Shown here one piece after another: positions 1 to 64,000 of a stretch of DNA of 64,000 nt. Under the pieces are notes generated by a model. That model made no database searches. It saw only the letters and a program-made list of their open reading frames with translations, and had not been told where the DNA came from. Positions within the stretch are counted from its first letter, which is position 1, and each line of letters begins with the position of its first letter. A program made the position numbers and the translations under genes. The stretch comes from Pelagibacteraceae bacterium (GTDB lineage Bacteria; Pseudomonadota; Alphaproteobacteria; HIMB59; GCA-002718135): contig PBDW01000007.1 of assembly GCA_002717485.1 (NCBI GenBank), positions 1,128-65,127 on the forward strand. The letters are read 5' to 3'.

Positions 1-132
1 GGAGCGGGTTTGCTTATTTATGCTATATCCAGAAAGGATCCTGTTATTATAACAGGTCAACTTTTTGGAATTTTTATATATGCAAGAAATTTAATTTTAA
101 TTTATAATAAAAATAAATATGAAAAGAATTAA
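1..132 (+). CDS. 3' end of a lipid A biosynthesis N-terminal (LAB_N, RgtF-like) membrane protein, partial
   Basis: Not in the ORF track. Frame 1 reads GAGLLIYAISRKDPVIITGQLFGIFIYARNLILIYNKNKYEKN*, matching the LAB_N pattern LLxYAIxRxDPVxxxGQxxGxxIYxRNL. Overlaps the mmsA start by 14 nt. Confidence 0.8.
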   Translation, partial: GAGLLIYAISRKDPVIITGQLFGIFIYARNLILIYNKNKYEKN

Positions 133-1609
133 CAATTACCTTAATGGAAAAGATTTTGCTGGAACTTCAAAGAGTACCTTACCTGTATATAATCCAGCAA
201 CTGGAGAGGTGATTTCAGAGGTTGTTTTATCCAATAAGGATGATTTTGATAAAGCTGTTGAAGTCAGTAATAAAAGCTTTCAAGATTGGTCCCGGAAAAC
301 ACCTTTGTATCGATCTAGAATAATTTCCAAGTATAAAGATTTGCTAGAATCAAATAAAGAAGAATTGGCTAAACTTGTTTCCGAGGAACATGGGAAGACC
401 CTTGAAGACGCAAAAGGCTCTGTCACCAGAGGTATTGAGGTTGTTGAATTTGCATCGGGCATTCCTCATTTACTTAAAGGTGAGTTCTCACAAAATGTTG
501 GTACAAATATTGATTCGTGGTCAGTTAGGCAACCTCTAGGAATATGCGCCGGTATAACACCTTTTAACTTTCCAGCAATGGTTCCAATGTGGATGTATCC
601 AGTTTCAATAGCATGTGGGAATTCTTTTATCTTAAAACCTTCTGAAAAAGATCCATCTTGTTCTATAAGACTGGCTGAGCTTTTTTCAGAAGCAGGACTG
701 CCCGACGGAGTATTTAATGTTTTAAATGGTGACAAAGAGGTGGTTAATTACATTCTTCAATCAAAAGATATAGCATCAGTAAGCTTTGTAGGATCAACAC
801 CAGTCGCAAAGTATATATATGAAGAGTCTGCTAAGTCAGGAAAAAGGGTTCAGGCGCTTGGGGGAGCTAAGAATCATTTAGTAGTTATGCCTGATGCTAA
901 TTTAGATCAAACTGTCGATGGAATTATGGGCGCAGCTTATGGCTCAGCGGGGGAAAGATGTATGGCAGTTTCTGTTGCAGTTGCAGTCGGTAATGTTGCC
1001 GATGATTTGGTAGAGAGAATTCATTCCAAAACACAAAATTTAAAAGTTTTACCTTGGACAGATAATCAGGCGGATATGGGTCCATTAATATCTAAGGAGC
1101 ACTTAAAAAAAGTCACTGATTATATTGCAAAAGGAGTAGAAGAAGGAGCCAAGTTAGTAGCTGATGGCAGAAATTATAAGCTACAAGGCTATGAAAATGG
1201 GTATTTTATTGGACCAAGTTTATTTGACAATGTTAGTAAGGATATGACCATATATAAGGAAGAAATATTCGGACCAGTTCTTTCAGTAGTAAGAGTAAAT
1301 AGTTACGACGAAGCAGTAAGTCTGGTCAATGATCACCCATTTGGGAATGGGGCAAGCGTCTACACGCAGGATGGAGATGTTGCAAGAGACTTTACAACAA
1401 ACGTAAAAATCGGAATGGTAGGGGTGAACGTCCCCATACCTGTTCCTATGGCTTTCCACAGTTTTGGGGGATGGAAGAATTCTTTATTTGGTGCTCATGC
1501 TATGCATGGAACAGAGGGGGTTCATTTTTTTACAAAATTAAAAACAACTACAAGCAGATGGCCTACAAGTATAAGATCAGGCGCAGAATATAAAATGCCC
1601 ACTAATTAA
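119..1609 (+). CDS. mmsA: CoA-acylating methylmalonate-semialdehyde dehydrogenase
   Basis: ITPFNFPAMVPMW, KPSEKDP, SFVGSTP, GGAKNH, catalytic GERCMA, EEIFGPVL. Confidence 0.95.
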   Translation: MKRINNYLNGKDFAGTSKSTLPVYNPATGEVISEVVLSNKDDFDKAVEVSNKSFQDWSRKTPLYRSRIISKYKDLLESNKEELAKLVSEEHGKTLEDAKGSVTRGIEVVEFASGIPHLLKGEFSQNVGTNIDSWSVRQPLGICAGITPFNFPAMVPMWMYPVSIACGNSFILKPSEKDPSCSIRLAELFSEAGLPDGVFNVLNGDKEVVNYILQSKDIASVSFVGSTPVAKYIYEESAKSGKRVQALGGAKNHLVVMPDANLDQTVDGIMGAAYGSAGERCMAVSVAVAVGNVADDLVERIHSKTQNLKVLPWTDNQADMGPLISKEHLKKVTDYIAKGVEEGAKLVADGRNYKLQGYENGYFIGPSLFDNVSKDMTIYKEEIFGPVLSVVRVNSYDEAVSLVNDHPFGNGASVYTQDGDVARDFTTNVKIGMVGVNVPIPVPMAFHSFGGWKNSLFGAHAMHGTEGVHFFTKLKTTTSRWPTSIRSGAEYKMPTN

Positions 1610-1612
1610 TTA

Positions 1613-2584
1613 ATGAAAATTCTTGTTACAGGTTGCGCAGGATTTATTGGCTATCACTTATGTTTAAAATTGTTAGAAAACCCAAAAAATCATGTTTTTG
1701 GAATTGATAATTTAAATAAATATTATGATTTAAAGTTAAAGAAGGACAGGCTTAGTAATCTTAAAAAATTATCTAAGAAATTTAGATTTTATAAAAAAGA
1801 TATATCCAACATTTCAGATTTAAAAAAAATTTTTAAAAATAATAATTTTAATATTGTTGTGCATTTAGCCGCACAAGCAGGTGTTAGGTATTCAATTCAA
1901 AATCCTAGATCATATTTTGAGACCAATATGTTAGGTTTTTTTAATGTTATTGAGCTTTCAAAAGTTCATAAGATTAAACATTTTATATTTGCTTCAACAA
2001 GTTCTGTTTACGGATCAAATAATAATTTTCCCTTAAAGGAATCAGAAAATACTGATACGCCATTATCTTTTTATGCAGCTACTAAAAAAAGTAATGAAAT
2101 TATGGCATACGCATACAGCAATATTTATAACCTTCCTTGTACTGGTTTAAGATTTTTTACAGTTTATGGTCCTTACGGCAGGCCAGATATGTTTTTATAT
2201 TTATTAACAAGTGCCATTAAAAGATCCAAGCGTCTTAATTTATTTAATAAAGGCAATCATTATAGGGACTTTACATATATTGATGATGTTGTTGGAGCAA
2301 TAATTGGTATTATTCCAAAATTGCCATCTTCTAAGGTACCCTTTTCGGTTTATAATATTGGAAGTTCAAGTCCTAAAAATATTAAAAATATATTAAAAAT
2401 GATTGAAAGGATTTTTAATAAAAGAGTCAGAATAAATCTTAAAAATATCCAAAAGGGAGATGTTTTCAAGACTCACGCTGATATTTCCAAGATTAGTAAA
2501 AGAATAAATTTTAAACCTAAGATTAGTGCTAAGGAAGGAATAAATAGATTCGTAAAATGGTATAATCAATACTATAAAAAATAG
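1613..2584 (+). CDS. UDP-glucuronate 4-epimerase (CapI/LpsL-like extended SDR)
   Basis: GCAGFIG, HLAAQAGVRYS, STSSVYG, YAATK, RFFTVYGPYGRPDM. Confidence 0.88.
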   Translation: MKILVTGCAGFIGYHLCLKLLENPKNHVFGIDNLNKYYDLKLKKDRLSNLKKLSKKFRFYKKDISNISDLKKIFKNNNFNIVVHLAAQAGVRYSIQNPRSYFETNMLGFFNVIELSKVHKIKHFIFASTSSVYGSNNNFPLKESENTDTPLSFYAATKKSNEIMAYAYSNIYNLPCTGLRFFTVYGPYGRPDMFLYLLTSAIKRSKRLNLFNKGNHYRDFTYIDDVVGAIIGIIPKLPSSKVPFSVYNIGSSSPKNIKNILKMIERIFNKRVRINLKNIQKGDVFKTHADISKISKRINFKPKISAKEGINRFVKWYNQYYKK

Positions 2585-2684
2585 TCGATTCTTAAGATCA
2601 AATAAATAGACACATTATATATGAAATAAAAAATAACATATTACTAGATATAGTTGTTAGAATCAAAATAATCATATATTTTTC

Positions 2685-2733
2685 TTTACTGTTCATTAGT
2701 TGTACACTATTAATATTGTTCAATAACTGAACA
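2685..2733 (+). promoter_or_regulatory. Tandem palindromic operator TGTTCA-N5-TG(A/T)ACA overlapping a putative sigma70 promoter
   Basis: tgttca-ttagt-tgtaca (2690-2706) and perfect tgttca-ataac-tgaaca (2717-2733), 9 nt before the regulator ATG. TTTACT (2685) and TATTAA (2708) are 17 bp apart. Confidence 0.7.
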
Positions 2734-2742
2734 TATATAGAT

Positions 2743-3108
2743 ATGCCCCAAAATAAAGATAGTATGGATGATTTGAATTTATTAAGAAAAATTCAAACAA
2801 ATCCTGAAGCTTCACAGAGAGAGTTAGCTAAAGAATTGGGATTTAGCTTAGGAAAGGTCAATTATTGTTTAACAGCTTTAAAGGCAAAAGGATTAATTAA
2901 ATTAGATAACTTTAGAAAAAATAACAATAAATTAAATTATTTTTATATCTTAACCCCCAAAGGTTTTGTAGCCAAAACAAAACTTACTTTGCGCTTTATG
3001 AAAATTAAAATGCAAGAATATGATGAATTGCAGGCCGAACTTGAAACTGAAAAAATTTTACATAATAAAAAAAATAAAAACAATAACAAAAAGATAAAGA
3101 TAAAATAA
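2743..3108 (+). CDS. EPS-associated MarR-family transcriptional regulator (MarR_EPS)
   Basis: SQRELAKELGFSLGKVNYCLTALKAKGLIK...NF...YFYILTPKG...K..LT.RF...K..EY..L. Confidence 0.9.
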   Translation: MPQNKDSMDDLNLLRKIQTNPEASQRELAKELGFSLGKVNYCLTALKAKGLIKLDNFRKNNNKLNYFYILTPKGFVAKTKLTLRFMKIKMQEYDELQAELETEKILHNKKNKNNNKKIKIK

Positions 3109-3110
3109 TT

Positions 3111-3608
3111 ATGCATTGGTTATGTTTTAAAACAAATACTAAACAAGAGTTTATAGCAAAATCAGAACTTGTAGCACGAGGATTTAAAATAATTCTACCT
3201 TATTATATGAGGACTATTTCTCATGCTCGTAAAAAAACTACCAAACCATACCCCTTATTTCCTTCTTATGGTTTTTTATATTTTGATGGCGATCTGTCGT
3301 CTCTAAATATTCTTAAATATACAAAAGGAGTTAAAAATTACCTTCATAAATCTGATGGATATCCCAAAATTGTACCTAAGAGAGTCATAGAGTTTATTCA
3401 ATCTTTAAAGCAAGAAGACGGATCATATACTCTGAATTATAGAAATTTTAAAAAAGGAGAAAAAGTTAATATTACCGAGGGAGTTTTTTCAGGAATTTCA
3501 GGCATATTTGATGAACAAGTTGATGATAAACGTTCACTTCTACTTGTAGATTTTTTGGGAAGACTGAATTTTGTTAAAGTAAATATGCAAATGATCGAGC
3601 GCGCTTAG
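3111..3608 (+). CDS. rfaH: RfaH/NusG-family transcription antiterminator
   Basis: NGN domain (PLFPSYGF) and KOW domain (FKKGEKVNITEGVFSGISGIF), placed at the head of a long glycan operon. Confidence 0.82.
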   Translation: MHWLCFKTNTKQEFIAKSELVARGFKIILPYYMRTISHARKKTTKPYPLFPSYGFLYFDGDLSSLNILKYTKGVKNYLHKSDGYPKIVPKRVIEFIQSLKQEDGSYTLNYRNFKKGEKVNITEGVFSGISGIFDEQVDDKRSLLLVDFLGRLNFVKVNMQMIERA

Positions 3609-3662
3609 GCAGTTTGATCATTATTATTTCAAAGCCTTATCACCCTGAGTGCGGAGCTATGC
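3607..3662 (+). promoter_or_regulatory. Putative ops/JUMPstart-like element
   Basis: Relatively GC-rich ctgagtGCGGAGCtatgc resembles ops GGCGGTAGCGTG. It is preceded by an imperfect hairpin (aggc..tttga / tcaaa-gcct) and lies between rfaH and wzz. Confidence 0.45.
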
Positions 3663-3732
3663 TTATTTTACAGAGAATTGAATAAATGCTCGACATTAAT
3701 ACACTTAGATATTACTAATAATCTTTTAAAAG

Positions 3733-4962
3733 ATGAATAATCAGACAGAGCAAAAAAAAGAAATCGATATATTTACTTTAGCTGAAATAATATGGAAGGG
3801 TAAAGTATTTATTGTTTCGATCTCAGTATTTTTATTTGTTGTAGGATATGCATATTCACATTACAGAAATTCAATTTATGAAGGATCTGCAAAGTTTTAT
3901 GCACTGATAGATCACCAATTAGCACCACTATCATTGTTAATAGAAAATGTTTATCAATTAAGTAAAAAGCAAAAACAAATTATAACTAATAAAACAATAG
4001 GAATTGACTCAAATATTATTCTAGAAAGTCGCGGTGCTGATGGAAGTATATTCTCTAATATGTTTACGCCAATGAGTTTTTTTGATATTTTTTATCAAAC
4101 TATTAAATCAAAAGATCTAATTACAAAGATAAATTATAATGACATTTTAGAGAAAATAGACAATAATTTTACTGAAGAGGACTATGCTATTTTACTTAAT
4201 AACTTTTCAGGAGGATTTGATATAAATATTAAAGATAATCCAGGTATTGAAACTGGAGGTAGAGAAATGACTATCTACGTTCAAAATTCAAATAAGAATA
4301 TTTTAGAAAAATATTTGGATACAGTTATCCAAATTGCGCTATTTCAAACAAAACAGCAGATTCTAAATAATATTAATTCTGCCCTAGAAAATTATAAACT
4401 TGCAAGCAAATTGGAGATTCGAAAACTTAGAGAACAAAATCTTCAACTGCAAGCTATGTATGAGGTTAGGACTGAAGACCGCATTACTCAATTAAAGGAA
4501 CAGGCCGAAATAGCTAGAATTATAGGAATCAAAACACCACTTAATTTAAATATACAATCAATTACTACTGCAACTCTTCAAAATTCAGCAGGATCTCAGA
4601 TTTTTAAATCACAGATACCTTTTTATTACAGAGGTTATCTTGCGCTTGAAAAGGAAATCGAGAATTTGAAATCAAGAACAAATATCGATGTTTTTATTCC
4701 TGAACTTAGGAATAATGAAGAGACAATACTAATCCTTCAACGGGACACTTTACCCTATGAAATTTCTGAAAATATAAAGCAAAGTGGCATAGATGATAAT
4801 AGTTTTAATCCAGTTTACTATGAAAAATCTTCAATTTCAATTTCTGAAAAAACTTGGGGAAGTTTAAGACTTGCTTTATCTGGGCTTGCAATAGGTTTAT
4901 TGCTTAGCTTAGTAATTCATATTTTTAGAACACTTTATATCTTAGAGAAAAGAAAAATATAG
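3733..4962 (+). CDS. wzz: Wzz/FepE polysaccharide chain-length determinant
   Basis: EIDIF..IWKGK N-terminus, two TM helices, coiled coil RITQLKEQAEIARIIGI, YYRGYLALEKEI. Confidence 0.88.
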   Translation: MNNQTEQKKEIDIFTLAEIIWKGKVFIVSISVFLFVVGYAYSHYRNSIYEGSAKFYALIDHQLAPLSLLIENVYQLSKKQKQIITNKTIGIDSNIILESRGADGSIFSNMFTPMSFFDIFYQTIKSKDLITKINYNDILEKIDNNFTEEDYAILLNNFSGGFDINIKDNPGIETGGREMTIYVQNSNKNILEKYLDTVIQIALFQTKQQILNNINSALENYKLASKLEIRKLREQNLQLQAMYEVRTEDRITQLKEQAEIARIIGIKTPLNLNIQSITTATLQNSAGSQIFKSQIPFYYRGYLALEKEIENLKSRTNIDVFIPELRNNEETILILQRDTLPYEISENIKQSGIDDNSFNPVYYEKSSISISEKTWGSLRLALSGLAIGLLLSLVIHIFRTLYILEKRKI

Positions 4963-4967
4963 TTTTT

Positions 4968-6290
4968 ATGAACTCAGATTTCAAGTTATCTATCGATAGC
5001 TCGCTGAAGAATGTCCAGGTTTGGCTTATTTATCTGTTACCGCTGGCATTAGTTACGGGTCCTTTTCTAAGTGATTTATTTGCAGTAATCGCCTCAATAA
5101 TTTTTATATATTTTTCAATTAAATCAAAACAATGGTATTATTACAAAAATCCATTGATTATTGTTTTTTGGATTTGGTGTTTTTATCTAATTGTTTTGTC
5201 TCTATTTTCAGACAATCCTCTATTGTCATTAGAAAGCTCTCTTTTCTTTTTTAGGTTTGGTTTTTTTACAATAACTATATGGTACGTTCTTGATAATAAT
5301 AAATTTTTTATAAAAAAATTCACATGGATATTTATTATTATATTTGTTGTCGTTTTACTGGATGGATACCTGCAATTTTTTTCTGGTAAGAATATTTTTA
5401 ATTTACCTTATGATGATGGGTCGGGCGGGATGAGAATATCTGGATTTTTTGGAGAAGAGCAGATATTGGGCAGCTATTTATCAAGATTATTGCCACTATT
5501 GTTTGCTTTAATGATCTCTGTTTATTCATTTTCTAAAAAAACAATATTTTTTTGTTCAATATTAATAATAGCGACAGATGTTCTCATCTACGTTTCTGGC
5601 GAAAGAGTCGCATTCTTTTATTTACTGCTTACTACGATTATAATTTTGACTCTAGTTGGACAAGGAAGTTTAAATTTTAGATGGAAAATGTTTCGCTTAT
5701 TTACTTTTTTATTATCACTTGTAATTATAATTTATATTTCAGCTACAAATAGTTCGACAAAATTTAGAATGATTGACAAGACATTAGATCAGGTAAATAT
5801 TTTTGATAATAAGGAAAGCGAAAATGGAATAAGAGCTTTTTCAATTCAACATCAAGTTCTTTACATTTCAGCTCTAAAAATGTTTGCGGATCATCCATTG
5901 ACAGGGATAGGGCCTAAAATGTTTAGGGAGAAATGCAAAGAATCAAAATATTATGTAACATCTAATGAAGATAGATCATTAGATGGGTGTCAAACACACC
6001 CTCATAATACTTATATACAACTTCTTTCAGAAACTGGATTGATTGGAACCCTGCCAGTGATTTTAGTATTTATGTATATATGTTGGAACTATTTAAAACA
6101 TTTATGGTTTATTATTAAACATAAAAAGAATGCGCTGTCAGATTACCAAATTTGTTTATACGCAGCTCTTTTAATTACTTTATGGCCATTAGTTCCGACA
6201 GGTAATTTTTTCCACAATTGGCTAAACGTTATTTATTTTTTTCCTTTAGGATTTCTTTTACACGATCTTCAATCTAGGGGAAGCAAATAG
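4968..6290 (+). CDS. O-antigen ligase/polymerase family (Wzy_C) membrane protein
   Basis: Many TM helices; RISGFFGEE, SGER, PLTGIGP, HPHNTYIQLLSETGLIG. Confidence 0.85.
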   Translation: MNSDFKLSIDSSLKNVQVWLIYLLPLALVTGPFLSDLFAVIASIIFIYFSIKSKQWYYYKNPLIIVFWIWCFYLIVLSLFSDNPLLSLESSLFFFRFGFFTITIWYVLDNNKFFIKKFTWIFIIIFVVVLLDGYLQFFSGKNIFNLPYDDGSGGMRISGFFGEEQILGSYLSRLLPLLFALMISVYSFSKKTIFFCSILIIATDVLIYVSGERVAFFYLLLTTIIILTLVGQGSLNFRWKMFRLFTFLLSLVIIIYISATNSSTKFRMIDKTLDQVNIFDNKESENGIRAFSIQHQVLYISALKMFADHPLTGIGPKMFREKCKESKYYVTSNEDRSLDGCQTHPHNTYIQLLSETGLIGTLPVILVFMYICWNYLKHLWFIIKHKKNALSDYQICLYAALLITLWPLVPTGNFFHNWLNVIYFFPLGFLLHDLQSRGSK

Positions 6291-6317
6291 TAAAAAATAT
6301 TTGATAAAATAATTTAT

Positions 6318-7379
6318 ATGAAAGAAGATTTTTTAATTAAAACAAAAAAGTGTTTTTGGGGAGATAATTCTTGCCCATCAGAGAAAAAAGATAAGGAGCT
6401 AAAAATTGTCTCTAATACAAACTTTTATGTTGATGCAATTTCTAATGACTTGAACATCAATATAAATAGGCTCAATAACAAATCAAAGATTTTACAATGT
6501 AAAAAGTGTTTTACTACTTATAATAATATTTGGTTTAATAAAATTACAGCCAATAAAATCTACTCAACAATATACGGCCAGCATCATTATGGATGGACAA
6601 ATTATTATAATTTTATAAATAAAAATATAAAGCCTAACCATGGTAATTTATTTAAAAAATTATTTAAAAAAAATAAAAAAATAACTTATGGAGAATTTAA
6701 TTGCCCTTTTTCAGGATTATTTTTTGATATTTTTGATTCAAAATTCAATAATACAGTTCTTTTTAGAAAGAATTTAAACAGGCATATTAATGAATACATT
6801 GCTGGAAGACAACTTGCTGGTTTAAATAAAATAGGTGAAGCTCACAATAGGAAAAGCAGTTTAGCTTTAAAAAGAATCAATAAATTGAAAAATAATAATC
6901 AAAATAGTAATTATCAAGAATTTAAAAAATATTTGGTTACTGATTTTTCTTCAATGTGTTGGGGGCAGAATTGCATAAGTAAATCAGTCAATTGCAAGTC
7001 AAAAGGCCAGGTTTTATTTGAATATGATGTAATAAATATTAATGAAGAGGTGAAATATGATATCAATTTTGATGTGTTTGGTATTTTTATGACCCTAGAT
7101 CACACATTTAAACCTGATACAATCTTAAATTATGCTTTAAAAAATTCAAAGTTGGTAGTTGTACATGCTCATACAAATTTAAATATTACTAAACAACATC
7201 TTTTTTCAATAACAAAGAATTTCATTAATTACCTTAAATCAAAAAAAATATACGTTAAAGATATTACATCTACAATTAACAAAGATATAAGTGCCAATAA
7301 GGGTAAAGATTATTTGGATAATCAAATATATTTTATTTGTTCTAGAAATCAAAATTATATAAATAAGATAAATAATTAA
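6318..7379 (+). CDS. Hypothetical protein, possibly a degenerate Zn-ribbon class I methyltransferase
   Basis: N-terminal Cys (CFW..SCP, QCKKC); FDVFGIFMTLDH resembles FDxIxxxxxLEH; no glycine-rich SAM motif. Confidence 0.45.
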   Translation: MKEDFLIKTKKCFWGDNSCPSEKKDKELKIVSNTNFYVDAISNDLNININRLNNKSKILQCKKCFTTYNNIWFNKITANKIYSTIYGQHHYGWTNYYNFINKNIKPNHGNLFKKLFKKNKKITYGEFNCPFSGLFFDIFDSKFNNTVLFRKNLNRHINEYIAGRQLAGLNKIGEAHNRKSSLALKRINKLKNNNQNSNYQEFKKYLVTDFSSMCWGQNCISKSVNCKSKGQVLFEYDVININEEVKYDINFDVFGIFMTLDHTFKPDTILNYALKNSKLVVVHAHTNLNITKQHLFSITKNFINYLKSKKIYVKDITSTINKDISANKGKDYLDNQIYFICSRNQNYINKINN

Positions 7380-8633
7380 ATGCTTGCTTCAATAATAATT
7401 ACTAATTTTAATTATGGAAAATATATATCCAGGTGTTTAAGAAGTTGTCTAGCTCAAAGCTTATCTAGAGATGAGTATGAAATTATAGTTATTGATGATT
7501 GCTCTAATGACGACTCAGATAATATTATAAAAAGTTTTTTAAATGAGAAAAACTTTATCTACATCAGAAATAAAAAAAACATTGGCGTGGCAGCGGCGGC
7601 AAATATTGGAATTCGTAAATCTAAGGGAAAATTTGTAGTAAGGGTTGACTCAGATGACTGGGTCAGTGTGGAATTTTTGAAATTTCTTGTTTTTTATTTA
7701 GAAGATCATAAATCTGCTTTTTGCGTATCTTGTGACTACAAGTACGTTGATAATAGTGAAAAAATAATTGAAAGAATCACATATCAAGATAATCCTATAT
7801 CATGTGGAGTAATGTACAGAAAGGATTTGTTAATTAAATTAGGCATGTATAATGAAGATTTTAAACATAGAGAAGAAGAAGAATTAAGAGCTAGGCTAGG
7901 ATCATTATATAAAATTCACAACTTAAATATCGCACTTTATAGATATAGAAAACATCAAACCAATAAAACAAAACAAGAGGATATGATGACGCTCTTCAAG
8001 CAAAGACTTGACGATGAATATTCTGCCAGAAAAAAAAATTTAAAAAATTATAAAGGTAATAAAAAATTATTTAATTATATTGTTGCAGTAATACCTGCTA
8101 GATACGGTTCAAAAAGGTTAAAAAATAAAAATATTTTAAATGTCTGGGGAAAACCGATGATACATTGGACAATTAAAGCAGCTAAAGAATCTAAATATAT
8201 TGATGATATTTACGTATCCTCTGAAAGTAAAAAAATCCTTGATCTGGTCAAAGAAATGAATGTTAAAACAATCAAAAGACCTGATTTTTTAGCTAAAGAT
8301 GATGTTTATAAGATGGATACAATTGTACATGCTGTAAATAATATCAAAGAAAATAAAAAACCTGATCTTATTATTAGCTTGCAAGCAAATTCACCTCAAA
8401 TTAAAGCGAACGATATCGATAAAGCAATTGAGCATTTGGTAAAATATTCTAGATCTGAAGTTATTTCAGTTGACGAATATCTAAATCAAAATGGAGCCAT
8501 AAGGGTTATGAGATATCCAACAGTATATGAAAAAACATTAAGTACGTATATAGGTTTTGTTGTTACTGACATATTAGATATTCATACAAAAAAAGATTTA
8601 AATTTAATAAATAAAAAAAATCCACTTCAATAA
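7380..8633 (+). CDS. GT2 glycosyltransferase fused to a NeuA-type cytidylyltransferase
   Basis: N-term SIIITNFN, IDDCS, VDSDD; C-term VIPARYGSKRLKNKN, KRP..LA.D, LQANSP. Confidence 0.88.
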   Translation: MLASIIITNFNYGKYISRCLRSCLAQSLSRDEYEIIVIDDCSNDDSDNIIKSFLNEKNFIYIRNKKNIGVAAAANIGIRKSKGKFVVRVDSDDWVSVEFLKFLVFYLEDHKSAFCVSCDYKYVDNSEKIIERITYQDNPISCGVMYRKDLLIKLGMYNEDFKHREEEELRARLGSLYKIHNLNIALYRYRKHQTNKTKQEDMMTLFKQRLDDEYSARKKNLKNYKGNKKLFNYIVAVIPARYGSKRLKNKNILNVWGKPMIHWTIKAAKESKYIDDIYVSSESKKILDLVKEMNVKTIKRPDFLAKDDVYKMDTIVHAVNNIKENKKPDLIISLQANSPQIKANDIDKAIEHLVKYSRSEVISVDEYLNQNGAIRVMRYPTVYEKTLSTYIGFVVTDILDIHTKKDLNLINKKNPLQ

Positions 8634-8659
8634 ATAATACTAATTTAAATCAGTTAATA

Positions 8660-9520
8660 ATGAAGATAAAAGAAAATAAAATTGAATCATGGGATTTAGT
8701 TATTAAATCTAAATCAGGATGGTTCAACTTAAATCTAAAAGAGATATATCTTTACAGAGATCTTATATATTTACTAATTAAAAGAGATTTTACTACTTTT
8801 TATAAACAAACAATTTTAGGTCCATTATGGTACGTAATACAACCTTTAGTAAATACTTTAGTTTTTACTGTTATTTTTGGAAAAGTAGCACAAATATCAA
8901 CTGACGGAACTCCGCCCTTTATTTTTTATATGGCAGGAACAGTTGCTTGGGGATACTTTGCAACCTGTCTTACTCTAACTAGCAATACATTTGTTACTAA
9001 TGCATCTATATTTGGAAGAGTATATTTTCCTCGAATTACCGTACCAATATCACAGGTTGTAATAAGTCTTTTTCAATTTTTAATTCAATTTATTATTTTT
9101 CTTTGTTTTTTATTTTATTTTTTATTTAAAGGCGCGGATATTCAATTAAATAACTTAGTTCTAATACTTCCTTTAATACTTTTACAAATGGCAATCCTAG
9201 GATTGGGAGTAGGAATATTAATTTCATCTCTGACCGCAAAATATAGAGATTTGACTTTTGCTATGACTTTTGGCGTTCAACTTTGGATGTTTGCAACTCC
9301 AGTTGTTTATCCGCTGAGTATAGTACCCCAAGAATATAGAATGTTAGCAGCATTAAACCCTATGACATCAATTATTGAATTATTTCGCAAATCATTTTTA
9401 GGCACTAGTAGTATAGAAATTGTTCATATAATAATTAGTATTATTATAACGGTCATATTGTTTGTTATCGGCTTGATTTTATTTTCAAGAATTGAAAAAG
9501 ATTTTATGGATACTGTCTAA
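8660..9520 (+). CDS. wzm: ABC-2 polysaccharide exporter permease
   Basis: YRDL..LIKRDF...YKQTILGPLW, VYFPR, YRD, TPVVYP, NPMT. Confidence 0.93.
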   Translation: MKIKENKIESWDLVIKSKSGWFNLNLKEIYLYRDLIYLLIKRDFTTFYKQTILGPLWYVIQPLVNTLVFTVIFGKVAQISTDGTPPFIFYMAGTVAWGYFATCLTLTSNTFVTNASIFGRVYFPRITVPISQVVISLFQFLIQFIIFLCFLFYFLFKGADIQLNNLVLILPLILLQMAILGLGVGILISSLTAKYRDLTFAMTFGVQLWMFATPVVYPLSIVPQEYRMLAALNPMTSIIELFRKSFLGTSSIEIVHIIISIIITVILFVIGLILFSRIEKDFMDTV

Positions 9521-9531
9521 CCATTAGATTT

Positions 9532-10857
9532 ATGACTATTGCAATAGAAATAGAAAGTCTCGTAAAAAGATACAGATTAGGTGTTATAGGTCACGGCACT
9601 CTTTATAGAGATCTTCAAAGTTGGTGGGCCAATCTTAGAAATAAAGAAGATCCAAACAGCAAAATAGATTCAATAGAAAATGATCAAGAGCATATTTTGG
9701 CTTTAAAAAATATTAATCTAAAAATAAACGAAGGAGAAATAATCGGTATAATTGGAGCAAATGGTGCTGGAAAATCAACATTATTAAAGATTTTATCTCG
9801 TGTAACCACTCCTTCTTCCGGCTTAATAAAGATAAAGGGAAGAATGGCAAGTTTGTTAGAGGTTGGTACGGGATTTCATCCTGAACTTACTGGTAGAGAA
9901 AACATATATCTCAATGCTGCAATTAACGGGATGAACAGAAAGCAAGTTTCTAAAAAACTCGATGAAATTGTAGACTTTGCTGGTGTAAAGAAATTTCTTG
10001 ATACTCCGGTAAAAAGATACTCTTCTGGTATGTATGTAAGACTTGCATTTGCAGTAGCTGCCCATTTGGAACCTGATATCCTAGTTGTTGATGAAGTTCT
10101 GGCTGTTGGCGATGCAGAATTTCAGAAAAAAGCTCTAAATAAAATGAAATCAGTAAGTCAACAAAAAGACCGCACAGTTTTATTTGTAAGCCACAACATG
10201 GAAAGTATTAGGAGCTTATGCAATAGAGCAATATTAATAGACAAGGGAAAGATAATATCAGATGGTAAGCCGGAACAAGTTATAGAGACATATATAGCTA
10301 ATAACTTAAAAAACACTAAATTACATCATATATGGAAAGATAAAAACACATCACCTGGTAATGATATTGTTAGGCTTCAATCAGTTAGAGTTTTCCAGTC
10401 TGAAGCTAGTAAAGAATTATTGAATATAGATGTTTCAAAGGAAATAAATATTGAGATCTATTATTGGATGTTAAAAGATGGGCAAAGAATTCTTCCAAGA
10501 ATATGGGTAAACAATAGTTTTGACATAGCAGTTTTTGAATCCTGCAATGTTTCTCCTATGTCAAAAAATGATGACCCGTTATTTGCCAAACATCTTGAAT
10601 CTGGTTTGTATAGGACAAAATGTACAATACCTAAATATATATTAAATACTGGAAACTACCTGGTTTCAATAATTATTTCAAAATATCCTTTTGAAAGAGG
10701 AGGGGGATATCTTGTATTTGAAAAGAATCTTATTTCACTCAATTGCATTGACAATAGTGATCTTAGTAATTTTGGTTATTATGATCGTTTAAGAGGAAAT
10801 ATCAGACCACAATTACTATGGGAAACAAGTAAACAAAAAATACAATCTGATTTATGA
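9532..10857 (+). CDS. wzt: ABC polysaccharide exporter ATPase with C-terminal Wzt_C domain
   Basis: GANGAGKST, GFHPELTGREN, YSSGM, VDEVLAVGD, and a ~180 aa C-terminal extension. Confidence 0.93.
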   Translation: MTIAIEIESLVKRYRLGVIGHGTLYRDLQSWWANLRNKEDPNSKIDSIENDQEHILALKNINLKINEGEIIGIIGANGAGKSTLLKILSRVTTPSSGLIKIKGRMASLLEVGTGFHPELTGRENIYLNAAINGMNRKQVSKKLDEIVDFAGVKKFLDTPVKRYSSGMYVRLAFAVAAHLEPDILVVDEVLAVGDAEFQKKALNKMKSVSQQKDRTVLFVSHNMESIRSLCNRAILIDKGKIISDGKPEQVIETYIANNLKNTKLHHIWKDKNTSPGNDIVRLQSVRVFQSEASKELLNIDVSKEINIEIYYWMLKDGQRILPRIWVNNSFDIAVFESCNVSPMSKNDDPLFAKHLESGLYRTKCTIPKYILNTGNYLVSIIISKYPFERGGGYLVFEKNLISLNCIDNSDLSNFGYYDRLRGNIRPQLLWETSKQKIQSDL

Positions 10858-11864
10858 AAAATAAAATTTCAATAGATAAATTTAATTATAAATTTATTAT
10901 ATCAAAGACTCCATACAGAATCTCACTTGGAGGAGGAGGCACTGATTTGCCTTTTTACTCTGATTTAAGAGGAGGCGAGCTTATTACGGGTGCTATTAAT
11001 CAATATTGTTTAGTATTACTAGCAAAAAGGCCCTTGGATAAAAAAATTATGGTTCAAACCACAGAAACACAAATTACAGATAGTTTAAACGAAGTAGAAA
11101 ATTTTATTGTTAGGGAGACTTTAAGGTATTTTAGAATAAATAACTCTATTCATGTTTCATCATTCACAACTATACCGACTGGAATAGGATTGGGCACATC
11201 CAGCACCTTTATTGTAGGAATTATTAAATGCATTTCTGATCTAATAAATAAGAAATATGATAAAATGAAAATAGCTAAACTAGCACACATAATAGAAAGA
11301 AAGATTCTTCAAATAGATGGAGGCATTCAGGATCAATACATATCTTCACTAGGCGGAATTCAGTTATTGAAAGTAAGTAAAAAAGGGACAGTAACCGCAA
11401 AAGAAATAAGGATTAAAAAAAATATTCTTAAAGATCTTCAAAGACATCTAGTATTAGTATATTCGGGTCAACGGAGAGAATCTAAGACAATTATAAAAGC
11501 CCAGAAGCATAATTTAAATTCTAATATAAAAATATATGATCAGATAAAAGAAATAGGAAAGAATTCAAAAAAACTGCTTATCAATGGCGATATAGATGGC
11601 TTAGGAAAGCTTATGGATGATCACTGGAAATTAAAGTTAAAATTAGCCAATGAGATTTCTGACAGAAATTTGAATAATACATATGGACAATTAAAAAAAT
11701 TAGGATCGCCAGGAGGAAAAATTATTGGAGCGGGCGGCGGCGGCTTTTTTATGATGGCAGTTCCTCACAATGTTGAAAAGTACATTTCAAATGTAAAAAA
11801 ATTAGGATTTAGATATATGTTATGGAAATTTGATTTTGATGGAAGTTCTATTATAAAACACTAA
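10854..11864 (+). CDS. hddA: GHMP sugar kinase, D-glycero-alpha-D-manno-heptose-7-phosphate kinase-like
   Basis: PYRISLGGGGTD, PTGIGLGTSS, GGIQDQY, GGKIIGAGGGGF. Confidence 0.85.
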   Translation: MKNKISIDKFNYKFIISKTPYRISLGGGGTDLPFYSDLRGGELITGAINQYCLVLLAKRPLDKKIMVQTTETQITDSLNEVENFIVRETLRYFRINNSIHVSSFTTIPTGIGLGTSSTFIVGIIKCISDLINKKYDKMKIAKLAHIIERKILQIDGGIQDQYISSLGGIQLLKVSKKGTVTAKEIRIKKNILKDLQRHLVLVYSGQRRESKTIIKAQKHNLNSNIKIYDQIKEIGKNSKKLLINGDIDGLGKLMDDHWKLKLKLANEISDRNLNNTYGQLKKLGSPGGKIIGAGGGGFFMMAVPHNVEKYISNVKKLGFRYMLWKFDFDGSSIIKH

Positions 11865-11901
11865 CATTTCTTAGGATTGATTAAATAATTAAAACAATTA
11901 A

Positions 11902-13017
11902 ATGAATAATATGAAAGTTCCTTGGTTTGAATTATATATAGATGAAAAAGAAACTCAGGCAGTTTTAAATACTGTTAAATCTGGTTGGCTTGGGATCGGT
12001 CCACAGGTAAAAGATTTTGAAAATAAAATTGCTGAATATATTGGTGTTAAATATGCAGTAGCCACTAGCTCTGGAACTGCAGCGTTAGATATTGCTTTGA
12101 AAATACTTGATATCAAGCCAGGTGACGAAGTTATTGTCCCTGGATTACCTTACATTGCAACAGTAAATTGTGTTTTGTTTCAAGGCGCTACTCCAGTTTT
12201 CGCAGATATTGATCCAATTCATTTTGGAGTAGATCCAGACTCGGTGGAAGAATTGATTACAAAAAAAACTAAATGCGTTATTCCCATTAGTTATGGTGGT
12301 CATAGTGTTGATTGGGATAAATTAAAGGATGTCACTAATAAAAAAAATATAAAAATTGTGGAAGATGGAGCTGCCTCATTTGGTGCAGAATATAAAAATA
12401 AAAAATTATGCTCTTTTGGAGATTTGTCTATAACAAGTTTCCACGTAGCTAAAACCTTCACAACTGTTGAAGGTGGTATGCTTTTTACTAATAATGAAGA
12501 ATATGCAAAAAAAGCTAGAATGATTAGGTCTCACGGTGAAGATAAGGAAAAAAAATATTGGCATCCGTATTTAGGTCATAATTATAGGATGACTGACTTA
12601 AATGCCTCAATTGGTCTCGTACAATTTTCAAGAATAAATGACTTATTATCAAAAAGAAGAGAACTTGCTGCTTATTATTCAAAAAAACTTCAGAATATAA
12701 GAGGCATACAAGTACCTACAGAAAATATAAACACAAAACATTCATGGTTTATTTATCCAATATTAGTTGAAAATAGGGATAAATTTAAAAACTTATTAGA
12801 AAAAAAAGGTGTTGGCACAAATGTTTCATGGCCATACCCCGGTTATCAACAGCCGCATTTAAAAAAATTTAAAAAGAAAGACCTTCACGTTACCGAGAAA
12901 GTGGCCTCTTCCATAATTGGCCTTCCTATGTTTTATAAATTAAAGGTACATATGCAAGACTACGTGATTGAAAAAATTCAAGAGGCACTAGAGGAGCTTG
13001 GCACAAATACTAAATAA
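11902..13017 (+). CDS. DegT/DnrJ/EryC1/StrS sugar aminotransferase
   Basis: SSGTAAL, GDEVIVP, EDGA, SFHVAK, EGG, GHNYRM. Confidence 0.92.
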   Translation: MNNMKVPWFELYIDEKETQAVLNTVKSGWLGIGPQVKDFENKIAEYIGVKYAVATSSGTAALDIALKILDIKPGDEVIVPGLPYIATVNCVLFQGATPVFADIDPIHFGVDPDSVEELITKKTKCVIPISYGGHSVDWDKLKDVTNKKNIKIVEDGAASFGAEYKNKKLCSFGDLSITSFHVAKTFTTVEGGMLFTNNEEYAKKARMIRSHGEDKEKKYWHPYLGHNYRMTDLNASIGLVQFSRINDLLSKRRELAAYYSKKLQNIRGIQVPTENINTKHSWFIYPILVENRDKFKNLLEKKGVGTNVSWPYPGYQQPHLKKFKKKDLHVTEKVASSIIGLPMFYKLKVHMQDYVIEKIQEALEELGTNTK

Positions 13018-13974
13018 ATGAATAAAATCTTAATAACTGGCATTGACGGTTTTGTTGGAAATTATTTTGCTAAATTTTTATTAAAATCTAATAAGGACAA
13101 AATATTTGGAACCGGGCTATCATTTGTCAATTCAGCTGCATATAAAGATTTGTCAAGATTAACTACAACGGGTACAGTTGATCTAACAAATAAACAAGAT
13201 ACATATGATTTTTTAAAATCTTGTAAGCCTGACTTAATTATTCATTTGGCTGCCCAATCTTCAATTCCTATTTCTTGGGAAAATCCATTTAGAACGATTA
13301 ATATAAATATGATGAGCACTTACAATTTACTTGAAAGTATTTGTGAATTAAATCTGATGCCAAAAAAGGTACTTGTAATTAGTGCTGCAGCAGCTTACGG
13401 ACATGTAAAAAAAAATGGAGAATTAATTACTGAAAAAGATGAATTTTCGCCAGACAACCCATATGCTGTAAGCAAAGTTGGTAGTGAAATGATCGCAAAT
13501 CAATTTATGGTTAAGCATAAATTAAATATAAATATAGCAAGACCATTTACACACATTGGACCAGGGCAGTCTGATAAATTTGTTTGTTCAGAATTCGCAA
13601 AGACAATATCTTTAATTGAAAAAGGGTCTATAAAAAATAATTTAAGTGTAGGAAATTTAGAAATACGAAGAGATTTCCTCGATGTTCGAGATGTTGTATT
13701 TGCTTATGATTTAATAATTAATAAATCTAAGCCTGGTGAAATTTTCAATGTATGTTCTGGTAGAGGAACTTCGATTAAGAGTATTCTAGATAGTTTATTA
13801 GGACAATCAAATAAAAATATCAATATTGAAATTGATAGAAGTAAATTTAGAGAGAATGAAGCAAAATGTATTGTTGGAGACAATTCCAAAATTGTTAATA
13901 TGTTAAAATGGAATCCAAGATTTAATATTAATCAATCTCTTTTGGATATTTTAAATTATTGGAGAGAAAACTAA
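13018..13974 (+). CDS. Rmd/Gmd-like NDP-sugar reductase/epimerase (extended SDR)
   Basis: GIDGFVG, HLAAQS, PYAVSK, RPFTHIGPGQ, VGNLEIRRDFLDVRDVV. Confidence 0.82.
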   Translation: MNKILITGIDGFVGNYFAKFLLKSNKDKIFGTGLSFVNSAAYKDLSRLTTTGTVDLTNKQDTYDFLKSCKPDLIIHLAAQSSIPISWENPFRTININMMSTYNLLESICELNLMPKKVLVISAAAAYGHVKKNGELITEKDEFSPDNPYAVSKVGSEMIANQFMVKHKLNINIARPFTHIGPGQSDKFVCSEFAKTISLIEKGSIKNNLSVGNLEIRRDFLDVRDVVFAYDLIINKSKPGEIFNVCSGRGTSIKSILDSLLGQSNKNINIEIDRSKFRENEAKCIVGDNSKIVNMLKWNPRFNINQSLLDILNYWREN

Positions 13975-13995
13975 CATAAGTAATCGATAATTTTT

Positions 13996-14859
13996 ATGAA
14001 TTATAATAACAAATATATTTCAACTACCGTGTTTCCTGACAATACCCCCATACTTTTTTCTTTAAAAAAGCTTAAGGAATTAGGATTTAATAAAATTGAA
14101 TTAGGCTCAACACATCCTTATGAAGATAATATTTTGGAAAAATTAAAAAAAACCGATTTTGATTTTCTTGTTCATAACTTTTTTCCGACTCCAAAAGATA
14201 GTAGTCAAATCATAAATATAAGTTCTAGTGATAAAAAAATCAGAACTAATTCTATAAAACATATAATAGATAGAATAAATTTTTCAAAAAATATTGATTC
14301 TAAATTATATACTTTTCATGCCGGTTATTTATCCCATCCTTTGTCAAAAAATGCTAATAATAAAAATTGGGATTTTGTATACAATTCTTCTAAAAATTCT
14401 AAGATTTCATATGAAGAAGCCTTTAATAACATGATTGATTCTGTTAAAAAATTCATAACAGTATCAGAAAGACTTAAGCAGCCAATAGCATTGGAATCTT
14501 GCGGAAGTTATAATAATAAAGATATGCTCTTAATGCAAAAATTGCCTGAGTTTGAAAGGTTGTTTAAAGAAATTGATAGCAAGTACTTGGGTTTAAATAT
14601 CAATTTGGGCCATCTCAATCTTGCCTCTCACGCATTTAATTTTAATAAGTTTGAATTTATAGAGGGAATAAAGGATAAAATCTTCGCTTTTGAGATTAGT
14701 CATAACAATAAATTAGAAGATGAACATAAACTACTAGAGCAGGACGAGTGGTATTTTAAAATTATTAAGGATAATAAATTCAGAGATATACCTATGATTT
14801 TTGAAGGAAGAAATACCCCACTTGTTAATATTAAAACCTTATGGGAATTTCAACAATGA
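13996..14859 (+). CDS. Xylose isomerase-like / AP endonuclease 2 TIM-barrel protein
   Basis: IELG, VHNFFP, YTFHAG, ALE, NLGHL, EISHN..DEH, FE. Confidence 0.72.
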   Translation: MNYNNKYISTTVFPDNTPILFSLKKLKELGFNKIELGSTHPYEDNILEKLKKTDFDFLVHNFFPTPKDSSQIINISSSDKKIRTNSIKHIIDRINFSKNIDSKLYTFHAGYLSHPLSKNANNKNWDFVYNSSKNSKISYEEAFNNMIDSVKKFITVSERLKQPIALESCGSYNNKDMLLMQKLPEFERLFKEIDSKYLGLNINLGHLNLASHAFNFNKFEFIEGIKDKIFAFEISHNNKLEDEHKLLEQDEWYFKIIKDNKFRDIPMIFEGRNTPLVNIKTLWEFQQ

Positions 14860-15641
14860 TTAAAAAAATATCAAGAAAACGAAATATTGAAAAAAATATT
14901 TTTTCATTAAAAAATAAAGTTGCTATTGTTACTGGTGCTAGCAGAGGGTTAGGTAAAGCCATAGCGCTTGGATTTCTGGATTCTGGAGCAAAAGTAGTTT
15001 TGGCTTCAAGAGATATAGAAAAAAATAAAAAATATTATGGAAAAAACTCATTATTAATTAATACAGATGTAACTAAGAATGAAGATTTAATGAATCTTAT
15101 TAATCAGACAATGTCTAAGTTTAAAAAGATTGATATTCTTGTAAATTGTGCAGGATTTACAAAAGGTAAAATCAGTCAAAATTATTCTGAAACAGATTGG
15201 AAGCAAACTATGGATACAAATTTAAATTCTATTTTTCAATTATGTAAGATTGTCGGCACAAAAATGATTAAGTTAAAAAATGGTGGATCAATTATCAATA
15301 TTACAAGTATAGCGTCGGTTTTGGCTTCTCCTAAAAATCCAGCATATAATGCATCAAAAGGTGGATTAAGCTTGTTGACAAAAGCATTAGCAGCCGACTG
15401 GGCTAAGCATAATATTAGAGTAAATAATCTAGGACCAGGTTATTTTAATACTGAATTAAATAAAAATAGTTGGAATAATCAAAGAAAAAGAAAGATACGA
15501 TCTAATCGGACTTTGATGAAAAGATGGGGAGAGCCAAATGAAATTATCGGTCCAGCAATATTCTTAGCGTCAAATGCTTCAAGTTATGTAACTGGACAGG
15601 ATATATATGTTGATGGCGGCTTTTTAATTAAATCATTATGA
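14856..15641 (+). CDS. Classical SDR (gluconate 5-dehydrogenase/KduD-like)
   Basis: TGASRGLG, NCAG, YNASK, NNLGPG, VDGG. Start placed at the ATGA overlap at 14856. Confidence 0.88.
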   Translation: MIKKISRKRNIEKNIFSLKNKVAIVTGASRGLGKAIALGFLDSGAKVVLASRDIEKNKKYYGKNSLLINTDVTKNEDLMNLINQTMSKFKKIDILVNCAGFTKGKISQNYSETDWKQTMDTNLNSIFQLCKIVGTKMIKLKNGGSIINITSIASVLASPKNPAYNASKGGLSLLTKALAADWAKHNIRVNNLGPGYFNTELNKNSWNNQRKRKIRSNRTLMKRWGEPNEIIGPAIFLASNASSYVTGQDIYVDGGFLIKSL

Positions 15642-16462
15642 ATAAGCAGTTTGAAATTAATAATAAGGTAGTAATAATCACGGGTGGCGCTGGTATGCTG
15701 GGTACAAGATACGCCAATCTTGTTTGTGATCTTGGCGGGATACCAATAATTATTGATATCGATAAAGATAAAATTAACAAAGTTGTAAAAAAATTGAAGA
15801 AAAAAAATATAAATTCTTTTGGATACTCAGCAAATATTCAAAATGAATCAGAAATTATTAAAATAAAGAAGTTAATTATAAAAAAATACAAAAGAATAGA
15901 TATATTAATCAATAATGCTGCTTTAACAGCAAAAGGAATGTCAAATAAGGGTTCAGATTTTTTTAAGGCTCTAGAAGAGTATCCATTAGATCTTTGGGAA
16001 AAATTAATTGATGTAAATCTTACCGGTCATTTTATTTGCTCAAAAATTTTTGGAAAAAATATGATTAAAAATAGAAGTGGTATAATTGTTAATGTTTCCT
16101 CTGAAATCGGACTTATAAGTCCAGATAAAAGAATATATAAAGGAATAAAGAATCCTTATTCTAAAGGACCCTTAAACAATCCGCCACCATATTCAGCGAC
16201 AAAGGCAGGGCTAATTCAAATGTCAAATTATCTTTCTATTAAGTGGGCAAAGTATAATGTTAGAGTAAATTCATTTTGTCCAGGCGGTGTTTTTGATAAT
16301 CACGATAAAAAATTTGTAAAAAGATATTCTAATTTAGTTCCAATGGGAAGAATGGCTTTTAAGGATGAGTATTTAGGTCCTATTGCCTTTTTAATTTCCA
16401 ATGCATCATATGCAATCAACGGCAAAACCCTTGTCGTTGATGGCGGAAAAACATCTTGGTAA
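15638..16462 (+). CDS. SDR oxidoreductase, PtmA-like
   Basis: TGGAGMLG, NNAA, SS.IG...PD.RIY, YSATK, PGGV. Confidence 0.85.
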   Translation: MNKQFEINNKVVIITGGAGMLGTRYANLVCDLGGIPIIIDIDKDKINKVVKKLKKKNINSFGYSANIQNESEIIKIKKLIIKKYKRIDILINNAALTAKGMSNKGSDFFKALEEYPLDLWEKLIDVNLTGHFICSKIFGKNMIKNRSGIIVNVSSEIGLISPDKRIYKGIKNPYSKGPLNNPPPYSATKAGLIQMSNYLSIKWAKYNVRVNSFCPGGVFDNHDKKFVKRYSNLVPMGRMAFKDEYLGPIAFLISNASYAINGKTLVVDGGKTSW

Positions 16463-16468
16463 ATAATT

Positions 16469-17182
16469 ATGAATGAATTATCAAAAAAATTAGATCTAAA
16501 AAATAAAGTAATTGTAATATTGAGCAATGAGATCAATCCATCAAAAGTTTACGCAAATGAAATTATTAAATCAAAAGGTTTTCCAGTAATAATTTATATA
16601 AAGAATAATGATAAATTAAAAGTAATAAAGACTATAAAAAATAAAAATTATGAAATACTTTGCATTAGTGAAGCAAATAAAAATAATTTAAAAAATATAA
16701 AAGATAAAATCATAAGAAAACACTCTAAAATTGATGCTCTGATAAATAGAATTTCTATCGTACCAGGACATAAAATAACAAAAAAAATGAAAATAAATGG
16801 CTTTCTCAATGAGCCGGAAAATTACCCAATAGAAATTTGGGAAAAAAATATAAAATTTATTTTAAATAACATTTTTTTGTCCTGCCAGATATTTGGAAAA
16901 ATAATGATTTTAAGAAATAAGGGAGTAATATTAAATATATTATCTTCTTCAAATATTAACAAAATTCATAATAAAAAAGAAATTACATACACACCCCCAA
17001 TTCAGCATTTTGTAGCTCAATCTAGTATAGTTAATTTTACACGTTACATCGCCACACATTGGTCTGAATTTAATATTCGAGCTAACTGCTTATTTGAAAA
17101 TAAAAAAAATTCAACTGGTGCGATAATATTTATGATCTCTGAAGCCTCTTCCTATATGACAGGATCGACTCTTGGACAGTAA
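16469..17182 (+). CDS. Degenerate SDR paralog (probable pseudo-enzyme)
   Basis: Collinear with the upstream SDR but lacks GxxxGxG and YxxxK. Confidence 0.65.
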   Translation: MNELSKKLDLKNKVIVILSNEINPSKVYANEIIKSKGFPVIIYIKNNDKLKVIKTIKNKNYEILCISEANKNNLKNIKDKIIRKHSKIDALINRISIVPGHKITKKMKINGFLNEPENYPIEIWEKNIKFILNNIFLSCQIFGKIMILRNKGVILNILSSSNINKIHNKKEITYTPPIQHFVAQSSIVNFTRYIATHWSEFNIRANCLFENKKNSTGAIIFMISEASSYMTGSTLGQ

Positions 17183-17220
17183 AGTTATTATAAAATACTA
17201 TTTGCATTAAAAATAATTAA

Positions 17221-18087
17221 ATGAATAAAAATAAAATTGGTATAGTTCAGGGAAGATTGTCTCCAACAATAAATAATAAAATTCAAGCTTTCCCTTTTCA
17301 TACTTGGCAAGATGAATTTACAATTGCAAAAAAAATTGGTTTTTATGGAATAGAATGGGTTATGGATTCAATAGATTGGGAGTTGAACCCAATATTGTCT
17401 GATGAAGGATGTAAAGAAGTTATTAATCTATCTAAAGAGACTGGCATTGAGATTATATCACTTGATCCGCTTTATTTAACTGAAAGAGGCTTGTTATCGA
17501 ATTCTTATTCAATAATTAAAGAGAGGTTGTCAGTTATGAAAAAACTTATCCCGAATTGCAATAGGGTGGGTATGAAATACATACTAATGCCAGTATTTAT
17601 TGGACCAAATCTTGAATTAGTTAAGAGACTCAAATCAAAAGAAAATAGAAAATACGTAATATCTTTTTTAAAAGAAACCATAAAAATAGCTGAAGATAAT
17701 AATTTAAAAATTGCTTTAGAAACTGCACTAAACGCTGATGAAATCTTAAATCTCATTGATGAGATGAATACTAAATCAATTTTGGTGTGTCTTGATACGG
17801 GAAATAGTTCATATTTCGACCATAATATATTATCAGATATAAAAAAATTGTCTTCATATATAGTTGAGGTGCACATAAAAGATCATAGTAAAAAAAATTC
17901 TTTGGGCGAGTACACTACTAAATACAACTCCGTTAACTTAGGTAGTGGAGATGTTGACTTTCCATCAATATTCAAGGAGTTAGAAAATTCAGAATATAAA
18001 GGACCATTCATTCTTCAGATGGCCAGAGGGAAGAATCACTTAAAAGTTGTAGAATCTGCATTAGATTATACAAAAAAATTTTTATAA
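17221..18087 (+). CDS. Sugar-phosphate isomerase/epimerase (UlaE-like TIM barrel)
   Basis: IGIVQGRLSP, IEW, ALET, DTGN, VHIKD, LGSGDVDF. Confidence 0.82.
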   Translation: MNKNKIGIVQGRLSPTINNKIQAFPFHTWQDEFTIAKKIGFYGIEWVMDSIDWELNPILSDEGCKEVINLSKETGIEIISLDPLYLTERGLLSNSYSIIKERLSVMKKLIPNCNRVGMKYILMPVFIGPNLELVKRLKSKENRKYVISFLKETIKIAEDNNLKIALETALNADEILNLIDEMNTKSILVCLDTGNSSYFDHNILSDIKKLSSYIVEVHIKDHSKKNSLGEYTTKYNSVNLGSGDVDFPSIFKELENSEYKGPFILQMARGKNHLKVVESALDYTKKFL

Positions 18088-18100
18088 TATTTTTTAAATT

Positions 18101-19387
18101 ATGAAATCAAAAAAAACAATTAAAAATCTAATTAAGCCTATTTTTAATCCTAATGGTAAATTTAATGGAAAAGAACTTGAATATGTTATGGAGTATCTTA
18201 ACACTGAAAATTCTAAAACTAATAATAAAACTTGGTCTGAAAAACTTGAGAAGGCATTTTGTAAAAAATTTAATATGAAATATGCCATAGGTCATAATTC
18301 AGGAACTTCGACATTACATAGTTGTCTTTATGCTGCCGATGTAGGCGCAGGTGATGAGGTAATTATGCCTACCTATACAGTTATATGCTTAGCTTTTGCG
18401 GCCCTTCATCAGAATGCAGTTCCTGTATTTGTCGATTCAGATCTTGATAATTTTAATATGGATCCAGATTTAATTGAGGAAAAGATTACAAAAAAAACAA
18501 AGGCAATAATAGTTGTTCATATGCATGGAGTACCTGCAAAAATGAATGAAATAATGAAAATTGCAAAAAAATATAAATTAATAGTCATTGAAGATTGTGC
18601 CCAGAGTTTATTATCAAAATATAAAGGAAGATTAACCGGTACTATTGGACATATGTCTAGCTTTAGTTTTGAAACAAAAAAACAAATTACTTCTGGTCAA
18701 GGAGGAATAGTTCTGACAAGCAATAAAATATTTGCTGAAAGGATAAGAAAACATGCAGGACTTGGATATAAAATTTTAAAAGCCGAAGCCGGAGTTGGAT
18801 CATTATTGCCTAGGCAATTTCAAAACCCTGATTTTAAAAGACATGATAGCCTTGGTTATAATTATAGAATACCCGAAATATGTGCTGCCTTAGCATTGGC
18901 TCAATTTGAGAGATCAAAAAAATTAACAGATAGAAGAAATATAATTGCATCAATGTATTTAGACGCCTTAAGGGCATGTGACTGGATCGTTCCTCAAAAA
19001 TCTCCTACAAACTGTTATAACTCTCATTGGTCTTTTGCGGTTAAATACTATGGAAAAGAAAAGTATAATTTTTCCTGGCGTAAATTTTATGATCTTTTTA
19101 ATAAAAATGGAGGAGATAGTTTTTTTGGAGCAGTAAGCCTTCAGCATCTAGAAGATGTTATGTTAAAGAAACCTTTTCTAGGCAAATATATTCCTAAAAA
19201 TAATATTTATAAAAATAAGTTTAATTATGGTATCGGAACTTGCCCAGTTGCAGAGAGCATACAGCCATTAATAATGGTTTTTAAGTGTGGTTATAGAGAT
19301 ATGAGGATTGCAAGAAAATCATTAAATGCCCTAAAGAAAACAATAAATCAAATTGAAAAACAGTGTAAAAAAAATAATGACCATTGA
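18101..19387 (+). CDS. DegT/DnrJ/EryC1/StrS sugar aminotransferase
   Basis: NSGTSTLH, GDEVI, IEDCAQ, SFETKK, GYNYR. Confidence 0.9.
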   Translation: MKSKKTIKNLIKPIFNPNGKFNGKELEYVMEYLNTENSKTNNKTWSEKLEKAFCKKFNMKYAIGHNSGTSTLHSCLYAADVGAGDEVIMPTYTVICLAFAALHQNAVPVFVDSDLDNFNMDPDLIEEKITKKTKAIIVVHMHGVPAKMNEIMKIAKKYKLIVIEDCAQSLLSKYKGRLTGTIGHMSSFSFETKKQITSGQGGIVLTSNKIFAERIRKHAGLGYKILKAEAGVGSLLPRQFQNPDFKRHDSLGYNYRIPEICAALALAQFERSKKLTDRRNIIASMYLDALRACDWIVPQKSPTNCYNSHWSFAVKYYGKEKYNFSWRKFYDLFNKNGGDSFFGAVSLQHLEDVMLKKPFLGKYIPKNNIYKNKFNYGIGTCPVAESIQPLIMVFKCGYRDMRIARKSLNALKKTINQIEKQCKKNNDH

Positions 19388-20105
19388 TAGTCTAATAACA
19401 GTAAGATCAACTTCAGGTAGATTATTTGAAAAATGTTTCTTACCTTTTGGCGAATGTAACGTGATAGAGCATGTAATTAGAAGGGCAAAATATTTCTCTT
19501 TTAAACCCCTTTTATGTACTACATTAGACCAGGAAGATGACAGATTAGTTAGAATTGCTGAAAACGAAAAAATACCATTTTATAGAGGTAGCACTGTAGA
19601 TAAACTAATGAGATGGAAAAATGCTTGTGAAAAATTTGAAATTAATAAATTCCTAACCATTGATGGCGATGATCCTTTCTTTGATAAAAGTTTAGGAAAA
19701 TTAAGTCTCAGTCTTTTGGGAGATAATAATTTCATATCTCACCCTAACAAATTACCATATGAGGGTTGTGTTGGATATTCAATTTCATACGATCTAATAA
19801 AAAAAGCATGCGAACTAAAAAAAAGTAAAGATACCGAAATGATGTGGCATTTTTTAGAGCCTGTGCCATCATTAAGAAAAAAAGAATTAGAGGTTAACAA
19901 TTATGACCTAAATATTAGATTAACTTTAGATTACATAGAAGATTATTGGTTAATATTATTTGTTTTAAGGAATCTTGGACCTTTTGCAGAAATAGATAAA
20001 ATAATTAATTTATTTAAAAATAATCCGGATTTACATAAAATGAATTGGTTTAGAAATATTGAATATAAACAAAATCATAATCTTAAGGTAAATAATCAAT
20101 ATTAA
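19377..20105 (+). CDS. SpsF-type cytidylyltransferase
   Basis: ITVRSTSGRL.EK, CTT, YRGS..D...R, IDGDDPF, RLTLDY.ED. The ATG at 19377 is preferred over the TTG at 19353. Confidence 0.85.
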   Translation: MTIDSLITVRSTSGRLFEKCFLPFGECNVIEHVIRRAKYFSFKPLLCTTLDQEDDRLVRIAENEKIPFYRGSTVDKLMRWKNACEKFEINKFLTIDGDDPFFDKSLGKLSLSLLGDNNFISHPNKLPYEGCVGYSISYDLIKKACELKKSKDTEMMWHFLEPVPSLRKKELEVNNYDLNIRLTLDYIEDYWLILFVLRNLGPFAEIDKIINLFKNNPDLHKMNWFRNIEYKQNHNLKVNNQY

Positions 20106-20106
20106 T

Positions 20107-21168
20107 ATGACAAATTTTTTTAAAATAGGAAAATATTCAATATCAAGAAATTCACCAATTTATATAATTGCAGAAATTGGCACAAATCACTGCAATGGAA
20201 ATATGCTTATGATAAAAAAAATGATTAGAGAGGCAAAAAAATCTGGCGCTAATGCTGTGAAATTCCAAACCTTTATAGCTAAAGAATTAATAGATCCAAA
20301 CGCCAAACATGCCAAGAGGTTAAATAAAATATTAAAAAACAATTTAAGATGGTACGATTTATTAAAGTCTGAAGAGCTCTCTTTTAAAAAACATATTCAA
20401 ATATTGAATTATTGTAAAAAGATAAAAATCGATTTTTTATCAACTCCGTATGATAAAGAAAGTTTAGATTTTTTATGCAATAAAATGAAAATATCAGCAA
20501 TTAAAATAGCTTCTGCTGATATAACTAATCATCCATTTCTTATAGAATGTGCAAATAAAATGATACCAATTATTTTATCAACTGGAATGAGTAATATGAA
20601 AGACGTAGAGGAATCAATAAAATTAATAAAAAAAAGAGGTAACAATAAAATAATTTTAATGCACTGCACAAGTTCATATCCAACTTCCCTAGACGATTGT
20701 AATTTAAGAATTTTAAAAACATTTAAAAAGAAATTTAATGTAATTCTTGGTTATTCTGACCACACATTGTCACACTTAACTCCTATTTTGGCATCTGCCT
20801 TGGGGTCTAAAGTTTATGAAAAACATTTTACTTTAAATAAAAACTTACCTGGAGCTGATCATAAAACCTCATTTAATCCTAAGCAATTTAAAGAAATGAT
20901 TAATGAAATTCGGAAAAGTGAAATAATCTTAGGCTCAGATAAGAAAAAAGTACTTCAAAGCGAGGTTGATAATCAGAAAAAATATAGAAGAAGCTTATAT
21001 GCAAACAAAAATATTAGAAAGGGACAAAAAATATCTAAAGGAATGCTAATTGCGAAAAGGCCAGCAAAAGGAATATCGCCAAAATTCCAGAACGAGATAA
21101 TAGGCCTAACGGCAAAGTATAATATAGATGTAAATACTTTACTTAATTTCAAAATGCTAAAAAAATAA
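20107..21168 (+). CDS. neuB: Nonulosonate synthase (NeuB/SpsE family) with SAF domain
   Basis: IAEIGTNH, VKFQT, STPYD, KIAS, LSTGM, HCTSSYP, GYSDHT, EKHFT, RRSLY, KRP..GI. Confidence 0.92.
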   Translation: MTNFFKIGKYSISRNSPIYIIAEIGTNHCNGNMLMIKKMIREAKKSGANAVKFQTFIAKELIDPNAKHAKRLNKILKNNLRWYDLLKSEELSFKKHIQILNYCKKIKIDFLSTPYDKESLDFLCNKMKISAIKIASADITNHPFLIECANKMIPIILSTGMSNMKDVEESIKLIKKRGNNKIILMHCTSSYPTSLDDCNLRILKTFKKKFNVILGYSDHTLSHLTPILASALGSKVYEKHFTLNKNLPGADHKTSFNPKQFKEMINEIRKSEIILGSDKKKVLQSEVDNQKKYRRSLYANKNIRKGQKISKGMLIAKRPAKGISPKFQNEIIGLTAKYNIDVNTLLNFKMLKK

Positions 21169-21169
21169 T

Positions 21170-21706
21170 ATGAAAAAAAATGCAATATTTATTGATAGGG
21201 ACGGGGTTATAAATAAATTAATAATTGTTAATAATAAAGAAACATCCCCTAAAAATTTTAATCAATTTTCTCTTAATAAAAATGCAAAGTTAGCTATAAA
21301 AATATTAAAAAAAAATTTTTTAACAATTGTTATAACTAACCAACCAGATATTAGTAGAAAATTAATGTCTAAAGATGAATTGCATAAAATGCATAATTAT
21401 ATATTAAAGAAACTTTTAGTTGATGATATTTTTGCATGTTTGCATGACGATAATGATAATTGCAATTGTAGAAAACCACTTCCAGGGATGATACTTAAAG
21501 CTGAGGAAAAATGGAATTTAAATCTAAAAAAATCTATAACTGTTGGGGACAGTTGGAGAGATATTAATGCAGGTAAAAGTGCTGGCACAAAAACATGTTA
21601 TATTAATAAAAAAAATGAAAGACGCCAAGAAATCAACTTCGACTTTGAGGCGCCAGATATTCTATCTGCCGCAAAGATAATTGATAAAAATTATATAGAG
21701 AGTTAA
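21170..21706 (+). CDS. gmhB: Heptose-1,7-bisphosphate phosphatase-like HAD IIIA enzyme
   Basis: DRDGVIN, ITNQ, CxH....CxCRKP.PGM, GDSWRD. Confidence 0.88.
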   Translation: MKKNAIFIDRDGVINKLIIVNNKETSPKNFNQFSLNKNAKLAIKILKKNFLTIVITNQPDISRKLMSKDELHKMHNYILKKLLVDDIFACLHDDNDNCNCRKPLPGMILKAEEKWNLNLKKSITVGDSWRDINAGKSAGTKTCYINKKNERRQEINFDFEAPDILSAAKIIDKNYIES

Positions 21707-21714
21707 TTAGAAAA

Positions 21715-22353
21715 TTGAAAAAAAAGATTTTAATTTTTGGCGCCAGTGGTCAAGCAAAGGTAACTTTCGACATTATTAAAAGAAATAATATTTATGATGT
21801 TGCAGGTTTTGTGGCTAAAGGTAATAAGCTAAAAACCTTACTAGGTTATCCTGTATATAATTCTGAAGAACAAATAAAGAAACTAAATATTAATGACGGA
21901 ATAGTTGCAATTGGCGATAATAATATAAGATATGAGTTAATAAAAAAAATTTATAAGATTAAAAAGAACTTCAATTTTATAAATGCAATACATCCATCAG
22001 CTATAATTTCGGATAATGTCAATATTGGCATTGGCATTCAAATAATGGCAGGTGTCATAATAAATTCATCTTCTTCGATTGGAGATCACTGCATAATAAA
22101 TACAAATTCAAATATTGACCATGACTGCAAAATAGCCAATTTTTCAAGCATAAATCCAGGTGTTTCAATTGGAGGTAATGTCACCATAGGAGATTTTACT
22201 TTAATAGGTATTGGATCTTCAGTAATTCATAAAATTGTAATTGGTAAAAATTCAGTAATAGGTGCGCACTCTAACGTTGTAAAGAATATCCCATCAAAGG
22301 TCGTTGCTTATGGGAATCCTTGTGCAATAATAAGAAAAAATATAAATAAATAA
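21715..22353 (+). CDS. NeuD/PglD-type hexapeptide sugar acetyltransferase
   Basis: GASGQAK, AIGDN..R, IHPSA, hexapeptide repeats, DHDC, YGNP; TTG start. Confidence 0.9.
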   Translation: MKKKILIFGASGQAKVTFDIIKRNNIYDVAGFVAKGNKLKTLLGYPVYNSEEQIKKLNINDGIVAIGDNNIRYELIKKIYKIKKNFNFINAIHPSAIISDNVNIGIGIQIMAGVIINSSSSIGDHCIINTNSNIDHDCKIANFSSINPGVSIGGNVTIGDFTLIGIGSSVIHKIVIGKNSVIGAHSNVVKNIPSKVVAYGNPCAIIRKNINK

Positions 22354-22360
22354 GAATATA

Positions 22361-22954
22361 ATGTCTGAAAAAGATAAAATAGAAAATTTACTTAATAAAT
22401 ATTTTGATGAAAGCATATTAACTTTTCATACATTAAAAAATAATATTTCGACAATTAAGAGGATGGCATTAGAAATTCACCAATCTCAAATTAATGGCAG
22501 TAAGTTACTGATAGGAGGAAATGGTGGATCTGCAGCTGATGCTCAGCATTTTGCAGGAGAATTGACCTGCACATATAAAAAACCAGACAGAAGGCCATAT
22601 TCTGCAATTTCATTATCTTCAAACGCATCAGCCATTACTGCCTGGGCTAATGACTTTGGTTATGATAGTTACTTTTCACGACAAGTTGAAGCTTATGGTA
22701 AATCTGGAGACATATTGTTTTTAATTTCAACTGGTGGCGGAGAAAAAGATGGATTCTCTTCAAATCTAGTTCAGGCAGGTGAAAAAGGAATTAATTTAGG
22801 GTTAAAACTTTTCTCTCTTGTAGGAAAAACTGGAGGAGAACTTAGTAAAATATCGCACGAACATGTAAAGGTAGATTCTTTTACCACATCACATATTCAA
22901 GAAGCCCATATCACTATTATACATTCTATTTGTGAAATACTCGAATCAATATAA
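22361..22954 (+). CDS. gmhA: Phosphoheptose isomerase (SIS domain)
   Basis: GNGGSAADAQHFAGEL, AWAND, FSRQV, IST.G, IQEAH....H. Confidence 0.9.
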   Translation: MSEKDKIENLLNKYFDESILTFHTLKNNISTIKRMALEIHQSQINGSKLLIGGNGGSAADAQHFAGELTCTYKKPDRRPYSAISLSSNASAITAWANDFGYDSYFSRQVEAYGKSGDILFLISTGGGEKDGFSSNLVQAGEKGINLGLKLFSLVGKTGGELSKISHEHVKVDSFTTSHIQEAHITIIHSICEILESI

Positions 22955-22978
22955 AGTTATATTTTACATTATAAAAAA

Positions 22979-23698
22979 ATGAATAACAGTTTTATAAAAC
23001 TTAATTTACCAATTGATATATACGCAGATGGTCCTGAGCTAGAAGAGATAAAGAATTTTGATAATAATATTATTAAAGGATATACATTTAATCCAACACT
23101 ATTTAGAAAGCTTGAAATTATTGATTATTTATCTTTTTGTAAAAAATTAGTTAATGTGTGCGGAAAACAACCAATCTCCCTCGAGGTAATAGCAGATGAA
23201 AAAGAAGAAATTATAAGACAAGGGAAGATACTAAGTGAACTTGGCACGTCGGTATTTGTTAAAGTTCCTATAACATATACTTCAGGACTATATACCTTAG
23301 AGGCTATTGAATCATTGATGCAAAGTGGGGTTAAATTAAACATTACGGCGATTTTTACAATGGAACAGGTAAAAGAAATCCTTCCGATACTTAAAAATAC
23401 AAATTCAATAATATCATTATTTGCAGGACGTATTTTTGATATTGGCAAAGACGCTGTTAATGTTGTTGGAGAAATATCTAAATTTGTTCATAATGATTCA
23501 AATTGCAAAGTTTTATGGGCAAGTCCCCGAATGGTCTACGATGTTCATAATGCAATAAACGCTAAATGTGACATCATTACCATGCAAAGTGATTTAATAA
23601 AAAAGCTAAGTTTATTAAACAAAACCTCAGAAGAATATTCGTTAGATACAGTAAAAATGTTTTATAACGATGCTAAGAAATCGGGTTACTCTTTTTAA
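22979..23698 (+). CDS. tal: Transaldolase (small TAL/FSA fold)
   Basis: YADG, GYTFNPTL, SLEV, Schiff-base VKVP, NITA, SLFAGR, LWASPR. Confidence 0.88.
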   Translation: MNNSFIKLNLPIDIYADGPELEEIKNFDNNIIKGYTFNPTLFRKLEIIDYLSFCKKLVNVCGKQPISLEVIADEKEEIIRQGKILSELGTSVFVKVPITYTSGLYTLEAIESLMQSGVKLNITAIFTMEQVKEILPILKNTNSIISLFAGRIFDIGKDAVNVVGEISKFVHNDSNCKVLWASPRMVYDVHNAINAKCDIITMQSDLIKKLSLLNKTSEEYSLDTVKMFYNDAKKSGYSF

Positions 23699-23715
23699 AG
23701 TACTAAGTTATAAAT

Positions 23716-24570
23716 ATGCAAAAGAAAATTCCAAGCTCTAAATTTTATAATATTTTAATTAATCAAGTGCCAATAAGTAAAAATAAACATATTTATTTTA
23801 CAAAACTTTCTTTAACCGGATTAGAAGAGATGCATAATTATTCAATAAACCCCAAACTATATGAATTCTTAGGCTATAAACCTTTTAAAAATATTAACAC
23901 AACTAAAAAATATTTAAAAAAATTAATAAATAATCAGAAAAAAAACTCTAATAATGAAATTAAAGATATGGGATGGTTTATAAGAAGAAAAACTGATAAT
24001 CGATTAATTGGAACAGCAAGGCTTACGAATATAAAATATTCTGTTGGGCATGCAGAATGGGGCTGGGGCATTGACCCAGATTTGTGGGGTAGCGGCTATA
24101 TTCTTGATATTATGGAAGCATTAAAAGAGTATGTTTTTATAAAATTAACTTTAAATAGACTTTGGGGTCAAACCTGGAAAAAGAATAAACGAACTATTGC
24201 TTCTATCAAGTTAGCCGGTATGGAAATGGAAGGTGTTCATAAGGATGGAGATAAAGATGCTAATGGAAAGTATCAAGATACAGTGTCCTATGGAATAGTT
24301 GCTAAGAAATATTTTGAAGATATTAAAAAGATACATAAAAAGAAAAAATTATTAAGTCAAAATGAAATAAAAAAAATTATTCGTAAAACCTTGGGTTTAC
24401 AAATAAATTCAAAAATTAATAGTATGGAGTCAACAAGGAACTGGGATTCACTTTCTCATATCAATGTTATATTGGCAATTGAAAAAAAGATAAAATATAA
24501 GTTTAATGCAATTGAAATAGCCCAATCCAATTCTGTAGAAAATATTTATAATATTATTAATAAAAAATAA
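23716..24570 (+). CDS. RimJ/RimL-type GNAT fused to a C-terminal acyl carrier protein
   Basis: GNAT (IGTARL, EWGWGI...WGSG, LNRL, N..S, GMEMEG) followed by ACP motif WDSLSHINVILAIE. Confidence 0.82.
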   Translation: MQKKIPSSKFYNILINQVPISKNKHIYFTKLSLTGLEEMHNYSINPKLYEFLGYKPFKNINTTKKYLKKLINNQKKNSNNEIKDMGWFIRRKTDNRLIGTARLTNIKYSVGHAEWGWGIDPDLWGSGYILDIMEALKEYVFIKLTLNRLWGQTWKKNKRTIASIKLAGMEMEGVHKDGDKDANGKYQDTVSYGIVAKKYFEDIKKIHKKKKLLSQNEIKKIIRKTLGLQINSKINSMESTRNWDSLSHINVILAIEKKIKYKFNAIEIAQSNSVENIYNIINKK

Positions 24571-26153
24571 TGAATAGTTTTATCAATCTTTTGGAAGATC
24601 GATTAAAATTTTATAAAAATAGTTACGCTATTAAGAATGGCAATCAATATATGACTTATGATGAACTTTATCATAGATCAAAATTGTTACAAAATCTTTT
24701 ATCAGATAATAAATTAATTAATAATAACATTGGAATAATAACTCAAAGAAATTTTTCTGCATATATCGGAATATTGGGAACTATTTTTTCTGGATCGACT
24801 TATATTCCCATTAACTTAAAATATCCCAAAAAACGGATATCTCATATTATTGATAATGCTAAGATTAATGCATTAATTTGTGACTCAAATGACTTAAATA
24901 TACTAAAACAGAAACTTAAGGGTAATAAAAAAATTAAAATTTTGATTTTTCCTGATGATGATCAAGTTAGATTTTCAAATTATCAATTGATATTAAAAAC
25001 TGATTTAGAAAGATTTTCTAATAGAAAAATTTATAAGAAATACAAAGAGAGTAATAGCATTTATATCATGTATACATCAGGTTCAACAGGAGATCCGAAG
25101 GGCGTTGAAATAAATGACAACAATTTATTAGCATTAATGACTAATATGAATAAATTTTATAAATTTAAACCAGGATTTAAATCTTCACAAACCTTTGATT
25201 TAAGTTTTGATGTTTCAGTTGTAGATACATTTTTTCCATTATTGAATGGAGGTATTATAACAATACTTTCTGAGAAAGAATTATATTGCCCATATGATTA
25301 TATTATTAGAGAAAACATAAACCTTTGGAATTCGGTCCCAACTCTTGCAGGATTTATGAACAAATTAGGTTTTTTAAATAAAAATAGTTTTAATAAATTG
25401 AAATATAGTATTTTTGCTGGAGAACCTCTAACCAAAAAATTAGCAGATAGATGGTCTGCCGCAGCACCAAATAGCACGATAGAGAATCTATACGGCCCTA
25501 CAGAGACGACAATTTATGCCACAAGATTTAAATACAATAAAAATCATATAAGAAAAAAATTTACGAATGACATTCTCCCTATTGGCAAAACATTTTCTAA
25601 TTTGAAAGTAGCCATAGTGAATGGAAGTGATAGAATTATAGAAAATAATAAAATTGGAGAGCTAATTATAAGCGGCAATCAAGTTTCAAAGGGTTATTAT
25701 AAAAATAATACATTAACAGGCAAAATTTTTAAAAAAGTACATTGGGATGGGAAAAAAAATTATTGGTATCATACTGGCGATTTAGTTATAAAAAATAGTG
25801 ATGGAAATTTAGAATTTGTAGGTCGCAACGATGAGCAAATCAAAATAGCTGGAAAAAGAGTTGAAATAGGAGAAATCGAATCAGTTTTACGAAATCATTT
25901 TCATGACAACATTGCCGTAATAACTGCAGTAAAAGATGCTAACCTTCTAACTAAACATTTAAATTGCTTTGTAACGACTAAACTTAACAAGAATAAAATA
26001 GAAAAAATAAAAAATAATTTAAAAAAAGAACTAGATTCAGTTTTTATACCAAAAAATTTTTTCTATTTAGATAAATTGCCTCTAACAACAAGCGGAAAAA
26101 TTAATAAAAAAGCACTTCAAGACTCAAAAGTATATCAAAAAAATAATTTTTAA
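24570..26153 (+). CDS. Stand-alone amino acid adenylation domain (DltA-like)
   Basis: YTSGSTGDPKG, SFDVS, AGEP, NLYGPTE, YHTGD, GRND.QIKI.GKRVEIGEIE, PLTTSGK. Confidence 0.9.
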   Translation: MNSFINLLEDRLKFYKNSYAIKNGNQYMTYDELYHRSKLLQNLLSDNKLINNNIGIITQRNFSAYIGILGTIFSGSTYIPINLKYPKKRISHIIDNAKINALICDSNDLNILKQKLKGNKKIKILIFPDDDQVRFSNYQLILKTDLERFSNRKIYKKYKESNSIYIMYTSGSTGDPKGVEINDNNLLALMTNMNKFYKFKPGFKSSQTFDLSFDVSVVDTFFPLLNGGIITILSEKELYCPYDYIIRENINLWNSVPTLAGFMNKLGFLNKNSFNKLKYSIFAGEPLTKKLADRWSAAAPNSTIENLYGPTETTIYATRFKYNKNHIRKKFTNDILPIGKTFSNLKVAIVNGSDRIIENNKIGELIISGNQVSKGYYKNNTLTGKIFKKVHWDGKKNYWYHTGDLVIKNSDGNLEFVGRNDEQIKIAGKRVEIGEIESVLRNHFHDNIAVITAVKDANLLTKHLNCFVTTKLNKNKIEKIKNNLKKELDSVFIPKNFFYLDKLPLTTSGKINKKALQDSKVYQKNNF

Positions 26154-26162
26154 TAAATAATA

Positions 26163-27995
26163 ATGGAAAATATCAGTAAAGATGACGTTTTGATTATTGT
26201 GTATGGATCTGATACAATTGATTCATCTCATGAAATAATTCAAAAATATTTGAATAAAATTGTAGTCTTTGAAATTGACGCAAGACTGCCGCAACATCTT
26301 AAAAGGGCAAACATTAATATCAGAACATTTGAAAATTATTTACCTGAAAGTAATTTACAAAATATTAATGAATATATTACAAATACATTCGGGCATGATT
26401 TAGTAATAAATGAGATAAACTATACTAGATGGAATCAATTCTCAGTGGGAAGCGTCGGTTTTAAATTTATCAGAAAATCATCAATATTAGTTTTAAAAAA
26501 TGTATTATCAGCTAGGGCATGCATTGAAGAATTTAATCCCACTATTATGTTTATAGGATCAGGACTAGGCATGCATTTAAATTCTTGGAACAGTGAAGGG
26601 CAAAGCTACAACATTAGAACTGAACTTTTGAATAAGGATAAAACATCTTCTTTAGATCAAAAAAAGTGGAATCTTTTTAAAGAAAAAAAAAGTTTTTTTA
26701 TATTAGATACTTTAAAGGTAATTCAAAGAAAAATATCAATAATTAAATATAAAACTTTATTTTTTTTCTTTTCATATTTGAATAATCATAAACAAAAAAG
26801 ATCTGTTTTAATAAATTATCACGATTCAAAATTAAGAAACGATCTCATAAGATATCTAATTAAAAAAAAATTACAAATCATAAAATTTGAAAATTATGAG
26901 CCACTTTTCAGAATTGATAAAATTAATATTGATATAAAAAACTATTTTTTAAATAATTATTCTACCTATATTGAGATGGCTAAAAAGTTAAAAACATTAA
27001 ATTATAAGAATGTTGATCTTTCATACTATCTGGAAAAAGATTTAAAGACATATTTTATTATTCTAGCCAGATATGCTCAATTAATTGATAGTTTTTCACT
27101 CTTTATTGAAAAAATAAAGCCTTCGTGCTTTATTACTACGTCAAATGTAGGTTATCAAACTTACATATACAATCAAGTTTGCAAAAATTATAAAATCCCA
27201 GTAATTGTTTTACATAGCCAATATAATAACGCCTTATTTTCTAAAATTGTATCAAGACCAATTGGGGATTATTTCATATGTTGGGCGTATCATATGGTTA
27301 ATTATTATAAAAAGCATAACGTTAAAAATAATAATATTTTACAAATGGAGATGAATTTATCTAATCTTCAAAATTATGCTGGAGATAAAAAGTATTCCAA
27401 AAAGGAATTAGGAATCGTTTTAGGTAAGAAAAATGTACTACTTATTGGCTCAAGATATACTGACACTGACGCTGTAGACTCCCCACTTGATCAAGTTTGT
27501 GATCAAACGGAGGATTTCATTAATACAGCTAAAGAAATGAAAGATGTTAATTTTATTATAAAATTCCATCCGGGTTTAGATACATCTTCAATTTTACAAA
27601 AACAAATGAAAATTATTGATGATAATAGATTGCATAATTTAACTAAGGCACCATTAGACTCAAATCCATACGACTATCTTGAAAGCTGTGATGGATGTGT
27701 TATGTACGTCTCAACTCTAGGTTTTGAATTTATGCTGAAAAATAAGTTTGCATTTATGTTAATTTATTCAGGTAAAAAGGGAAGCTGGCCTCTTGAAAAT
27801 AATTATGACGATTTAATTAAGATTAAGAAAATGGGTGATCTAACTTCGATTTTAAAAAAAATACTTTTTGACAAAGAGGAAATGCTTTTAACAATCAAAA
27901 AACAGCAAAAATTTCTTAAAGAGATATTCATTTTCAATAAAAAAAGCCAAAACAGCGTTATTGGAGATATATTGTCAAAAGAAAATATTATATAA
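26163..27995 (+). CDS. Hypothetical GT-B fold protein, candidate CMP-ulosonate transferase
   Basis: C-terminal IIKFHP and YVSTLGFE; adjacent to a NeuB gene. Confidence 0.55.
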   Translation: MENISKDDVLIIVYGSDTIDSSHEIIQKYLNKIVVFEIDARLPQHLKRANINIRTFENYLPESNLQNINEYITNTFGHDLVINEINYTRWNQFSVGSVGFKFIRKSSILVLKNVLSARACIEEFNPTIMFIGSGLGMHLNSWNSEGQSYNIRTELLNKDKTSSLDQKKWNLFKEKKSFFILDTLKVIQRKISIIKYKTLFFFFSYLNNHKQKRSVLINYHDSKLRNDLIRYLIKKKLQIIKFENYEPLFRIDKINIDIKNYFLNNYSTYIEMAKKLKTLNYKNVDLSYYLEKDLKTYFIILARYAQLIDSFSLFIEKIKPSCFITTSNVGYQTYIYNQVCKNYKIPVIVLHSQYNNALFSKIVSRPIGDYFICWAYHMVNYYKKHNVKNNNILQMEMNLSNLQNYAGDKKYSKKELGIVLGKKNVLLIGSRYTDTDAVDSPLDQVCDQTEDFINTAKEMKDVNFIIKFHPGLDTSSILQKQMKIIDDNRLHNLTKAPLDSNPYDYLESCDGCVMYVSTLGFEFMLKNKFAFMLIYSGKKGSWPLENNYDDLIKIKKMGDLTSILKKILFDKEEMLLTIKKQQKFLKEIFIFNKKSQNSVIGDILSKENII

Positions 27996-28020
27996 TGGAA
28001 AATAAAAAATTTATCCTATA

Positions 28021-28725
28021 ATGAAAATTATATCTGAAATACATCCGCAACATAAAGGCAACATTGATATCGCTTCTGAAATGATAAGGGAGTCAGCTTT
28101 AAATGGAGCAGATATTGTTAAGTTTCAATGGTATGATGATGGTTATAAGGTTTTAGGTAAAGATTATTCTGATCTGGAGTTAAGCTATGATGATTGCAAA
28201 CATCTTGTTAAAATATCTGAACATTATGGTGTGGAACCCTTATTTAGCATATTTGATGAAGGCGCATTTGAGGGCAACTGTAAACTCGGCCTAAAGAAGA
28301 TTAAAATTGCAAGTAGGACTGTTAAACAATATCCAGATTTATGTAAAAAAATTATTGACTATGCTGACGAAGTTTATGTCTCTTTAGGTATGTGGGATAA
28401 AAAAGAATTTCCTTTCGGAACAGATTCAAAAATCCATTATTTTTTTTGCATATCAAAATATCCAACATACAATTATGATCTAAAAGATTTTCCCAAACAA
28501 TATGTCATTGGAAATATCGAAGGTTACAGCGACCACACTTTAGGCATAGATGCATGCCTTTTGGCAGCTTCAAGAGGAGCAATGTTTATTGAAAAACATT
28601 TTTCATTAGATAAAACAAATCAACAAGATAAACAGTTGGCGCATGTTTGCAGTATGAATCCCCAAGAGCTAAGCGTTCTTTCAACTTTCGGCAAAAGATT
28701 ATTTAAACTAAATAAAGATACTTAA
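28021..28725 (+). CDS. Short NeuB-family synthase without SAF domain
   Basis: ISEIHPQH.G, VKFQ, KIAS, CISKYP, GYSDHT.G, IEKHF; 234 aa. Confidence 0.85.
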   Translation: MKIISEIHPQHKGNIDIASEMIRESALNGADIVKFQWYDDGYKVLGKDYSDLELSYDDCKHLVKISEHYGVEPLFSIFDEGAFEGNCKLGLKKIKIASRTVKQYPDLCKKIIDYADEVYVSLGMWDKKEFPFGTDSKIHYFFCISKYPTYNYDLKDFPKQYVIGNIEGYSDHTLGIDACLLAASRGAMFIEKHFSLDKTNQQDKQLAHVCSMNPQELSVLSTFGKRLFKLNKDT

Positions 28726-28748
28726 AAATACCTTAGATATACTAATAA

Positions 28749-30593
28749 ATGTATGAATTGAGAGACAAGCGCTCAAAAAATGGAGCAGTTTTAAGACTAG
28801 AAATTATGCATGCTTTAACAGAAATGGCGGAACTATTTCTTAATCATGCAAAATCCATACCTTTTTATAAAATTCTTACAAATCATTATGATAAGGATAA
28901 AATTGACCTGTATTTTAAGAAATTTATCTTCAATGAATTTATATATGTATCAAGCACTTTAGCCGCTCATAAATGGCATGTTTCTAATAGTAGTAAATTT
29001 AATAATAACATTTTAAACATCAGTCCTTCTAGATATGATTATTTATTAAAATATATATTTCCTGAAAAGGAGATCGAATGGATTATCAAGAGAAATATTA
29101 AAGATTATTTATATAGTTTTATAAACTGGATAAAAGATTTTATTAAAACTAAATTAGACTTAAATACTAATAGTAAATATTATTATTCTAATCAAATTCA
29201 TGATGATTCTGATATCCTATTTTCTATTCAATATAGTGAAGGATTGGATCTAGATAAAAGATCAGATATATTTTGGTTTCCAAATTCAGAAATACAGCCA
29301 AAAAATGTAATTGTTTATTTTGAAAGTGAAGGGCTTCTAAATTCAAAAGAAAATTATAATCAAGCTATTGCTCGCATAAAGAAATATGGTTTTAAATACG
29401 TATCCTTATTTTATAAAAAAAAATATAAAGATATATTTAAAGAAAAATACAGATCTAATAAATCTTTCAATAATAAAATATTTTCAGAACTTAAATCAAT
29501 AAAGCCAAAAAATATGTTTGAAAAATTTTTATATATACAATCAATACAGATGGTTAATAAAATAAATAAATGGTATAATTTCTTTAAGACTCATAATATC
29601 AAGTTGCATTATGAACCCACAGAAGCTGGCTTGGATCATATTATTAAAAATATAGCATTAGATTTATGTGATGGATTATCTATAGCTCGAGAGAGAACTT
29701 TTATGTTTGCGTCATATTTTGATTACTATGCACATTTTAGCAGCCACGTACATTTTACATGGGGCCGTATGACATCCGAGGGTTACAAACAGACAAATAA
29801 TATAAAAAAAGTTGTTCTCATGTCTGGTTATCCGTATGGCTACCATTCAAATGATCAAGTTAATAAAATAAAAGAAATAAAACAAAAATTAGAATCAAAT
29901 GGAGCGAAAAAAATTATTTTACTCTTGGACGACTCTCATGATTTTGGGACATCTCTGTATCGTTTCAGCAGAGTTTATACTCCAGTTATGGTTAATTTTT
30001 ATAATACCTTTCTTAATTTTGTAATCGCAAACCATAACATCGGCTTAATTATAAAGCCTAAAAAATATAAGGATTTAAAAAATCTTCAAAATGTTCAAAA
30101 ATTACTTAAAAAAGCTATTAATACGGGAAGATGCTATGTATCGCCTAATCCTTTGGGCCTAAAGCCTATAGATTTTTCAAGAATATCAGATTTTGTAGTG
30201 GCAACTGGACCTAACTTATCAGGCTCGCTTATGGAATCGGTGTTAACTGGAACAAAAGGTGTATATTATGATTATCCAAACAGGAAGCCTATAAAACCAG
30301 ATTTTTACAAAGAAAATGAGAATAAAATTATATTTATAGATTTTGATAAATTAGTATTAGAATTTAAAGAATTTATTAATTCTAAAGATAATTCATCATT
30401 TGGTGATTGGGACGCTATAATAAAAGATATTGATCCATTTATGGATGAAAAGGGCGGAGAAAGAATTGGAAGATATATTAATTATATGTTGCAGGGGTAT
30501 AAAATGGGATTAAACAGTAAGGAGAATCTGGAAAAAGCAAATAATTATTATGCAAAGATTTGGGGAAGGGACAAGGTTATTTTATATGCTTAA
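28749..30593 (+). CDS. Hypothetical surface-carbohydrate GT-B protein
   Basis: FTWG, SGYP, IIKPK, SGSLMES, DPF.D..G..R; genomic context. Confidence 0.5.
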   Translation: MYELRDKRSKNGAVLRLEIMHALTEMAELFLNHAKSIPFYKILTNHYDKDKIDLYFKKFIFNEFIYVSSTLAAHKWHVSNSSKFNNNILNISPSRYDYLLKYIFPEKEIEWIIKRNIKDYLYSFINWIKDFIKTKLDLNTNSKYYYSNQIHDDSDILFSIQYSEGLDLDKRSDIFWFPNSEIQPKNVIVYFESEGLLNSKENYNQAIARIKKYGFKYVSLFYKKKYKDIFKEKYRSNKSFNNKIFSELKSIKPKNMFEKFLYIQSIQMVNKINKWYNFFKTHNIKLHYEPTEAGLDHIIKNIALDLCDGLSIARERTFMFASYFDYYAHFSSHVHFTWGRMTSEGYKQTNNIKKVVLMSGYPYGYHSNDQVNKIKEIKQKLESNGAKKIILLLDDSHDFGTSLYRFSRVYTPVMVNFYNTFLNFVIANHNIGLIIKPKKYKDLKNLQNVQKLLKKAINTGRCYVSPNPLGLKPIDFSRISDFVVATGPNLSGSLMESVLTGTKGVYYDYPNRKPIKPDFYKENENKIIFIDFDKLVLEFKEFINSKDNSSFGDWDAIIKDIDPFMDEKGGERIGRYINYMLQGYKMGLNSKENLEKANNYYAKIWGRDKVILYA

Positions 30594-30618
30594 GAATAGA
30601 TCTATTTAAAAATTAATT

Positions 30619-31794
30619 ATGGAAATTATAGTAATTGGTACAGGAATGTATGTTTTAGGAAGTAATAAAAATGAATATGGGACGATATTGCCTGCCATCA
30701 TTGAATTTAAGAGACAATACCCAGAACTTAAAAGAATAAAATTCGTTGGGACTAATTCAATCCGTACTGAGAATGCAAAAAAAAGGGCTAAACAAATTAT
30801 TAAAATGTCGGGCATATCGCTTAAAGTTGATTTTTATCCAAAAAATGGAAAAAATAATAATTTAGCTTACAGGGAAGTATTATCTAAAACATCTAACACA
30901 TTGTGCGCAATAGTTGCAGTCCCAGATCATTTACATTTTAAAATTGTAAAAGATTGCTTAAATTCAGGACTACACACATTGGTAGTAAAGCCGTTAACAC
31001 CTACTGTTAAGGAAGCAACTGAATTAACGCATCTTGCTAAAAAAAATGGATTATATGGAGTTGTTGAATTTCATAAACGTTTTGATAAACAAAATATAAT
31101 GTTAAAAAATATTTTTAACAGCGGGAAATTGGGACAGCCCCTCTATTCGTTGGTTGAGTATAGTCAGAAAAAAATAATACCAACTTATATTTTTAAATCT
31201 TGGGTAAATAAAACAAGTATATTACAGTATCTTGGAATACATTATATTGATTTGATGCATTATATAACTGACGCAATGCCTGATAAGGTTATGGCAGTTG
31301 GTCAGAAGTTGTGGCTTAAAAAATTAGACATAGATGTTTTTGATTCTATACAATGTATGATTAAATGGAAGTTAAGAGGTGGCATCTCTTTTAACCAAAC
31401 TTTACTTGTTAATTGGATAGATCCGAACACCAATTCATCTATGTCTGATCAAAAAATTAAGTTTATTGGCACTAAAGGAAGATTTGAGGGAGATCAAAAA
31501 AATAGGGGAATTAGGATTGTGACAGATGATAAAGGTATAGAAGAACCAAACCCTGACTTTTGCTACCCTTATGAAAGTAATAATAATTTAATATGGAGAG
31601 GTTATGGCATTGAGAGTGTCTCGACTTTTTTACAAGATGTTGTAGATATAAAAAATAATAAGACAAGTATAAAGAATTTAGAAAAAATAAGACCAACTTT
31701 CAAAAGCAGCATACTATCAACTGCAGTAATTGAATATGCCCATCAAAGTCTTTCCAACGGTTCAGTTTGGAAAAAAATAAAATTAAATAAATAA
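30619..31794 (+). CDS. Gfo/Idh/MocA oxidoreductase
   Basis: IGTGMY, VAVPDHLH, VVKPL, EFHKRFD, GIHYID. Confidence 0.88.
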   Translation: MEIIVIGTGMYVLGSNKNEYGTILPAIIEFKRQYPELKRIKFVGTNSIRTENAKKRAKQIIKMSGISLKVDFYPKNGKNNNLAYREVLSKTSNTLCAIVAVPDHLHFKIVKDCLNSGLHTLVVKPLTPTVKEATELTHLAKKNGLYGVVEFHKRFDKQNIMLKNIFNSGKLGQPLYSLVEYSQKKIIPTYIFKSWVNKTSILQYLGIHYIDLMHYITDAMPDKVMAVGQKLWLKKLDIDVFDSIQCMIKWKLRGGISFNQTLLVNWIDPNTNSSMSDQKIKFIGTKGRFEGDQKNRGIRIVTDDKGIEEPNPDFCYPYESNNNLIWRGYGIESVSTFLQDVVDIKNNKTSIKNLEKIRPTFKSSILSTAVIEYAHQSLSNGSVWKKIKLNK

Positions 31795-31808
31795 TAAAAA
31801 ACATTAAA

Positions 31809-32831
31809 ATGAAGGAAGATTTTGACTGGGATTTCGCAGATAAATTAGATTATAAAATAAGGCCTATTATTGACTTCGCTAATTTAAAGGGGAATCTTTT
31901 TGCCCCTGTAAAAGAATACTTAGACTATTCAGGATGGGTAAATTTTTTGAAAAATAGAAGTTACGGAATACCAATAATGTTACCAGATAAATTGAGTATG
32001 TTTAATTATCCAGATAATAGCGTTGATTCAAAAAGTTTTGACTTAAATATTAAAGATATTTCTAAGGGTATTTTTAACACAAATCGAATTGACTATATTG
32101 GTGTTAAAATATTTGCAGAGAATGGATTAAGTTTTAAGTCATCAGGAGATCCAAAAAAAGAAATTATACCTTTTATAAATAATGTCCAAAAATTTAATAA
32201 TAATACAAAAAAGTTGATAGAAAAAATTAAATTATCAAACAAAACGATCGCTGCATTCCAATGCAGAAATGTTCCACACTTTGGACATCAGGCTATAGTT
32301 GAATCATTAATGTCGAAAGCTGATGTAGTTGTAATAAACCCAATTTTGGGCCCAAAAAAACCTGGAGATATTAAACCAGATTGCCTTAGGGCAACCTGGC
32401 AATACTTAATAAAAAATTATTATGGTGAAAAAGTAAAATTTTGGCCCGTGATTGCAAATATGTTCTATGCTGGCCCAAGAGAAGCTGCACATCACGCAAT
32501 AATTAGATCAAATCTGGGTTTTAACTATTTTAGTGTTGGTAGAGATCATGCTGGAGCTGAAAATATATATCAAGATGAAGAAGCTTCAATTTTTGTTATA
32601 AATCATGAAAGAAAGTTTAATATTAAAATAATTGCTAATCGGGGGGCGTATTTTTGTAGTTCTTGCAAAAAGGCTGTAATACGAGGGGCTTGTCCTCATA
32701 AAGAAGAAGGTTTAGAAGATATCTCAGGTTCAGATTTTAGAAAACACATTGAAAATAAAAAAATATATAAATTTGCAGATAAAAACTTGCAAGAATTTGT
32801 ATTTGAAATGAAAGGATCAATCTTTGAATAA
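31809..32831 (+). CDS. sat: Sulfate adenylyltransferase (ATP sulfurylase) with a divergent N-terminus
   Basis: AFQCRNVPHFGH, KKPGD, YAGPREA..HA..R.N.G, VGRDHAG, CxxC..CPH, ISGS. Confidence 0.88.
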   Translation: MKEDFDWDFADKLDYKIRPIIDFANLKGNLFAPVKEYLDYSGWVNFLKNRSYGIPIMLPDKLSMFNYPDNSVDSKSFDLNIKDISKGIFNTNRIDYIGVKIFAENGLSFKSSGDPKKEIIPFINNVQKFNNNTKKLIEKIKLSNKTIAAFQCRNVPHFGHQAIVESLMSKADVVVINPILGPKKPGDIKPDCLRATWQYLIKNYYGEKVKFWPVIANMFYAGPREAAHHAIIRSNLGFNYFSVGRDHAGAENIYQDEEASIFVINHERKFNIKIIANRGAYFCSSCKKAVIRGACPHKEEGLEDISGSDFRKHIENKKIYKFADKNLQEFVFEMKGSIFE

Positions 32832-34221
32832 CAATTTAATTTCACCAGTCATTGCTACAATTGGACCCGCAACCGAGGAAAGAAAAAATTTAGTAACTTT
32901 ACTTAAGCTATGCGATATCGTCAGGATAAACGGAGGTCACAATACTTTATCTTGGCACAAAAATGTGTCTAGTAATGTTAAAAAAATAGATTCAACTAAG
33001 GTGATATTAATTGATGTTCCCGGAATCAAACCTAGAACATTGAATAAAAAACCTATTATAATTAAAAAGGGAGAAAAAATTATTTTTTGCGGAAAGGAAA
33101 AAAAATTATCTAAATCAAATTATAAAATTGTTAAGTTATCAAATCCTCTGCCAAAAAATTATAAAAAAAATAAACATTTTTCAATTTCCGACGGTCAATT
33201 TTCCTTCTCTTTAATTAAATATGGTAAAAACTATGTTATAGGTAAGTCTAAAGTTAATTTTATATTATTACCCAACAAAGGATTAAATATTCCCGGATCT
33301 TTTTATGACGAAAATTATCAACTTAAAGTTTATAAAAATTTTCTTAAAAAGATAAATAATTTTAAATTTGATGCATTAGGAATAAGCTATGTGCAATCGG
33401 AAAAAATCATTAATAAAATAAGAAAAATATTTCCAAGTAAAATCATAGTTTCAAAGATTGAAAACTCCCTAGGATTGCATAATTCCTTAGAGATCATAAA
33501 ATCATCTGATGCAATTATGATAGATAGAGGAGACTTGGCTGCTGAAGCTGGTGAGCAAAACTTATTTAACGATGTAGTTCGTGTATCAAAACAAGTTAAG
33601 TACTTAGGTAGGCCATTAATAATAGCAACAGAGAATTTAGAATCTATGATAGAAAAAGTAGCTCCGACTAAAAGCGAAATTATGTCACTAGGATTAAATA
33701 CCTTATTAGGTGCAGATAAAATAATGTTGAGTGACGAAACTGCAACCTCTACAAATTGGAAAAATACAATTAATTGGGTTAACAAGTTTTATAATTTCAC
33801 AAATATTGATAGTTCTACTATGAAAAATTCATTTACCAGAACAGGTATAGATGAGAATCATAGCAACTTATGCATTTGGGACGCAATTGAAACCTTAAAT
33901 CATCTACCTTTTGTTATTGCTACTAAATCTGGGGCTGCAATATATGAATTAAAAAAAAGAATAAACGGCAACAGAATATTCGTTTTTACAGATAGTATTA
34001 GAACTTACAATTTGTGTCGATTTTGGAACGGAATAACTGCTAATATTGTGCAAAAAATGTTAAAAAAAGAAGGTGGCAAACAAATTTTAGGTATTGTTAA
34101 GCAACACTCTAATTTATTGTTTACCAGCAATTCAGCAATAGCAACTGTATTTGTTCTGAACCCAAGAAAAGGTGCAAGGGCAAATGCACTATACATTGTG
34201 ACAAAAAAAGATTTAAAATAA
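32824..34221 (+). CDS. Pyruvate kinase-like protein with altered active-site motifs
   Basis: ATIGPAT, RINGGH, D.PG.K.R, SKIEN, IMIDRGDL, ATENLESM, PTKSE, MLSDETA; TTG start overlapping sat. Confidence 0.85.
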   Translation: MNNNLISPVIATIGPATEERKNLVTLLKLCDIVRINGGHNTLSWHKNVSSNVKKIDSTKVILIDVPGIKPRTLNKKPIIIKKGEKIIFCGKEKKLSKSNYKIVKLSNPLPKNYKKNKHFSISDGQFSFSLIKYGKNYVIGKSKVNFILLPNKGLNIPGSFYDENYQLKVYKNFLKKINNFKFDALGISYVQSEKIINKIRKIFPSKIIVSKIENSLGLHNSLEIIKSSDAIMIDRGDLAAEAGEQNLFNDVVRVSKQVKYLGRPLIIATENLESMIEKVAPTKSEIMSLGLNTLLGADKIMLSDETATSTNWKNTINWVNKFYNFTNIDSSTMKNSFTRTGIDENHSNLCIWDAIETLNHLPFVIATKSGAAIYELKKRINGNRIFVFTDSIRTYNLCRFWNGITANIVQKMLKKEGGKQILGIVKQHSNLLFTSNSAIATVFVLNPRKGARANALYIVTKKDLK

Positions 34222-34240
34222 CAAATTAGAATTAAACAAT

Positions 34241-34774
34241 ATGGTAATCTGGCTTACAGGCTTATCTGGTTCAGGTAAAACGACAATAGCTAATAGTTTT
34301 TTAAAAAAAATTAAAAGCTATAAAATAAAATTTATATTGATTGATGGCGATATTATAAGGAATTTATTCTCTAAAGAATTAAGTTTTCAAAAAAAAGATA
34401 GGATAAAACAAATACAAAAAATCCAGCTCTTATCTAAATTTTTATCTGATCAAGGATTTAACGTTATTGTGGCTGCATTATATTCAAATAAAAACTTAAT
34501 GAAATGGAATAAAAAAAATTTAAAGGATTACGTCGAAGTTTATGTAAAGGCTCCATTAGAATTATTGATTAAAAGAGATACAAAAGGTTTGTATGCGGAT
34601 GTAATCAATAAAAAAATGAAACATATGGTTGGTATTGATATTAAATGGATTCCTCCAAAAAATCCACATTTAACTATAAGTCAAAAAATTGATTCAAATC
34701 CTGAAAGTTGTTCTTTAAAAATAGTAAATTTTTTAAAAACAAGAAAGAAATATAAGACTTTATTTAAAAAATAA
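34241..34774 (+). CDS. cysC: Adenylylsulfate kinase family protein
   Basis: WLTGLSGSGKT, DGD..R, EVYV, RDTKGLY, GID. Confidence 0.8.
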   Translation: MVIWLTGLSGSGKTTIANSFLKKIKSYKIKFILIDGDIIRNLFSKELSFQKKDRIKQIQKIQLLSKFLSDQGFNVIVAALYSNKNLMKWNKKNLKDYVEVYVKAPLELLIKRDTKGLYADVINKKMKHMVGIDIKWIPPKNPHLTISQKIDSNPESCSLKIVNFLKTRKKYKTLFKK

Positions 34775-34780
34775 AAATTA

Positions 34781-36031
34781 ATGAAAAAAATCCAAATTTT
34801 ATGCCTTGTGACAATTTCAAGAGCAGGATCTAAGCTGCTTCATAGCTTACTAGATTCCCATAAAAATATAATTTGTTTTCCAAGAACTTTTAATTTTTAT
34901 AATTTCTGGAATCAAAATCATCATTTAATTAATCAACCAAATCTTCTGATTGATCAATTTATTAAAGATAATAAAAGATTTTTTAATAGGGAAATTTGGG
35001 GCGAATATAATCCATTAGATAAAATGAACGATAAAAGGGAAAATTTTAATTTTTCAACTCAAAAGTTTAAAAAATTATTTTTAAATCAATTTAATAAAAA
35101 AAGAAAAATAGGTAAAAGAAAAAATTTGTTCTTAAGTTTACATCTGGCATATGCAAATCTTCTCAATAAAAATTTAAATGAAAAAAATATTATATTATAT
35201 CATTTGCACGCTATTTATGGACAGGAAGAAGCTTTAAAGCAAATTGTTAATGATTTTGATGCAAACGTTAAATTTATTATGATGACAAGAAATCCAATAG
35301 ATTCAATGAGATCAATATCTAATTGGATGGATAAAGTCTCTTTTAAAAATATATATGATATTTTTTATTATCAGAGCTGCTGTTTTGCTGATTCACAATT
35401 CTTAAAAAATTCATTTAAAAAAAATTACATTAAAGTTATAACATTTGAATCCTTGCATAAAAATTCTAAGGATGTAATGAAAGCTCTCTCTAAATGGATG
35501 GAAATCAAATGGAGCAATAATTTATTAAAAAGTACTTTTTGTGGAAAAATATGGACAGGTAATTCGCATAAAATTCTAAAAGGTTTAAATAAAAATAAAA
35601 TTAAAAAAATTAATCCTAATAATTTTTTTGAAAAAAATGATCAAATAATTTATCAATCAATATTTCCATATCGAATGAAATTATATGGTTATTACAATAA
35701 TTTATTACCACTTACATATTCAAGAATTATTTTATTTATAAGAGTATTGATACCAACAAATTCGGAAATTTCTATGCTCCAATCTTTTTTTAGTATTAAA
35801 TATTTATATTCAATATATCTGTACCATAAAAATCTTCATAAATTTAAGCATAATCATATGTTAAAAAATAGATATATGTTTAATAATATTTATTATATTT
35901 GTTTTATTTCTTATTGTGAAAATTTATTTAAGTATTTGTTTTTTTATTTAAAAAGAATAATTACATATTTTAGAGTTATAAAAAATAAAATACCTGACTA
36001 TAAAAAAGATATAGTTTTTACTATTTATTAA
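34781..36031 (+). CDS. Sulfotransferase family protein
   Basis: 5'-PSB-like SRAGSKLLHSLLDSH, 3'-PB-like RNPIDSMRS, ITFESL. Confidence 0.75.
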   Translation: MKKIQILCLVTISRAGSKLLHSLLDSHKNIICFPRTFNFYNFWNQNHHLINQPNLLIDQFIKDNKRFFNREIWGEYNPLDKMNDKRENFNFSTQKFKKLFLNQFNKKRKIGKRKNLFLSLHLAYANLLNKNLNEKNIILYHLHAIYGQEEALKQIVNDFDANVKFIMMTRNPIDSMRSISNWMDKVSFKNIYDIFYYQSCCFADSQFLKNSFKKNYIKVITFESLHKNSKDVMKALSKWMEIKWSNNLLKSTFCGKIWTGNSHKILKGLNKNKIKKINPNNFFEKNDQIIYQSIFPYRMKLYGYYNNLLPLTYSRIILFIRVLIPTNSEISMLQSFFSIKYLYSIYLYHKNLHKFKHNHMLKNRYMFNNIYYICFISYCENLFKYLFFYLKRIITYFRVIKNKIPDYKKDIVFTIY

Positions 36032-36036
36032 ATATT

Positions 36037-36783
36037 ATGAAAAAAAATATAATAGCTATGATCCCGGCCAGAATAGGAAGCAAGAGATTAAAGGTAAAAA
36101 ATTTGGCGATCTTAAACAACCAACCTTTGATATATTATGCTGTTGAAGCAGCAAAAAAATCGGCAGTATTTAATAAAATTGTTATAAATTCAGACCATAT
36201 AATATTTAAAAAAATAGCTGATAGGTTAAATGTTGATTTTTATCTAAGACCGAAGAATCTTGGATCATCTGCAACCAAGAGTGATGATGTTATAGCCAAT
36301 TTTATAAAAAATTATCCAAAAGCAGAAATAGTAGCTTGGGTCAATTCCATAGCCCCACTTCAACAACCAAATGAAATTAAATCAATACTTAGGCATTTTA
36401 TAAAAAATAAACTTGATTCTTTGATTACCGTTGAGGATAAAAATGTTCATTCAATATTTAATGATAAACCTATTAATTTTAACTTTAAAGAATCTTTTGC
36501 GCGTACTCAGGATTTGAATCCAGTAAAATTATTTGTTTACTCATTAATGGTGTGGAATTCAAATAAATTTATTGAAGAATATAACAAAACTGGCGGGGCT
36601 ATTTTTTGTGGTAAATTTAAAACTTTTTCAATTAGTAAACTTAATTCACTTATTATTAAAACTAAAGAAGATTTGTTATTGGCAGAAGCAATCATTAAAA
36701 ATAGAAATTTTTCAAAAAAAACAAATAATATTAAGTACGATAGAGTATTTAATCTGATTAATAAGCAAAATGATAAAAAATAA
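36037..36783 (+). CDS. NeuA-type acylneuraminate cytidylyltransferase
   Basis: MIPARIGSKRLKVKNL, INSD, RP..LG, RTQDL. Confidence 0.88.
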   Translation: MKKNIIAMIPARIGSKRLKVKNLAILNNQPLIYYAVEAAKKSAVFNKIVINSDHIIFKKIADRLNVDFYLRPKNLGSSATKSDDVIANFIKNYPKAEIVAWVNSIAPLQQPNEIKSILRHFIKNKLDSLITVEDKNVHSIFNDKPINFNFKESFARTQDLNPVKLFVYSLMVWNSNKFIEEYNKTGGAIFCGKFKTFSISKLNSLIIKTKEDLLLAEAIIKNRNFSKKTNNIKYDRVFNLINKQNDKK

Positions 36784-37774
36784 GAAGTTACTATCTAAAC
36801 GATATTCAAAAAATTTTATAACAAACAAAATTAACAACAATAAAATATCAAAAGATGTTAAAAATCTTAAAACAGTTTCATATGAATCGTGTCCTCAGTG
36901 CGGACACAATGAAGCCTCTACGGTATCGGAAGTAGATCGAACTGGTTTTTTTTGTGATACGGTAATCTGTAATAATTGCGAATTAGTTTTTAATGATTCT
37001 TATCTTTCAGATGAAAACAACTATTATAAAGAACTATGGGGAAAAGATCGCTGGGGCGTTGCTGAAAAGAGTTTTATTAATAGAACAAATCCTGATGCAT
37101 TTTCTTGGAAAAGATTTGCATATGTTTTAAGTAAAATAGAAGAAAAATTTTATAAAATAAAAAGTGTTATGGAAATTGGTTGCGGAGATGGATGTAACCT
37201 ATTCCCATATCACCTTGCTGGTAAAAAAGTAACAGGATTTGATTTTGATGAAACGTATTTAAGTCCAGGAAGAAAAAAGGGCATGAATCTTATTAATGGA
37301 AATTTTTCCGATTCAAATGATAAATATGATTTAGTTATGTTAATTCATACATTTGAGCATATGCAAAATCTAGATGAAGTTGTTAAAAATGTTTTTAATA
37401 CATTGAATGAAGAAGGATATGTTTACGTCGAAGTTCCTGGAATTAGAAATTGGAATATGACATCAAAGAATAGTTTAATATGTGATGGCTTTATGAGTAG
37501 CAATAACTTTTTATCTTATATTCAATACCAACATAATTTTCACTTTGACTTTGAGCATTTATTAACTTTTTGGCAAAGAAATGGATTCCAATTCGTTTAC
37601 GGTGACGAATGGGCTAGACTTATACTACAAAAAGGAACAAATAAATTTAAAAAATTTGAATCTAAAACTAATATATTTGATTATTTAAAAAAAGTTGAAA
37701 ATGATTTTACTTCTATTTCTAATATAAGTTTAAAATTAATGAAAAAAATATATAAATTCTTTTATAATAAATGA
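36770..37774 (+). CDS. Class I SAM methyltransferase with N-terminal Zn ribbon
   Basis: CPQC..CNNC, EIGCGDG, YDLV...HTFEH, YVEVP. Confidence 0.88.
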   Translation: MIKNKKLLSKRYSKNFITNKINNNKISKDVKNLKTVSYESCPQCGHNEASTVSEVDRTGFFCDTVICNNCELVFNDSYLSDENNYYKELWGKDRWGVAEKSFINRTNPDAFSWKRFAYVLSKIEEKFYKIKSVMEIGCGDGCNLFPYHLAGKKVTGFDFDETYLSPGRKKGMNLINGNFSDSNDKYDLVMLIHTFEHMQNLDEVVKNVFNTLNEEGYVYVEVPGIRNWNMTSKNSLICDGFMSSNNFLSYIQYQHNFHFDFEHLLTFWQRNGFQFVYGDEWARLILQKGTNKFKKFESKTNIFDYLKKVENDFTSISNISLKLMKKIYKFFYNK

Positions 37775-38817
37775 ATTTAATAACTTATAAAAACTTATTA
37801 AATTTTACTAAGAAAATTCTTAAAGAAACTGGTTTAGATTCTAAAAGTGTTAACTCTGTTTCCTTAGGTCTTTGTGAAGCATCTTTAAGAGGGGTTGATT
37901 CTCATGGAATTAAATTGCTACCGCACTATATAAAATCAGCACAACTTGGAAGAAAGAATCCCACCCCTTCATTTATTTTTACTAAAACATTTCCTTCAGT
38001 TGGCGTACTTGATGCTGATAATGCTTTTGGTCATGCTGCTGGCATAGAAGCTATAGATTGTTGTATCAAACTTGCAAAAAAAAATGGAATTGGAGCAGTA
38101 GCGGTAAGGAATTCCAGTCATCCAGGAGCATTAGCTAGCATGACAATTAAAGCAGCTAGAAAAGGATATATCTCTTTTGCATTTACACATGCAGATTCAT
38201 TAATGTTATCTCACGGAGGCAAGAGATCTTACTTTGGAACTAACCCGATATCGTTTGCAGCACCTAGAAAAGAGAAAGAACCTTATTGTTTGGATATGGC
38301 AACAAGTATGATTTCATGGAACAAACTATTAAATCTAAAAAATACTAAACAAAATTTAGAGAAAAATTTATCGGCTGATAAAGATGGAAATATGGTATCG
38401 GATCCTGAATTAGCAGTTTCTTTACTTCCAGCAGGGTCATATAAAGGGTATGGCCTAGCTTCTATGGTTGAAATATTGTCTGGAATATTAACAGGTATGA
38501 ATTTTGGTCGTTCAATCCCAAGTATGTATGCAGCTTCAATGAGAAAGCCTCGCCATCTTGGTCAATTTTATATTGTAATAAGACCCGATGCTTTTTTGAA
38601 TTCAAATAAATTTATTTCTAGAATGCAAAAACTTACAGATGAAATAAGAAAAGAGCCTGCAAAAAAAGGAAAAAAAGTTATGCTTCCAAACGATCCTGAA
38701 ATAATTGCCTCAAAAGAAAGATTAAAAAAAGGCATACCAGTTGACAAGGTGCTTAAGATTGAATTAGAAAAATTAGCAAGAATCTTTTCAGTAAAATTAA
38801 TCTTCAAAAAAAAATAA
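37771..38817 (+). CDS. Ldh2-family oxidoreductase (malate/L-lactate/L-sulfolactate/ureidoglycolate dehydrogenase family)
   Basis: LRGVDSHG, DA.NAFG, NSSH.G, GTNPI, LDMATS, GSYKGYGL. Confidence 0.9.
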   Translation: MNLITYKNLLNFTKKILKETGLDSKSVNSVSLGLCEASLRGVDSHGIKLLPHYIKSAQLGRKNPTPSFIFTKTFPSVGVLDADNAFGHAAGIEAIDCCIKLAKKNGIGAVAVRNSSHPGALASMTIKAARKGYISFAFTHADSLMLSHGGKRSYFGTNPISFAAPRKEKEPYCLDMATSMISWNKLLNLKNTKQNLEKNLSADKDGNMVSDPELAVSLLPAGSYKGYGLASMVEILSGILTGMNFGRSIPSMYAASMRKPRHLGQFYIVIRPDAFLNSNKFISRMQKLTDEIRKEPAKKGKKVMLPNDPEIIASKERLKKGIPVDKVLKIELEKLARIFSVKLIFKKK

Positions 38818-38824
38818 ATATATA

Positions 38825-40180
38825 ATGAGTAATCCTTTAGTTTCGATAATCATACGTACTAAAAATGAAGAGAGATGGATTACGTCTTGTTTAAAATCAA
38901 TTTTTAACCAGACTTTTCAAGATTTTGAGATCATAATTGTTGATAATGAAAGTTCCGATAAAACGATAGAAAAACTTAAAGAATTTAAAATAAAAGAAGT
39001 TTTAAAAATTAAAGATTATTTGCCAGGTAAGGCTTTAAATATTGGAATTAAAAAATCATCTGGAAAATATATAGTCTGCTTATCGGCTCACTGCATACCA
39101 GTTAATAATAAATGGTTGTCAACTTTAATTAAATCCATTGAAGAAGATAATAATTATGCTGGAGTTTACGGTAGGCAAGAACCAATGACATTTTCTACTC
39201 TCTACGACAAGAGAGATATGATGTTAATTTTTGGACTTGATAGAAAAATACAAATTAAAGATAGTTTTTTTCATAATGCAAATTCAATTATTAAAAAAAG
39301 TTTGTGGACCGAAGTTCCTTTTGACGAGAATTTAACAAATATTGAGGATCGTATTTGGGCAAAAATGATGCTAAAAAAAGGTTATAAGTTATTGTATGAA
39401 CCCGATGCAAGAGTTTATCATTATCACGGTATCCATCAGAATAATAATGATGAAAGATTAAAAAATGTAGTTGATATTATAGAAACTCATCATCCGGAAA
39501 ACATTAGCGGTAAAATTAATGCTGAAAATCTTAATATTATTGCAATATTACCTATTAAGGGACTTGCTAAAATGATTAATGGAGAGCCTTTATTAAAATA
39601 TACTATTGAAAATGCAAAAAATTCAAAATTTATTGATAAGGTTATTGTATCTACTGACAATGAAGATACAGCAAAGATAGCGCAGCAATTTGGCGCTCAT
39701 TGCCCATTTCTTAGACCTAAGAGTTTATCAGAACCCTTTGTTAGTTTAGAGATTGTTCAAAAATATTCACTGGAAAGAATAGAGGAAAATAACTTTATCC
39801 CAGATCTAATAGTACACTTAGAGGAAACATTTCCATTTAGACCAAAAAACCTCTTAGATAATATGATAACAAAGCTTCTCATTGAAGGATATGACTCAAT
39901 AGTTGCTGCAAAAAGAGAATCTGGTTGGTTATGGCAAAATGATAAAGAAGGAAATTTTAGAAGATTAGATAGCGGGGACGTGCCAAGAGAATTTAAAGAA
40001 AATTCACTGATTGGACTCCATGGCTTAGGTTGCGTTACTCATCCAGAATGCATTAGATCAGGACAAATACTAGGTAGTAAAATTGGTCTTTATAGAGTTG
40101 AAGATCCTATGGTAGATTTTGAAGTGAGAAGCGATGAATCTATAAAAATCGCCTCAAAATTTCTAAAAAATGAAATTTAA
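38825..40180 (+). CDS. GT2 glycosyltransferase fused to a degenerate NeuA-like domain
   Basis: SIIIRTKNEE, VDNES.D, LSAH, YGRQ, IED; C-term VSTD, FLRPKSL, TFPFR but no PARxGSK..KN motif. Confidence 0.82.
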   Translation: MSNPLVSIIIRTKNEERWITSCLKSIFNQTFQDFEIIIVDNESSDKTIEKLKEFKIKEVLKIKDYLPGKALNIGIKKSSGKYIVCLSAHCIPVNNKWLSTLIKSIEEDNNYAGVYGRQEPMTFSTLYDKRDMMLIFGLDRKIQIKDSFFHNANSIIKKSLWTEVPFDENLTNIEDRIWAKMMLKKGYKLLYEPDARVYHYHGIHQNNNDERLKNVVDIIETHHPENISGKINAENLNIIAILPIKGLAKMINGEPLLKYTIENAKNSKFIDKVIVSTDNEDTAKIAQQFGAHCPFLRPKSLSEPFVSLEIVQKYSLERIEENNFIPDLIVHLEETFPFRPKNLLDNMITKLLIEGYDSIVAAKRESGWLWQNDKEGNFRRLDSGDVPREFKENSLIGLHGLGCVTHPECIRSGQILGSKIGLYRVEDPMVDFEVRSDESIKIASKFLKNEI

Positions 40181-41159
40181 AAAACTTTCATCTGAAAATA
40201 TTGATGACTTTATAAAAGTTGCTAATAATTCAAAACATAAATGGCATTTTGCCGTAGATGTTGTTGAATTAGAGTTAAGGTTAAAGAATTATCAACATTT
40301 TAATTTAATCATTTATAAAGATGATTGCCCCGTAGCAGTTTTTTTGTCACGTAATATAAAATTAAAACGATTATTAGTTAAATTGAATGGTCTCTTATGT
40401 GACTATCAAGGTTTGCATATTGATAAAAATTTTACAAAATATTCTAATGAAATAATAAATTTTTTATATAATGATATTTTTGATAATTATTTTAAGAAAG
40501 TATTAAAAATTGACAGAATAGAATATATTCCGCCCCCATCTTTAATATTTTCTAATTCTCAAATTGATAATTTTAACATACATAAATACGGAAGGGATAT
40601 TAATAAAACTAATTTTATATTATCAGTAAAAAAAGACGATAATTATCTTAAATCGCGAAGTTATAATATTAGGTATGAAATCAAAAAAGGACTTAAGAAT
40701 TTAGAATCTTATGAAATTATATCTGATAAAAAAAAGATTGATATTGAAAAAATTTTAATACTTGATTCTTTAAAGTCTAAGAGATTAAATATAGAAAAAC
40801 AGACTAAAGATTTTTTTTACCATAGATTAAAAAGCAAATTTTATAATTTCTTTATAATTTCAATGGGAGATTCTTACGAAGTTATTTATATTACTGCAAA
40901 TCATGAAAATTTTAAAACCTTACACTACACTTGCCAAAGTGATACAGGAAGAAAGAAATTGTTAAGCAAGGCATTGATGTATAAAATTATTAATGATCTT
41001 GAAGAAAACCAACAATTTTTATTAGGTGTCAAAAATGACGTAAGTGGAGTTGATTTTTTCAAATCTAATTTTGCCAACCAGGAAGTTAAATTTTCATCCA
41101 TTATTTTTCCAATAAGTATTAAGGCTAGATTTATACAAAGTTTAAATAAAAATTATTAA
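40170..41159 (+). CDS. Hypothetical protein, weakly FemAB/tandem-GNAT-like
   Basis: RYEIKKG, SKALMY.II and GVDFFKSNF resemble FemAB C-terminal motifs. Confidence 0.5.
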   Translation: MKFKKLSSENIDDFIKVANNSKHKWHFAVDVVELELRLKNYQHFNLIIYKDDCPVAVFLSRNIKLKRLLVKLNGLLCDYQGLHIDKNFTKYSNEIINFLYNDIFDNYFKKVLKIDRIEYIPPPSLIFSNSQIDNFNIHKYGRDINKTNFILSVKKDDNYLKSRSYNIRYEIKKGLKNLESYEIISDKKKIDIEKILILDSLKSKRLNIEKQTKDFFYHRLKSKFYNFFIISMGDSYEVIYITANHENFKTLHYTCQSDTGRKKLLSKALMYKIINDLEENQQFLLGVKNDVSGVDFFKSNFANQEVKFSSIIFPISIKARFIQSLNKNY

Positions 41160-41176
41160 TCATTAAAATTATATTT

Positions 41177-42931
41177 ATGAATTATACCGCTATTATTTAC
41201 AGCAAAGAACATGCCAAATCTTTTATTTCTGATAAACCGCATGCAAGTAGAGTATATCCTTTAACACCTGCTGCAAAGTCAGAGTTAGTAGATAATACTA
41301 ATTTGCAATTGTTAGATCCTCTAGTATATTTTAATGATAATAGTCACAAGCATGTTCTTCAAAAACTTAAATCCTATGAGAGTTTATTGTTCCCAGCAAT
41401 TGAATCTTCTAATTTATTGTCCGATGCGGGCAAAGAAGCGCTAATAAATATTTTTCATCCCACAATTACAGCAACATTATATTTAAAATATTTAATAATT
41501 GATACAGGACCATGGATTTTTTACGATGGATCCAACTGGATAGAAATTAATGATCATAATGTAATGTTTGAGCATTTATTTCGATATGTTATTAAAGAAC
41601 GTATAGGGGTTTTTGAAGAAATATTAGAAGGTAAACAAAAATTTCCATATCTTATCAATTTTATAAATTCAATAATATTTAAATTTTTTAAAAATAAAGA
41701 AGTCATTTGGACCACAGGTCTTAATTATGGGTTAAAGAACCTTGTAAAGGATTTGTACTTATATAATCCTAATGCAGTTATATTTTATTATGTTTTTGCA
41801 GATAAGATATCTTGGCTAAGATCTATTAAATCACTTATTTTTTCTATTTTTACCAGAAATAAAAATGAAGCAATCCCAATAGTCCCTGTCAGGTTAGAAA
41901 ATCCCAGTATTCCATCAGAAATTAGTGAGATTCTTAGTAACATTTTTAAGAATGATTTTAAGAATATCAAAAAAGAATTAATAAGATTTATTTCATGGTC
42001 AGTTGAATACGCTGAATCATTAATTGATTATACTTCAAAAAATTATAAAAATTACCCTCCAAAATTTTTATTAGCTCATCAGTTAAGATTATTTGATGCA
42101 GTTGCAATAGGTTATGTTGCCAAAAAAATGAATATACCTGTTCATCTAATTTCCCATGGTTCTCACCCAGTTCCTGATAATGAAATATCTGAGTATGAAT
42201 TAAATTATATAGCAAGAGGTTTGCTTTTTAGCCCTTTTGCAAGCGAGACAATAGTGCAGTCACCTTTAGCTGAAAAATCTGCTATTGATTTTATGCCTAG
42301 TTTAAAAAGGAAAAAATTCCACCCTATTATGTGGGGATATAATATAAATAAAAAAGATACAATAAATAAAGAAAATAAATTTATAATATTGCAAGCAGGA
42401 ACATCAAAAGCTCTTAGTGCAAGGCCATGGATTTATGAAAATTCCAATGAATTTATCTTAGGTTTAACATTACTTATAAATGCTGTAAAAAAAATTAATA
42501 ATGCTTATTTAATAATTAGAATAAGAGAATCTGCAGAATATAATCTTAAAGATTTAGAAATAATTCTTCCTCAGAGTGATAAATATGAATTGAGAATAGG
42601 AGGAAATTTTTACGACGATCTTAATGAAGCGGACTTGTTAGTAAGCTATTCTTCGACTACCATTGAAGAAGCATTATATTCAAAAAAACCAGTAGCATTA
42701 TTTGGAGGTACTGATAGATATAGGCACTTATCAGGTATGTCTTCACTGCCTTCTTTTGATAATCGTAGTGCCGTATACCATCTTTCAAAAGATAATTTAT
42801 TTGAAATGATACAAGAAATTTTGAAGGTTCATTCAAACAAGCCTTTAACGAACTTGGAAGTAAGTAAGTATATTTGGTCTCAAGAAGTTCCAGGAAGGCA
42901 GGAATTTATTAAACACCTTTTTAATGAATAA
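41177..42931 (+). CDS. Hypothetical GT-B fold protein, candidate ulosonate transferase
   Basis: ISHG, ADLLVSYSSTTIEEAL..KKPV; immediately precedes the kdsA-like gene. Confidence 0.55.
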   Translation: MNYTAIIYSKEHAKSFISDKPHASRVYPLTPAAKSELVDNTNLQLLDPLVYFNDNSHKHVLQKLKSYESLLFPAIESSNLLSDAGKEALINIFHPTITATLYLKYLIIDTGPWIFYDGSNWIEINDHNVMFEHLFRYVIKERIGVFEEILEGKQKFPYLINFINSIIFKFFKNKEVIWTTGLNYGLKNLVKDLYLYNPNAVIFYYVFADKISWLRSIKSLIFSIFTRNKNEAIPIVPVRLENPSIPSEISEILSNIFKNDFKNIKKELIRFISWSVEYAESLIDYTSKNYKNYPPKFLLAHQLRLFDAVAIGYVAKKMNIPVHLISHGSHPVPDNEISEYELNYIARGLLFSPFASETIVQSPLAEKSAIDFMPSLKRKKFHPIMWGYNINKKDTINKENKFIILQAGTSKALSARPWIYENSNEFILGLTLLINAVKKINNAYLIIRIRESAEYNLKDLEIILPQSDKYELRIGGNFYDDLNEADLLVSYSSTTIEEALYSKKPVALFGGTDRYRHLSGMSSLPSFDNRSAVYHLSKDNLFEMIQEILKVHSNKPLTNLEVSKYIWSQEVPGRQEFIKHLFNE

Positions 42932-42997
42932 ATTATCCTTATTGGTATATTTAGTTTATACTAATGATTCGGTATAACAATTTTGTAATAATTTAGA

Positions 42998-43870
42998 ATG
43001 TCTTACAAGAGAAAAGAAAAAATAATTACTGTTGGATATGGTAATGTAAATAAAGTGACTGTTGGAGGCTTAAATCCTTTAATTTTTATAGGCGGCCCTT
43101 GCGCCATTGAAAGCCAAGAACATTCTATTAAGATGGCTGAGTTAATTGGAAAGATCTGTGAGAAAGTTGGCATTTCATGGATATACAAATCATGTTACGA
43201 TAAAGATTGCAGATCATCACCAGAAAGTTTTCATGGACTTGGAATAGAGGGAGGACTAAAAATCTTGGAAAAGGTGCGTAATGAAATTGGCGTACCAGTC
43301 GTTTCAGATTTTTCTGATCCTGCGTGGGCTGAAAAGACAGGAGAAATTTGCGATATGGTTCAAATTCCTGCTTATCTCTGTAGACAAACTTCTATTTTAC
43401 GATCAGCAGCTAAAACTAATCGTCCAATACATTTAAAAAAAGGACAGTTTATGAGTCCTTGGAATATGAAAAATTCTGTACAGAAGATAGAATCTAATGG
43501 AAATTCACAAATTATTTTATCTGATAGGGGCACTTTTTTTGGATACAATATGCTTGTAAATGATATGAGGTGTTTTCCGATAATGGCTGAAACAGGATAT
43601 CCAGTATGCTTTGATGCAACTCACTCAATTCAACTTCCAACATCAATGGGTAATATATCAGGCGGGCAAAGAGAATTCATACCATATCTTGTTAGATCTG
43701 CAGTTGCATGTGGAGTTAACGCTTTATTTATGGAAGTGCATGATGACCCGGATAATGCTTTATCAGACTCAAATACAGTATTGCATATTGATATGCTTCA
43801 GAATATTTTATACCAAGCTAAAGAAATGCATGAAATGAGATTAGAATTGTCAAAGAAATATGAGGAATAG
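42998..43870 (+). CDS. kdsA: KdsA paralog (KDO8P synthase family, metal-dependent type) with a variant substrate loop
   Basis: GGPCAIES, QIPAYLCRQT, KKGQF, RG..FGYN.LV.D, FDATHS.Q.P, FMEVH..P..A.SD; KANRS is replaced by KDCRS. Confidence 0.82.
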   Translation: MSYKRKEKIITVGYGNVNKVTVGGLNPLIFIGGPCAIESQEHSIKMAELIGKICEKVGISWIYKSCYDKDCRSSPESFHGLGIEGGLKILEKVRNEIGVPVVSDFSDPAWAEKTGEICDMVQIPAYLCRQTSILRSAAKTNRPIHLKKGQFMSPWNMKNSVQKIESNGNSQIILSDRGTFFGYNMLVNDMRCFPIMAETGYPVCFDATHSIQLPTSMGNISGGQREFIPYLVRSAVACGVNALFMEVHDDPDNALSDSNTVLHIDMLQNILYQAKEMHEMRLELSKKYEE

Positions 43871-43876
43871 TTATTA

Positions 43877-44293
43877 ATGAATGCAAATGAAATTAGTGTA
43901 AAAGACGTTATGCTTACTACTGAAAATTTCCCTGTAATTAATAAAAATACTTTATTTAAGGAATCACTTGAACATATGAATAAAACAAATTTGGGAATTG
44001 CTTGCGTTGTTGATGAAAGAAATAAATTATTAGGTATTATAACGGACGGTGACGTTCGTCGTAATCTTTTAAAAGTTCAAAAACCCATATCAGCTTTTTT
44101 TGTAGACGATGTGGTTTCTCACTGTGTTAAAAATCCAATTACAATACTACCTGATGATAAACTTAATTATGCAGTAAAAATTATGGGGGAAAAGAAGGTT
44201 TGGGACTTACCTGTAGTTAATAATGATGGAATTTTGGTTGGTCTGCTTCATCTTCATCAAGCTATTAAGAAATTACTAGAAAAAGATATATAA
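43877..44293 (+). CDS. Stand-alone CBS-pair protein resembling the KdsD C-terminus
   Basis: VKDVM, LG...VVD, GIITDGDVRR, LPVV, GLLHLH. Confidence 0.85.
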   Translation: MNANEISVKDVMLTTENFPVINKNTLFKESLEHMNKTNLGIACVVDERNKLLGIITDGDVRRNLLKVQKPISAFFVDDVVSHCVKNPITILPDDKLNYAVKIMGEKKVWDLPVVNNDGILVGLLHLHQAIKKLLEKDI

Positions 44294-44297
44294 AATT

Positions 44298-45077
44298 ATG
44301 AACTATCAAAAACGTTTAGAACTTAAAAATAAACTTAGAAATCGAGAAAGATTGTTTGCAGCCTGGGTATCGTATTCCGAAACTTCAATTACGGAAACTT
44401 TTAGTAATGCTGATTTTGATTTTATAGCTATTGATATGGAACATTCAACAATTTCATTTGAGCAGGCAAAACATATCATTGCTGCTAGTCAGGGCAATGG
44501 AATACCCTGCTTGCCTAGACCGGTCTCTCATTCAAATGATGTTTTTAAACCGCTACTCGATAGCGGATCAGATGGTTTTTTGATATCAACAGTAGATACA
44601 TCTGAACACGTTAGAAACATTATTAATATATTAAAATATCCACCTACAGGTAAAAGAACTTATGGTTTAAACAGAGCCCAGGATTATGGTTTTGGCTCAG
44701 AGCAATATTTTAAAAAATGGAACGAAACTTCATCAATTATAATTCAAGTCGAAAGCAAGGAATCTGTTAAAAATATAAATGATCTTTTAGGTTTTGATGA
44801 AGTTGATGGTGTAATGATAGGCCCTTATGATTTGTCAGGATCTCTTGGAGTTTCAGGTCAAACAGATCATCATTTAGTCATTGAAGCATCAAAAAAAGTT
44901 ATTAATGCATGTAAAAAATATGGAAAAAGTTGTGGAACACAAATTGCTGATGTAACTGATAGCAAAGTTAATGAAACCTTTGACCTTGGTTATAACTTTG
45001 CGATTTTAAGTTCTGATTTATTCATACTTTGGAAGTGGACAGAAAATATTAACAAAATAATTAAATCAAAACGTTGA
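44298..45077 (+). CDS. HpcH/HpaI class II pyruvate aldolase
   Basis: DFIAIDMEHS, LDSG, YPP.G.R, QVES, IGPYDLS.SLG. Confidence 0.9.
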   Translation: MNYQKRLELKNKLRNRERLFAAWVSYSETSITETFSNADFDFIAIDMEHSTISFEQAKHIIAASQGNGIPCLPRPVSHSNDVFKPLLDSGSDGFLISTVDTSEHVRNIINILKYPPTGKRTYGLNRAQDYGFGSEQYFKKWNETSSIIIQVESKESVKNINDLLGFDEVDGVMIGPYDLSGSLGVSGQTDHHLVIEASKKVINACKKYGKSCGTQIADVTDSKVNETFDLGYNFAILSSDLFILWKWTENINKIIKSKR

Positions 45078-45859
45078 GTAATTATATAAATAAAATCTTT
45101 AATTTAGAAAATAAAGTTGCAGTTGTTATAGGTGGAGGCGGGCATCTGTGTGGAGAGATGGCTCAGTCATTAGCAAAGGCTAAATGCAATGTTGCTATAC
45201 TAGATATAAATTTAAAAAAGGCAAAAAAGGTAAAGAAATCAATAGATGATCTAAAGTATAAAATAAAAACTGCCGCTATAGAAATTGATGTTACAAAAAA
45301 ATCTAGTCATATAAGGGCATACAAAAAAGTATTAAAATATTTTAAACATATTGATATTTTAATAAATGGTGCAGGCATAAATTCTCCTGAACCTTTTTTT
45401 GATATTACTGAAAAAGGTTGGAAATCTGTTATAGATTCTCAGGTGACAGGTACTTTTTTTGCATGTCAAATATTTGGAAAATATATGGTTAAAAGAGGTA
45501 AGGGTTCTATAATTAACATTTCTTCTGCTTCTGCAAATCCTCCTTTGTCTAAAGCTTTTGCATATTCAGTATCTAAGTCAGGTATTAAGAATCTTACCCA
45601 GAATCTAGCACGTGAATGGGGAACTAAAGGTGTCAGGGTTAATGCTTTAAGACCAGGATTCTTTCCAACAGAATGGAATAAAAAAAATTTCATAACAAAA
45701 CAAAGGGAAAAAGCTATTATTAAACATACTCCAATGTCTAGATTTGGAAAGCCTTCCGAGCTTACAGGAGCGGTATTATGGTTAAGCTCAGATTCATCTA
45801 GTTTTGTAACAGGTTCAGAAATTTTTGTTGACGGCGGTTTCTCAGCAATGACAATATAA
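45074..45859 (+). CDS. SDR (mannonate/gluconate oxidoreductase-like)
   Basis: GGGGHL, NGAG, YSVSK, PGFF, HTPM.RFG, VDGGF; TTGA overlap start. Confidence 0.88.
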   Translation: MSNYINKIFNLENKVAVVIGGGGHLCGEMAQSLAKAKCNVAILDINLKKAKKVKKSIDDLKYKIKTAAIEIDVTKKSSHIRAYKKVLKYFKHIDILINGAGINSPEPFFDITEKGWKSVIDSQVTGTFFACQIFGKYMVKRGKGSIINISSASANPPLSKAFAYSVSKSGIKNLTQNLAREWGTKGVRVNALRPGFFPTEWNKKNFITKQREKAIIKHTPMSRFGKPSELTGAVLWLSSDSSSFVTGSEIFVDGGFSAMTI

Positions 45860-45878
45860 ACAAAAGGATTATAATAAT

Positions 45879-46625
45879 ATGAAATCAATTGTTATAACAG
45901 GAGGAAGCAAGGGGATAGGATTGTCAATAACTAAAGCATTTTTAAATGCAGGCTATTATGTGGTTATTGGCTCTAGAAATGGAATTGAAATTAATGATGA
46001 AATTAAAAATAATTTTTCTTCCATTAAAATGGATGCATCTAATGTTTATGGTCATGAAATTCTTGTTAATGAAGCAATAAAAAAGACAGGACAATTAGAT
46101 GCGTATATTAATAATGCAGGATTTTCGGAATGGAGACCAATAAATAAAATTGATAATAATTTTTTAGATAATATATTTAAAGTTAATCTTTATTCAGCTT
46201 TCTGGGGATGCCAAGTAGCCTCTAAAAATTTTGGAAATAATGGAGGTGTTATAATTAATATATCAAGTATTGCTGGAAAAAGAGGCTCGACTAATAATTC
46301 AGCTTATAGCGCAACAAAATTTGGCATGAATGCATTGACTCAATCTTTGGCAAAAGAGCTTGGTAATAAAAAAATTAGAATTAATTCATTATGTCCAGTG
46401 TTGATTGATACAGAAGGATTGAATGAAGCGCTTAAAAGTGAATATTCTCCTGCCGCAGGAGATTCAAAAGAATTTTTTTCAAATTTTATAAAAAACCAAT
46501 CGGCTCTTAATAGACTGCCGTCATCTAAAGAAGTAGCTGATATGTGTGTATTTCTGGCATCTGATTCTGCAACAGCAGTTACAGGACAGTGTATAAATGT
46601 AGATTGTGGTGTATTTCCTCAGTGA
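45879..46625 (+). CDS. SDR (sorbitol-6-phosphate/polyol dehydrogenase-like)
   Basis: TGGSKGIG, NNAG, ISSIAGKRG, NSAYSATKFG, TGQCINV. Confidence 0.88.
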   Translation: MKSIVITGGSKGIGLSITKAFLNAGYYVVIGSRNGIEINDEIKNNFSSIKMDASNVYGHEILVNEAIKKTGQLDAYINNAGFSEWRPINKIDNNFLDNIFKVNLYSAFWGCQVASKNFGNNGGVIINISSIAGKRGSTNNSAYSATKFGMNALTQSLAKELGNKKIRINSLCPVLIDTEGLNEALKSEYSPAAGDSKEFFSNFIKNQSALNRLPSSKEVADMCVFLASDSATAVTGQCINVDCGVFPQ

Positions 46626-47392
46626 GAATAGTAGGAGTTATTCCAGCACATCTTGCATCAGTCAGGTTTCCAAATAAGATTTTGTTAGATATTCTCGGTA
46701 TTCCGATGATAGAACATGTTCGTAGAAGGGCTCTTTTATGTAATTTATTTGATGAGGTATACGTAACAACTTGTGATAGAAAAATTTCAGAAGTTGTAAA
46801 AAAGTATGGGGGCAGAATAATAAAGTCATCAAATAAACACTCTAACGGAACTAGTAGAGTCGCTCAAGCAATTGAAAAAATTTCTTGCTCTCACGTAGTA
46901 ATATTGCAAGGTGATGAACCTCTTATAGATCCAGAAAATATTGAAACATTAATTAATTCAATTAAAAAAAATAAGAATTTTAGCTCATGGAATTTAACAG
47001 GTCCGATTAAAAATAGAAAAGAATTAAATAAAGAATCTTTCGTTAAATGTAAGGTAGCTAGAAATAACAACATAAAATTACTTTTTCGAAAAAAAAAATT
47101 ATTTAAAAATCAATTACAGTCTGAAGATAACATTAGAAAAATATTAGGAGTTATAGCATTTAAAAAATCCTTTCTTAAAAAAATTGTGAGGATGCCAGTC
47201 ACACTTAATGAAAAAAAATATTTAATAGAGCAGAGTAGGATTGTTGAAAATAATTTTAAGTTAAAATCTGTTCCAATAAAGGTAAGTTTACCTTCTATAA
47301 ACGAACCTGGAGATGAAAAAATTGTTTTAAAAGTTTTGAAGAATAATAAAAAACAGAATAAACTTTATAAAAAAACATTAAAAAACATATAA
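46622..47392 (+). CDS. kdsB: KdsB-like CMP-ulosonate synthetase
   Basis: VIPAHLASVRFPNK, H.NGTSR, QGDEP, VK, IEQ.R. Start placed at the GTGA overlap at 46622. Confidence 0.82.
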   Translation: MRIVGVIPAHLASVRFPNKILLDILGIPMIEHVRRRALLCNLFDEVYVTTCDRKISEVVKKYGGRIIKSSNKHSNGTSRVAQAIEKISCSHVVILQGDEPLIDPENIETLINSIKKNKNFSSWNLTGPIKNRKELNKESFVKCKVARNNNIKLLFRKKKLFKNQLQSEDNIRKILGVIAFKKSFLKKIVRMPVTLNEKKYLIEQSRIVENNFKLKSVPIKVSLPSINEPGDEKIVLKVLKNNKKQNKLYKKTLKNI

Positions 47393-47402
47393 TTATTAAA
47401 TT

Positions 47403-48920
47403 TTGAACGAATACCAATATAATAAAATTTGCAACGTAAGCGACAAATTGCTGTTATCAAGAGATTCATCCGTTAATAGAATTTCTATTCCCTTTTTGCA
47501 TATTGTTAGCGAACATCCTGAAGATTTAAAGGATTATAAACCTCTGTTTAAAAAATCTAAAAGTTCAAAAATTATAAGAATTACAGTTAATTTAAAAAAC
47601 AAAATTCAATATTTAAAATCTTTTTTAAAATTATTTTTTTGTTTTTTTCATAAGCAAGATTATTGGAAGATAAATTTTAAAAATATAAAAAATCCAATTA
47701 ACATTATTCTAATATCACATTTTATAAATATTAAGCAAACTCAAGAAAATGATGATTTGTATTTTGATAATATTCCAAAAATTATGAATCAAAACAATAA
47801 AAAATGTATTTTAATACTAATAAATCATACGAAAATTAAACCTCAAGTAATAGTAAAAAATTGGAAAAAAAATGGGACTCCAATACTAATACTTTCAAAA
47901 TCTCTTAATTTTTCTAATGAATTACAAATAATTTATAGATGTATTTCGGAAATATCTCGGTTAAAAAAATTAGGTAAGATAAGTTTTAAGAATTTTGATA
48001 AAGAATTTATTAATCTCACAACTAATAAAATATTAAATGAAACTACTATGCTTTCTTTAAGACTAAACTTACAATTAAAGAAAATTGTTAAAGAATACCA
48101 ACCAAAAACTATAGTCACTACATTTGAAGGTAACGCATGGGAAAGAGTTGCATTTTATTCTGCAAGAACTGCAATACCTTCAATAAAATGTATAGGATAC
48201 CAACATTCTAGAATATTTAAATTACAACATTCTTTTAAAAGAAAATTACGTCCTATCTACAATCCAGATTATATAATAACTGCAGGTTTTACTGGCCAAA
48301 AGATATTAAAAAAATTCTATAATAAAAAAAATATTATTTGCGTTGGCAGTCACAGATTAAAACAATTTAACTCTAAAAAATTAAGTAAAAAATTAATTAA
48401 TAAAAAATCTGTTTTAAGGTGTTGTGTTTTACCCGAAGGTTATATTACTGAAGCATTTAAACTTTTTAATTTTTCACTTAAATGTGCAATAATGTATCCT
48501 GAAATTGAATTTGTTTGGAGGTTGCATCCTCATATAGAATTTAAAGATATATTTAACAAATATAACATTTTTAAAAAACTACCTAAAAATATTATTATTT
48601 CAAATAAAAGCTTTGATTATGATTTAAAAAGATGTGATTGGACATTATATAGAGGAACAACTGCAGTAATTCAATCGGTATTATATGGATTAAGACCCAT
48701 TTATTTTAAAATAAACGGAGAATTACCCATTGATACATTATTTGAAATAAAAAAATGGAAGGTAGAAGTAATTAAACCGGAAGAGATTTCAAAGATTATT
48801 AATCATAAACAATTACAAAATAAAAAATTAAATAGTTGCAAGAAAAGTGCTCAAAATTATTGTAAAAGTTATTTTAAAAATTTTAATTTAATTAACTTCA
48901 AAAAAATAATTAATTCTTAA
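47403..48920 (+). CDS. Hypothetical GT-B fold protein, candidate ulosonate transferase
   Basis: GYQHS, VGS.R, LPEG, WRLHP, YRGTTA; follows the kdsB-like gene. Confidence 0.55.
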   Translation: MNEYQYNKICNVSDKLLLSRDSSVNRISIPFLHIVSEHPEDLKDYKPLFKKSKSSKIIRITVNLKNKIQYLKSFLKLFFCFFHKQDYWKINFKNIKNPINIILISHFINIKQTQENDDLYFDNIPKIMNQNNKKCILILINHTKIKPQVIVKNWKKNGTPILILSKSLNFSNELQIIYRCISEISRLKKLGKISFKNFDKEFINLTTNKILNETTMLSLRLNLQLKKIVKEYQPKTIVTTFEGNAWERVAFYSARTAIPSIKCIGYQHSRIFKLQHSFKRKLRPIYNPDYIITAGFTGQKILKKFYNKKNIICVGSHRLKQFNSKKLSKKLINKKSVLRCCVLPEGYITEAFKLFNFSLKCAIMYPEIEFVWRLHPHIEFKDIFNKYNIFKKLPKNIIISNKSFDYDLKRCDWTLYRGTTAVIQSVLYGLRPIYFKINGELPIDTLFEIKKWKVEVIKPEEISKIINHKQLQNKKLNSCKKSAQNYCKSYFKNFNLINFKKIINS

Positions 48921-49733
48921 ATGTATAATCCCAGTACTGATATTTTTTTTTCAATTATAATTTGCTGTTATAATTCAGAAAAATACTTAAAAGAAACAAT
49001 AGAAAGTATAATTGAGCAGACTCATAAAAATTGGGAAATTGTAGCTATAAATGATGGATCTACCGATCAAACTGAAAAAATATTACTAGAATACTCAACA
49101 AAAAATTTTCCTCTAATATACAGAAAACAACCAAATCGTGGATTTGCATTTGCTAGAAATGAAGCTATAAAATTATCGAGCAGTGAGTGGATAGTCATTA
49201 TTGATCACGATGATATTTGTATGCCAGATAGGCTAGAAATTCACGCTAAACAAATTAAGCAAAATCCTAATTCTAAATTATTTTTTGGCGATACAATTCA
49301 CTTTAATAATAAAAATGAAATTATAAGAAAAAATTTTGATATTTTTAATTTTGAAAACATAAATTTAAATGCTGGCAATGCATCTGTTTCATTGCTCAAA
49401 GAGGGCTGCTTTATTGATTCTGAATCAGTAGTTTTTAATAAACACGCTGCTTTAAGAGTAGGAAATTTTAATACAAAATATAAATATGTAGCTGATTATG
49501 ATTTCTTCATCAAAATGGGTAGAATATATGAATTTAATTACACCACTCAAATAGTGTCAAAATGGAGAATTCACGATCAACAAGCGACAATAAAATTAGA
49601 AAAAGAACATACCAATGAGCTTATAAGGGTTTTGTCATTAAATATTTTATCAAAATCAACCCCTGTGTATCTAAAATTTCTATTATCTATTAGAATTATT
49701 AAACAGATAATAAAAGGAATTATAAAAAAATAA
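48921..49733 (+). CDS. GT2 glycosyltransferase
   Basis: SIIICCYN, INDGSTD, ARN, IDHDD, ADYD. Confidence 0.92.
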   Translation: MYNPSTDIFFSIIICCYNSEKYLKETIESIIEQTHKNWEIVAINDGSTDQTEKILLEYSTKNFPLIYRKQPNRGFAFARNEAIKLSSSEWIVIIDHDDICMPDRLEIHAKQIKQNPNSKLFFGDTIHFNNKNEIIRKNFDIFNFENINLNAGNASVSLLKEGCFIDSESVVFNKHAALRVGNFNTKYKYVADYDFFIKMGRIYEFNYTTQIVSKWRIHDQQATIKLEKEHTNELIRVLSLNILSKSTPVYLKFLLSIRIIKQIIKGIIKK

Positions 49734-49742
49734 AAAATATTT

Positions 49743-50744
49743 ATGAGTTTTGAAATTTATTCTGGCAATATTAACAATTGGAATAATTATATTGTAGATT
49801 TACCCAATCATTCCTTTTATCAAATTTTTGAATGGGGCGACTATAGTAAGAGTCAAGGTTGGGAGATTTTAAGATTAATTCAATTTAAAGAAAAGAAAAT
49901 AATTTCAATGTCACAAATACTTTACAAGAAACAATTCGGAGTATATATTTTTTGGCTACCAGGCGGTCCTTCTGGATCATTAGAAAATTGGTTTGATGAA
50001 GTAAGGTCTTTAATTAATGATAGATTTGGATCATTATTTTATTTTAGAGTTAATTCATCATCTTTGTATAATAATTCAGTTAAAAAGAAATTAATATTTT
50101 TAGGATGGCGCAAACCCTTATTACCTTTCACTAAAGAATTAAGAATGGAACTTGCTTTGAATGATAAACTGGAAGACATAAAGTCCAGATTTACTTCTAA
50201 TTGGAGGCATAATTTAAATAGATCAAAAAAGTATGATTTGAAAGTATCAAAAGTTATAAATCCAAATGTTGATGAAATGATGAAAATTTATAAAGAGATG
50301 GAGAATCTAAAATCATTATCTAAGCAGTATAACAGGGAAGAGGTGGTAAAAATTTTTAAATATATGAATAATAAAATAGTACTCTATCAATGTAGAAATA
50401 AATCGAACATATTATTGTCTTTCAGGGCTATTATTATTAATAAAGATAAAGCATCGGATATTTTAGCAGCGTCAAGCATTGAAGCTAGAAAAGTTTATGC
50501 ATCTTACGCAACATTATGGGCTATTATCGAATATTGTGTTTCGCAAAAAGTAAAAACATATGATCTCAGCGGTGTAGATCCAGAAAAAAATATTGGTGTA
50601 TATAATTTTAAAAAAGGTACTGGTAGCAAATTAATTAATTGCATTGGAGAATGGGAATACTCAAAAATGAGATTTATTAGAATAGCTATTTTTTTTAGAC
50701 AAATTTCTATCAATTTTCTTAAAATGATTAAATTCATACAGTAA
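49743..50744 (+). CDS. FemAB/FemX-like aminoacyltransferase
   Basis: FYQ..EWG..K, PGGP, WR.N..RS.K, LW..I, YDL.G, GVYNFKKG.G, GEW. Confidence 0.8.
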   Translation: MSFEIYSGNINNWNNYIVDLPNHSFYQIFEWGDYSKSQGWEILRLIQFKEKKIISMSQILYKKQFGVYIFWLPGGPSGSLENWFDEVRSLINDRFGSLFYFRVNSSSLYNNSVKKKLIFLGWRKPLLPFTKELRMELALNDKLEDIKSRFTSNWRHNLNRSKKYDLKVSKVINPNVDEMMKIYKEMENLKSLSKQYNREEVVKIFKYMNNKIVLYQCRNKSNILLSFRAIIINKDKASDILAASSIEARKVYASYATLWAIIEYCVSQKVKTYDLSGVDPEKNIGVYNFKKGTGSKLINCIGEWEYSKMRFIRIAIFFRQISINFLKMIKFIQ

Positions 50745-50750
50745 TTATTT

Positions 50751-51695
50751 ATGATTAAACATTTTTCACATGCAAGAACTGCATTTAAATATGGCCTAAA
50801 AACTCTTAATATTCAAAAAGAAGATGAGATACTGATACCAGATTTTAATTGTGATGTTATGCTGCATCCTTTTTCTCAGTTAAAAATTAAATACAATTAT
50901 TATGAAATTGATAATCAATTAAAACCAGATTGGCATAAGCTGGAAAAATTAATTACAGTTAAAACCAAGGCAGTATTAATGGTACATTATTTTGGACAGC
51001 CCCAAAATATTGAAAAGTTTAGAAATTTTTGCAATAAACATAAATTATTTTTAATTGAAGACAATGCCCATGGTCACGGAGGAAAATTTAATGATAAAAT
51101 TTTAGGTACTTTTGGAGATATAGGTATTTCATCTCCGAGAAAAATAATAAATACACAATCTGGCGGTATACTATTTAATAATACCAAAATAGATTTTAAT
51201 TTTCCTCAATTACCCCCTTATCCTATTTCAAATAATATGAATATTATAAGAAATTATTTAAATTATTTTCCAAATTTTAAATTATTTTTAAAGAAAATTA
51301 TCAGGAAAAGACCTCTATATGAAGATCCAAAAGCTTTTAGAGAACTTGAAATTTTAGATTATTCTGTTGATGAAAAATCACAAGAATTATTTAATCTCAC
51401 TAATTGGGGTAAGATAATTAGAGACAGGCAGATTTGCTATTACAAATGGCAAGATTTTGCATTAAGCAAAGGTTTAAAGCCAGTGTATGACAATCTTTAT
51501 CCTTTAGCAAATCCCTGGTGCTTTCCTGCTTATACTAAAAGTAAAGATGAGTCAGCATATTGGTATAAGTGGGGATGGAAAAATAACAAATTAGTTTTTT
51601 CTTGGCCCACTCTACCGAATGAATTAATATATAGGGATTCTTCAACATTAGATCGGTGGAAAAAATTAATTTGTTTCTCAACTTTATCATTTTAA
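50751..51695 (+). CDS. Divergent DegT-like PLP-dependent enzyme
   Basis: ARTA, EILIP, VHYFG, IEDNAH, SSPRK, GG. Confidence 0.75.
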   Translation: MIKHFSHARTAFKYGLKTLNIQKEDEILIPDFNCDVMLHPFSQLKIKYNYYEIDNQLKPDWHKLEKLITVKTKAVLMVHYFGQPQNIEKFRNFCNKHKLFLIEDNAHGHGGKFNDKILGTFGDIGISSPRKIINTQSGGILFNNTKIDFNFPQLPPYPISNNMNIIRNYLNYFPNFKLFLKKIIRKRPLYEDPKAFRELEILDYSVDEKSQELFNLTNWGKIIRDRQICYYKWQDFALSKGLKPVYDNLYPLANPWCFPAYTKSKDESAYWYKWGWKNNKLVFSWPTLPNELIYRDSSTLDRWKKLICFSTLSF

Positions 51696-51707
51696 TTTTA
51701 TAGAGAT

Positions 51708-52691
51708 TTGAAAAAAGTATTAAAAAAATACATAAAAAATCAAATAAACTTGATACGACACTTAAGTGTCAAAACTTTTGATTTTAGAAGCAAATGTATA
51801 ATTTTATTATATCATAGAGTATTGCCGGGCCATAATTATAACCCTTATGGAACCATAATAAATAAAGATATTTTTGAGTTACAAATAAAATATCTGTCAA
51901 AAAATTATCATATAGTTACACTTGATGATTTATTTAATAAAAAAAAATTAGATACCAGGAAAAATTATACTAATATTGCAATAACATTTGATGACGGATA
52001 CTGTGATAATTATACATACGCATATCCTATATTAAAAAAAATGGGGTTAAGTGCAACTTTTTTTCTTCCAACGGATTTTATTGGAAAAAAAATTCCAATC
52101 TGGGATTGGCAATTAGCAAAAATGTTAAATAATAATGATAATAATGTAATAGTAGAAAATGAAAAAAATAATTCAATTGTTATTAATAGAAAAGACTTTA
52201 ATCATAGAAATAATGATTTTATCTGGAATCTTTCAAAATACTTAAAATATTTAGTTCCAGAAAAAAGAGATTATATAATGAAATCTATTGCAAGACAATT
52301 AGGTCATTCAGAAAGTTCTTTATTTGAAGATCAAGATAGGTGCCTAAACTGGAATGAAATTCATGAAATGAAAAAAAATAATATGCAATTTGGGAGTCAT
52401 GGTTGCTCACATACTTCATTTAAAAAATTAGAATCGAAATTCTTAAAGAAAGAATTGGAAACAAGTAAAAATATCATTGAAAATGAGCTCGGTAGCGTAT
52501 GTAAATATATTGCACTACCTTTTGGGAGCGGTGACGATTACGACCAAGATACTATAGAAAATGTTAAAAAAGTTGGTTTTGAAAAATGTTTTTTAAATAT
52601 TCATGGCTATAATAAATTTAATTCAGATCCTTATTTAATGAAAAGGATTATTATGAATAATGAAAAGAAATATAAATTAATATTAGGTTGA
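51708..52691 (+). CDS. Polysaccharide deacetylase (NodB/CE4)
   Basis: LLYHRV, ITFDDGY, ATFF, GSHGCSH, LPFG. Confidence 0.9.
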   Translation: MKKVLKKYIKNQINLIRHLSVKTFDFRSKCIILLYHRVLPGHNYNPYGTIINKDIFELQIKYLSKNYHIVTLDDLFNKKKLDTRKNYTNIAITFDDGYCDNYTYAYPILKKMGLSATFFLPTDFIGKKIPIWDWQLAKMLNNNDNNVIVENEKNNSIVINRKDFNHRNNDFIWNLSKYLKYLVPEKRDYIMKSIARQLGHSESSLFEDQDRCLNWNEIHEMKKNNMQFGSHGCSHTSFKKLESKFLKKELETSKNIIENELGSVCKYIALPFGSGDDYDQDTIENVKKVGFEKCFLNIHGYNKFNSDPYLMKRIIMNNEKKYKLILG

Positions 52692-52693
52692 CA

Positions 52694-53680
52694 ATGATGG
52701 AAAAAGTAAATTGTGATTTTTGTAGAAGTAATAATTACAAAACAGTTATAAGGCAAAAAGATTTAATCCATAAGACAAGTGATGAAATTTTCGAAATTGT
52801 TGAATGTCAAGAATGTGGATTAAAATTCACTAATCCTCGTCCAAAAATGGAAGAAATTCAAAAATATTATTCAGAAGATTATGCATTTCATTTATCTCAA
52901 TCAACATTAAAAATATACTTCACCACTTTTGCAGAAGTAATTGCTAATATGCCTTTTTCCAGCATATTTGACTTAATCCCATTTGTTGGAAAAAAATTAT
53001 CACAATTTGTAAAACCCTTAATTAAAGATCCTGTTTTGAAATATTTTAAAGCTGGGGGATTTGGACCATTGTTAGATATAGGGTGCGGTTCCGGTTCTTA
53101 TGCCCATTATTGGGGAAGATCAGGTTCACTTCTGTCATATAATAAATACTGTGAAGTATACGGTATAGAAACTAATGATAAAGCAAGAATGAAAATATCA
53201 TCATACAATATCAAAACTTGGGAAAATATTGACCAAATTGAAAAAAGTAATAAATTTGGAATTATACGTATGAACTGGTCTCTGGAACACGTACATGCGC
53301 CTTCAAAATATTTCTCATTTATGAAGAAGCATTTAGCAGATAATGGAAAAATAATTATAACTGTACCAAATTATGATGGTATAATATACAGACTTTCACC
53401 AAATTGCGTTGAACTTCCTATTCATCTTTACCACTTTAGGAAAAACGATATTATGAATTATGCAAAAATGAACAATTTAACTGTAACAAGTTTAAAAACC
53501 TTTTCTTACTATCAAATGTTTGTTTTTGCTTCAAAAATAGGATTACTTCCACAATCAATGATGCTTAAAGATTCAATAAAAAAAGCAAAGGCTTTCAAAG
53601 ATATTTTTTTACATATTGATGAGGCCGGTTTTGGCAATGATATGATAATTGAAATGCAACATTCATCTTTTAATAGTTAA
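52694..53680 (+). CDS. Class I SAM methyltransferase with N-terminal Zn ribbon
   Basis: CDFC..CQEC, NPRP, LDIGCGSG, WSLEH, TVPN, P.HLYHF. Confidence 0.88.
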   Translation: MMEKVNCDFCRSNNYKTVIRQKDLIHKTSDEIFEIVECQECGLKFTNPRPKMEEIQKYYSEDYAFHLSQSTLKIYFTTFAEVIANMPFSSIFDLIPFVGKKLSQFVKPLIKDPVLKYFKAGGFGPLLDIGCGSGSYAHYWGRSGSLLSYNKYCEVYGIETNDKARMKISSYNIKTWENIDQIEKSNKFGIIRMNWSLEHVHAPSKYFSFMKKHLADNGKIIITVPNYDGIIYRLSPNCVELPIHLYHFRKNDIMNYAKMNNLTVTSLKTFSYYQMFVFASKIGLLPQSMMLKDSIKKAKAFKDIFLHIDEAGFGNDMIIEMQHSSFNS

Positions 53681-53714
53681 AGCGATAGTTTAAGTGGTTA
53701 TTGAGATTCATAAA

Positions 53715-54755
53715 ATGAATAAAAATCAAAAATCAATACTTATCTTAGGAGCCAATGGCTTCATAGGAAATGCCCTTGTTAAAGATTTATGCAATGATGG
53801 CACTATGAAGATTTATGGTATGGATATTGAAAATAATAAACTTGACCATTCTTTGGGAAATCCAAATTTTGTATTTGAAAAAGGAGACATTAATTCTAGT
53901 GATAAATGGATTAAGGATCATATTAAAAAATGTGATATCATTGTACCATTGGTTGCTATAGCTACACCTAATGTCTACGTTAAGGACCCTCTTAAGATAT
54001 TTCAATTGGATTTTGAATCAAATCTTAAAATTATAAAGTGGGTAGCTGAATATAATAAAAGAGTAATCTTTCCTTCAACTAGCGAAGTATATGGTATTAC
54101 TAGTGATAAGGAATTTAATGAATACACAACAAATTTGACTGTTGGCCCTGTTCACAAGTCTCGATGGATTTATTCAGTTTCAAAACAATTGTTAGATAGA
54201 ATAATTATTGCCTATGGTGAAAAGGGATTGCTGGATTATACAATATTTAGACCTTTCAATTGGATTGGCCCTAGATTAGATTCTTTAAAATTAGCCCAAC
54301 TAGGTAATGGAAGAGTATTATCAATTTTCATATATAATTTATTAAATAATAAAGATTTAATAGTTGTTGGAGACGGTAATCAAAGCAGGTCTTTTACATA
54401 TATTGATGATGGAATCGATGCATTAAAAAGAATTATTTATAATAGTTCTGGTAATGATTTGAATAAAAAAATATTCAATATAGGAAATCCAGATAATAAT
54501 ATAAATATTAATAATTTGGCTAAAATCTTAATTGAAGAATATAATAAAATTTATCCAAAAAATTTTACTGGTAAAATAACAAACCAGGATCATAAGATCT
54601 TCTATGGTGAAGGCTATGAAGATATACCGGTAAGAGTTCCTGATATTCGGGAAGCAAAAAAAATACTTAATTGGGCGCCAAAATATGATTTAAAAATGTC
54701 AATAAGAGAGACATTAAATTCATTTATTAAAGAAAAAGAAAATAACAAATTGTAA
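53715..54755 (+). CDS. arnA: UDP-glucuronate oxidase/decarboxylase (ArnA C-terminal domain only)
   Basis: LGANGFIG, PLVAIATP, LDFE.NL, FPSTSEVYG, RWIYSVSKQLLDR, RPFNWIGPRLD, YG.GYED. Confidence 0.9.
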   Translation: MNKNQKSILILGANGFIGNALVKDLCNDGTMKIYGMDIENNKLDHSLGNPNFVFEKGDINSSDKWIKDHIKKCDIIVPLVAIATPNVYVKDPLKIFQLDFESNLKIIKWVAEYNKRVIFPSTSEVYGITSDKEFNEYTTNLTVGPVHKSRWIYSVSKQLLDRIIIAYGEKGLLDYTIFRPFNWIGPRLDSLKLAQLGNGRVLSIFIYNLLNNKDLIVVGDGNQSRSFTYIDDGIDALKRIIYNSSGNDLNKKIFNIGNPDNNININNLAKILIEEYNKIYPKNFTGKITNQDHKIFYGEGYEDIPVRVPDIREAKKILNWAPKYDLKMSIRETLNSFIKEKENNKL

Positions 54756-54765
54756 TAATTATTGT

Positions 54766-55890
54766 ATGAAAGTAGAATTTTATAAACATAATTTAGGTAA
54801 AGAGGAAAATAATCTTTTTCAAGAGGTCTTAAACTCAACATTTATAACAACAGGGCCAATGACCAAAAAGTTTGAAAATGAATTTTCGAAATATATTGGA
54901 ATCTCAAATAGTATTGGAGTTACAAATGGAACAACAGGTTTGTTTCTTGCATTAAATGCTCTAGGGATTGGAAGTGGTGATGAAGTAATAACTACACCAA
55001 TGTCTTTTATTGCAACTTCAAATTCTATAATTCAAAATGGCGCAAAACCTATCTTTGTAGACGTTGAAGCTCAGTCAGGTAATATTGATGCAGAAAAAAT
55101 AGAACAGGCAATTACCCCTAAGACCAAGGCAATTTTACCTGTTCATCTTTATGGTCAGATGTGCGATATGAAAAAAATTAAAAAAATTGCTGATGCAAAT
55201 AACTTAATAATTGTAGAAGATAGTGCTCATTGCATAGAAGGTTTTAGAGATAACATTCGTCCAGGTGAATTAAGTAACGCTGCAGTTTTTAGCTTCTATG
55301 CTACAAAAAATATTTCATCAGGTGAAGGCGGTGCAGTCTGCACAAATGATACAGAGTTAAAAGAAAAACTTATCAAATTAAGATCTCACGGTATGAATAA
55401 TATTGCTAAAGATAGACATTCTGTAGGTTTTAAACATTGGGATATGGATCTACTTGGCTATAAAAGCAATATGAATGACATTCAAGCATCTTTACTAATC
55501 CCGCAATTAAGTAAAATTGAAAATTTTTTGAAGATAAGAGAAGAGATTAGCAAAAGATATGAGAAAGCTTTTTCATTAAACGACAATATTAAAACTCCAT
55601 TGTCGCTTCCAAATACCCGACACGCACGTCATCTTTTTACCATAAGGGTTAATCCAAAAATAAGGGATAATGTTATTTTAAGTCTTCAAAAAGCAGATAT
55701 TGGTGTTACCGTCAATTATCGTTCAATAAACCTTCTTAAATACTATAAAAAAATGTTTAATTATACAGGCGGAGAATTTCCAATTTCTGAAGAAATTGGA
55801 GAATCAAGTATTTCATTGCCTCTTTATCCTAAATTAAAGACAGAAGAGGTTGATTATGTTATTGAAAAGGTATTACTTTCAGTAAATTAG
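54766..55890 (+). CDS. arnB: ArnB-like DegT aminotransferase
   Basis: ITTGP, GDEVIT, EDSAH, SFYATKN, EGG, G.K.NM.D; lies between arnA- and arnC-like genes. Confidence 0.8.
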   Translation: MKVEFYKHNLGKEENNLFQEVLNSTFITTGPMTKKFENEFSKYIGISNSIGVTNGTTGLFLALNALGIGSGDEVITTPMSFIATSNSIIQNGAKPIFVDVEAQSGNIDAEKIEQAITPKTKAILPVHLYGQMCDMKKIKKIADANNLIIVEDSAHCIEGFRDNIRPGELSNAAVFSFYATKNISSGEGGAVCTNDTELKEKLIKLRSHGMNNIAKDRHSVGFKHWDMDLLGYKSNMNDIQASLLIPQLSKIENFLKIREEISKRYEKAFSLNDNIKTPLSLPNTRHARHLFTIRVNPKIRDNVILSLQKADIGVTVNYRSINLLKYYKKMFNYTGGEFPISEEIGESSISLPLYPKLKTEEVDYVIEKVLLSVN

Positions 55891-55950
55891 TATTATTATC
55901 TAAATTGATAATTTGATGAAATTTATTAAAAAAATTAGAATAATAAAAAA

Positions 55951-56889
55951 ATGCTTTCTGTAATTGTTCCTGTTTATAATGAAGAAGAAAATCTGGAAGA
56001 GTTTCACAGAAGACTCTTAGAAGTTTGTTCTTTGTTAAAGGAAGAGTATGAGATTATTTATGTAGATGATGGGAGCAACGATAAAAGTATTGAAATAATT
56101 AAGAATTTTGTAGAAAGCAATTCTCATACACTTTACATATCATTATATAGAAACTTTGGGCAACATGCGTCAGTTATGGCAGGTTTTAGTCAGGCACAGG
56201 GTAATATTATTATGACTTTAGATGCAGATTTGCAGAATCCTCCCGAAGAGATTCCAAAATTTATTGAAAAAAGTAATAGCGGATTTGATGTTATTGCTGG
56301 CAGAAGAATCAACAGAAAAGATTCAATTTCTCGAAAAATTTTGTCAAACTTTATGAATAAAATTATTTCATTTATGACAGGAGTTAAATTACATGATTAT
56401 GGCTGTATGATGAGGCTTTATAGTCGACCAATTATTGACCAATTACTGAAATTTGGTGAAAAGAGTGTATACATACCAGCCTTTACTACCTGGCTTAGCA
56501 AAAAGACATTAGAAATTGATATTAATCACGATAAGAGGCAAAAAGGTAAAACTAAATACTCACTTTTAAAACTGATGCGTCAAGCCTTCGATTTAATTAC
56601 CGCCTATACTTTAGTTCCAATACAATTAATTGGTTTGTTTGGCTTTTTTTTATTTCTTCTCGGCATATTTCTTTTTTTCTATCTAATGTATTTTAGGATA
56701 TTTGTAGGTTCCCCAAGTTCTCTTACTTCTTTTATTGCAATATTAATTTTTTTATCTGGTTCGATACTTTTTGCTTTAGGTATTATAAGCGAGTACCTAG
56801 TCAGACTATATAAAGAGGTTAGAAAAATGCCTTTGTATGTAATTAGAGAAAGCAGTTTCGATCTAAATGACAAAAGAAATAGTAAATAG
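55951..56889 (+). CDS. arnC: ArnC/GtrB-like polyprenyl-phosphate glycosyltransferase
   Basis: VPVYNEE, DDGS, RNFGQH.S.MAGF, TLDADLQNPPEEIP, DYGCM.R.Y.R, two C-terminal TM helices. Confidence 0.85.
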   Translation: MLSVIVPVYNEEENLEEFHRRLLEVCSLLKEEYEIIYVDDGSNDKSIEIIKNFVESNSHTLYISLYRNFGQHASVMAGFSQAQGNIIMTLDADLQNPPEEIPKFIEKSNSGFDVIAGRRINRKDSISRKILSNFMNKIISFMTGVKLHDYGCMMRLYSRPIIDQLLKFGEKSVYIPAFTTWLSKKTLEIDINHDKRQKGKTKYSLLKLMRQAFDLITAYTLVPIQLIGLFGFFLFLLGIFLFFYLMYFRIFVGSPSSLTSFIAILIFLSGSILFALGIISEYLVRLYKEVRKMPLYVIRESSFDLNDKRNSK

Positions 56890-58438
56890 AAACAATCTTA
56901 TAATATACATATCAGTAATAATACTTTTTCACATCACGGCCCATTATCTACCCTTTGAAAGGGCTTCGATTGCACCAGATGATTACGGCTACCTGCTTAG
57001 AATCATAAATCTTGGTGAGCTAAAATTAAGTAATTTATTATTATATTTCAAGACAGTCCCAGATAGACCACTTAATATGATATTTCTGGATCTTCAAAAC
57101 TATTTAATTTTAGGTGATACAACTATATCTCTCTATTTTGTATTAATATCAACATCGTTACTTACATTATTAGCCTTCATTTTTTTTAGTTTATTATTTA
57201 ATAATTACGCATATGCATTTATCCTAACGTTACTATATGATCTTTTTCCAGGTAAACTTGAAATATTTCATACATTAATATTTTTTAATATAAATTTTGT
57301 TTTCTTCATATATATTTTAAGCTTGGTTTCCTTTTTGCTTTTTGCAAGATTTAAAAAAAGTACTTACTTTTTTATATCCCTTATATGCTACTGTATTGGG
57401 ATTTTTTGGTATGAAGCTGGATTTTTCATACCATTAATAATGATTATAATTTTATTAATTTATAGAAAGAATGAATTAAATTTATATTATATATTAAAAT
57501 TATTTTCACCTTTCTTTTTTGTAGCATTTTTTTATCTAATTTATAGATTAACATGGGCCTTTGGCTTTGCAGAATCTGTTCCGGGAAGACAGCCTGATAT
57601 TATGCTTATACCTCAAGGAATAATGGATATAATCAACACTTATTTTGGTAGATATATGCTAAGAAGTATTACTTACGGAATATTTAAATTTAAAGATATA
57701 TTTATGCCCTTATTACTCTTTCTAATCATTTTAGATTTAATTGTTGCCTTTATAATTTATTATCTAATCAAAAATATTAAATTAAAAAAAATTGATAATG
57801 ACATAATGATTATCGGTATTTCAATATTTTTTATTTCAATCATTCCTAATATCATTGCTGGGGCTGTTGGAGGCAGACACAGCGCTATTGCTCTAATAGG
57901 TTTTATAATATTTATTTATTGGCTTATTGAAAAATTTGGAAGATATTGGATAAATTTATTTATTTTTTCCATTTTACTTGGCTTAATAGTTACTCAAGGT
58001 AATGCATGGTCTCAAGTAATTGCTTCAAGAATTAACGGATCAGTATATGAGACAATAAAAGAAAATAAGAGCTCTTTAATTAATGCAGAAAATATTGTTA
58101 TTGATACCGGAAGTTTTGCAAACAATATTTCTTTTTCTTTAGTTGAAAATAATTTTAATGTTTTAAATACTTATTACGGAGCACAAACTTTTGAAGATTG
58201 GGGACTTGAATCAATGGTTAAAATAGTATTAGGAAAAGATTATCAGAAAAAAAATATATATATATCAACTAAGGAAATAAAATCAGTATCTGAGGATTCA
58301 TACAAAATTACTGTTTCTGATTATGCAGGATACAGGGCCGTTAATAATAGAAATATAGAATTGCCATCTAATCAAACTTTTGTTGTTGATTATTATCTAG
58401 TTTATAAATCTGGTTATAATAATGGAAAAAGATTATAA
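56867..58438 (+). CDS. Polytopic membrane protein, GT-C/GtrII-like glycosyltransferase
   Basis: About 11 TM helices; PDDY and RPL in the first loop; WYE; soluble C-terminal domain; follows arnC. Confidence 0.6.
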   Translation: MTKEIVNRNNLIIYISVIILFHITAHYLPFERASIAPDDYGYLLRIINLGELKLSNLLLYFKTVPDRPLNMIFLDLQNYLILGDTTISLYFVLISTSLLTLLAFIFFSLLFNNYAYAFILTLLYDLFPGKLEIFHTLIFFNINFVFFIYILSLVSFLLFARFKKSTYFFISLICYCIGIFWYEAGFFIPLIMIIILLIYRKNELNLYYILKLFSPFFFVAFFYLIYRLTWAFGFAESVPGRQPDIMLIPQGIMDIINTYFGRYMLRSITYGIFKFKDIFMPLLLFLIILDLIVAFIIYYLIKNIKLKKIDNDIMIIGISIFFISIIPNIIAGAVGGRHSAIALIGFIIFIYWLIEKFGRYWINLFIFSILLGLIVTQGNAWSQVIASRINGSVYETIKENKSSLINAENIVIDTGSFANNISFSLVENNFNVLNTYYGAQTFEDWGLESMVKIVLGKDYQKKNIYISTKEIKSVSEDSYKITVSDYAGYRAVNNRNIELPSNQTFVVDYYLVYKSGYNNGKRL

Positions 58439-59411
58439 ATTATCAGAAAATATAGAATTAAGAATTGTTGACATAGGGGCAAGTGGTGGCAAAAATATTA
58501 GATGGAAGAATCTACAATTACGGCACAAGGCTATATTATTTGAACCAGACCCTCGTTCGTTTGATTTGATTAAAAATAATAAAAATGATTTAATTATTAA
58601 TACCGCATTATCAAGCGAAAAAAAAGAAAGAGTTTTTTATTTATGTAATAAAAATGAACTTTCTTCTTTTTATGCCCCCAATAAAGAATTTATAAGTTAC
58701 TTTGCTGACTTTGAAAGATTTAATATTGTTAAAACTCTTAAACTAAAAACTGATACTTTAGATAACCAATTAAAAAATAATTCTATTGATCAAATTGATT
58801 TTATTAAATTAGATGCTCAGGGATATGAGTTGGAAATATTAAAAGGTTCTTTGCACTCATTAAAGTTTGTAACTGGAATTGAGATAGAAGTTTCATTTGC
58901 GGAAATATATATGAACCAACCACATTTTATAGAAATAGATAAATTTTTAAGAAATTATGGATTTGAGATGTATGATCTAAAAAGATATTTTTGGAAAAGA
59001 TTGGATAAAAATTTATTAAACAACAGTAATAAAGGTCAGTTAGTTTTTGGTGATGCTTTATATTTTAGGCCTCCAGAAAAAATAGTAAAACTTGATAAAT
59101 TATCAAAGCTTCAGATTCTCAAGACTTTAGAGATATATTTAGCCTATGGCTATTGTGACTTATCTCTAAGTTTAATGAAATTTCCCGATGTTATTAAGCT
59201 TTTTGAAATAAATGAAATAGAACGGATTAAAGAACGTATATCTTCTTATGATATTGCACTTTTAAAAACAAATAATTTTAAAGGCAATCTTAGATATAGA
59301 AAAATACTGCAAAAGATATTAAATAAAATATTACCAAGAAATTATTTTCTTAAATTGGATCTTTGGATAAAGGGAACAGGTATTGGTTCAGATGAAAATC
59401 TTGGTAATTAA
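58422..59411 (+). CDS. FkbM-family methyltransferase
   Basis: VDIGASGG, FEPD, TLD, IDFIKLDAQGYELEILKG, GDALY. Confidence 0.9.
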   Translation: MEKDYKLSENIELRIVDIGASGGKNIRWKNLQLRHKAILFEPDPRSFDLIKNNKNDLIINTALSSEKKERVFYLCNKNELSSFYAPNKEFISYFADFERFNIVKTLKLKTDTLDNQLKNNSIDQIDFIKLDAQGYELEILKGSLHSLKFVTGIEIEVSFAEIYMNQPHFIEIDKFLRNYGFEMYDLKRYFWKRLDKNLLNNSNKGQLVFGDALYFRPPEKIVKLDKLSKLQILKTLEIYLAYGYCDLSLSLMKFPDVIKLFEINEIERIKERISSYDIALLKTNNFKGNLRYRKILQKILNKILPRNYFLKLDLWIKGTGIGSDENLGN

Positions 59412-59450
59412 TAATTTTAAAAGACTATTTATAAAAAACTTTATTAAAAA

Positions 59451-60422
59451 ATGATAAAAAATAATATTAAAAACAAAACGATACTTATAACTGGGGGCAC
59501 TGGGTTTCTTGGAAAAGATTTAGCAAAAAAACTTTCAAAAAAAAATAAGATCATATTGGGGAGTAGAAATAATTTTCTTTCACAAATAGCTTACGAGGAA
59601 ACTAAATGCGAAACGACACCATTGGATGTTTCAAAGATTGAATCTGTTCGAGATTCTGTAACAAAATATAAACCTGATATAATTATTCATGCAGCTGCTA
59701 CAAAATATGTTGATCTTGCCGAAAAGAATCCGAATGAATGTATAGATATAAATATTATAGGATCACAGAATATATCTAGAGTAAGCATGGAACAAAATAT
59801 AAAAGTTGTTGTAGGAATTTCAACTGACAAATCAGCTCCTCCTTTTAACAATATATATGGGTTATCAAAAAGTCTAATGGAACGATTATTTGTTAATTTG
59901 GCCCAATCTTCTAAAACAAAATTTATTTGTGTAAGATTTGGTAATATTGCATGGTCAACAAACTCAGTTTTTCCAATATGGGATCAAATGATGAAAAAAA
60001 ATGGTGTTATATTGTCTACCGGACCTGATATGAAAAGATTCTTTTTTTCAGTAAATGAAGCATCGGAACTTGTAATAACATCTTTGGAAAATTCCAGTAA
60101 ATTAAATGGTAAAATTTTATCTAAAAAAATGAAATGTGCAAAAATATCTAATATCTTAGATATATGGTGTGAAATGTATAATTGTAAATGGAAAAAGATT
60201 AAATCTAGAAAGGGTGATAAATTTGATGAACATTTAATTGGTCAGGGTGAAATTCTAAATACGTATGAATTTTATTATAATAAAAAACAATACTTGGTAA
60301 TTGATCATTATAAAAATCAAAAAAAATCCATTATTAAAGAATATTCAACTTTAAATGCTCCAAAATTAAATAAAAATGAAATTATAAAACTTATAAAAAA
60401 TAGACCGGAAAATTTATTTTGA
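59451..60422 (+). CDS. PseB/CapD-like UDP-HexNAc 4,6-dehydratase
   Basis: TGGTGFLG, HAAATKYV, STDK, YGLSK, VRFGN. Confidence 0.85.
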   Translation: MIKNNIKNKTILITGGTGFLGKDLAKKLSKKNKIILGSRNNFLSQIAYEETKCETTPLDVSKIESVRDSVTKYKPDIIIHAAATKYVDLAEKNPNECIDINIIGSQNISRVSMEQNIKVVVGISTDKSAPPFNNIYGLSKSLMERLFVNLAQSSKTKFICVRFGNIAWSTNSVFPIWDQMMKKNGVILSTGPDMKRFFFSVNEASELVITSLENSSKLNGKILSKKMKCAKISNILDIWCEMYNCKWKKIKSRKGDKFDEHLIGQGEILNTYEFYYNKKQYLVIDHYKNQKKSIIKEYSTLNAPKLNKNEIIKLIKNRPENLF

Positions 60423-61093
60423 CCAAATTAATAAATTGTGCAGTAATTTTAGCAGCTGGAAGAGGCATTAGAATGAGACCCTTAACAGATAAAATACCTA
60501 AAGCTATGGCCCCTTATAAGGGTAGCACACTAATAGCCAATAGTATTGATAAGATAAAACCCTTTTTTAATAATATTTTTGTGACTGTGGGATACAAAGG
60601 AGAAGTGCTTGCAAAACATGTTATTAATAATGGTGCGACTTCAGTAATTAACACAGAAGGAAAGGGAAATGCATGGTGGTTATACAATTCTAAAATCAAT
60701 AAATTTAATGAACCACTGTGTGTTTTTACATGCGATAATATTATTGATACTGATTACGAAAAATTAATCTATGAATATAATGCTTTAGAAAAACCATATT
60801 GTATGTTGGTTCCCACCAATCCAATATCCGGTCTAGAAGGAGATTATATTTTCACGGATGAAAACAAAATAGTTACAAAATTAAGTATAGTTGAAAAATC
60901 AAAAATTTACTGCTCTGGCATTCAAATATTAAATCCGTCTATGATAAATAAATATACGAAAAAAGTTGATGATTTTAATAAAATTTGGAATCAACTGATA
61001 TTGCTAAAACAACTTAAGATCTCCAGTTTATTACCAGATTACTGGTATGCTATTGATAACCTTGAACAATTAAAATTTGTAAATGAAAGTTAA
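60419..61093 (+). CDS. Sugar-1-phosphate nucleotidyltransferase
   Basis: ILAAGRGIRMRPLT..IPKAM, TCD, GI..L, W..ID; TTGA overlap start. Confidence 0.85.
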   Translation: MTKLINCAVILAAGRGIRMRPLTDKIPKAMAPYKGSTLIANSIDKIKPFFNNIFVTVGYKGEVLAKHVINNGATSVINTEGKGNAWWLYNSKINKFNEPLCVFTCDNIIDTDYEKLIYEYNALEKPYCMLVPTNPISGLEGDYIFTDENKIVTKLSIVEKSKIYCSGIQILNPSMINKYTKKVDDFNKIWNQLILLKQLKISSLLPDYWYAIDNLEQLKFVNES

Positions 61094-62075
61094 TGAAGTC
61101 ATTAATAACAATAATTTAAAAATTTCTGTAATAATTCCAACTTTTAATGAAGAGAAGCATATTGGTAAATTAATAGAATCCTTGTTAAATCAAACATATT
61201 TACCAGATGAAATTATTATTTCAGATGCGGGATCTTCTGATCAAACTTTAAATATTATTTCGAATTATTCTAAAAAAAATAAATTTATTAAAATAATTAA
61301 AAGAAAAGGAATCTGCAGAGGCTCGGGTAGAAATGAGGGGATATTTAATGCAAAAAATGACTTATTGGCATTAATAGATTCCGGTATGATTCCAGACAAG
61401 GATTGGTTACATAGTTTTTCAATTCATTTAAAAACAAAAAAATCATATGATGTTATATTTGGATCGGTTTCTTTTTTTGTTAACAAAGGTATTGAAAAAT
61501 CATATGCCTCTACATTTATGGATAAAAGAAAAAAACTAAATTATATAGATACTTCAGTTGCATCTATGCTTATAAGAAAAGAAATTTGGCGCAAAGTTGG
61601 AAGATTTCCTGAAAGTCAGGATGGTTCATATATTGTTGAAGATTTGGATTTTATAAAAAAAATCAATGATTCAAAATCTTACAAAATTCATGAATCTAAA
61701 GCAAGAGTTTATTGGATTATGGATTTTAATATATTAAAAATTATTAAAAGATATTATGAATATAGTATTGGCTCATTAAAAGCCGGCTATTTTGGAAAAT
61801 GGCACAAAGGTCTAATTAGAAATATTATCGCATTAATTTTTTTATTTATAGCCTCTGTCAAGTTTTCTTCTTATTTTTTATTTATAATTTTAATATTATT
61901 TTTAATGAAATCTTATTCATATTTGAAATTATCCAAATGGTTCGTAGAAGAAGGTGTGTTTAGTAAGATTATTTATCTTTTTCAAACATCATTTATTTTT
62001 TTGATAATTGATATTTCTTCGTTTGTTGGTATCATTAGATGGTTATTCTTAGGTTCTCCAAAAGTAAAAAATTAA
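61083..62075 (+). CDS. GT2 glycosyltransferase with C-terminal TM helices
   Basis: SVIIPTFNEE, DAGSSD.T, GRN.GI, IDSG, VEDL. Confidence 0.88.
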   Translation: MKVNEVINNNNLKISVIIPTFNEEKHIGKLIESLLNQTYLPDEIIISDAGSSDQTLNIISNYSKKNKFIKIIKRKGICRGSGRNEGIFNAKNDLLALIDSGMIPDKDWLHSFSIHLKTKKSYDVIFGSVSFFVNKGIEKSYASTFMDKRKKLNYIDTSVASMLIRKEIWRKVGRFPESQDGSYIVEDLDFIKKINDSKSYKIHESKARVYWIMDFNILKIIKRYYEYSIGSLKAGYFGKWHKGLIRNIIALIFLFIASVKFSSYFLFIILILFLMKSYSYLKLSKWFVEEGVFSKIIYLFQTSFIFLIIDISSFVGIIRWLFLGSPKVKN

Positions 62076-62117
62076 TCAATAATACTTATACTTTATAGTT
62101 TAAATAGATAAAATATT

Positions 62118-64000
62118 ATGTGTGGAATAGTTGGTTGTTATCATAAAAAAAGTTATAATCTAAATAAAGAAAATTTTCTTACAATAACTGAAAAATTAAA
62201 GAATAGAGGGCCAGATAATTTAGGTTATTGTGAATTTAATTTTGAAAGTTCTAAACTTAGATTTGGACATAGAAGATTGTCAATTCTTGATTTAAGTCAA
62301 GCTGGCAATCAACCTATGGTCTCTTCTACAGGTAGATATACCATTGTTTATAATGGAGAAATTTATAATCATAATGAATTAAGAAGTAAAATTGATACGG
62401 AGAGTAAAATAAATTGGAGAGGGACTTCAGATACAGAAACATTGTTGTATTTAATTGAAAAAATGGGCATTGAAATTGCTTTAAAAAATATTGAAGGTAT
62501 GTTTTCTTTTTGCATATATGACAAGAAAAGTAATGAATTAATTTTTGCTAGAGATAAATCTGGAGAAAAACCACTTTATATTATTACAAATAAAGAATTT
62601 TTTGCTTTTTCTTCTGATTTAAGCATATTAAAAAAATTACCTAATTTCACTTCTACTTTATGCAAGGAATCTATCAAAAAGTATTTACATTTAAATTATA
62701 TTCCTACTCCTTTAACAATTTTTAATGGATGTTATAAATTACCATCCTCATCATATCTAACAATTAATCTTAATAAATTTGAGATTCAACAATTTAATAA
62801 TTTTGATGATCTTTTATCATTCAAAGGTGTAAAGCTTAATTATTGTTGGTCTTTAGACAATCTTAAAAATAGAAAAATTGAAAAATCAAGAATTTTATCT
62901 AAAAAAAATATTTTGAATGATGTGGAATCTATAATTGAGAAATCTATTTCCAGACAACTTATTTCTGATGTTCCTATCGGTGCCTTTTTATCTGGAGGCA
63001 TAGACTCAAGCACTATAGTTTTGCTAATGAAAAAATTAAAATCTGATGTAAGAACATTTACTGTGGGTTTTGACTTTTTAGAATATGATGAATCAAAATT
63101 TGCTGAAAAAATAGCAAAAAAAATTGGAACTAAACATACTACTTTTAATTGTTCTAAAAATGAAGTTTTGGATATCTTGCCCAAACTTTCAGATGCATTC
63201 GCGGAACCTTTTGCAGATTCTTCTCAAATTCCAACAATGTTAGTTTCAAAAATGGCTAGACAAAATGTAACAGTAGCACTGAGCGGTGATGGTGGGGATG
63301 AAATTTTTGGAGGATACAATAGATATATTATTGCTAATAAATACTGGAAGTATATCAACTCCATTCCTAATTTCGTAAAATTGAGGCTAAATAGTTTGGC
63401 GGGTATTTTACCTAAGCAGTTATTGCAATTTTTATTATTAAAAACATCTTTAATCAGAGAAGATTCTGCTTCAATTAATAACAAGATAGATAAAATATTA
63501 TTAAAAATAGGAAAGATGAAAGATAAATATTCATTTTATAAATCTCTAACAAACGAATGGGACGAAGATTCAGAGATTATAGAATCTTTTAATAACGTAG
63601 AATCAACAAAATATAAAAATTTAATCAATAAAAGTTCTTTACTAAGTTTTGAAGAATCAATGATGCACGTAGATTTTGAAACATATTTACAAGATGATAT
63701 CTTATGCAAAGTTGACAGATCTTCTATGTATTCAAGTATGGAGGTTAGAGCACCATTTTTAGCAAAAGAATTGATAGAATATGTATATTTATTACCTTCA
63801 AAATATAAAATAAGTAATGGAAAATCTAAAATAATATTAAGAGGGATATTAAATAAATACTTACCTGAAAATTATTTTGAAAGACCTAAACAAGGTTTTG
63901 CAATTCCTGTAGCTCATTGGATGAGAACTGATCTTAGAGATTGGGTCGATAACTTACTTTCGAAAGAATTATTAGATTCTCACGGATTATTTAATAATAA
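62118..64000 (+). CDS. asnB: Glutamine-hydrolysing asparagine synthase-like amidotransferase, running off the 3' end
   Basis: Not in the ORF track. Starts MCGIVG; RGPD, GHRRLSILDL, QPM, YNGEIYN, SDTE, RD..GEKPLY, FLSGGIDSS, EPFADSSQIPT, LSGDGGDE.FGGY, KVDR, EVRAPFL, RPKQGF. Confidence 0.93.
   Translation, partial: MCGIVGCYHKKSYNLNKENFLTITEKLKNRGPDNLGYCEFNFESSKLRFGHRRLSILDLSQAGNQPMVSSTGRYTIVYNGEIYNHNELRSKIDTESKINWRGTSDTETLLYLIEKMGIEIALKNIEGMFSFCIYDKKSNELIFARDKSGEKPLYIITNKEFFAFSSDLSILKKLPNFTSTLCKESIKKYLHLNYIPTPLTIFNGCYKLPSSSYLTINLNKFEIQQFNNFDDLLSFKGVKLNYCWSLDNLKNRKIEKSRILSKKNILNDVESIIEKSISRQLISDVPIGAFLSGGIDSSTIVLLMKKLKSDVRTFTVGFDFLEYDESKFAEKIAKKIGTKHTTFNCSKNEVLDILPKLSDAFAEPFADSSQIPTMLVSKMARQNVTVALSGDGGDEIFGGYNRYIIANKYWKYINSIPNFVKLRLNSLAGILPKQLLQFLLLKTSLIREDSASINNKIDKILLKIGKMKDKYSFYKSLTNEWDEDSEIIESFNNVESTKYKNLINKSSLLSFEESMMHVDFETYLQDDILCKVDRSSMYSSMEVRAPFLAKELIEYVYLLPSKYKISNGKSKIILRGILNKYLPENYFERPKQGFAIPVAHWMRTDLRDWVDNLLSKELLDSHGLFNN

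What the first reader, a model, noticed from the sequence alone, without database searches (positions are those of the whole stretch)
31809..38817. Sulfur-activation module with a remodelled pyruvate kinase between sat and cysC, followed by a sulfotransferase and a ComC/Ldh2-like dehydrogenase
Seen: sat overlaps a pyruvate-kinase-fold gene, followed by cysC-like, sulfotransferase, NeuA-type, methyltransferase and Ldh2-family genes, all inside a glycan operon. The PK has several changes in normally well-conserved motifs: ARGD to DRGD, ATQM to ATEN, PTRAE to PTKSE, LSGE to LSDE, NFSH to NGGH. Established: these motifs line the PEP/metal/nucleotide site; Sat plus CysC make PAPS; the Ldh2 family includes L-sulfolactate dehydrogenase ComC. 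Inference, two models. (a) The PK recycles ADP made by APS kinase, relieving its dead-end inhibition and driving PAPS supply for glycan sulfation. (b) The PK is neofunctionalised and uses APS/PAPS with pyruvate enolate to make a sulfo-pyruvate species, which the ComC-like enzyme reduces to a sulfolactate-type glycan substituent; no ComA is visible here. I do not recognise either as a described glycan pathway.
Basis: partly seen in the sequence, partly recalled or inferred. Interest (0 to 1): 0.85.

Follow-up and report, generated by a model that had tools for sequence, protein, structure and literature searches.

The report
Sulfate-activation genes with dedicated pyruvate kinase
A marine bacterium's sugar-coat gene island carries the enzymes that activate sulfate together with their own unusual pyruvate kinase, a pairing that recurs, sometimes fused into one protein, across many microbial lineages and seems not to have been described.

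Summary
All five PK motif changes are present.

The sat-PK link is conserved:
- SAT lies within 500 bp on the same strand in 57 of 80 genome loci, drawn from more than ten phyla.
- All 14 of the best SAT hits in a 401-genome class sample sit next to a PK.
- PK-linked Sats and PKs each form their own clades.
- Natural fusions exist: of 120 clusters, 89 are PK-Sat, 28 PK-Sat-APS kinase, 1 Sat-PK and 2 unclear.

The variant PK keeps every catalytic and nucleotide-binding residue. Three of the five "remodelled" motifs sit at the known A-A' subunit lock rather than the substrate pocket. In eight genomes it is the only PK-family match found.

Best reading (0.55): a genuine PEP+ADP→ATP kinase built into a mobile PAPS-supply cassette for glycan sulfation. 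Model (b) is not supported: Ldh_2 is absent from all 80 loci, no ComA was found, and the Ldh_2 protein is not ComC-like. I found no description of the pairing in print.

The parts
31809..32831 (+). ATP sulfurylase (Sat), short Zn-type, of the PK-linked clade
   Evidence: PF01747 1.7e-45. Best solved relative is 8a8d ATP sulfurylase, 2.1e-35, with FQxRNxPHxGH, GPREA and VGRDHAG kept. It falls in a 36-row marine clade of which 35 rows are PK-adjacent.
32824..34221 (+). Variant pyruvate kinase (A+B+C domains; Lys at the position I recall as rabbit 117, the K+-independent type; rewired A-A' interface), translationally overlapping sat
   Evidence: PF00224 2.9e-41. TIGR01064 194.5 bits, below the 306.4 cut-off. 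AF2 pLDDT 89.6, pTM 0.90. Foldseek top hits are all PKs, TM 0.80 to E. coli PykF. Catalytic residues conserved. Lies on the non-canonical side of a branch with SH-aLRT 100.
34241..34774 (+). APS kinase (CysC)
   Evidence: PF01583 3.4e-34. NF004041 147.6 bits, above the 127 cut-off. P-loop GLSGSGKTT. A cysC homologue is present in 48 of 80 related loci.
34781..36031 (+). Sulfotransferase, N-terminal Sulfotransfer_3 domain plus about 170 aa of hydrophobic C-terminal extension
   Evidence: PF13469 4.1e-08, 34.2 bits against a 27 cut-off. Sulfotransferase-like genes were found in 24 of 81 loci, six of them directly beside the PK.
36037..38817 (+). Context only, not part of the conserved module: CTP_transf_3 cytidylyltransferase (36037-36783), methyltransferase (36770-37774), Ldh_2 dehydrogenase (37771-38817)
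   Evidence: Pfam. No Ldh_2 or methyltransferase homologue in any of 80 PK loci. The cytidylyltransferase has only weak matches (22-25% identity), in 2 loci.

Best explanation
The four genes sat-PK-cysC-sulfotransferase form a self-contained, horizontally mobile sulfation cassette within the glycan island. Sat makes APS from ATP and sulfate. CysC makes PAPS. The sulfotransferase puts the sulfate on a glycan or one of its precursors.

The PK is a true phosphoenolpyruvate:NDP phosphotransferase. It is a specialised isozyme, co-translated with Sat, with Lys at the K+ position and a rewired subunit interface. It turns PEP + ADP into ATP + pyruvate beside the two ATP-consuming steps. That pays part of the ATP bill from PEP and keeps ADP low, which prevents the dead-end enzyme-ADP-APS complex of APS kinase.

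Shown: gene content, conserved linkage, co-cladogenesis, natural fusions, and conservation of catalytic residues.

Inferred: the PK's substrates and direction, any physical association, the interface explanation for three motif changes, and the glycan as the sulfate acceptor.
For: (1) Linkage from the PK side. In 80 genome loci, SAT lies within 500 bp on the same strand in 57 (55 in the order SAT then PK). In 5 more only cysC lies between them. The hosts include Pelagibacteraceae, SAR116, Paracoccaceae, Binatia, Myxococcota, Parcubacteria, Elusimicrobiota, Actinomycetota, Bacteroidota and Verrucomicrobiota.

(2) Linkage from the SAT side. In a 401-genome class sample, all 14 SAT hits of 98 bits or more have the PK hit next door. 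None of the weaker, canonical-type hits that were listed does. Of the 14 closest metagenomic SATs, 11 have a PK within 237 bp downstream, 1 has no room on the contig, 1 has a PK 3.5 kb away, and 1 has none.

(3) Trees. 24 canonical PKs form one clade (SH-aLRT 100) and all linked PKs lie on the other side. PK-less Sats form one 46-row clade (support 98), apart from the PK-linked Sats.

(4) Fusions. P0172 is PUA_2 + ATP-sulfurylase + PK barrel, with 4 members on 5 contigs from two sources. All 120 of its best relatives carry both domains. By motif order, 89 are PK-SAT, 28 PK-SAT-APS kinase and 1 SAT-PK. The fusion therefore arose in both orders.

(5) Chemistry kept. R34, N36, S38, H39, D64, K69, R71, K152, K211, E213, D237, T269, S303 and E305 are at least 90% conserved across the marine clade, the broad clade and canonical PKs. 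The three-domain PK fold is retained.

(6) The SAT-linked PK is the only PF00224 hit in G001 and G005, in G086, G244 and G371, and in G408, G409 and G410. This fits ordinary PK activity.

(7) In vitro, PAPS synthesis by PAPSS1 nearly fails without PK/PEP ATP regeneration, because of the dead-end E-ADP-APS complex (PMC9885120, passages read).

(8) The cassette is not for assimilation. No PAPS-reductase family hit was found in the window's genome (85% complete).

(9) Sat is canonical. Its sulfate and ATP motifs are kept, and there are almost no clade-specific differences from PK-less Sats.
Against: A soluble PK cannot change the cell-wide ATP/ADP ratio for one pathway unless it is physically coupled or very active. 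No such coupling is shown for the unfused proteins.

The link is to Sat, which makes no ADP, more than to CysC. cysC was not found in 16 of 62 SAT+PK loci. Pelagibacter HTCC9565 has only a partial 48-bit APS_kinase hit, and a Parcubacteria genome has none.

The same PK clade also occurs with no sat or cysC nearby:
- sulfotransferase-PK on Komagataeibacter plasmids;
- TauE-PK-sulfotransferase, and sulfotransferase-PK;
- LysR-PK-TauE-AEC in enterics, Pseudomonas and Caballeronia.
ATP regeneration explains these poorly.

11 of the 14 sampled genomes with the pair, and the window's own genome, also have a canonical PK, so the extra copy needs a reason.

The marine subclade sits on a long branch (2.08 changes per site) and carries further changes next to active-site residues (ATEN, LS[DE]ETA). 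The window protein scores below the NCBIfam PK equivalog cut-off.
Confidence: 0.55

Rival explanations
1. The PK variant is a sulfonucleotide-directed enzyme. It uses PEP to re-phosphorylate or otherwise process a PAP/APS-type adenine nucleotide, for example in a PAP-to-PAPS salvage loop with Sat. Alternatively it couples PEP energy mechanistically to APS formation, as GTP hydrolysis does in CysDN.
For: The PK's partners are all enzymes that bind APS, PAPS or PAP: Sat, CysC, and several unrelated sulfotransferase subfamilies. This points to a role on the donor side rather than the acceptor side. Sulfotransferase-PK pairs without sat or cysC are hard to explain by ATP supply. Translational overlap and fusions fit a coupled machine. 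PAP is a micromolar inhibitor of sulfotransferases (passage read).
Against: No universal clade-specific substitution creates an obvious 3'-phosphate or sulfate pocket. The only universal differences from canonical PKs are P66, D234, E270 and K283. F->G at position 37 holds in only 66-86% of sequences. PK-linked Sats show no active-site change relative to PK-less Sats. There is no biochemical precedent for PK acting on a 5'-monophosphate. In several genomes the variant is the only PK found.
Confidence: 0.15
2. The linkage has no direct biochemical meaning. The variant is an ordinary or alternative housekeeping PK that is co-regulated or co-transferred with sulfur genes.
For: All catalytic residues are kept. 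It is the sole PK in eight genomes. The broad-clade members score about 300 bits on PF00224.
Against: Fusion arose in both domain orders, in at least 118 protein clusters. Adjacency persists across more than ten phyla, and the Sat and PK clades match. The gene sits inside hypervariable glycan islands of genomes that already have a canonical PK.
Confidence: 0.12
3. The PK is neofunctionalised to make a sulfo-pyruvate species from APS/PAPS and pyruvate enolate, which the Ldh_2 enzyme reduces to a sulfolactate-type glycan substituent.
For: An Ldh_2 gene lies four genes downstream of the PK. From my own recall, not from any call: canonical PK can slowly transfer the sulfuryl group of sulfoenolpyruvate to ADP. 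The one paper my search on that compound found treats it only as a synthetic PEP analogue (listing only).
Against: No Ldh_2 homologue in any of 80 PK loci. Ldh_2 scores 210.6 bits against a 500 cut-off for sulfolactate dehydrogenase and is closer to 1z2i and AllD than to ComC 2x06. No ComA in the genome (85% complete). The sulfuryl group of APS occupies the beta position, not the gamma position, of the nucleotide site (inference). PK pairs with many unrelated sulfotransferases.
Confidence: 0.03

Closest known systems
Bifunctional PAPS synthases (Sat-APS kinase fusions, e.g. PDB 2gks and human PAPSS1)
   Same: Sat and APS kinase work as one unit to make PAPS for sulfation. The window has both genes, and related proteins fuse them.
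   Different: Here a PK barrel is a third, conserved partner, either operonic or fused. I found no described PAPS synthase that carries one.
CysDN, the GTP-coupled ATP sulfurylase
   Same: An ATP sulfurylase is paired, with overlapping genes, with a second nucleotide-handling protein that supplies driving force.
   Different: CysD and CysN are unrelated in fold to Sat and PK. Energy coupling by the PK is not shown. PEP would replace GTP.
Canonical pyruvate kinases (PykF/PykA; rabbit and yeast PK structures)
   Same: Same three-domain fold (TM 0.80 to E. coli PykF). The same Arg/Asn/Asp/Lys/Glu/Asp/Thr/Ser/Glu catalytic set is kept. Lys lies after the Gly-x of the DxxGxK motif, as in K+-independent PKs. 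That rule was seen only in the abstract listing of PMC5501398; the position numbering is recalled.
   Different: A separate clade. A->D, Q->E and R->K at the A-A' lock. P at the position I recall as 114. Below the NCBIfam equivalog cut-offs. Some members lack the C domain.
In-vitro PAPS-generating cascades (ATP sulfurylase + APS kinase + pyrophosphatase + PK/PEP)
   Same: The same enzyme set. There the PK regenerates ATP and prevents the dead-end E-ADP-APS complex.
   Different: That is a laboratory design. The window would be a natural, genetically hard-wired counterpart. No pyrophosphatase gene lies in the cassette.
L-sulfolactate dehydrogenase ComC / coenzyme M pathway
   Same: Same Ldh_2 family.
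   Different: Fails the equivalog cut-off. No ComA. No conserved linkage to the cassette.

Membership tests
Pyruvate kinase (PF00224 / TIGR01064) | A-domain TIM barrel with inserted B-domain lid | tested here: met
   PF00224 covers residues 9-309, 142 bits against a 30 cut-off. The AF2 model has pLDDT 89.6. Foldseek top hits are all PKs.
Pyruvate kinase (PF00224 / TIGR01064) | Catalytic and ligand-binding residues. By recalled rabbit numbering: R72, N74, S76, D112, R119, K206, K269, E271, D295, T327, S361, E363 | tested here: met
   The counterparts R34, N36, D64, R71, K152, K211, E213, D237, T269, S303 and E305 are present and at least 90% conserved in both variant clades and in canonical PKs. 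S38 is at least 90% conserved across the family but is Gly in the window protein (RINGGH).
Pyruvate kinase (PF00224 / TIGR01064) | C-terminal alpha/beta (effector) domain | tested here: inconclusive
   Pfam PK_C was not detected. However, the full-length model aligns over about 485-500 columns with PKs at TM 0.75-0.80. Relatives in Paracoccaceae and Komagataeibacter lack this domain.
Pyruvate kinase (PF00224 / TIGR01064) | Equivalog-level score and canonical motifs (NFSH, ARGD, ATQM, PTRAE, LSGE) | tested here: not met
   TIGR01064 scores 194.5 against 306.4, and NF004491 195.5 against 432. All five motifs are altered.
Pyruvate kinase (PF00224 / TIGR01064) | PEP + ADP -> pyruvate + ATP activity | not testable with these tools
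   Needs an enzyme assay.
ATP sulfurylase (Sat, PF01747) | Catalytic domain with QxRNxxHxxH and GRDHAG motifs | tested here: met
   FQCRNVPHFGH and VGRDHAG are present. PF01747 1.7e-45.
ATP sulfurylase (Sat, PF01747) | N-terminal PUA-like domain and equivalog-level score | tested here: not met
   There is no PUA_2 hit in the window protein. TIGR00339 scores 142.3 against 322.95. Broad-clade relatives keep a recognisable N-domain consensus.
APS kinase (CysC, PF01583) | P-loop kinase scoring over a curated cut-off | tested here: met
   NF004041 147.6 against 127. TIGR00455 is just under its cut-off, 134.1 against 138.7. GLSGSGKTT P-loop.
PAPS-dependent sulfotransferase (PF13469) | Sulfotransferase domain over the gathering score | tested here: met
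   34.2 bits against 27, residues 12-245. PAPS-binding residues were not examined.
L-sulfolactate dehydrogenase ComC (NF040650) | Equivalog score, and partner enzymes ComA/ComB | tested here: not met
   210.6 bits against a 500 cut-off. ComA (PF02679) was not found in the genome, which is 85% complete. ComB was not searched for.
Sat-PK sulfation cassette (defined here) | Variant PK directly beside a Sat of the PK-linked clade, same strand | tested here: met
   8-nt overlap. The window's PK and SAT both fall in the marine PK-linked clades.

The most novel reading that the evidence does not exclude
Sat and the variant PK form one physically coupled machine, literally one polypeptide in the PK-Sat(-APS kinase) fusion proteins that sources name from Patescibacteria, DPANN-type and Asgard-type archaea and others. 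In it, PEP-driven phosphotransfer is mechanistically coupled to sulfate activation or to PAP/PAPS recycling. This would be a PEP-powered counterpart of the GTP-powered CysDN, making sulfation cheaper than the textbook two-ATP route. A side possibility concerns the cysC-less loci: the TagF-like transferase beside Sat-PK may use APS directly as sulfuryl donor.
Probability: 0.15. Interest if true: 0.85.

Novelty: new variant of a known kind. Interest (0 to 1): 0.68.

Why it matters
Sulfated surface glycans shape phage recognition, grazing and carbon export in abundant marine bacteria, and PAPS supply limits every sulfation pathway.

A dedicated PK travels with ATP sulfurylase across bacteria and archaea and is repeatedly fused to it. 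That implies a general, undescribed solution to the energetics or product inhibition of sulfate activation.

It would correct annotation of hundreds of proteins now named only 'pyruvate kinase' or only 'sulfate adenylyltransferase'. It bears on metabolic reconstructions that read these genes as glycolysis. It also offers ready-made natural PAPS-generating modules for enzymatic sulfation.

Tried and rejected
Complex prediction of window Sat with window PK: the verdict was 'no answer' (score 0.00), and the controls were not run. I take it as no evidence either way.

Search for longer fused forms using the window PK as query found nothing. The fusions surfaced only through the exhaustive representative search. 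The earlier blank was a sensitivity limit.

TagF-like transferase as a functional partner. It lies beside Sat-PK in 9 loci from about 5 lineages, none with cysC, whereas 46 of the 53 other SAT+PK loci have cysC. But in L010 it is followed by an NTP-transferase and a cytidylyltransferase-PEP mutase fusion. It may therefore simply transfer a phosphonate. I kept it only as a low-probability side idea.

Sat-like enzyme as an adenylyltransferase for a phospho-acid made by the PK. I rejected this because the sulfate and ATP motifs are unchanged, and PK-linked and PK-less Sats differ at only two non-catalytic positions.

F->G in the NFSH motif as a pocket for a 3'-phosphate. It is not universal (66-86%, and L031 keeps NFSH).

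Enteric LysR-PK-TauE-AEC operon in E. coli: no match in 5,426 genomes.

Plasmid search with the Stappia PK mostly returned canonical pyk genes. Only two Komagataeibacter plasmids were of the variant type.

Literature. All ten searches and passages from four papers gave no description of a sat-PK operon or fusion. The library lacks most subscription journals, and supplements were closed, so this is 'not found', not 'not in print'.

Two unpublished genomes (G045, G245) are among the 401 in the tallies. No specific claim rests on them, and none of the 14 Sat-PK pairs lies in them.

Full report
**What is in the window**

Coordinates 31809-38817 hold seven co-directional ORFs. Pfam and NCBIfam identify them as follows.
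- ATP sulfurylase: PF01747, 1.7e-45.
- Pyruvate kinase: PF00224, 2.9e-41.
- APS kinase: NF004041, 147.6 bits, over its 127-bit cut-off.
- A Sulfotransfer_3 protein.
- A CTP_transf_3 cytidylyltransferase.
- A class-I methyltransferase.
- An Ldh_2 dehydrogenase.

The PK starts at a TTG 8 nt inside the end of sat.

The genes sit in a 64-kb, single-strand glycan island. It also carries NeuB, DegT aminotransferases, glycosyltransferases, a Wzy_C protein, a KdsA-like synthase and several cytidylyltransferases. GC content is about 27%. The window is contig 7 of a 1.40-Mb assembly that is 85% complete.

**Is the PK-sat link real?**

From the PK side, a scan of one genome per species found 172 relatives, of which the best 80 loci were kept.
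- SAT lies within 500 bp on the same strand in 57 of the 80, and 55 of those have the order SAT then PK.
- Five more loci have only cysC between the two genes.
- 18 loci have no SAT.
- cysC is present in 48 loci.
- Hosts span Pelagibacteraceae, SAR116, Paracoccaceae, Rhodospirillales, Binatia, Myxococcota, Parcubacteria, Elusimicrobiota, Actinomycetota, Bacteroidota and Verrucomicrobiota.

From the SAT side, I used an even sample of 401 genomes of the window's class.
- All 14 SAT hits of at least 98 bits have the PK hit directly adjacent on the same contig and strand.
- Weaker, canonical-type SAT hits that were listed do not.

In metagenomes, of the 14 closest SAT relatives:
- 11 have a PK within 237 bp downstream;
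- one contig ends before a PK could appear;
- one has a PK 3.5 kb away;
- one has none.

De novo clustering of neighbouring genes shows what else recurs.
- A TauE/SafE-family permease appears in 25 of 81 loci. I read it as a possible sulfate importer, which is inference.
- Sulfotransferase-like genes appear in at least 24 of 81 loci, six of them directly beside the PK.
- Sulfatase-family and Na/H-exchanger-family membrane proteins appear in six loci each.

**Phylogeny**

In a 101-row PK tree, 24 canonical PKs taken from the same or sampled genomes form one clade with SH-aLRT 100. Every locus-derived PK lies on the other side of that branch.
- A long-branched marine clade of 32 rows (support 100) holds the window protein, which is sister to a SAR116 sequence.
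- A broad clade holds 41 rows (support 99).
- A few deep lineages remain: Parcubacteria, Binatia/Myxococcota and one gammaproteobacterium.
- SAT-less members, from enterics, Pseudomonas, Caballeronia and actinomycetes, nest inside the broad clade. They therefore look like secondary losses of sat.

In a 129-row SAT tree:
- PK-less Sats form one clade of 46 rows (40 without a PK, 6 unknown; support 98).
- PK-linked Sats fall in clades of 36 (35 linked), 27, 8 and 2 rows, plus singles.
- Three of the 'no PK' singles (L136, L138, L145) in fact have a PK within 700 bp in another arrangement.

The two genes have therefore been inherited together for a long time.

**Fusions**

The exhaustive representative search turned up P0172, 725 aa. 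Pfam reads it as PUA_2 + ATP-sulfurylase + PK barrel. Its 90% cluster has four members on five contigs from two data sources.

Searching with its junction region returned 120 listed clusters, all 120 of which carry PF14306, PF01747 and PF00224.
- Pfam coordinates for eight of them and motif order for all give 89 PK-SAT, 28 PK-SAT-APS kinase, 1 SAT-PK and 2 unclear.
- Sources name hosts in Patescibacteria lineages, Woesearchaeota, Nanoarchaeota, Promethearchaeota, Planctomycetota and Ardenticatenaceae.

Fusion in both orders, and with APS kinase, is strong evidence that the PK works with the PAPS-forming enzymes.

The fused PK domain is a second sulfation-linked PK type, with motifs NMSH, IDRGD, ATN, PTRAE and LAAETA. 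The window's genome has a stand-alone copy of that type on contig 19, 39% identical, followed by a weak sulfotransferase-like gene.

**What the PK most likely does**

All residues that I recall as binding PEP, Mg2+, the monovalent-cation site and the nucleotide phosphates in solved PKs are at least 90% conserved. This holds in the marine clade, the broad clade and canonical PKs. One exception in the window protein itself is Ser38, which is Gly.

The AF2 model is confident (pLDDT 89.6, pTM 0.90). It superposes on full-length PKs at TM 0.75-0.80.

Only four differences from canonical PKs are universal:
- Pro at the DxPG position;
- Asp before RGD;
- Glu after AT;
- Lys in PTK.

A structural paper (PMC3467265, section 8, passages read) states the following. 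The conserved Arg of PTRAE reaches across the A-A interface to the backbone carbonyls of the Arg and Gly of the RGDLG helix, next to Thr328 and Gln329. Three of the four universal changes therefore sit at this inter-subunit 'lock'.

I infer a co-varying rewiring in which Lys pairs with the new Asp and Glu. It could fix the active state, or keep the transferred PK from mixing with the host's own tetramer. This does not indicate a new substrate.

The Lys that follows the Gly-x of the DxPGxK motif matches the K+-independent PK class. That rule was seen only in an abstract listing, and the position numbering is recalled.

The SAT-linked PK is the only PF00224 hit in eight genomes, which fits ordinary PK chemistry (MAG incompleteness is a caveat):
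- Pelagibacter HTCC9565 and an Ilumatobacteraceae MAG;
- G086, G244 and G371;
- a Myxococcota genome, a Parcubacteria genome and an Elusimicrobiota genome.

Sat itself is canonical.

The biochemical logic has a laboratory precedent. PAPS synthesis by PAPSS1 almost fails without PK/PEP ATP regeneration, because APS kinase forms a dead-end E-ADP-APS complex (PMC9885120, passages read).

The window's genome has no PAPS-reductase hit. A preprint reports assimilatory sulfate reduction absent from all 135 complete Pelagibacter genomes (passages read). The cassette therefore serves sulfation, not assimilation.

I commit to this reading at 0.55: a PEP-fuelled, ADP-clearing PK built into a mobile PAPS-supply cassette.

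**What does not fit**

The PK is tied to Sat more than to CysC.
- cysC is missing from 16 of 62 SAT+PK loci.
- It is at best doubtful in HTCC9565 and not found in a Parcubacteria genome.

Members of the same PK clade also sit with only a sulfotransferase or only transporters.
- Komagataeibacter plasmids carry LuxR-type regulator, sulfotransferase, then PK, with overlapping genes.
- L071 and L076 carry sulfotransferase-PK arrangements.
- Enterics, Pseudomonas and Caballeronia carry PK with a TauE and an AEC transporter.

The adjacent sulfotransferases belong to mutually unrecognisable subfamilies. This points to a donor-side role but not specifically to ATP.

Most carriers also have a canonical PK.

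These points keep a rival alive at 0.15: the enzyme handles a PAP/APS-type nucleotide, or couples PEP energy directly to sulfate activation.

It is not supported.
- No Ldh_2 or methyltransferase homologue occurs in any of the 80 loci.
- The Ldh_2 protein is far below the sulfolactate-dehydrogenase cut-off.
- It is closer to MDH-like and ureidoglycolate-dehydrogenase structures than to ComC.
- ComA is not found in the genome.

The Ldh_2, methyltransferase and cytidylyltransferase genes are more likely part of the island's nonulosonic-acid tailoring. That is inference and was not tested.

**Novelty**

Ten full-text searches and four papers gave no description of a sat-PK operon or fusion (listed under Tried and rejected). 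Public names call the fusions either 'sulfate adenylyltransferase' or 'pyruvate kinase'.

The Sat/CysC/sulfotransferase part is textbook. The dedicated, co-evolving and often fused PK partner is, as far as I could find, undescribed. I therefore rate it a new variant of a known kind, with interest 0.68.

Noticed in passing
L082:1498-2460 and L082:2476-3579 (own genome, contig 19, G000:C19:36036-36947): A second, barrel-only PK-like gene (motifs NMSH, IDRGD, ATN, PTRGE). It is 39% identical to the PK domain of the PK-Sat fusions. A weak Sulfotransfer_3-like gene follows it directly, and a GT2-like gene precedes it. No sat is nearby.
   Followed up: partly
proteins P0172, P0269-P0387: In the PK-Sat(-APS kinase) fusion family the Sat domain has FHTRN instead of FQTRN. 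It has GRDHTG instead of GRDHAG in 118 of 120 clusters. By my recall these are two sulfate-contacting positions. The unfused Parcubacteria locus L036 shares both changes.
   Followed up: partly
L045, L055, L062, L065, L067, L079 (Enterobacter, Serratia, Kosakonia, Pseudomonas, Caballeronia): A conserved LysR / variant PK / TauE-family / AEC-family transporter block without sat, with an HD_4 gene on the opposite strand in four of the six loci. It nests inside the SAT-linked PK clade. No match in 5,426 E. coli genomes.
   Followed up: partly
L117 (Komagataeibacter xylinus plasmid pA, NZ_CP041349.1:8567-10409), also NZ_CP023041.1: A plasmid-borne trio: autoinducer-binding regulator, sulfotransferase, and barrel-only variant PK, with overlapping genes and no sat or cysC nearby.
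   Followed up: no
L001, L003, L006, L009, L010, L014, L032, L033, L036: A TagF-like glycerophosphotransferase (PF04464) lies directly beside Sat-PK in 9 loci from about 5 lineages. None of these has cysC in the locus, against 46 of the 53 other SAT+PK loci. In L010 it is followed by an NTP-transferase and a cytidylyltransferase-PEP mutase fusion.
   Followed up: partly
window 7380-8633 and 38825-40180: Two ORFs that fuse a GT2 glycosyltransferase domain to a CTP_transf_3 cytidylyltransferase domain (417 and 451 aa).
   Followed up: no
window 28749-30593, 40170-41159, 41177-42931, 47403-48920, 3733-4962, 6318-7379: Six sizeable ORFs (329-614 aa) inside the glycan island with no Pfam family at the thresholds used.
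   Followed up: no
window 28021-28725 vs 20107-21168: A short NeuB-family ORF (234 aa, no SAF domain) in addition to a full-length NeuB (353 aa, NeuB + SAF). Also in the island: a KdsA-like DAHP_synth_1 gene, a CBS-pair gene, an HpcH/HpaI aldolase and two SDRs at 42998-46625.
   Followed up: no
L004:5086-5457 and L008:7652-8002: In two Pelagibacteraceae loci, a 116-123 aa CTP_transf_like (PF01467) ORF takes the place of sat just upstream of the PK. It may be a remnant or a minimal nucleotidyltransferase.
   Followed up: no

Follow-up and report, generated by a model that had tools for sequence, protein, structure and literature searches.

A widely shared gene cassette built around a variant KDO8P-synthase-family enzyme and predicted to make a CMP-activated ulosonic acid

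The window, i.e. the whole 64-kb stretch of DNA analysed here, is a one-strand glycan island. At positions 42998-48920 of its forward strand lies a conserved unit that encodes a variant KdsA, a CBS-only protein, an HpcH-type aldolase, two short-chain dehydrogenases/reductases (SDR1 and SDR2), a KdsB-like cytidylyltransferase and a probable transferase of GT-B fold. The first six of these open reading frames lie where the first-pass annotation had placed them, and the conserved unit extends one gene beyond the end given there (47392), up to 48920. Our literature search found no published description of this cassette, which is widely shared and apparently undescribed so far.

The first gene (42998..43870, + strand) encodes a metal-dependent KDO8P-synthase-family enzyme of 290 aa (PF00793, 220.5 bits). 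Two curated KDO8P synthase models recognize it above their cut-offs (TIGR01362: 329.9 bits, cut-off 314; NF003543: 341.9 bits, cut-off 242), so the use of arabinose-5-phosphate (A5P) by this enzyme is conceivable; a third KdsA model gives 247.4 bits, under its cut-off of 457 (NF009109). DAH7P synthase models score it at 131-147 bits, as against 330-342 bits for the KDO8P synthase models. The nearest solved structures are KDO8P synthases (6mdy, E-value 3e-80), and the predicted structure is a TIM barrel (pLDDT 89.0). All motifs cited earlier as evidence that the PEP and metal ligands are kept were found: GPC (residues 33-35), PAY (124-126), KKGQF (147-151), DATH (206-209), EVH (246-248) and SD (256-257). 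Among 34 orthologs the metal ligands C35, H209, E246 and D257, the PEP ligands K64, K69, K147/K148 and R177, and the phosphate-site residues R72, S73 and R129 are invariant; the ligand positions align to C11, K41, K46, R49 and S50 of Aquifex aeolicus KDO8P synthase, which we take to be ligand residues of that enzyme. The canonical KANR(S/T) loop is replaced by K69 D70 C71 R72 S73 (43202..43216, + strand), exactly as the first-pass annotation had reported.

The KDCRS loop is common to all 120 best database matches (75-100% identity), which form one tight clade. In the tree, a branch with SH-aLRT support of 100 sets all 27 clade members apart, with a stem of 0.48 compared with an in-clade depth of 0.27, and clustering at 50% identity leaves the clade with one full-length representative (510 bits), the next protein scoring 297 bits. 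Asp70 and Cys71 are found in 121 of 121 clade members; in 73 canonical sequences, position 70 is Ala in 65 and Asp in five, while the presence of Asn71 in all 73 holds by construction, as this set was chosen by a pattern requiring Asn. A fairer motif count comes from the best 150 representatives at 50% identity, 108 of which are readable in the loop: 104 have Asn, one reads DKPGRA and three read DKDCRS, the latter being P0121 and two short entries. Canonical enzymes have Ser66 (73/73) and His106 (71/73), where the clade has Cys and Ser, respectively, in 121/121 members. The changes on the catalytic face that are fixed in the clade are S66C, A70D and N71C (loop L2), H106S (past strand 3), F126Y (past strand 4) and a remodelled L7 loop; in the predicted model the changed positions map to strand ends or to loops L2 and L7. 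In canonical enzymes, the Asn, Ser and His residues presumably contact the hydroxyl groups of A5P, as we assume from the A. aeolicus and Neisseria meningitidis enzymes. These comparisons support the view that the variant KdsA proteins form a discrete clade with a predicted rebuilt aldose pocket.

The second gene (43877..44293, + strand; 138 aa) had been described as only the CBS half of KdsD, and our domain search agrees: it detected two CBS stretches (PF00571) and no SIS isomerase domain. The protein matches the KpsF model, 268 positions long, only over positions 156-268 (73.9 bits, cut-off 203.7), and among solved structures it comes nearest to an arabinose-5-phosphate isomerase CBS pair (4o9k, E-value 1.4e-23). 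TDGDxRR and WDLP motifs are invariant in 34 orthologs. The protein is thus probably a descendant of the KdsD CBS pair, for which we propose a regulatory role from family and fold only. Of 80 genome loci, 79 have a CBS gene after the variant kdsA, and the contig of the remaining one ends 8 bases past the match; given this, and the presence of KDCRS in 120/120 best matches, the association of the KDCRS loop with the CBS gene is far above chance.

The HpcH/HpaI-family protein (44298..45077, + strand; 259 aa; PF03328, 94.9 bits, cut-off 25) is a predicted class II pyruvate aldolase. Enzymes of this family combine pyruvate with aldehydes to give 4-hydroxy-2-oxo acids. R74, E152 and D178, at least 97% conserved in 52 sequences, are presumably the catalytic Arg and the Glu/Asp metal ligands, by precedent of HpaI. 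The nearest solved structure is that of the 2-keto-3-deoxy sugar aldolase YfaU (2vws, 108 bits), and the protein scores under all equivalog cut-offs (HpaI, GarL, rhamnonate aldolase), hence it is not one of those equivalogs. SDR1 (45074..45859, + strand; 261 aa) resembles sugar-acid dehydrogenases: it comes close to the D-mannonate oxidoreductase model (259.7 bits, cut-off 281), and its nearest solved structures are gluconate 5-dehydrogenase and hexonate dehydrogenases. SDR2 (45879..46625, + strand; 248 aa) matches PF13561 and PF00106 and stays under every NCBIfam cut-off. Conserved in SDR1 are S151, Y164, K168 and D44, and in SDR2 S130, Y143, K147 and R33 (49 sequences); Asp44 and Arg33 each follow the second strand, and by the general cofactor rule we take them to indicate NAD and NADP, respectively.

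The KdsB-like cytidylyltransferase (46622..47392, + strand; PF02348, CTP_transf_3, 119.6 bits) lies in an open reading frame that opens at 46589, with a more likely GTG start at 46622 that overlaps the SDR2 stop. It scores under the cut-offs of all five KdsB models (182.0 vs 193, 181.8 vs 255, 150.9 vs 234, 113.2 vs 281 and 112.2 vs 155.2), its nearest solved structure being the Escherichia coli capsule CMP-Kdo synthetase (1gq9, 106.9 bits). The PAH motif pointed out earlier in place of PAR is indeed present in the window's protein, but it is not diagnostic of the clade, as orthologs in three other loci (L003, L052 and L098) read PAR. The last gene (47403..48920, + strand; 505 aa) matched no Pfam family; homologs occur in 31 loci, mostly directly after the KdsB-like gene. 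In its predicted model (pLDDT 87.4), residues 96-505 align to 4xso (Z 15.1, rmsd 5.6, 327 aligned), to many GT4/GT1/GT28 chains and to WaaA (2xci; Z 12.0, rmsd 7.1, 301 aligned). The model has the two Rossmann-like domains of a GT-B fold, and the protein is a probable transferase of the activated sugar.

Among 65 loci with the KdsB-like gene, 46 carry the full cassette, 16 a minimal form without the aldolase and SDR1, which consists of the variant KdsA, the CBS protein and the KdsB-like enzyme alone, and three a partial one. Five minimal cassettes (L003, L008, L017, L068 and L081) nest inside the full-cassette clade of the tree of KdsB-like proteins, and the variant KdsA is alike in both forms, its best match (78%, L003) coming from a minimal cassette. 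The aldolase/SDR module is, judging from these data, optional and repeatedly gained or lost, which suggests that it tailors the sugar; the initial proposal that the aldolase and SDRs make the substrate of the variant KdsA is not supported by the same data. Two loci have the aldolase, both SDRs and the KdsB-like gene with no variant KdsA or CBS gene in the preceding 2.8 kb (L101) or 9 kb (L103), so the aldolase might be a second synthase rather than a tailoring enzyme; in three others (L038, L046 and L074) the variant kdsA is located several kb away. Methyltransferase and acyltransferase genes, variable between loci, are interspersed among the cassette genes, and HAD_2 genes adjoin the variant kdsA in L098 and L100.

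Most carriers of the cassette are Gram-negative and KdsD-bearing, among them G000, G004 and G005. The window's own genome contains canonical kdsA, kdsD and kdsB elsewhere, so the variant is not its sole kdsA; our search of this 85% complete genome turned up no KdsC-type phosphatase. KdsD is likewise present in G004 and G005. Carriers G001, G006, G028, G053, G002, G574 and G576 yielded no KdsD-type isomerase; some of the KdsD-less hosts are incomplete single-cell or binned genomes. In G006 the cassette lies on a 1.22 Mb contig, and in both G006 and G028 the only SIS domains belong to one GlmS-sized open reading frame (~600 aa). Of 61 genomes in the family to which the Candidatus Planktophila genome belongs, four gave a KDO8P-synthase-family match; all four are of the KDCRS type with the CBS gene adjoining, and none of the four has a kpsF-family match at E-value ≤1e-20. 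In the genus of the Prochlorococcus-titled genome, three of 61 genomes possess a KANR(S/T) KdsA, adjoined by a full KdsD in all three, and another three possess the KDCRS variant with the CBS-only gene and no KdsD match. Two observations here are new: the cassette occurs in actinobacterial genomes in which neither a KdsD-type isomerase nor a canonical KdsA was found, and within one Prochlorococcus-titled genus canonical KdsA pairs with full KdsD, and variant KdsA with the CBS-only gene. Together they suggest that A5P is probably not the substrate of the variant KdsA, although KdsD-less hosts could obtain A5P via another route.

Based on this comparison, we consider it rather probable that the unit at 42998-48920 represents one copy of a cassette that spreads horizontally and specifies a CMP-activated 3-deoxy-2-ulosonic acid, related to Kdo but probably not Kdo, destined for a variable surface glycan. 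The discrete clade with its rebuilt pocket, the canonical set elsewhere in the genome and the KdsD-less hosts together point to an aldose phosphate different from A5P and to a CMP-ulosonate that is not Kdo, in line with the first-pass annotation. In the pathway that we propose, the variant KdsA would join PEP with an aldose phosphate drawn from central metabolism instead of KdsD-derived A5P; as neither the loop length nor the phosphate site has changed, ribose-5-phosphate or another pentose-5-phosphate is our best guess. The phosphate would then be removed by a HAD phosphatase such as those adjoining the cassette in some hosts, and the optional aldolase, together with SDR1 (NAD-type) and SDR2 (NADP-type), could alter stereocentres in the free 2-keto-3-deoxy acid through retro-aldol/aldol steps and through oxidation followed by reduction. 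The KdsB-like enzyme would add CMP, the GT-B protein would transfer the sugar, and the CBS-pair protein may sense a nucleotide or nucleotide-sugar and so regulate the pathway. More tentatively, we suggest that the variant KdsA switched to a universally available aldose phosphate, most simply ribose-5-phosphate, to yield an undescribed octulosonic acid that is an epimer of Kdo, further epimerised by the aldolase and the NAD/NADP SDR pair, on the surfaces of bacteria that rank among the most abundant in aquatic habitats, such as Prochlorococcus and the Gram-positive Actinobacteria of fresh water, which otherwise lack Kdo chemistry, with the free CBS pair acting as a detached allosteric sensor of the CMP-sugar.

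The main alternative is an ordinary second CMP-Kdo pathway resembling capsule KpsF/KpsU, in which the variant KdsA converts A5P to Kdo8P, KDCRS is neutral or regulatory via the CBS partner, and the aldolase and SDRs modify Kdo later. It would account for the KDO8P synthase model scores, the retained PEP, metal and phosphate ligands, the proximity of the KdsB-like enzyme to capsule CMP-Kdo synthetase, the KdsD/KpsF descent of the CBS protein and the KdsD genes of the window's genome, G004 and G005. We regard it as unlikely, since Ser66 and His106, invariant in canonical enzymes, and Asn71, kept in almost all readable representatives, have given way to other residues that are now fixed across phyla, several carriers yielded no KdsD-type isomerase (G006, G028, G002, G574, G576), canonical KdsA adjoins KdsD throughout the three genomes of the Prochlorococcus-titled genus that have it, and an A5P-dependent route would not be expected to lose the SIS domain yet retain the CBS pair, as 79 of 80 loci do.

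Still less probable, in our opinion, is that the variant KdsA and the aldolase are two entry enzymes, one acting on PEP and a sugar phosphate and the other on pyruvate and a free aldose, towards one acid or two, with the SDRs preparing the aldolase acceptor rather than epimerising the KdsA product. All three gene combinations do exist (16 minimal loci, 46 full ones, and L101 and L103), and both the general chemistry of the HpcH family and the relationship to YfaU fit it; however, redundant routes kept together in 46 loci at 50-67% identity are hard to explain, the nesting of minimal cassettes in full ones suggests one substrate class, and the variant KdsA of L101 and L103 may lie elsewhere in the genome, as in L038, L046 and L074. 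That the enzyme serves no glycan at all, but makes a DAH7P-like or other keto-acid precursor of a small metabolite, seems very improbable: DAH7P synthases do belong to the same family, with weaker model matches, and the sugar pocket is rebuilt, but the gene is constantly linked to a cytidylyltransferase and a GT-B protein in glycan islands, and its loop has the length of KDO8P synthases, not of the shorter motif of DAH7P synthases.

The KDO8P synthase family is an antibiotic target, and to our knowledge its KANRS motif has been treated as constant; a large cross-phylum clade that replaces it offers a natural experiment in how substrates are selected. Should the product be a new ulosonic acid, bacterial surface glycans would gain an additional building block, carried in the variable islands that influence how phages and grazers recognise marine and freshwater plankton, and caution would be due in applying a "Kdo / LPS" annotation to cassette genes of genomes that are Gram-positive or lack Kdo.

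Compared with the canonical CMP-Kdo pathway (KdsD, KdsA, KdsC, KdsB) and KpsF/KpsU, the cassette employs the same synthase and cytidylyltransferase families with like PEP, metal and phosphate ligands, a homologous CBS pair deprived of the SIS domain, and an implied phosphatase step (HAD genes in L098 and L100). It differs in the KDCRS loop, the S66C, H106S and F126Y replacements and the new L7 loop, in a KdsB-like enzyme below all canonical KdsB cut-offs, in the added aldolase, SDRs and variable methyl- and acyltransferases, and in its occurrence in hosts without that pathway. Type I-beta DAH7P synthases share the PF00793 superfamily, the metal site and TIM-barrel condensation of PEP with an aldose phosphate, whereas the variant KdsA keeps the longer five-residue loop; these enzymes set the precedent that, between KDO8P and DAH7P synthases, motif changes after the conserved Lys accompany a different aldose phosphate. 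In the 8-amino-Kdo pathway of Shewanella (KdnA/KdnB), dedicated redox enzymes remodel the free ulosonic acid, which a KdsB-type enzyme then activates with CMP. The idea of tailoring before activation is shared, but the cassette has no aminotransferase or iron alcohol dehydrogenase, and here the synthase is altered as well. NeuB-type pathways for sialic, legionaminic and pseudaminic acids also combine PEP-dependent 3-deoxy-2-ulosonic acid synthesis and PF02348 CMP activation in variable glycan islands; their synthases belong to another fold family (PF03102) and act on non-phosphorylated amino sugars, while the variant KdsA keeps the phosphate site. Two NeuB genes are present in the same window.

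The window is a single-strand glycan island of 28% G+C, in which seven closely packed genes on the + strand (42998-48920) form the cassette considered here. It begins at 42998 with KdsA*, a paralog of the KDO8P-synthase family (42998-43870; PF00793, 220.5 bits), followed by genes for a 138-aa protein that consists of nothing but two CBS domains, an HpcH/HpaI aldolase, two classical SDRs (SDR1 and SDR2), the CTP_transf_3 cytidylyltransferase KdsB*, whose likeliest start (GTG 46622) overlaps the SDR2 stop codon, and a 505-aa protein without a Pfam family, which ends at 48920. All motifs quoted for these proteins in the first-pass annotation were found, including KDCRS at 43202-43216, which corresponds to residues 69-73 of KdsA*. 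Contigs from three metatranscriptome runs, all belonging to a single study, match the window at 99% identity or more over 42985-43865, 44135-44368 and 44881-45040, i.e. KdsA*, the CBS/HpcH junction and HpcH; no cover from SDR1 onward was seen in the same contigs, which carries no weight either way. As DNA may occur in RNA libraries, these matches are a weak hint that the cassette is expressed.

KdsA* scores above two curated KDO8P-synthase cut-offs (329.9 vs 314 and 341.9 vs 242) and its closest solved relatives are KDO8P synthases, but comparison of sequences indicates that it is distinct from the other members of the family. All 120 best matches in a collection of 5.8 billion proteins (75-100% identity) read KSC(Y/F)DKDCRS. 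Among proteins clustered at 50% identity, a single full-length representative (510 bits) stands for the clade, and the next protein follows at 297 bits and 51% identity; the loop is readable in 108 of the 150 best representatives, with Asn in 104, DKDCRS in three and DKPGRA in one. In a tree built from 27 members of the KdsA* clade plus 73 canonical enzymes, the clade is separated from all other sequences by a single branch (SH-aLRT 100), and its stem measures 0.48 changes per site against an internal depth of 0.27.

The active site combines strict conservation with replacement. The residues that we take to be ligands of the metal (C35, H209, E246, D257), of PEP (K64, K69, K147, K148, R177) and of the phosphate (R72, S73, R129), matched to their A. 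aeolicus counterparts via alignment, are invariant in 34 orthologs. Comparison of 121 clade members with the 73 canonical enzymes revealed positions that are fixed in all 121: C66 (canonical S, 73/73), D70 (canonical A in 65, D in five), C71 (canonical N in 73/73, by construction of the canonical set) and S106 (canonical H, 71/73). The clade also has Y126 and S132, where 57 and 61 of the 73 canonical enzymes have F and D, respectively, and a fixed TSMGNI in the L7 loop (215-220), which is variable in canonical enzymes. In the AlphaFold model of KdsA* (pLDDT 89.0), the changed positions fall directly after strands 2, 3 and 4 or within the flexible loops L2 and L7, hence on the predicted catalytic face of the barrel. 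With the ligands invariant and these positions changed, KdsA* is predicted to retain its chemistry and its phosphate anchor but to have a rebuilt wall on the side where the hydroxyls of the sugar are recognised. The replaced residues are, on our assumption, those that contact the sugar hydroxyls. The available parts of PMC3149649 contain no list of sugar contacts, and those of PMC3052366 no A5P contacts. A complex prediction for KdsA* and the CBS protein, with alignments of 34 rows each (score 0.02, mark 0.32), speaks neither for nor against binding.

Whether KdsA* uses arabinose-5-phosphate (A5P), the product of the isomerase KdsD, can be approached through its hosts. The first-pass annotation asked for confirmation of a canonical kdsA/kdsD/kdsB set elsewhere in the genome, and we located it: kdsA lies 98 kb downstream (408.6 bits), KdsD is full (297 bits) and kdsB is probable, so the case of a sole kdsA, named there as telling against a different aldose, does not apply. 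KdsC was not found in this genome, which is 85% complete, a point against the pathway proposed below. Hosts in which the canonical pathway is missing are more informative. In the actinobacterial family of a Ca. Planktophila record, four of the 61 genomes have a KDO8PS-family match, and all four are of the KDCRS type with an adjoining CBS gene (two full cassettes, one minimal cassette, i.e. without HpcH and SDR1, and locus L072, which stops inside the CBS gene). None of these four genomes gave a kpsF-family match at E<=1e-20, some of the hosts without KdsD being incomplete genomes. In G006, one of the four genomes, the cassette is on a 1.22 Mb contig and adjoins topA-like and holB-like genes; G006 and G028 have no SIS domains other than the pair within a single GlmS-sized ORF of ~600 aa. 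HAD_2 phosphatase genes adjoin KdsA* in two actinobacterial loci, in agreement with a phosphorylated product of the predicted synthase. In the genus of a genome titled Prochlorococcus, 55 of the 61 sampled genomes have neither canonical KdsA nor KdsA*, three have a KANR(S/T) KdsA, each adjoining a full KdsD, and three have KDCRS-type KdsA* with the CBS protein only and no KdsD match. By gene content, where Kdo genes are carried in an island, the isomerase accompanies the canonical synthase but not KdsA*. The canonical-KdsA islands are L197, L198 and L199 (in G595, G602 and G582), and a KdsB-like gene is nearby in L197 and L198.

A pattern scan with one genome per species returned 151 relatives of KdsA*. 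By record title, the best 80 of the 151 (68-78% identical) come from Alpha-, Beta-, Gamma- and Deltaproteobacteria, Legionella and Pelagibacteraceae, as well as from Bacteroidota, Nitrospirae, Leptospira, SAR324, Prochlorococcus and an actinobacterium. Cultured carriers include Aquirufa sp. 1-SAACH-A3, Devosia sp. UYZn731 and Anianabacter salinae ASV31. A CBS gene follows KdsA* in 79 of the 80 loci, and the contig of the 80th stops 8 bases past the match. Among the 82 loci that include a KdsA* ORF, 65 have a KdsB-like gene; 46 of the 65 also carry HpcH, SDR1 and SDR2, 16 lack HpcH and SDR1, and three are partial. A homolog of the 505-aa protein occurs in 31 loci, and FkbM and class I methyltransferases together with Acyl_transf_3, MBOAT and hexapeptide acyltransferases are variably interspersed among the core genes. 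Because of these counts, and because the minimal cassettes L003, L008, L017, L068 and L081 are nested in the full-cassette clade of the KdsB* tree, where at least five label changes are needed, the aldolase/SDR module appears to be optional and to have been gained or lost repeatedly. KdsA* does not vary with it, its closest match (L003) being in a minimal cassette. We therefore dropped the proposal that KdsA* receives its substrate from the aldolase and SDRs.

In the window's own family, KdsA* occurs in just five of 80 other genomes, at 65-74% identity; copies in other phyla are at least as close, and its distribution therefore fits horizontal spread of the gene as judged by these identities. 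No gene of this type was found in phage records (top match 41.5% identity), IMG/VR viral contigs (top 54% partial, at most 51% full length) or PLSDB plasmids (top 50.2%), and complete E. coli genomes contain no DNA match to the Enterobacterales-titled copy L022. In IMG/VR (L115-L194), 81 of 112 pattern matches belong to the KdsA family; their identities with KdsA* range from 32% to 54%, many of them being 36% identical across residues 29-273, and none is in the KDCRS clade by identity. A cyanophage with kdsA/kdsB appears in the available part of PMC12801897.

We also observed a recurrent ~315-aa protein between the CBS gene and HpcH (e.g. L004 11279-12232, L007 11294-12241, L011 6808-7779, L027 11281-12207 and some twelve further loci), which is not in the window's copy; it has a common N-terminal SSHW.KYH-like stretch, and none of four tested members has a Pfam match. 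In two alphaproteobacterial loci (L031 11276-13962, L043 11295-13803), the genes after KdsA* and CBS encode a radical SAM (SPASM) protein together with a ~500-aa protein that has no Pfam family, in place of the aldolase module.

The CBS profile has as its top solved match the CBS pair of arabinose-5-phosphate isomerase 4o9k (E 1.4e-23), with TDGDxRR and WDLP invariant; since KdsD CBS pairs of this type have reportedly been crystallised with CMP-Kdo, this analogy suggests that the protein is a putative nucleotide-sugar sensor. HpcH is closest to YfaU, a 2-keto-3-deoxy sugar aldolase, and retains R74, E152 and D178, and SDR1 is closest to gluconate 5-dehydrogenase and hexonate dehydrogenases. 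Asp44 is conserved in SDR1 and Arg33 in SDR2; residues of this kind set the preference of SDRs for NAD or NADP, and by this rule the two are predicted to be an NAD/NADP pair, as expected for an epimerisation by oxidation and subsequent reduction. KdsB* is under all five cut-offs of the KdsB models, and its closest relative is the E. coli capsule CMP-Kdo synthetase; its PAH motif, previously regarded as a mark of new specificity, cannot serve as one, as orthologs have either H or R. For the 505-aa protein, Pfam yielded no family, even when the search was relaxed to E 0.1 and extended to 24 homologs, and the ESM Atlas gave leads only (Glyphos_transf and Capsule_synth); in its model (pLDDT 87.4), a GT-B domain pair spans residues 96-505, with Z 15.1 against 4xso and Z 12.0 against the Kdo transferase WaaA (2xci).

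The best-supported reading is that the cassette encodes a pathway for the synthesis and CMP activation of a Kdo-like acid, in which KdsA* would take an aldose phosphate other than A5P and the optional aldolase/SDR module would act as a tailoring unit on the free 2-keto-3-deoxy acid. HpcH-SDR1-SDR2-KdsB* also occurs in two metagenome loci whose upstream sequence, 2.8 kb in one and 9 kb in the other, holds neither KdsA* nor CBS, and this leaves room for the aldolase as a second synthase. A metagenome scan with HpcH as query returned seven loci only, and an HpcH ortholog at E<=1e-60 is present in none of 400 further genomes drawn from the same phylum as the window. No description of a KDCRS-type synthase or of the cassette was found in the open-access full-text literature. 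According to the available part of PMC3355719, it was not known in 2012 in which form Dha is activated, and the sugar terms sought are all absent from the main text of PMC11898729, the supplements of which could bear on the point.

Other glycan modules are present in the window. An unusual sugar module on one strand (20107-26153) starts with NeuB (20107-21168) and includes a HAD phosphatase, a PglD-like hexapeptide acetyltransferase, a SIS_2 isomerase (22361-22954), a transaldolase/fructose-6-P-aldolase family protein (22979-23698), a GNAT protein and an AMP-binding enzyme. A short NeuB-family ORF (28021-28725; 234 aa, 97 bits) is flanked by two proteins, 610 and 614 aa long, that match nothing in Pfam. 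Two fusions (7380-8633 and 38825-40180) join GT2 glycosyltransferase and CTP_transf_3 cytidylyltransferase domains, and PF02348 has seven matches above cut-off in the genome. The island also holds a sulfation set (31809-36031) with ATP sulfurylase, APS kinase, a sulfotransferase-family protein and a 465-aa pyruvate-kinase-barrel protein.
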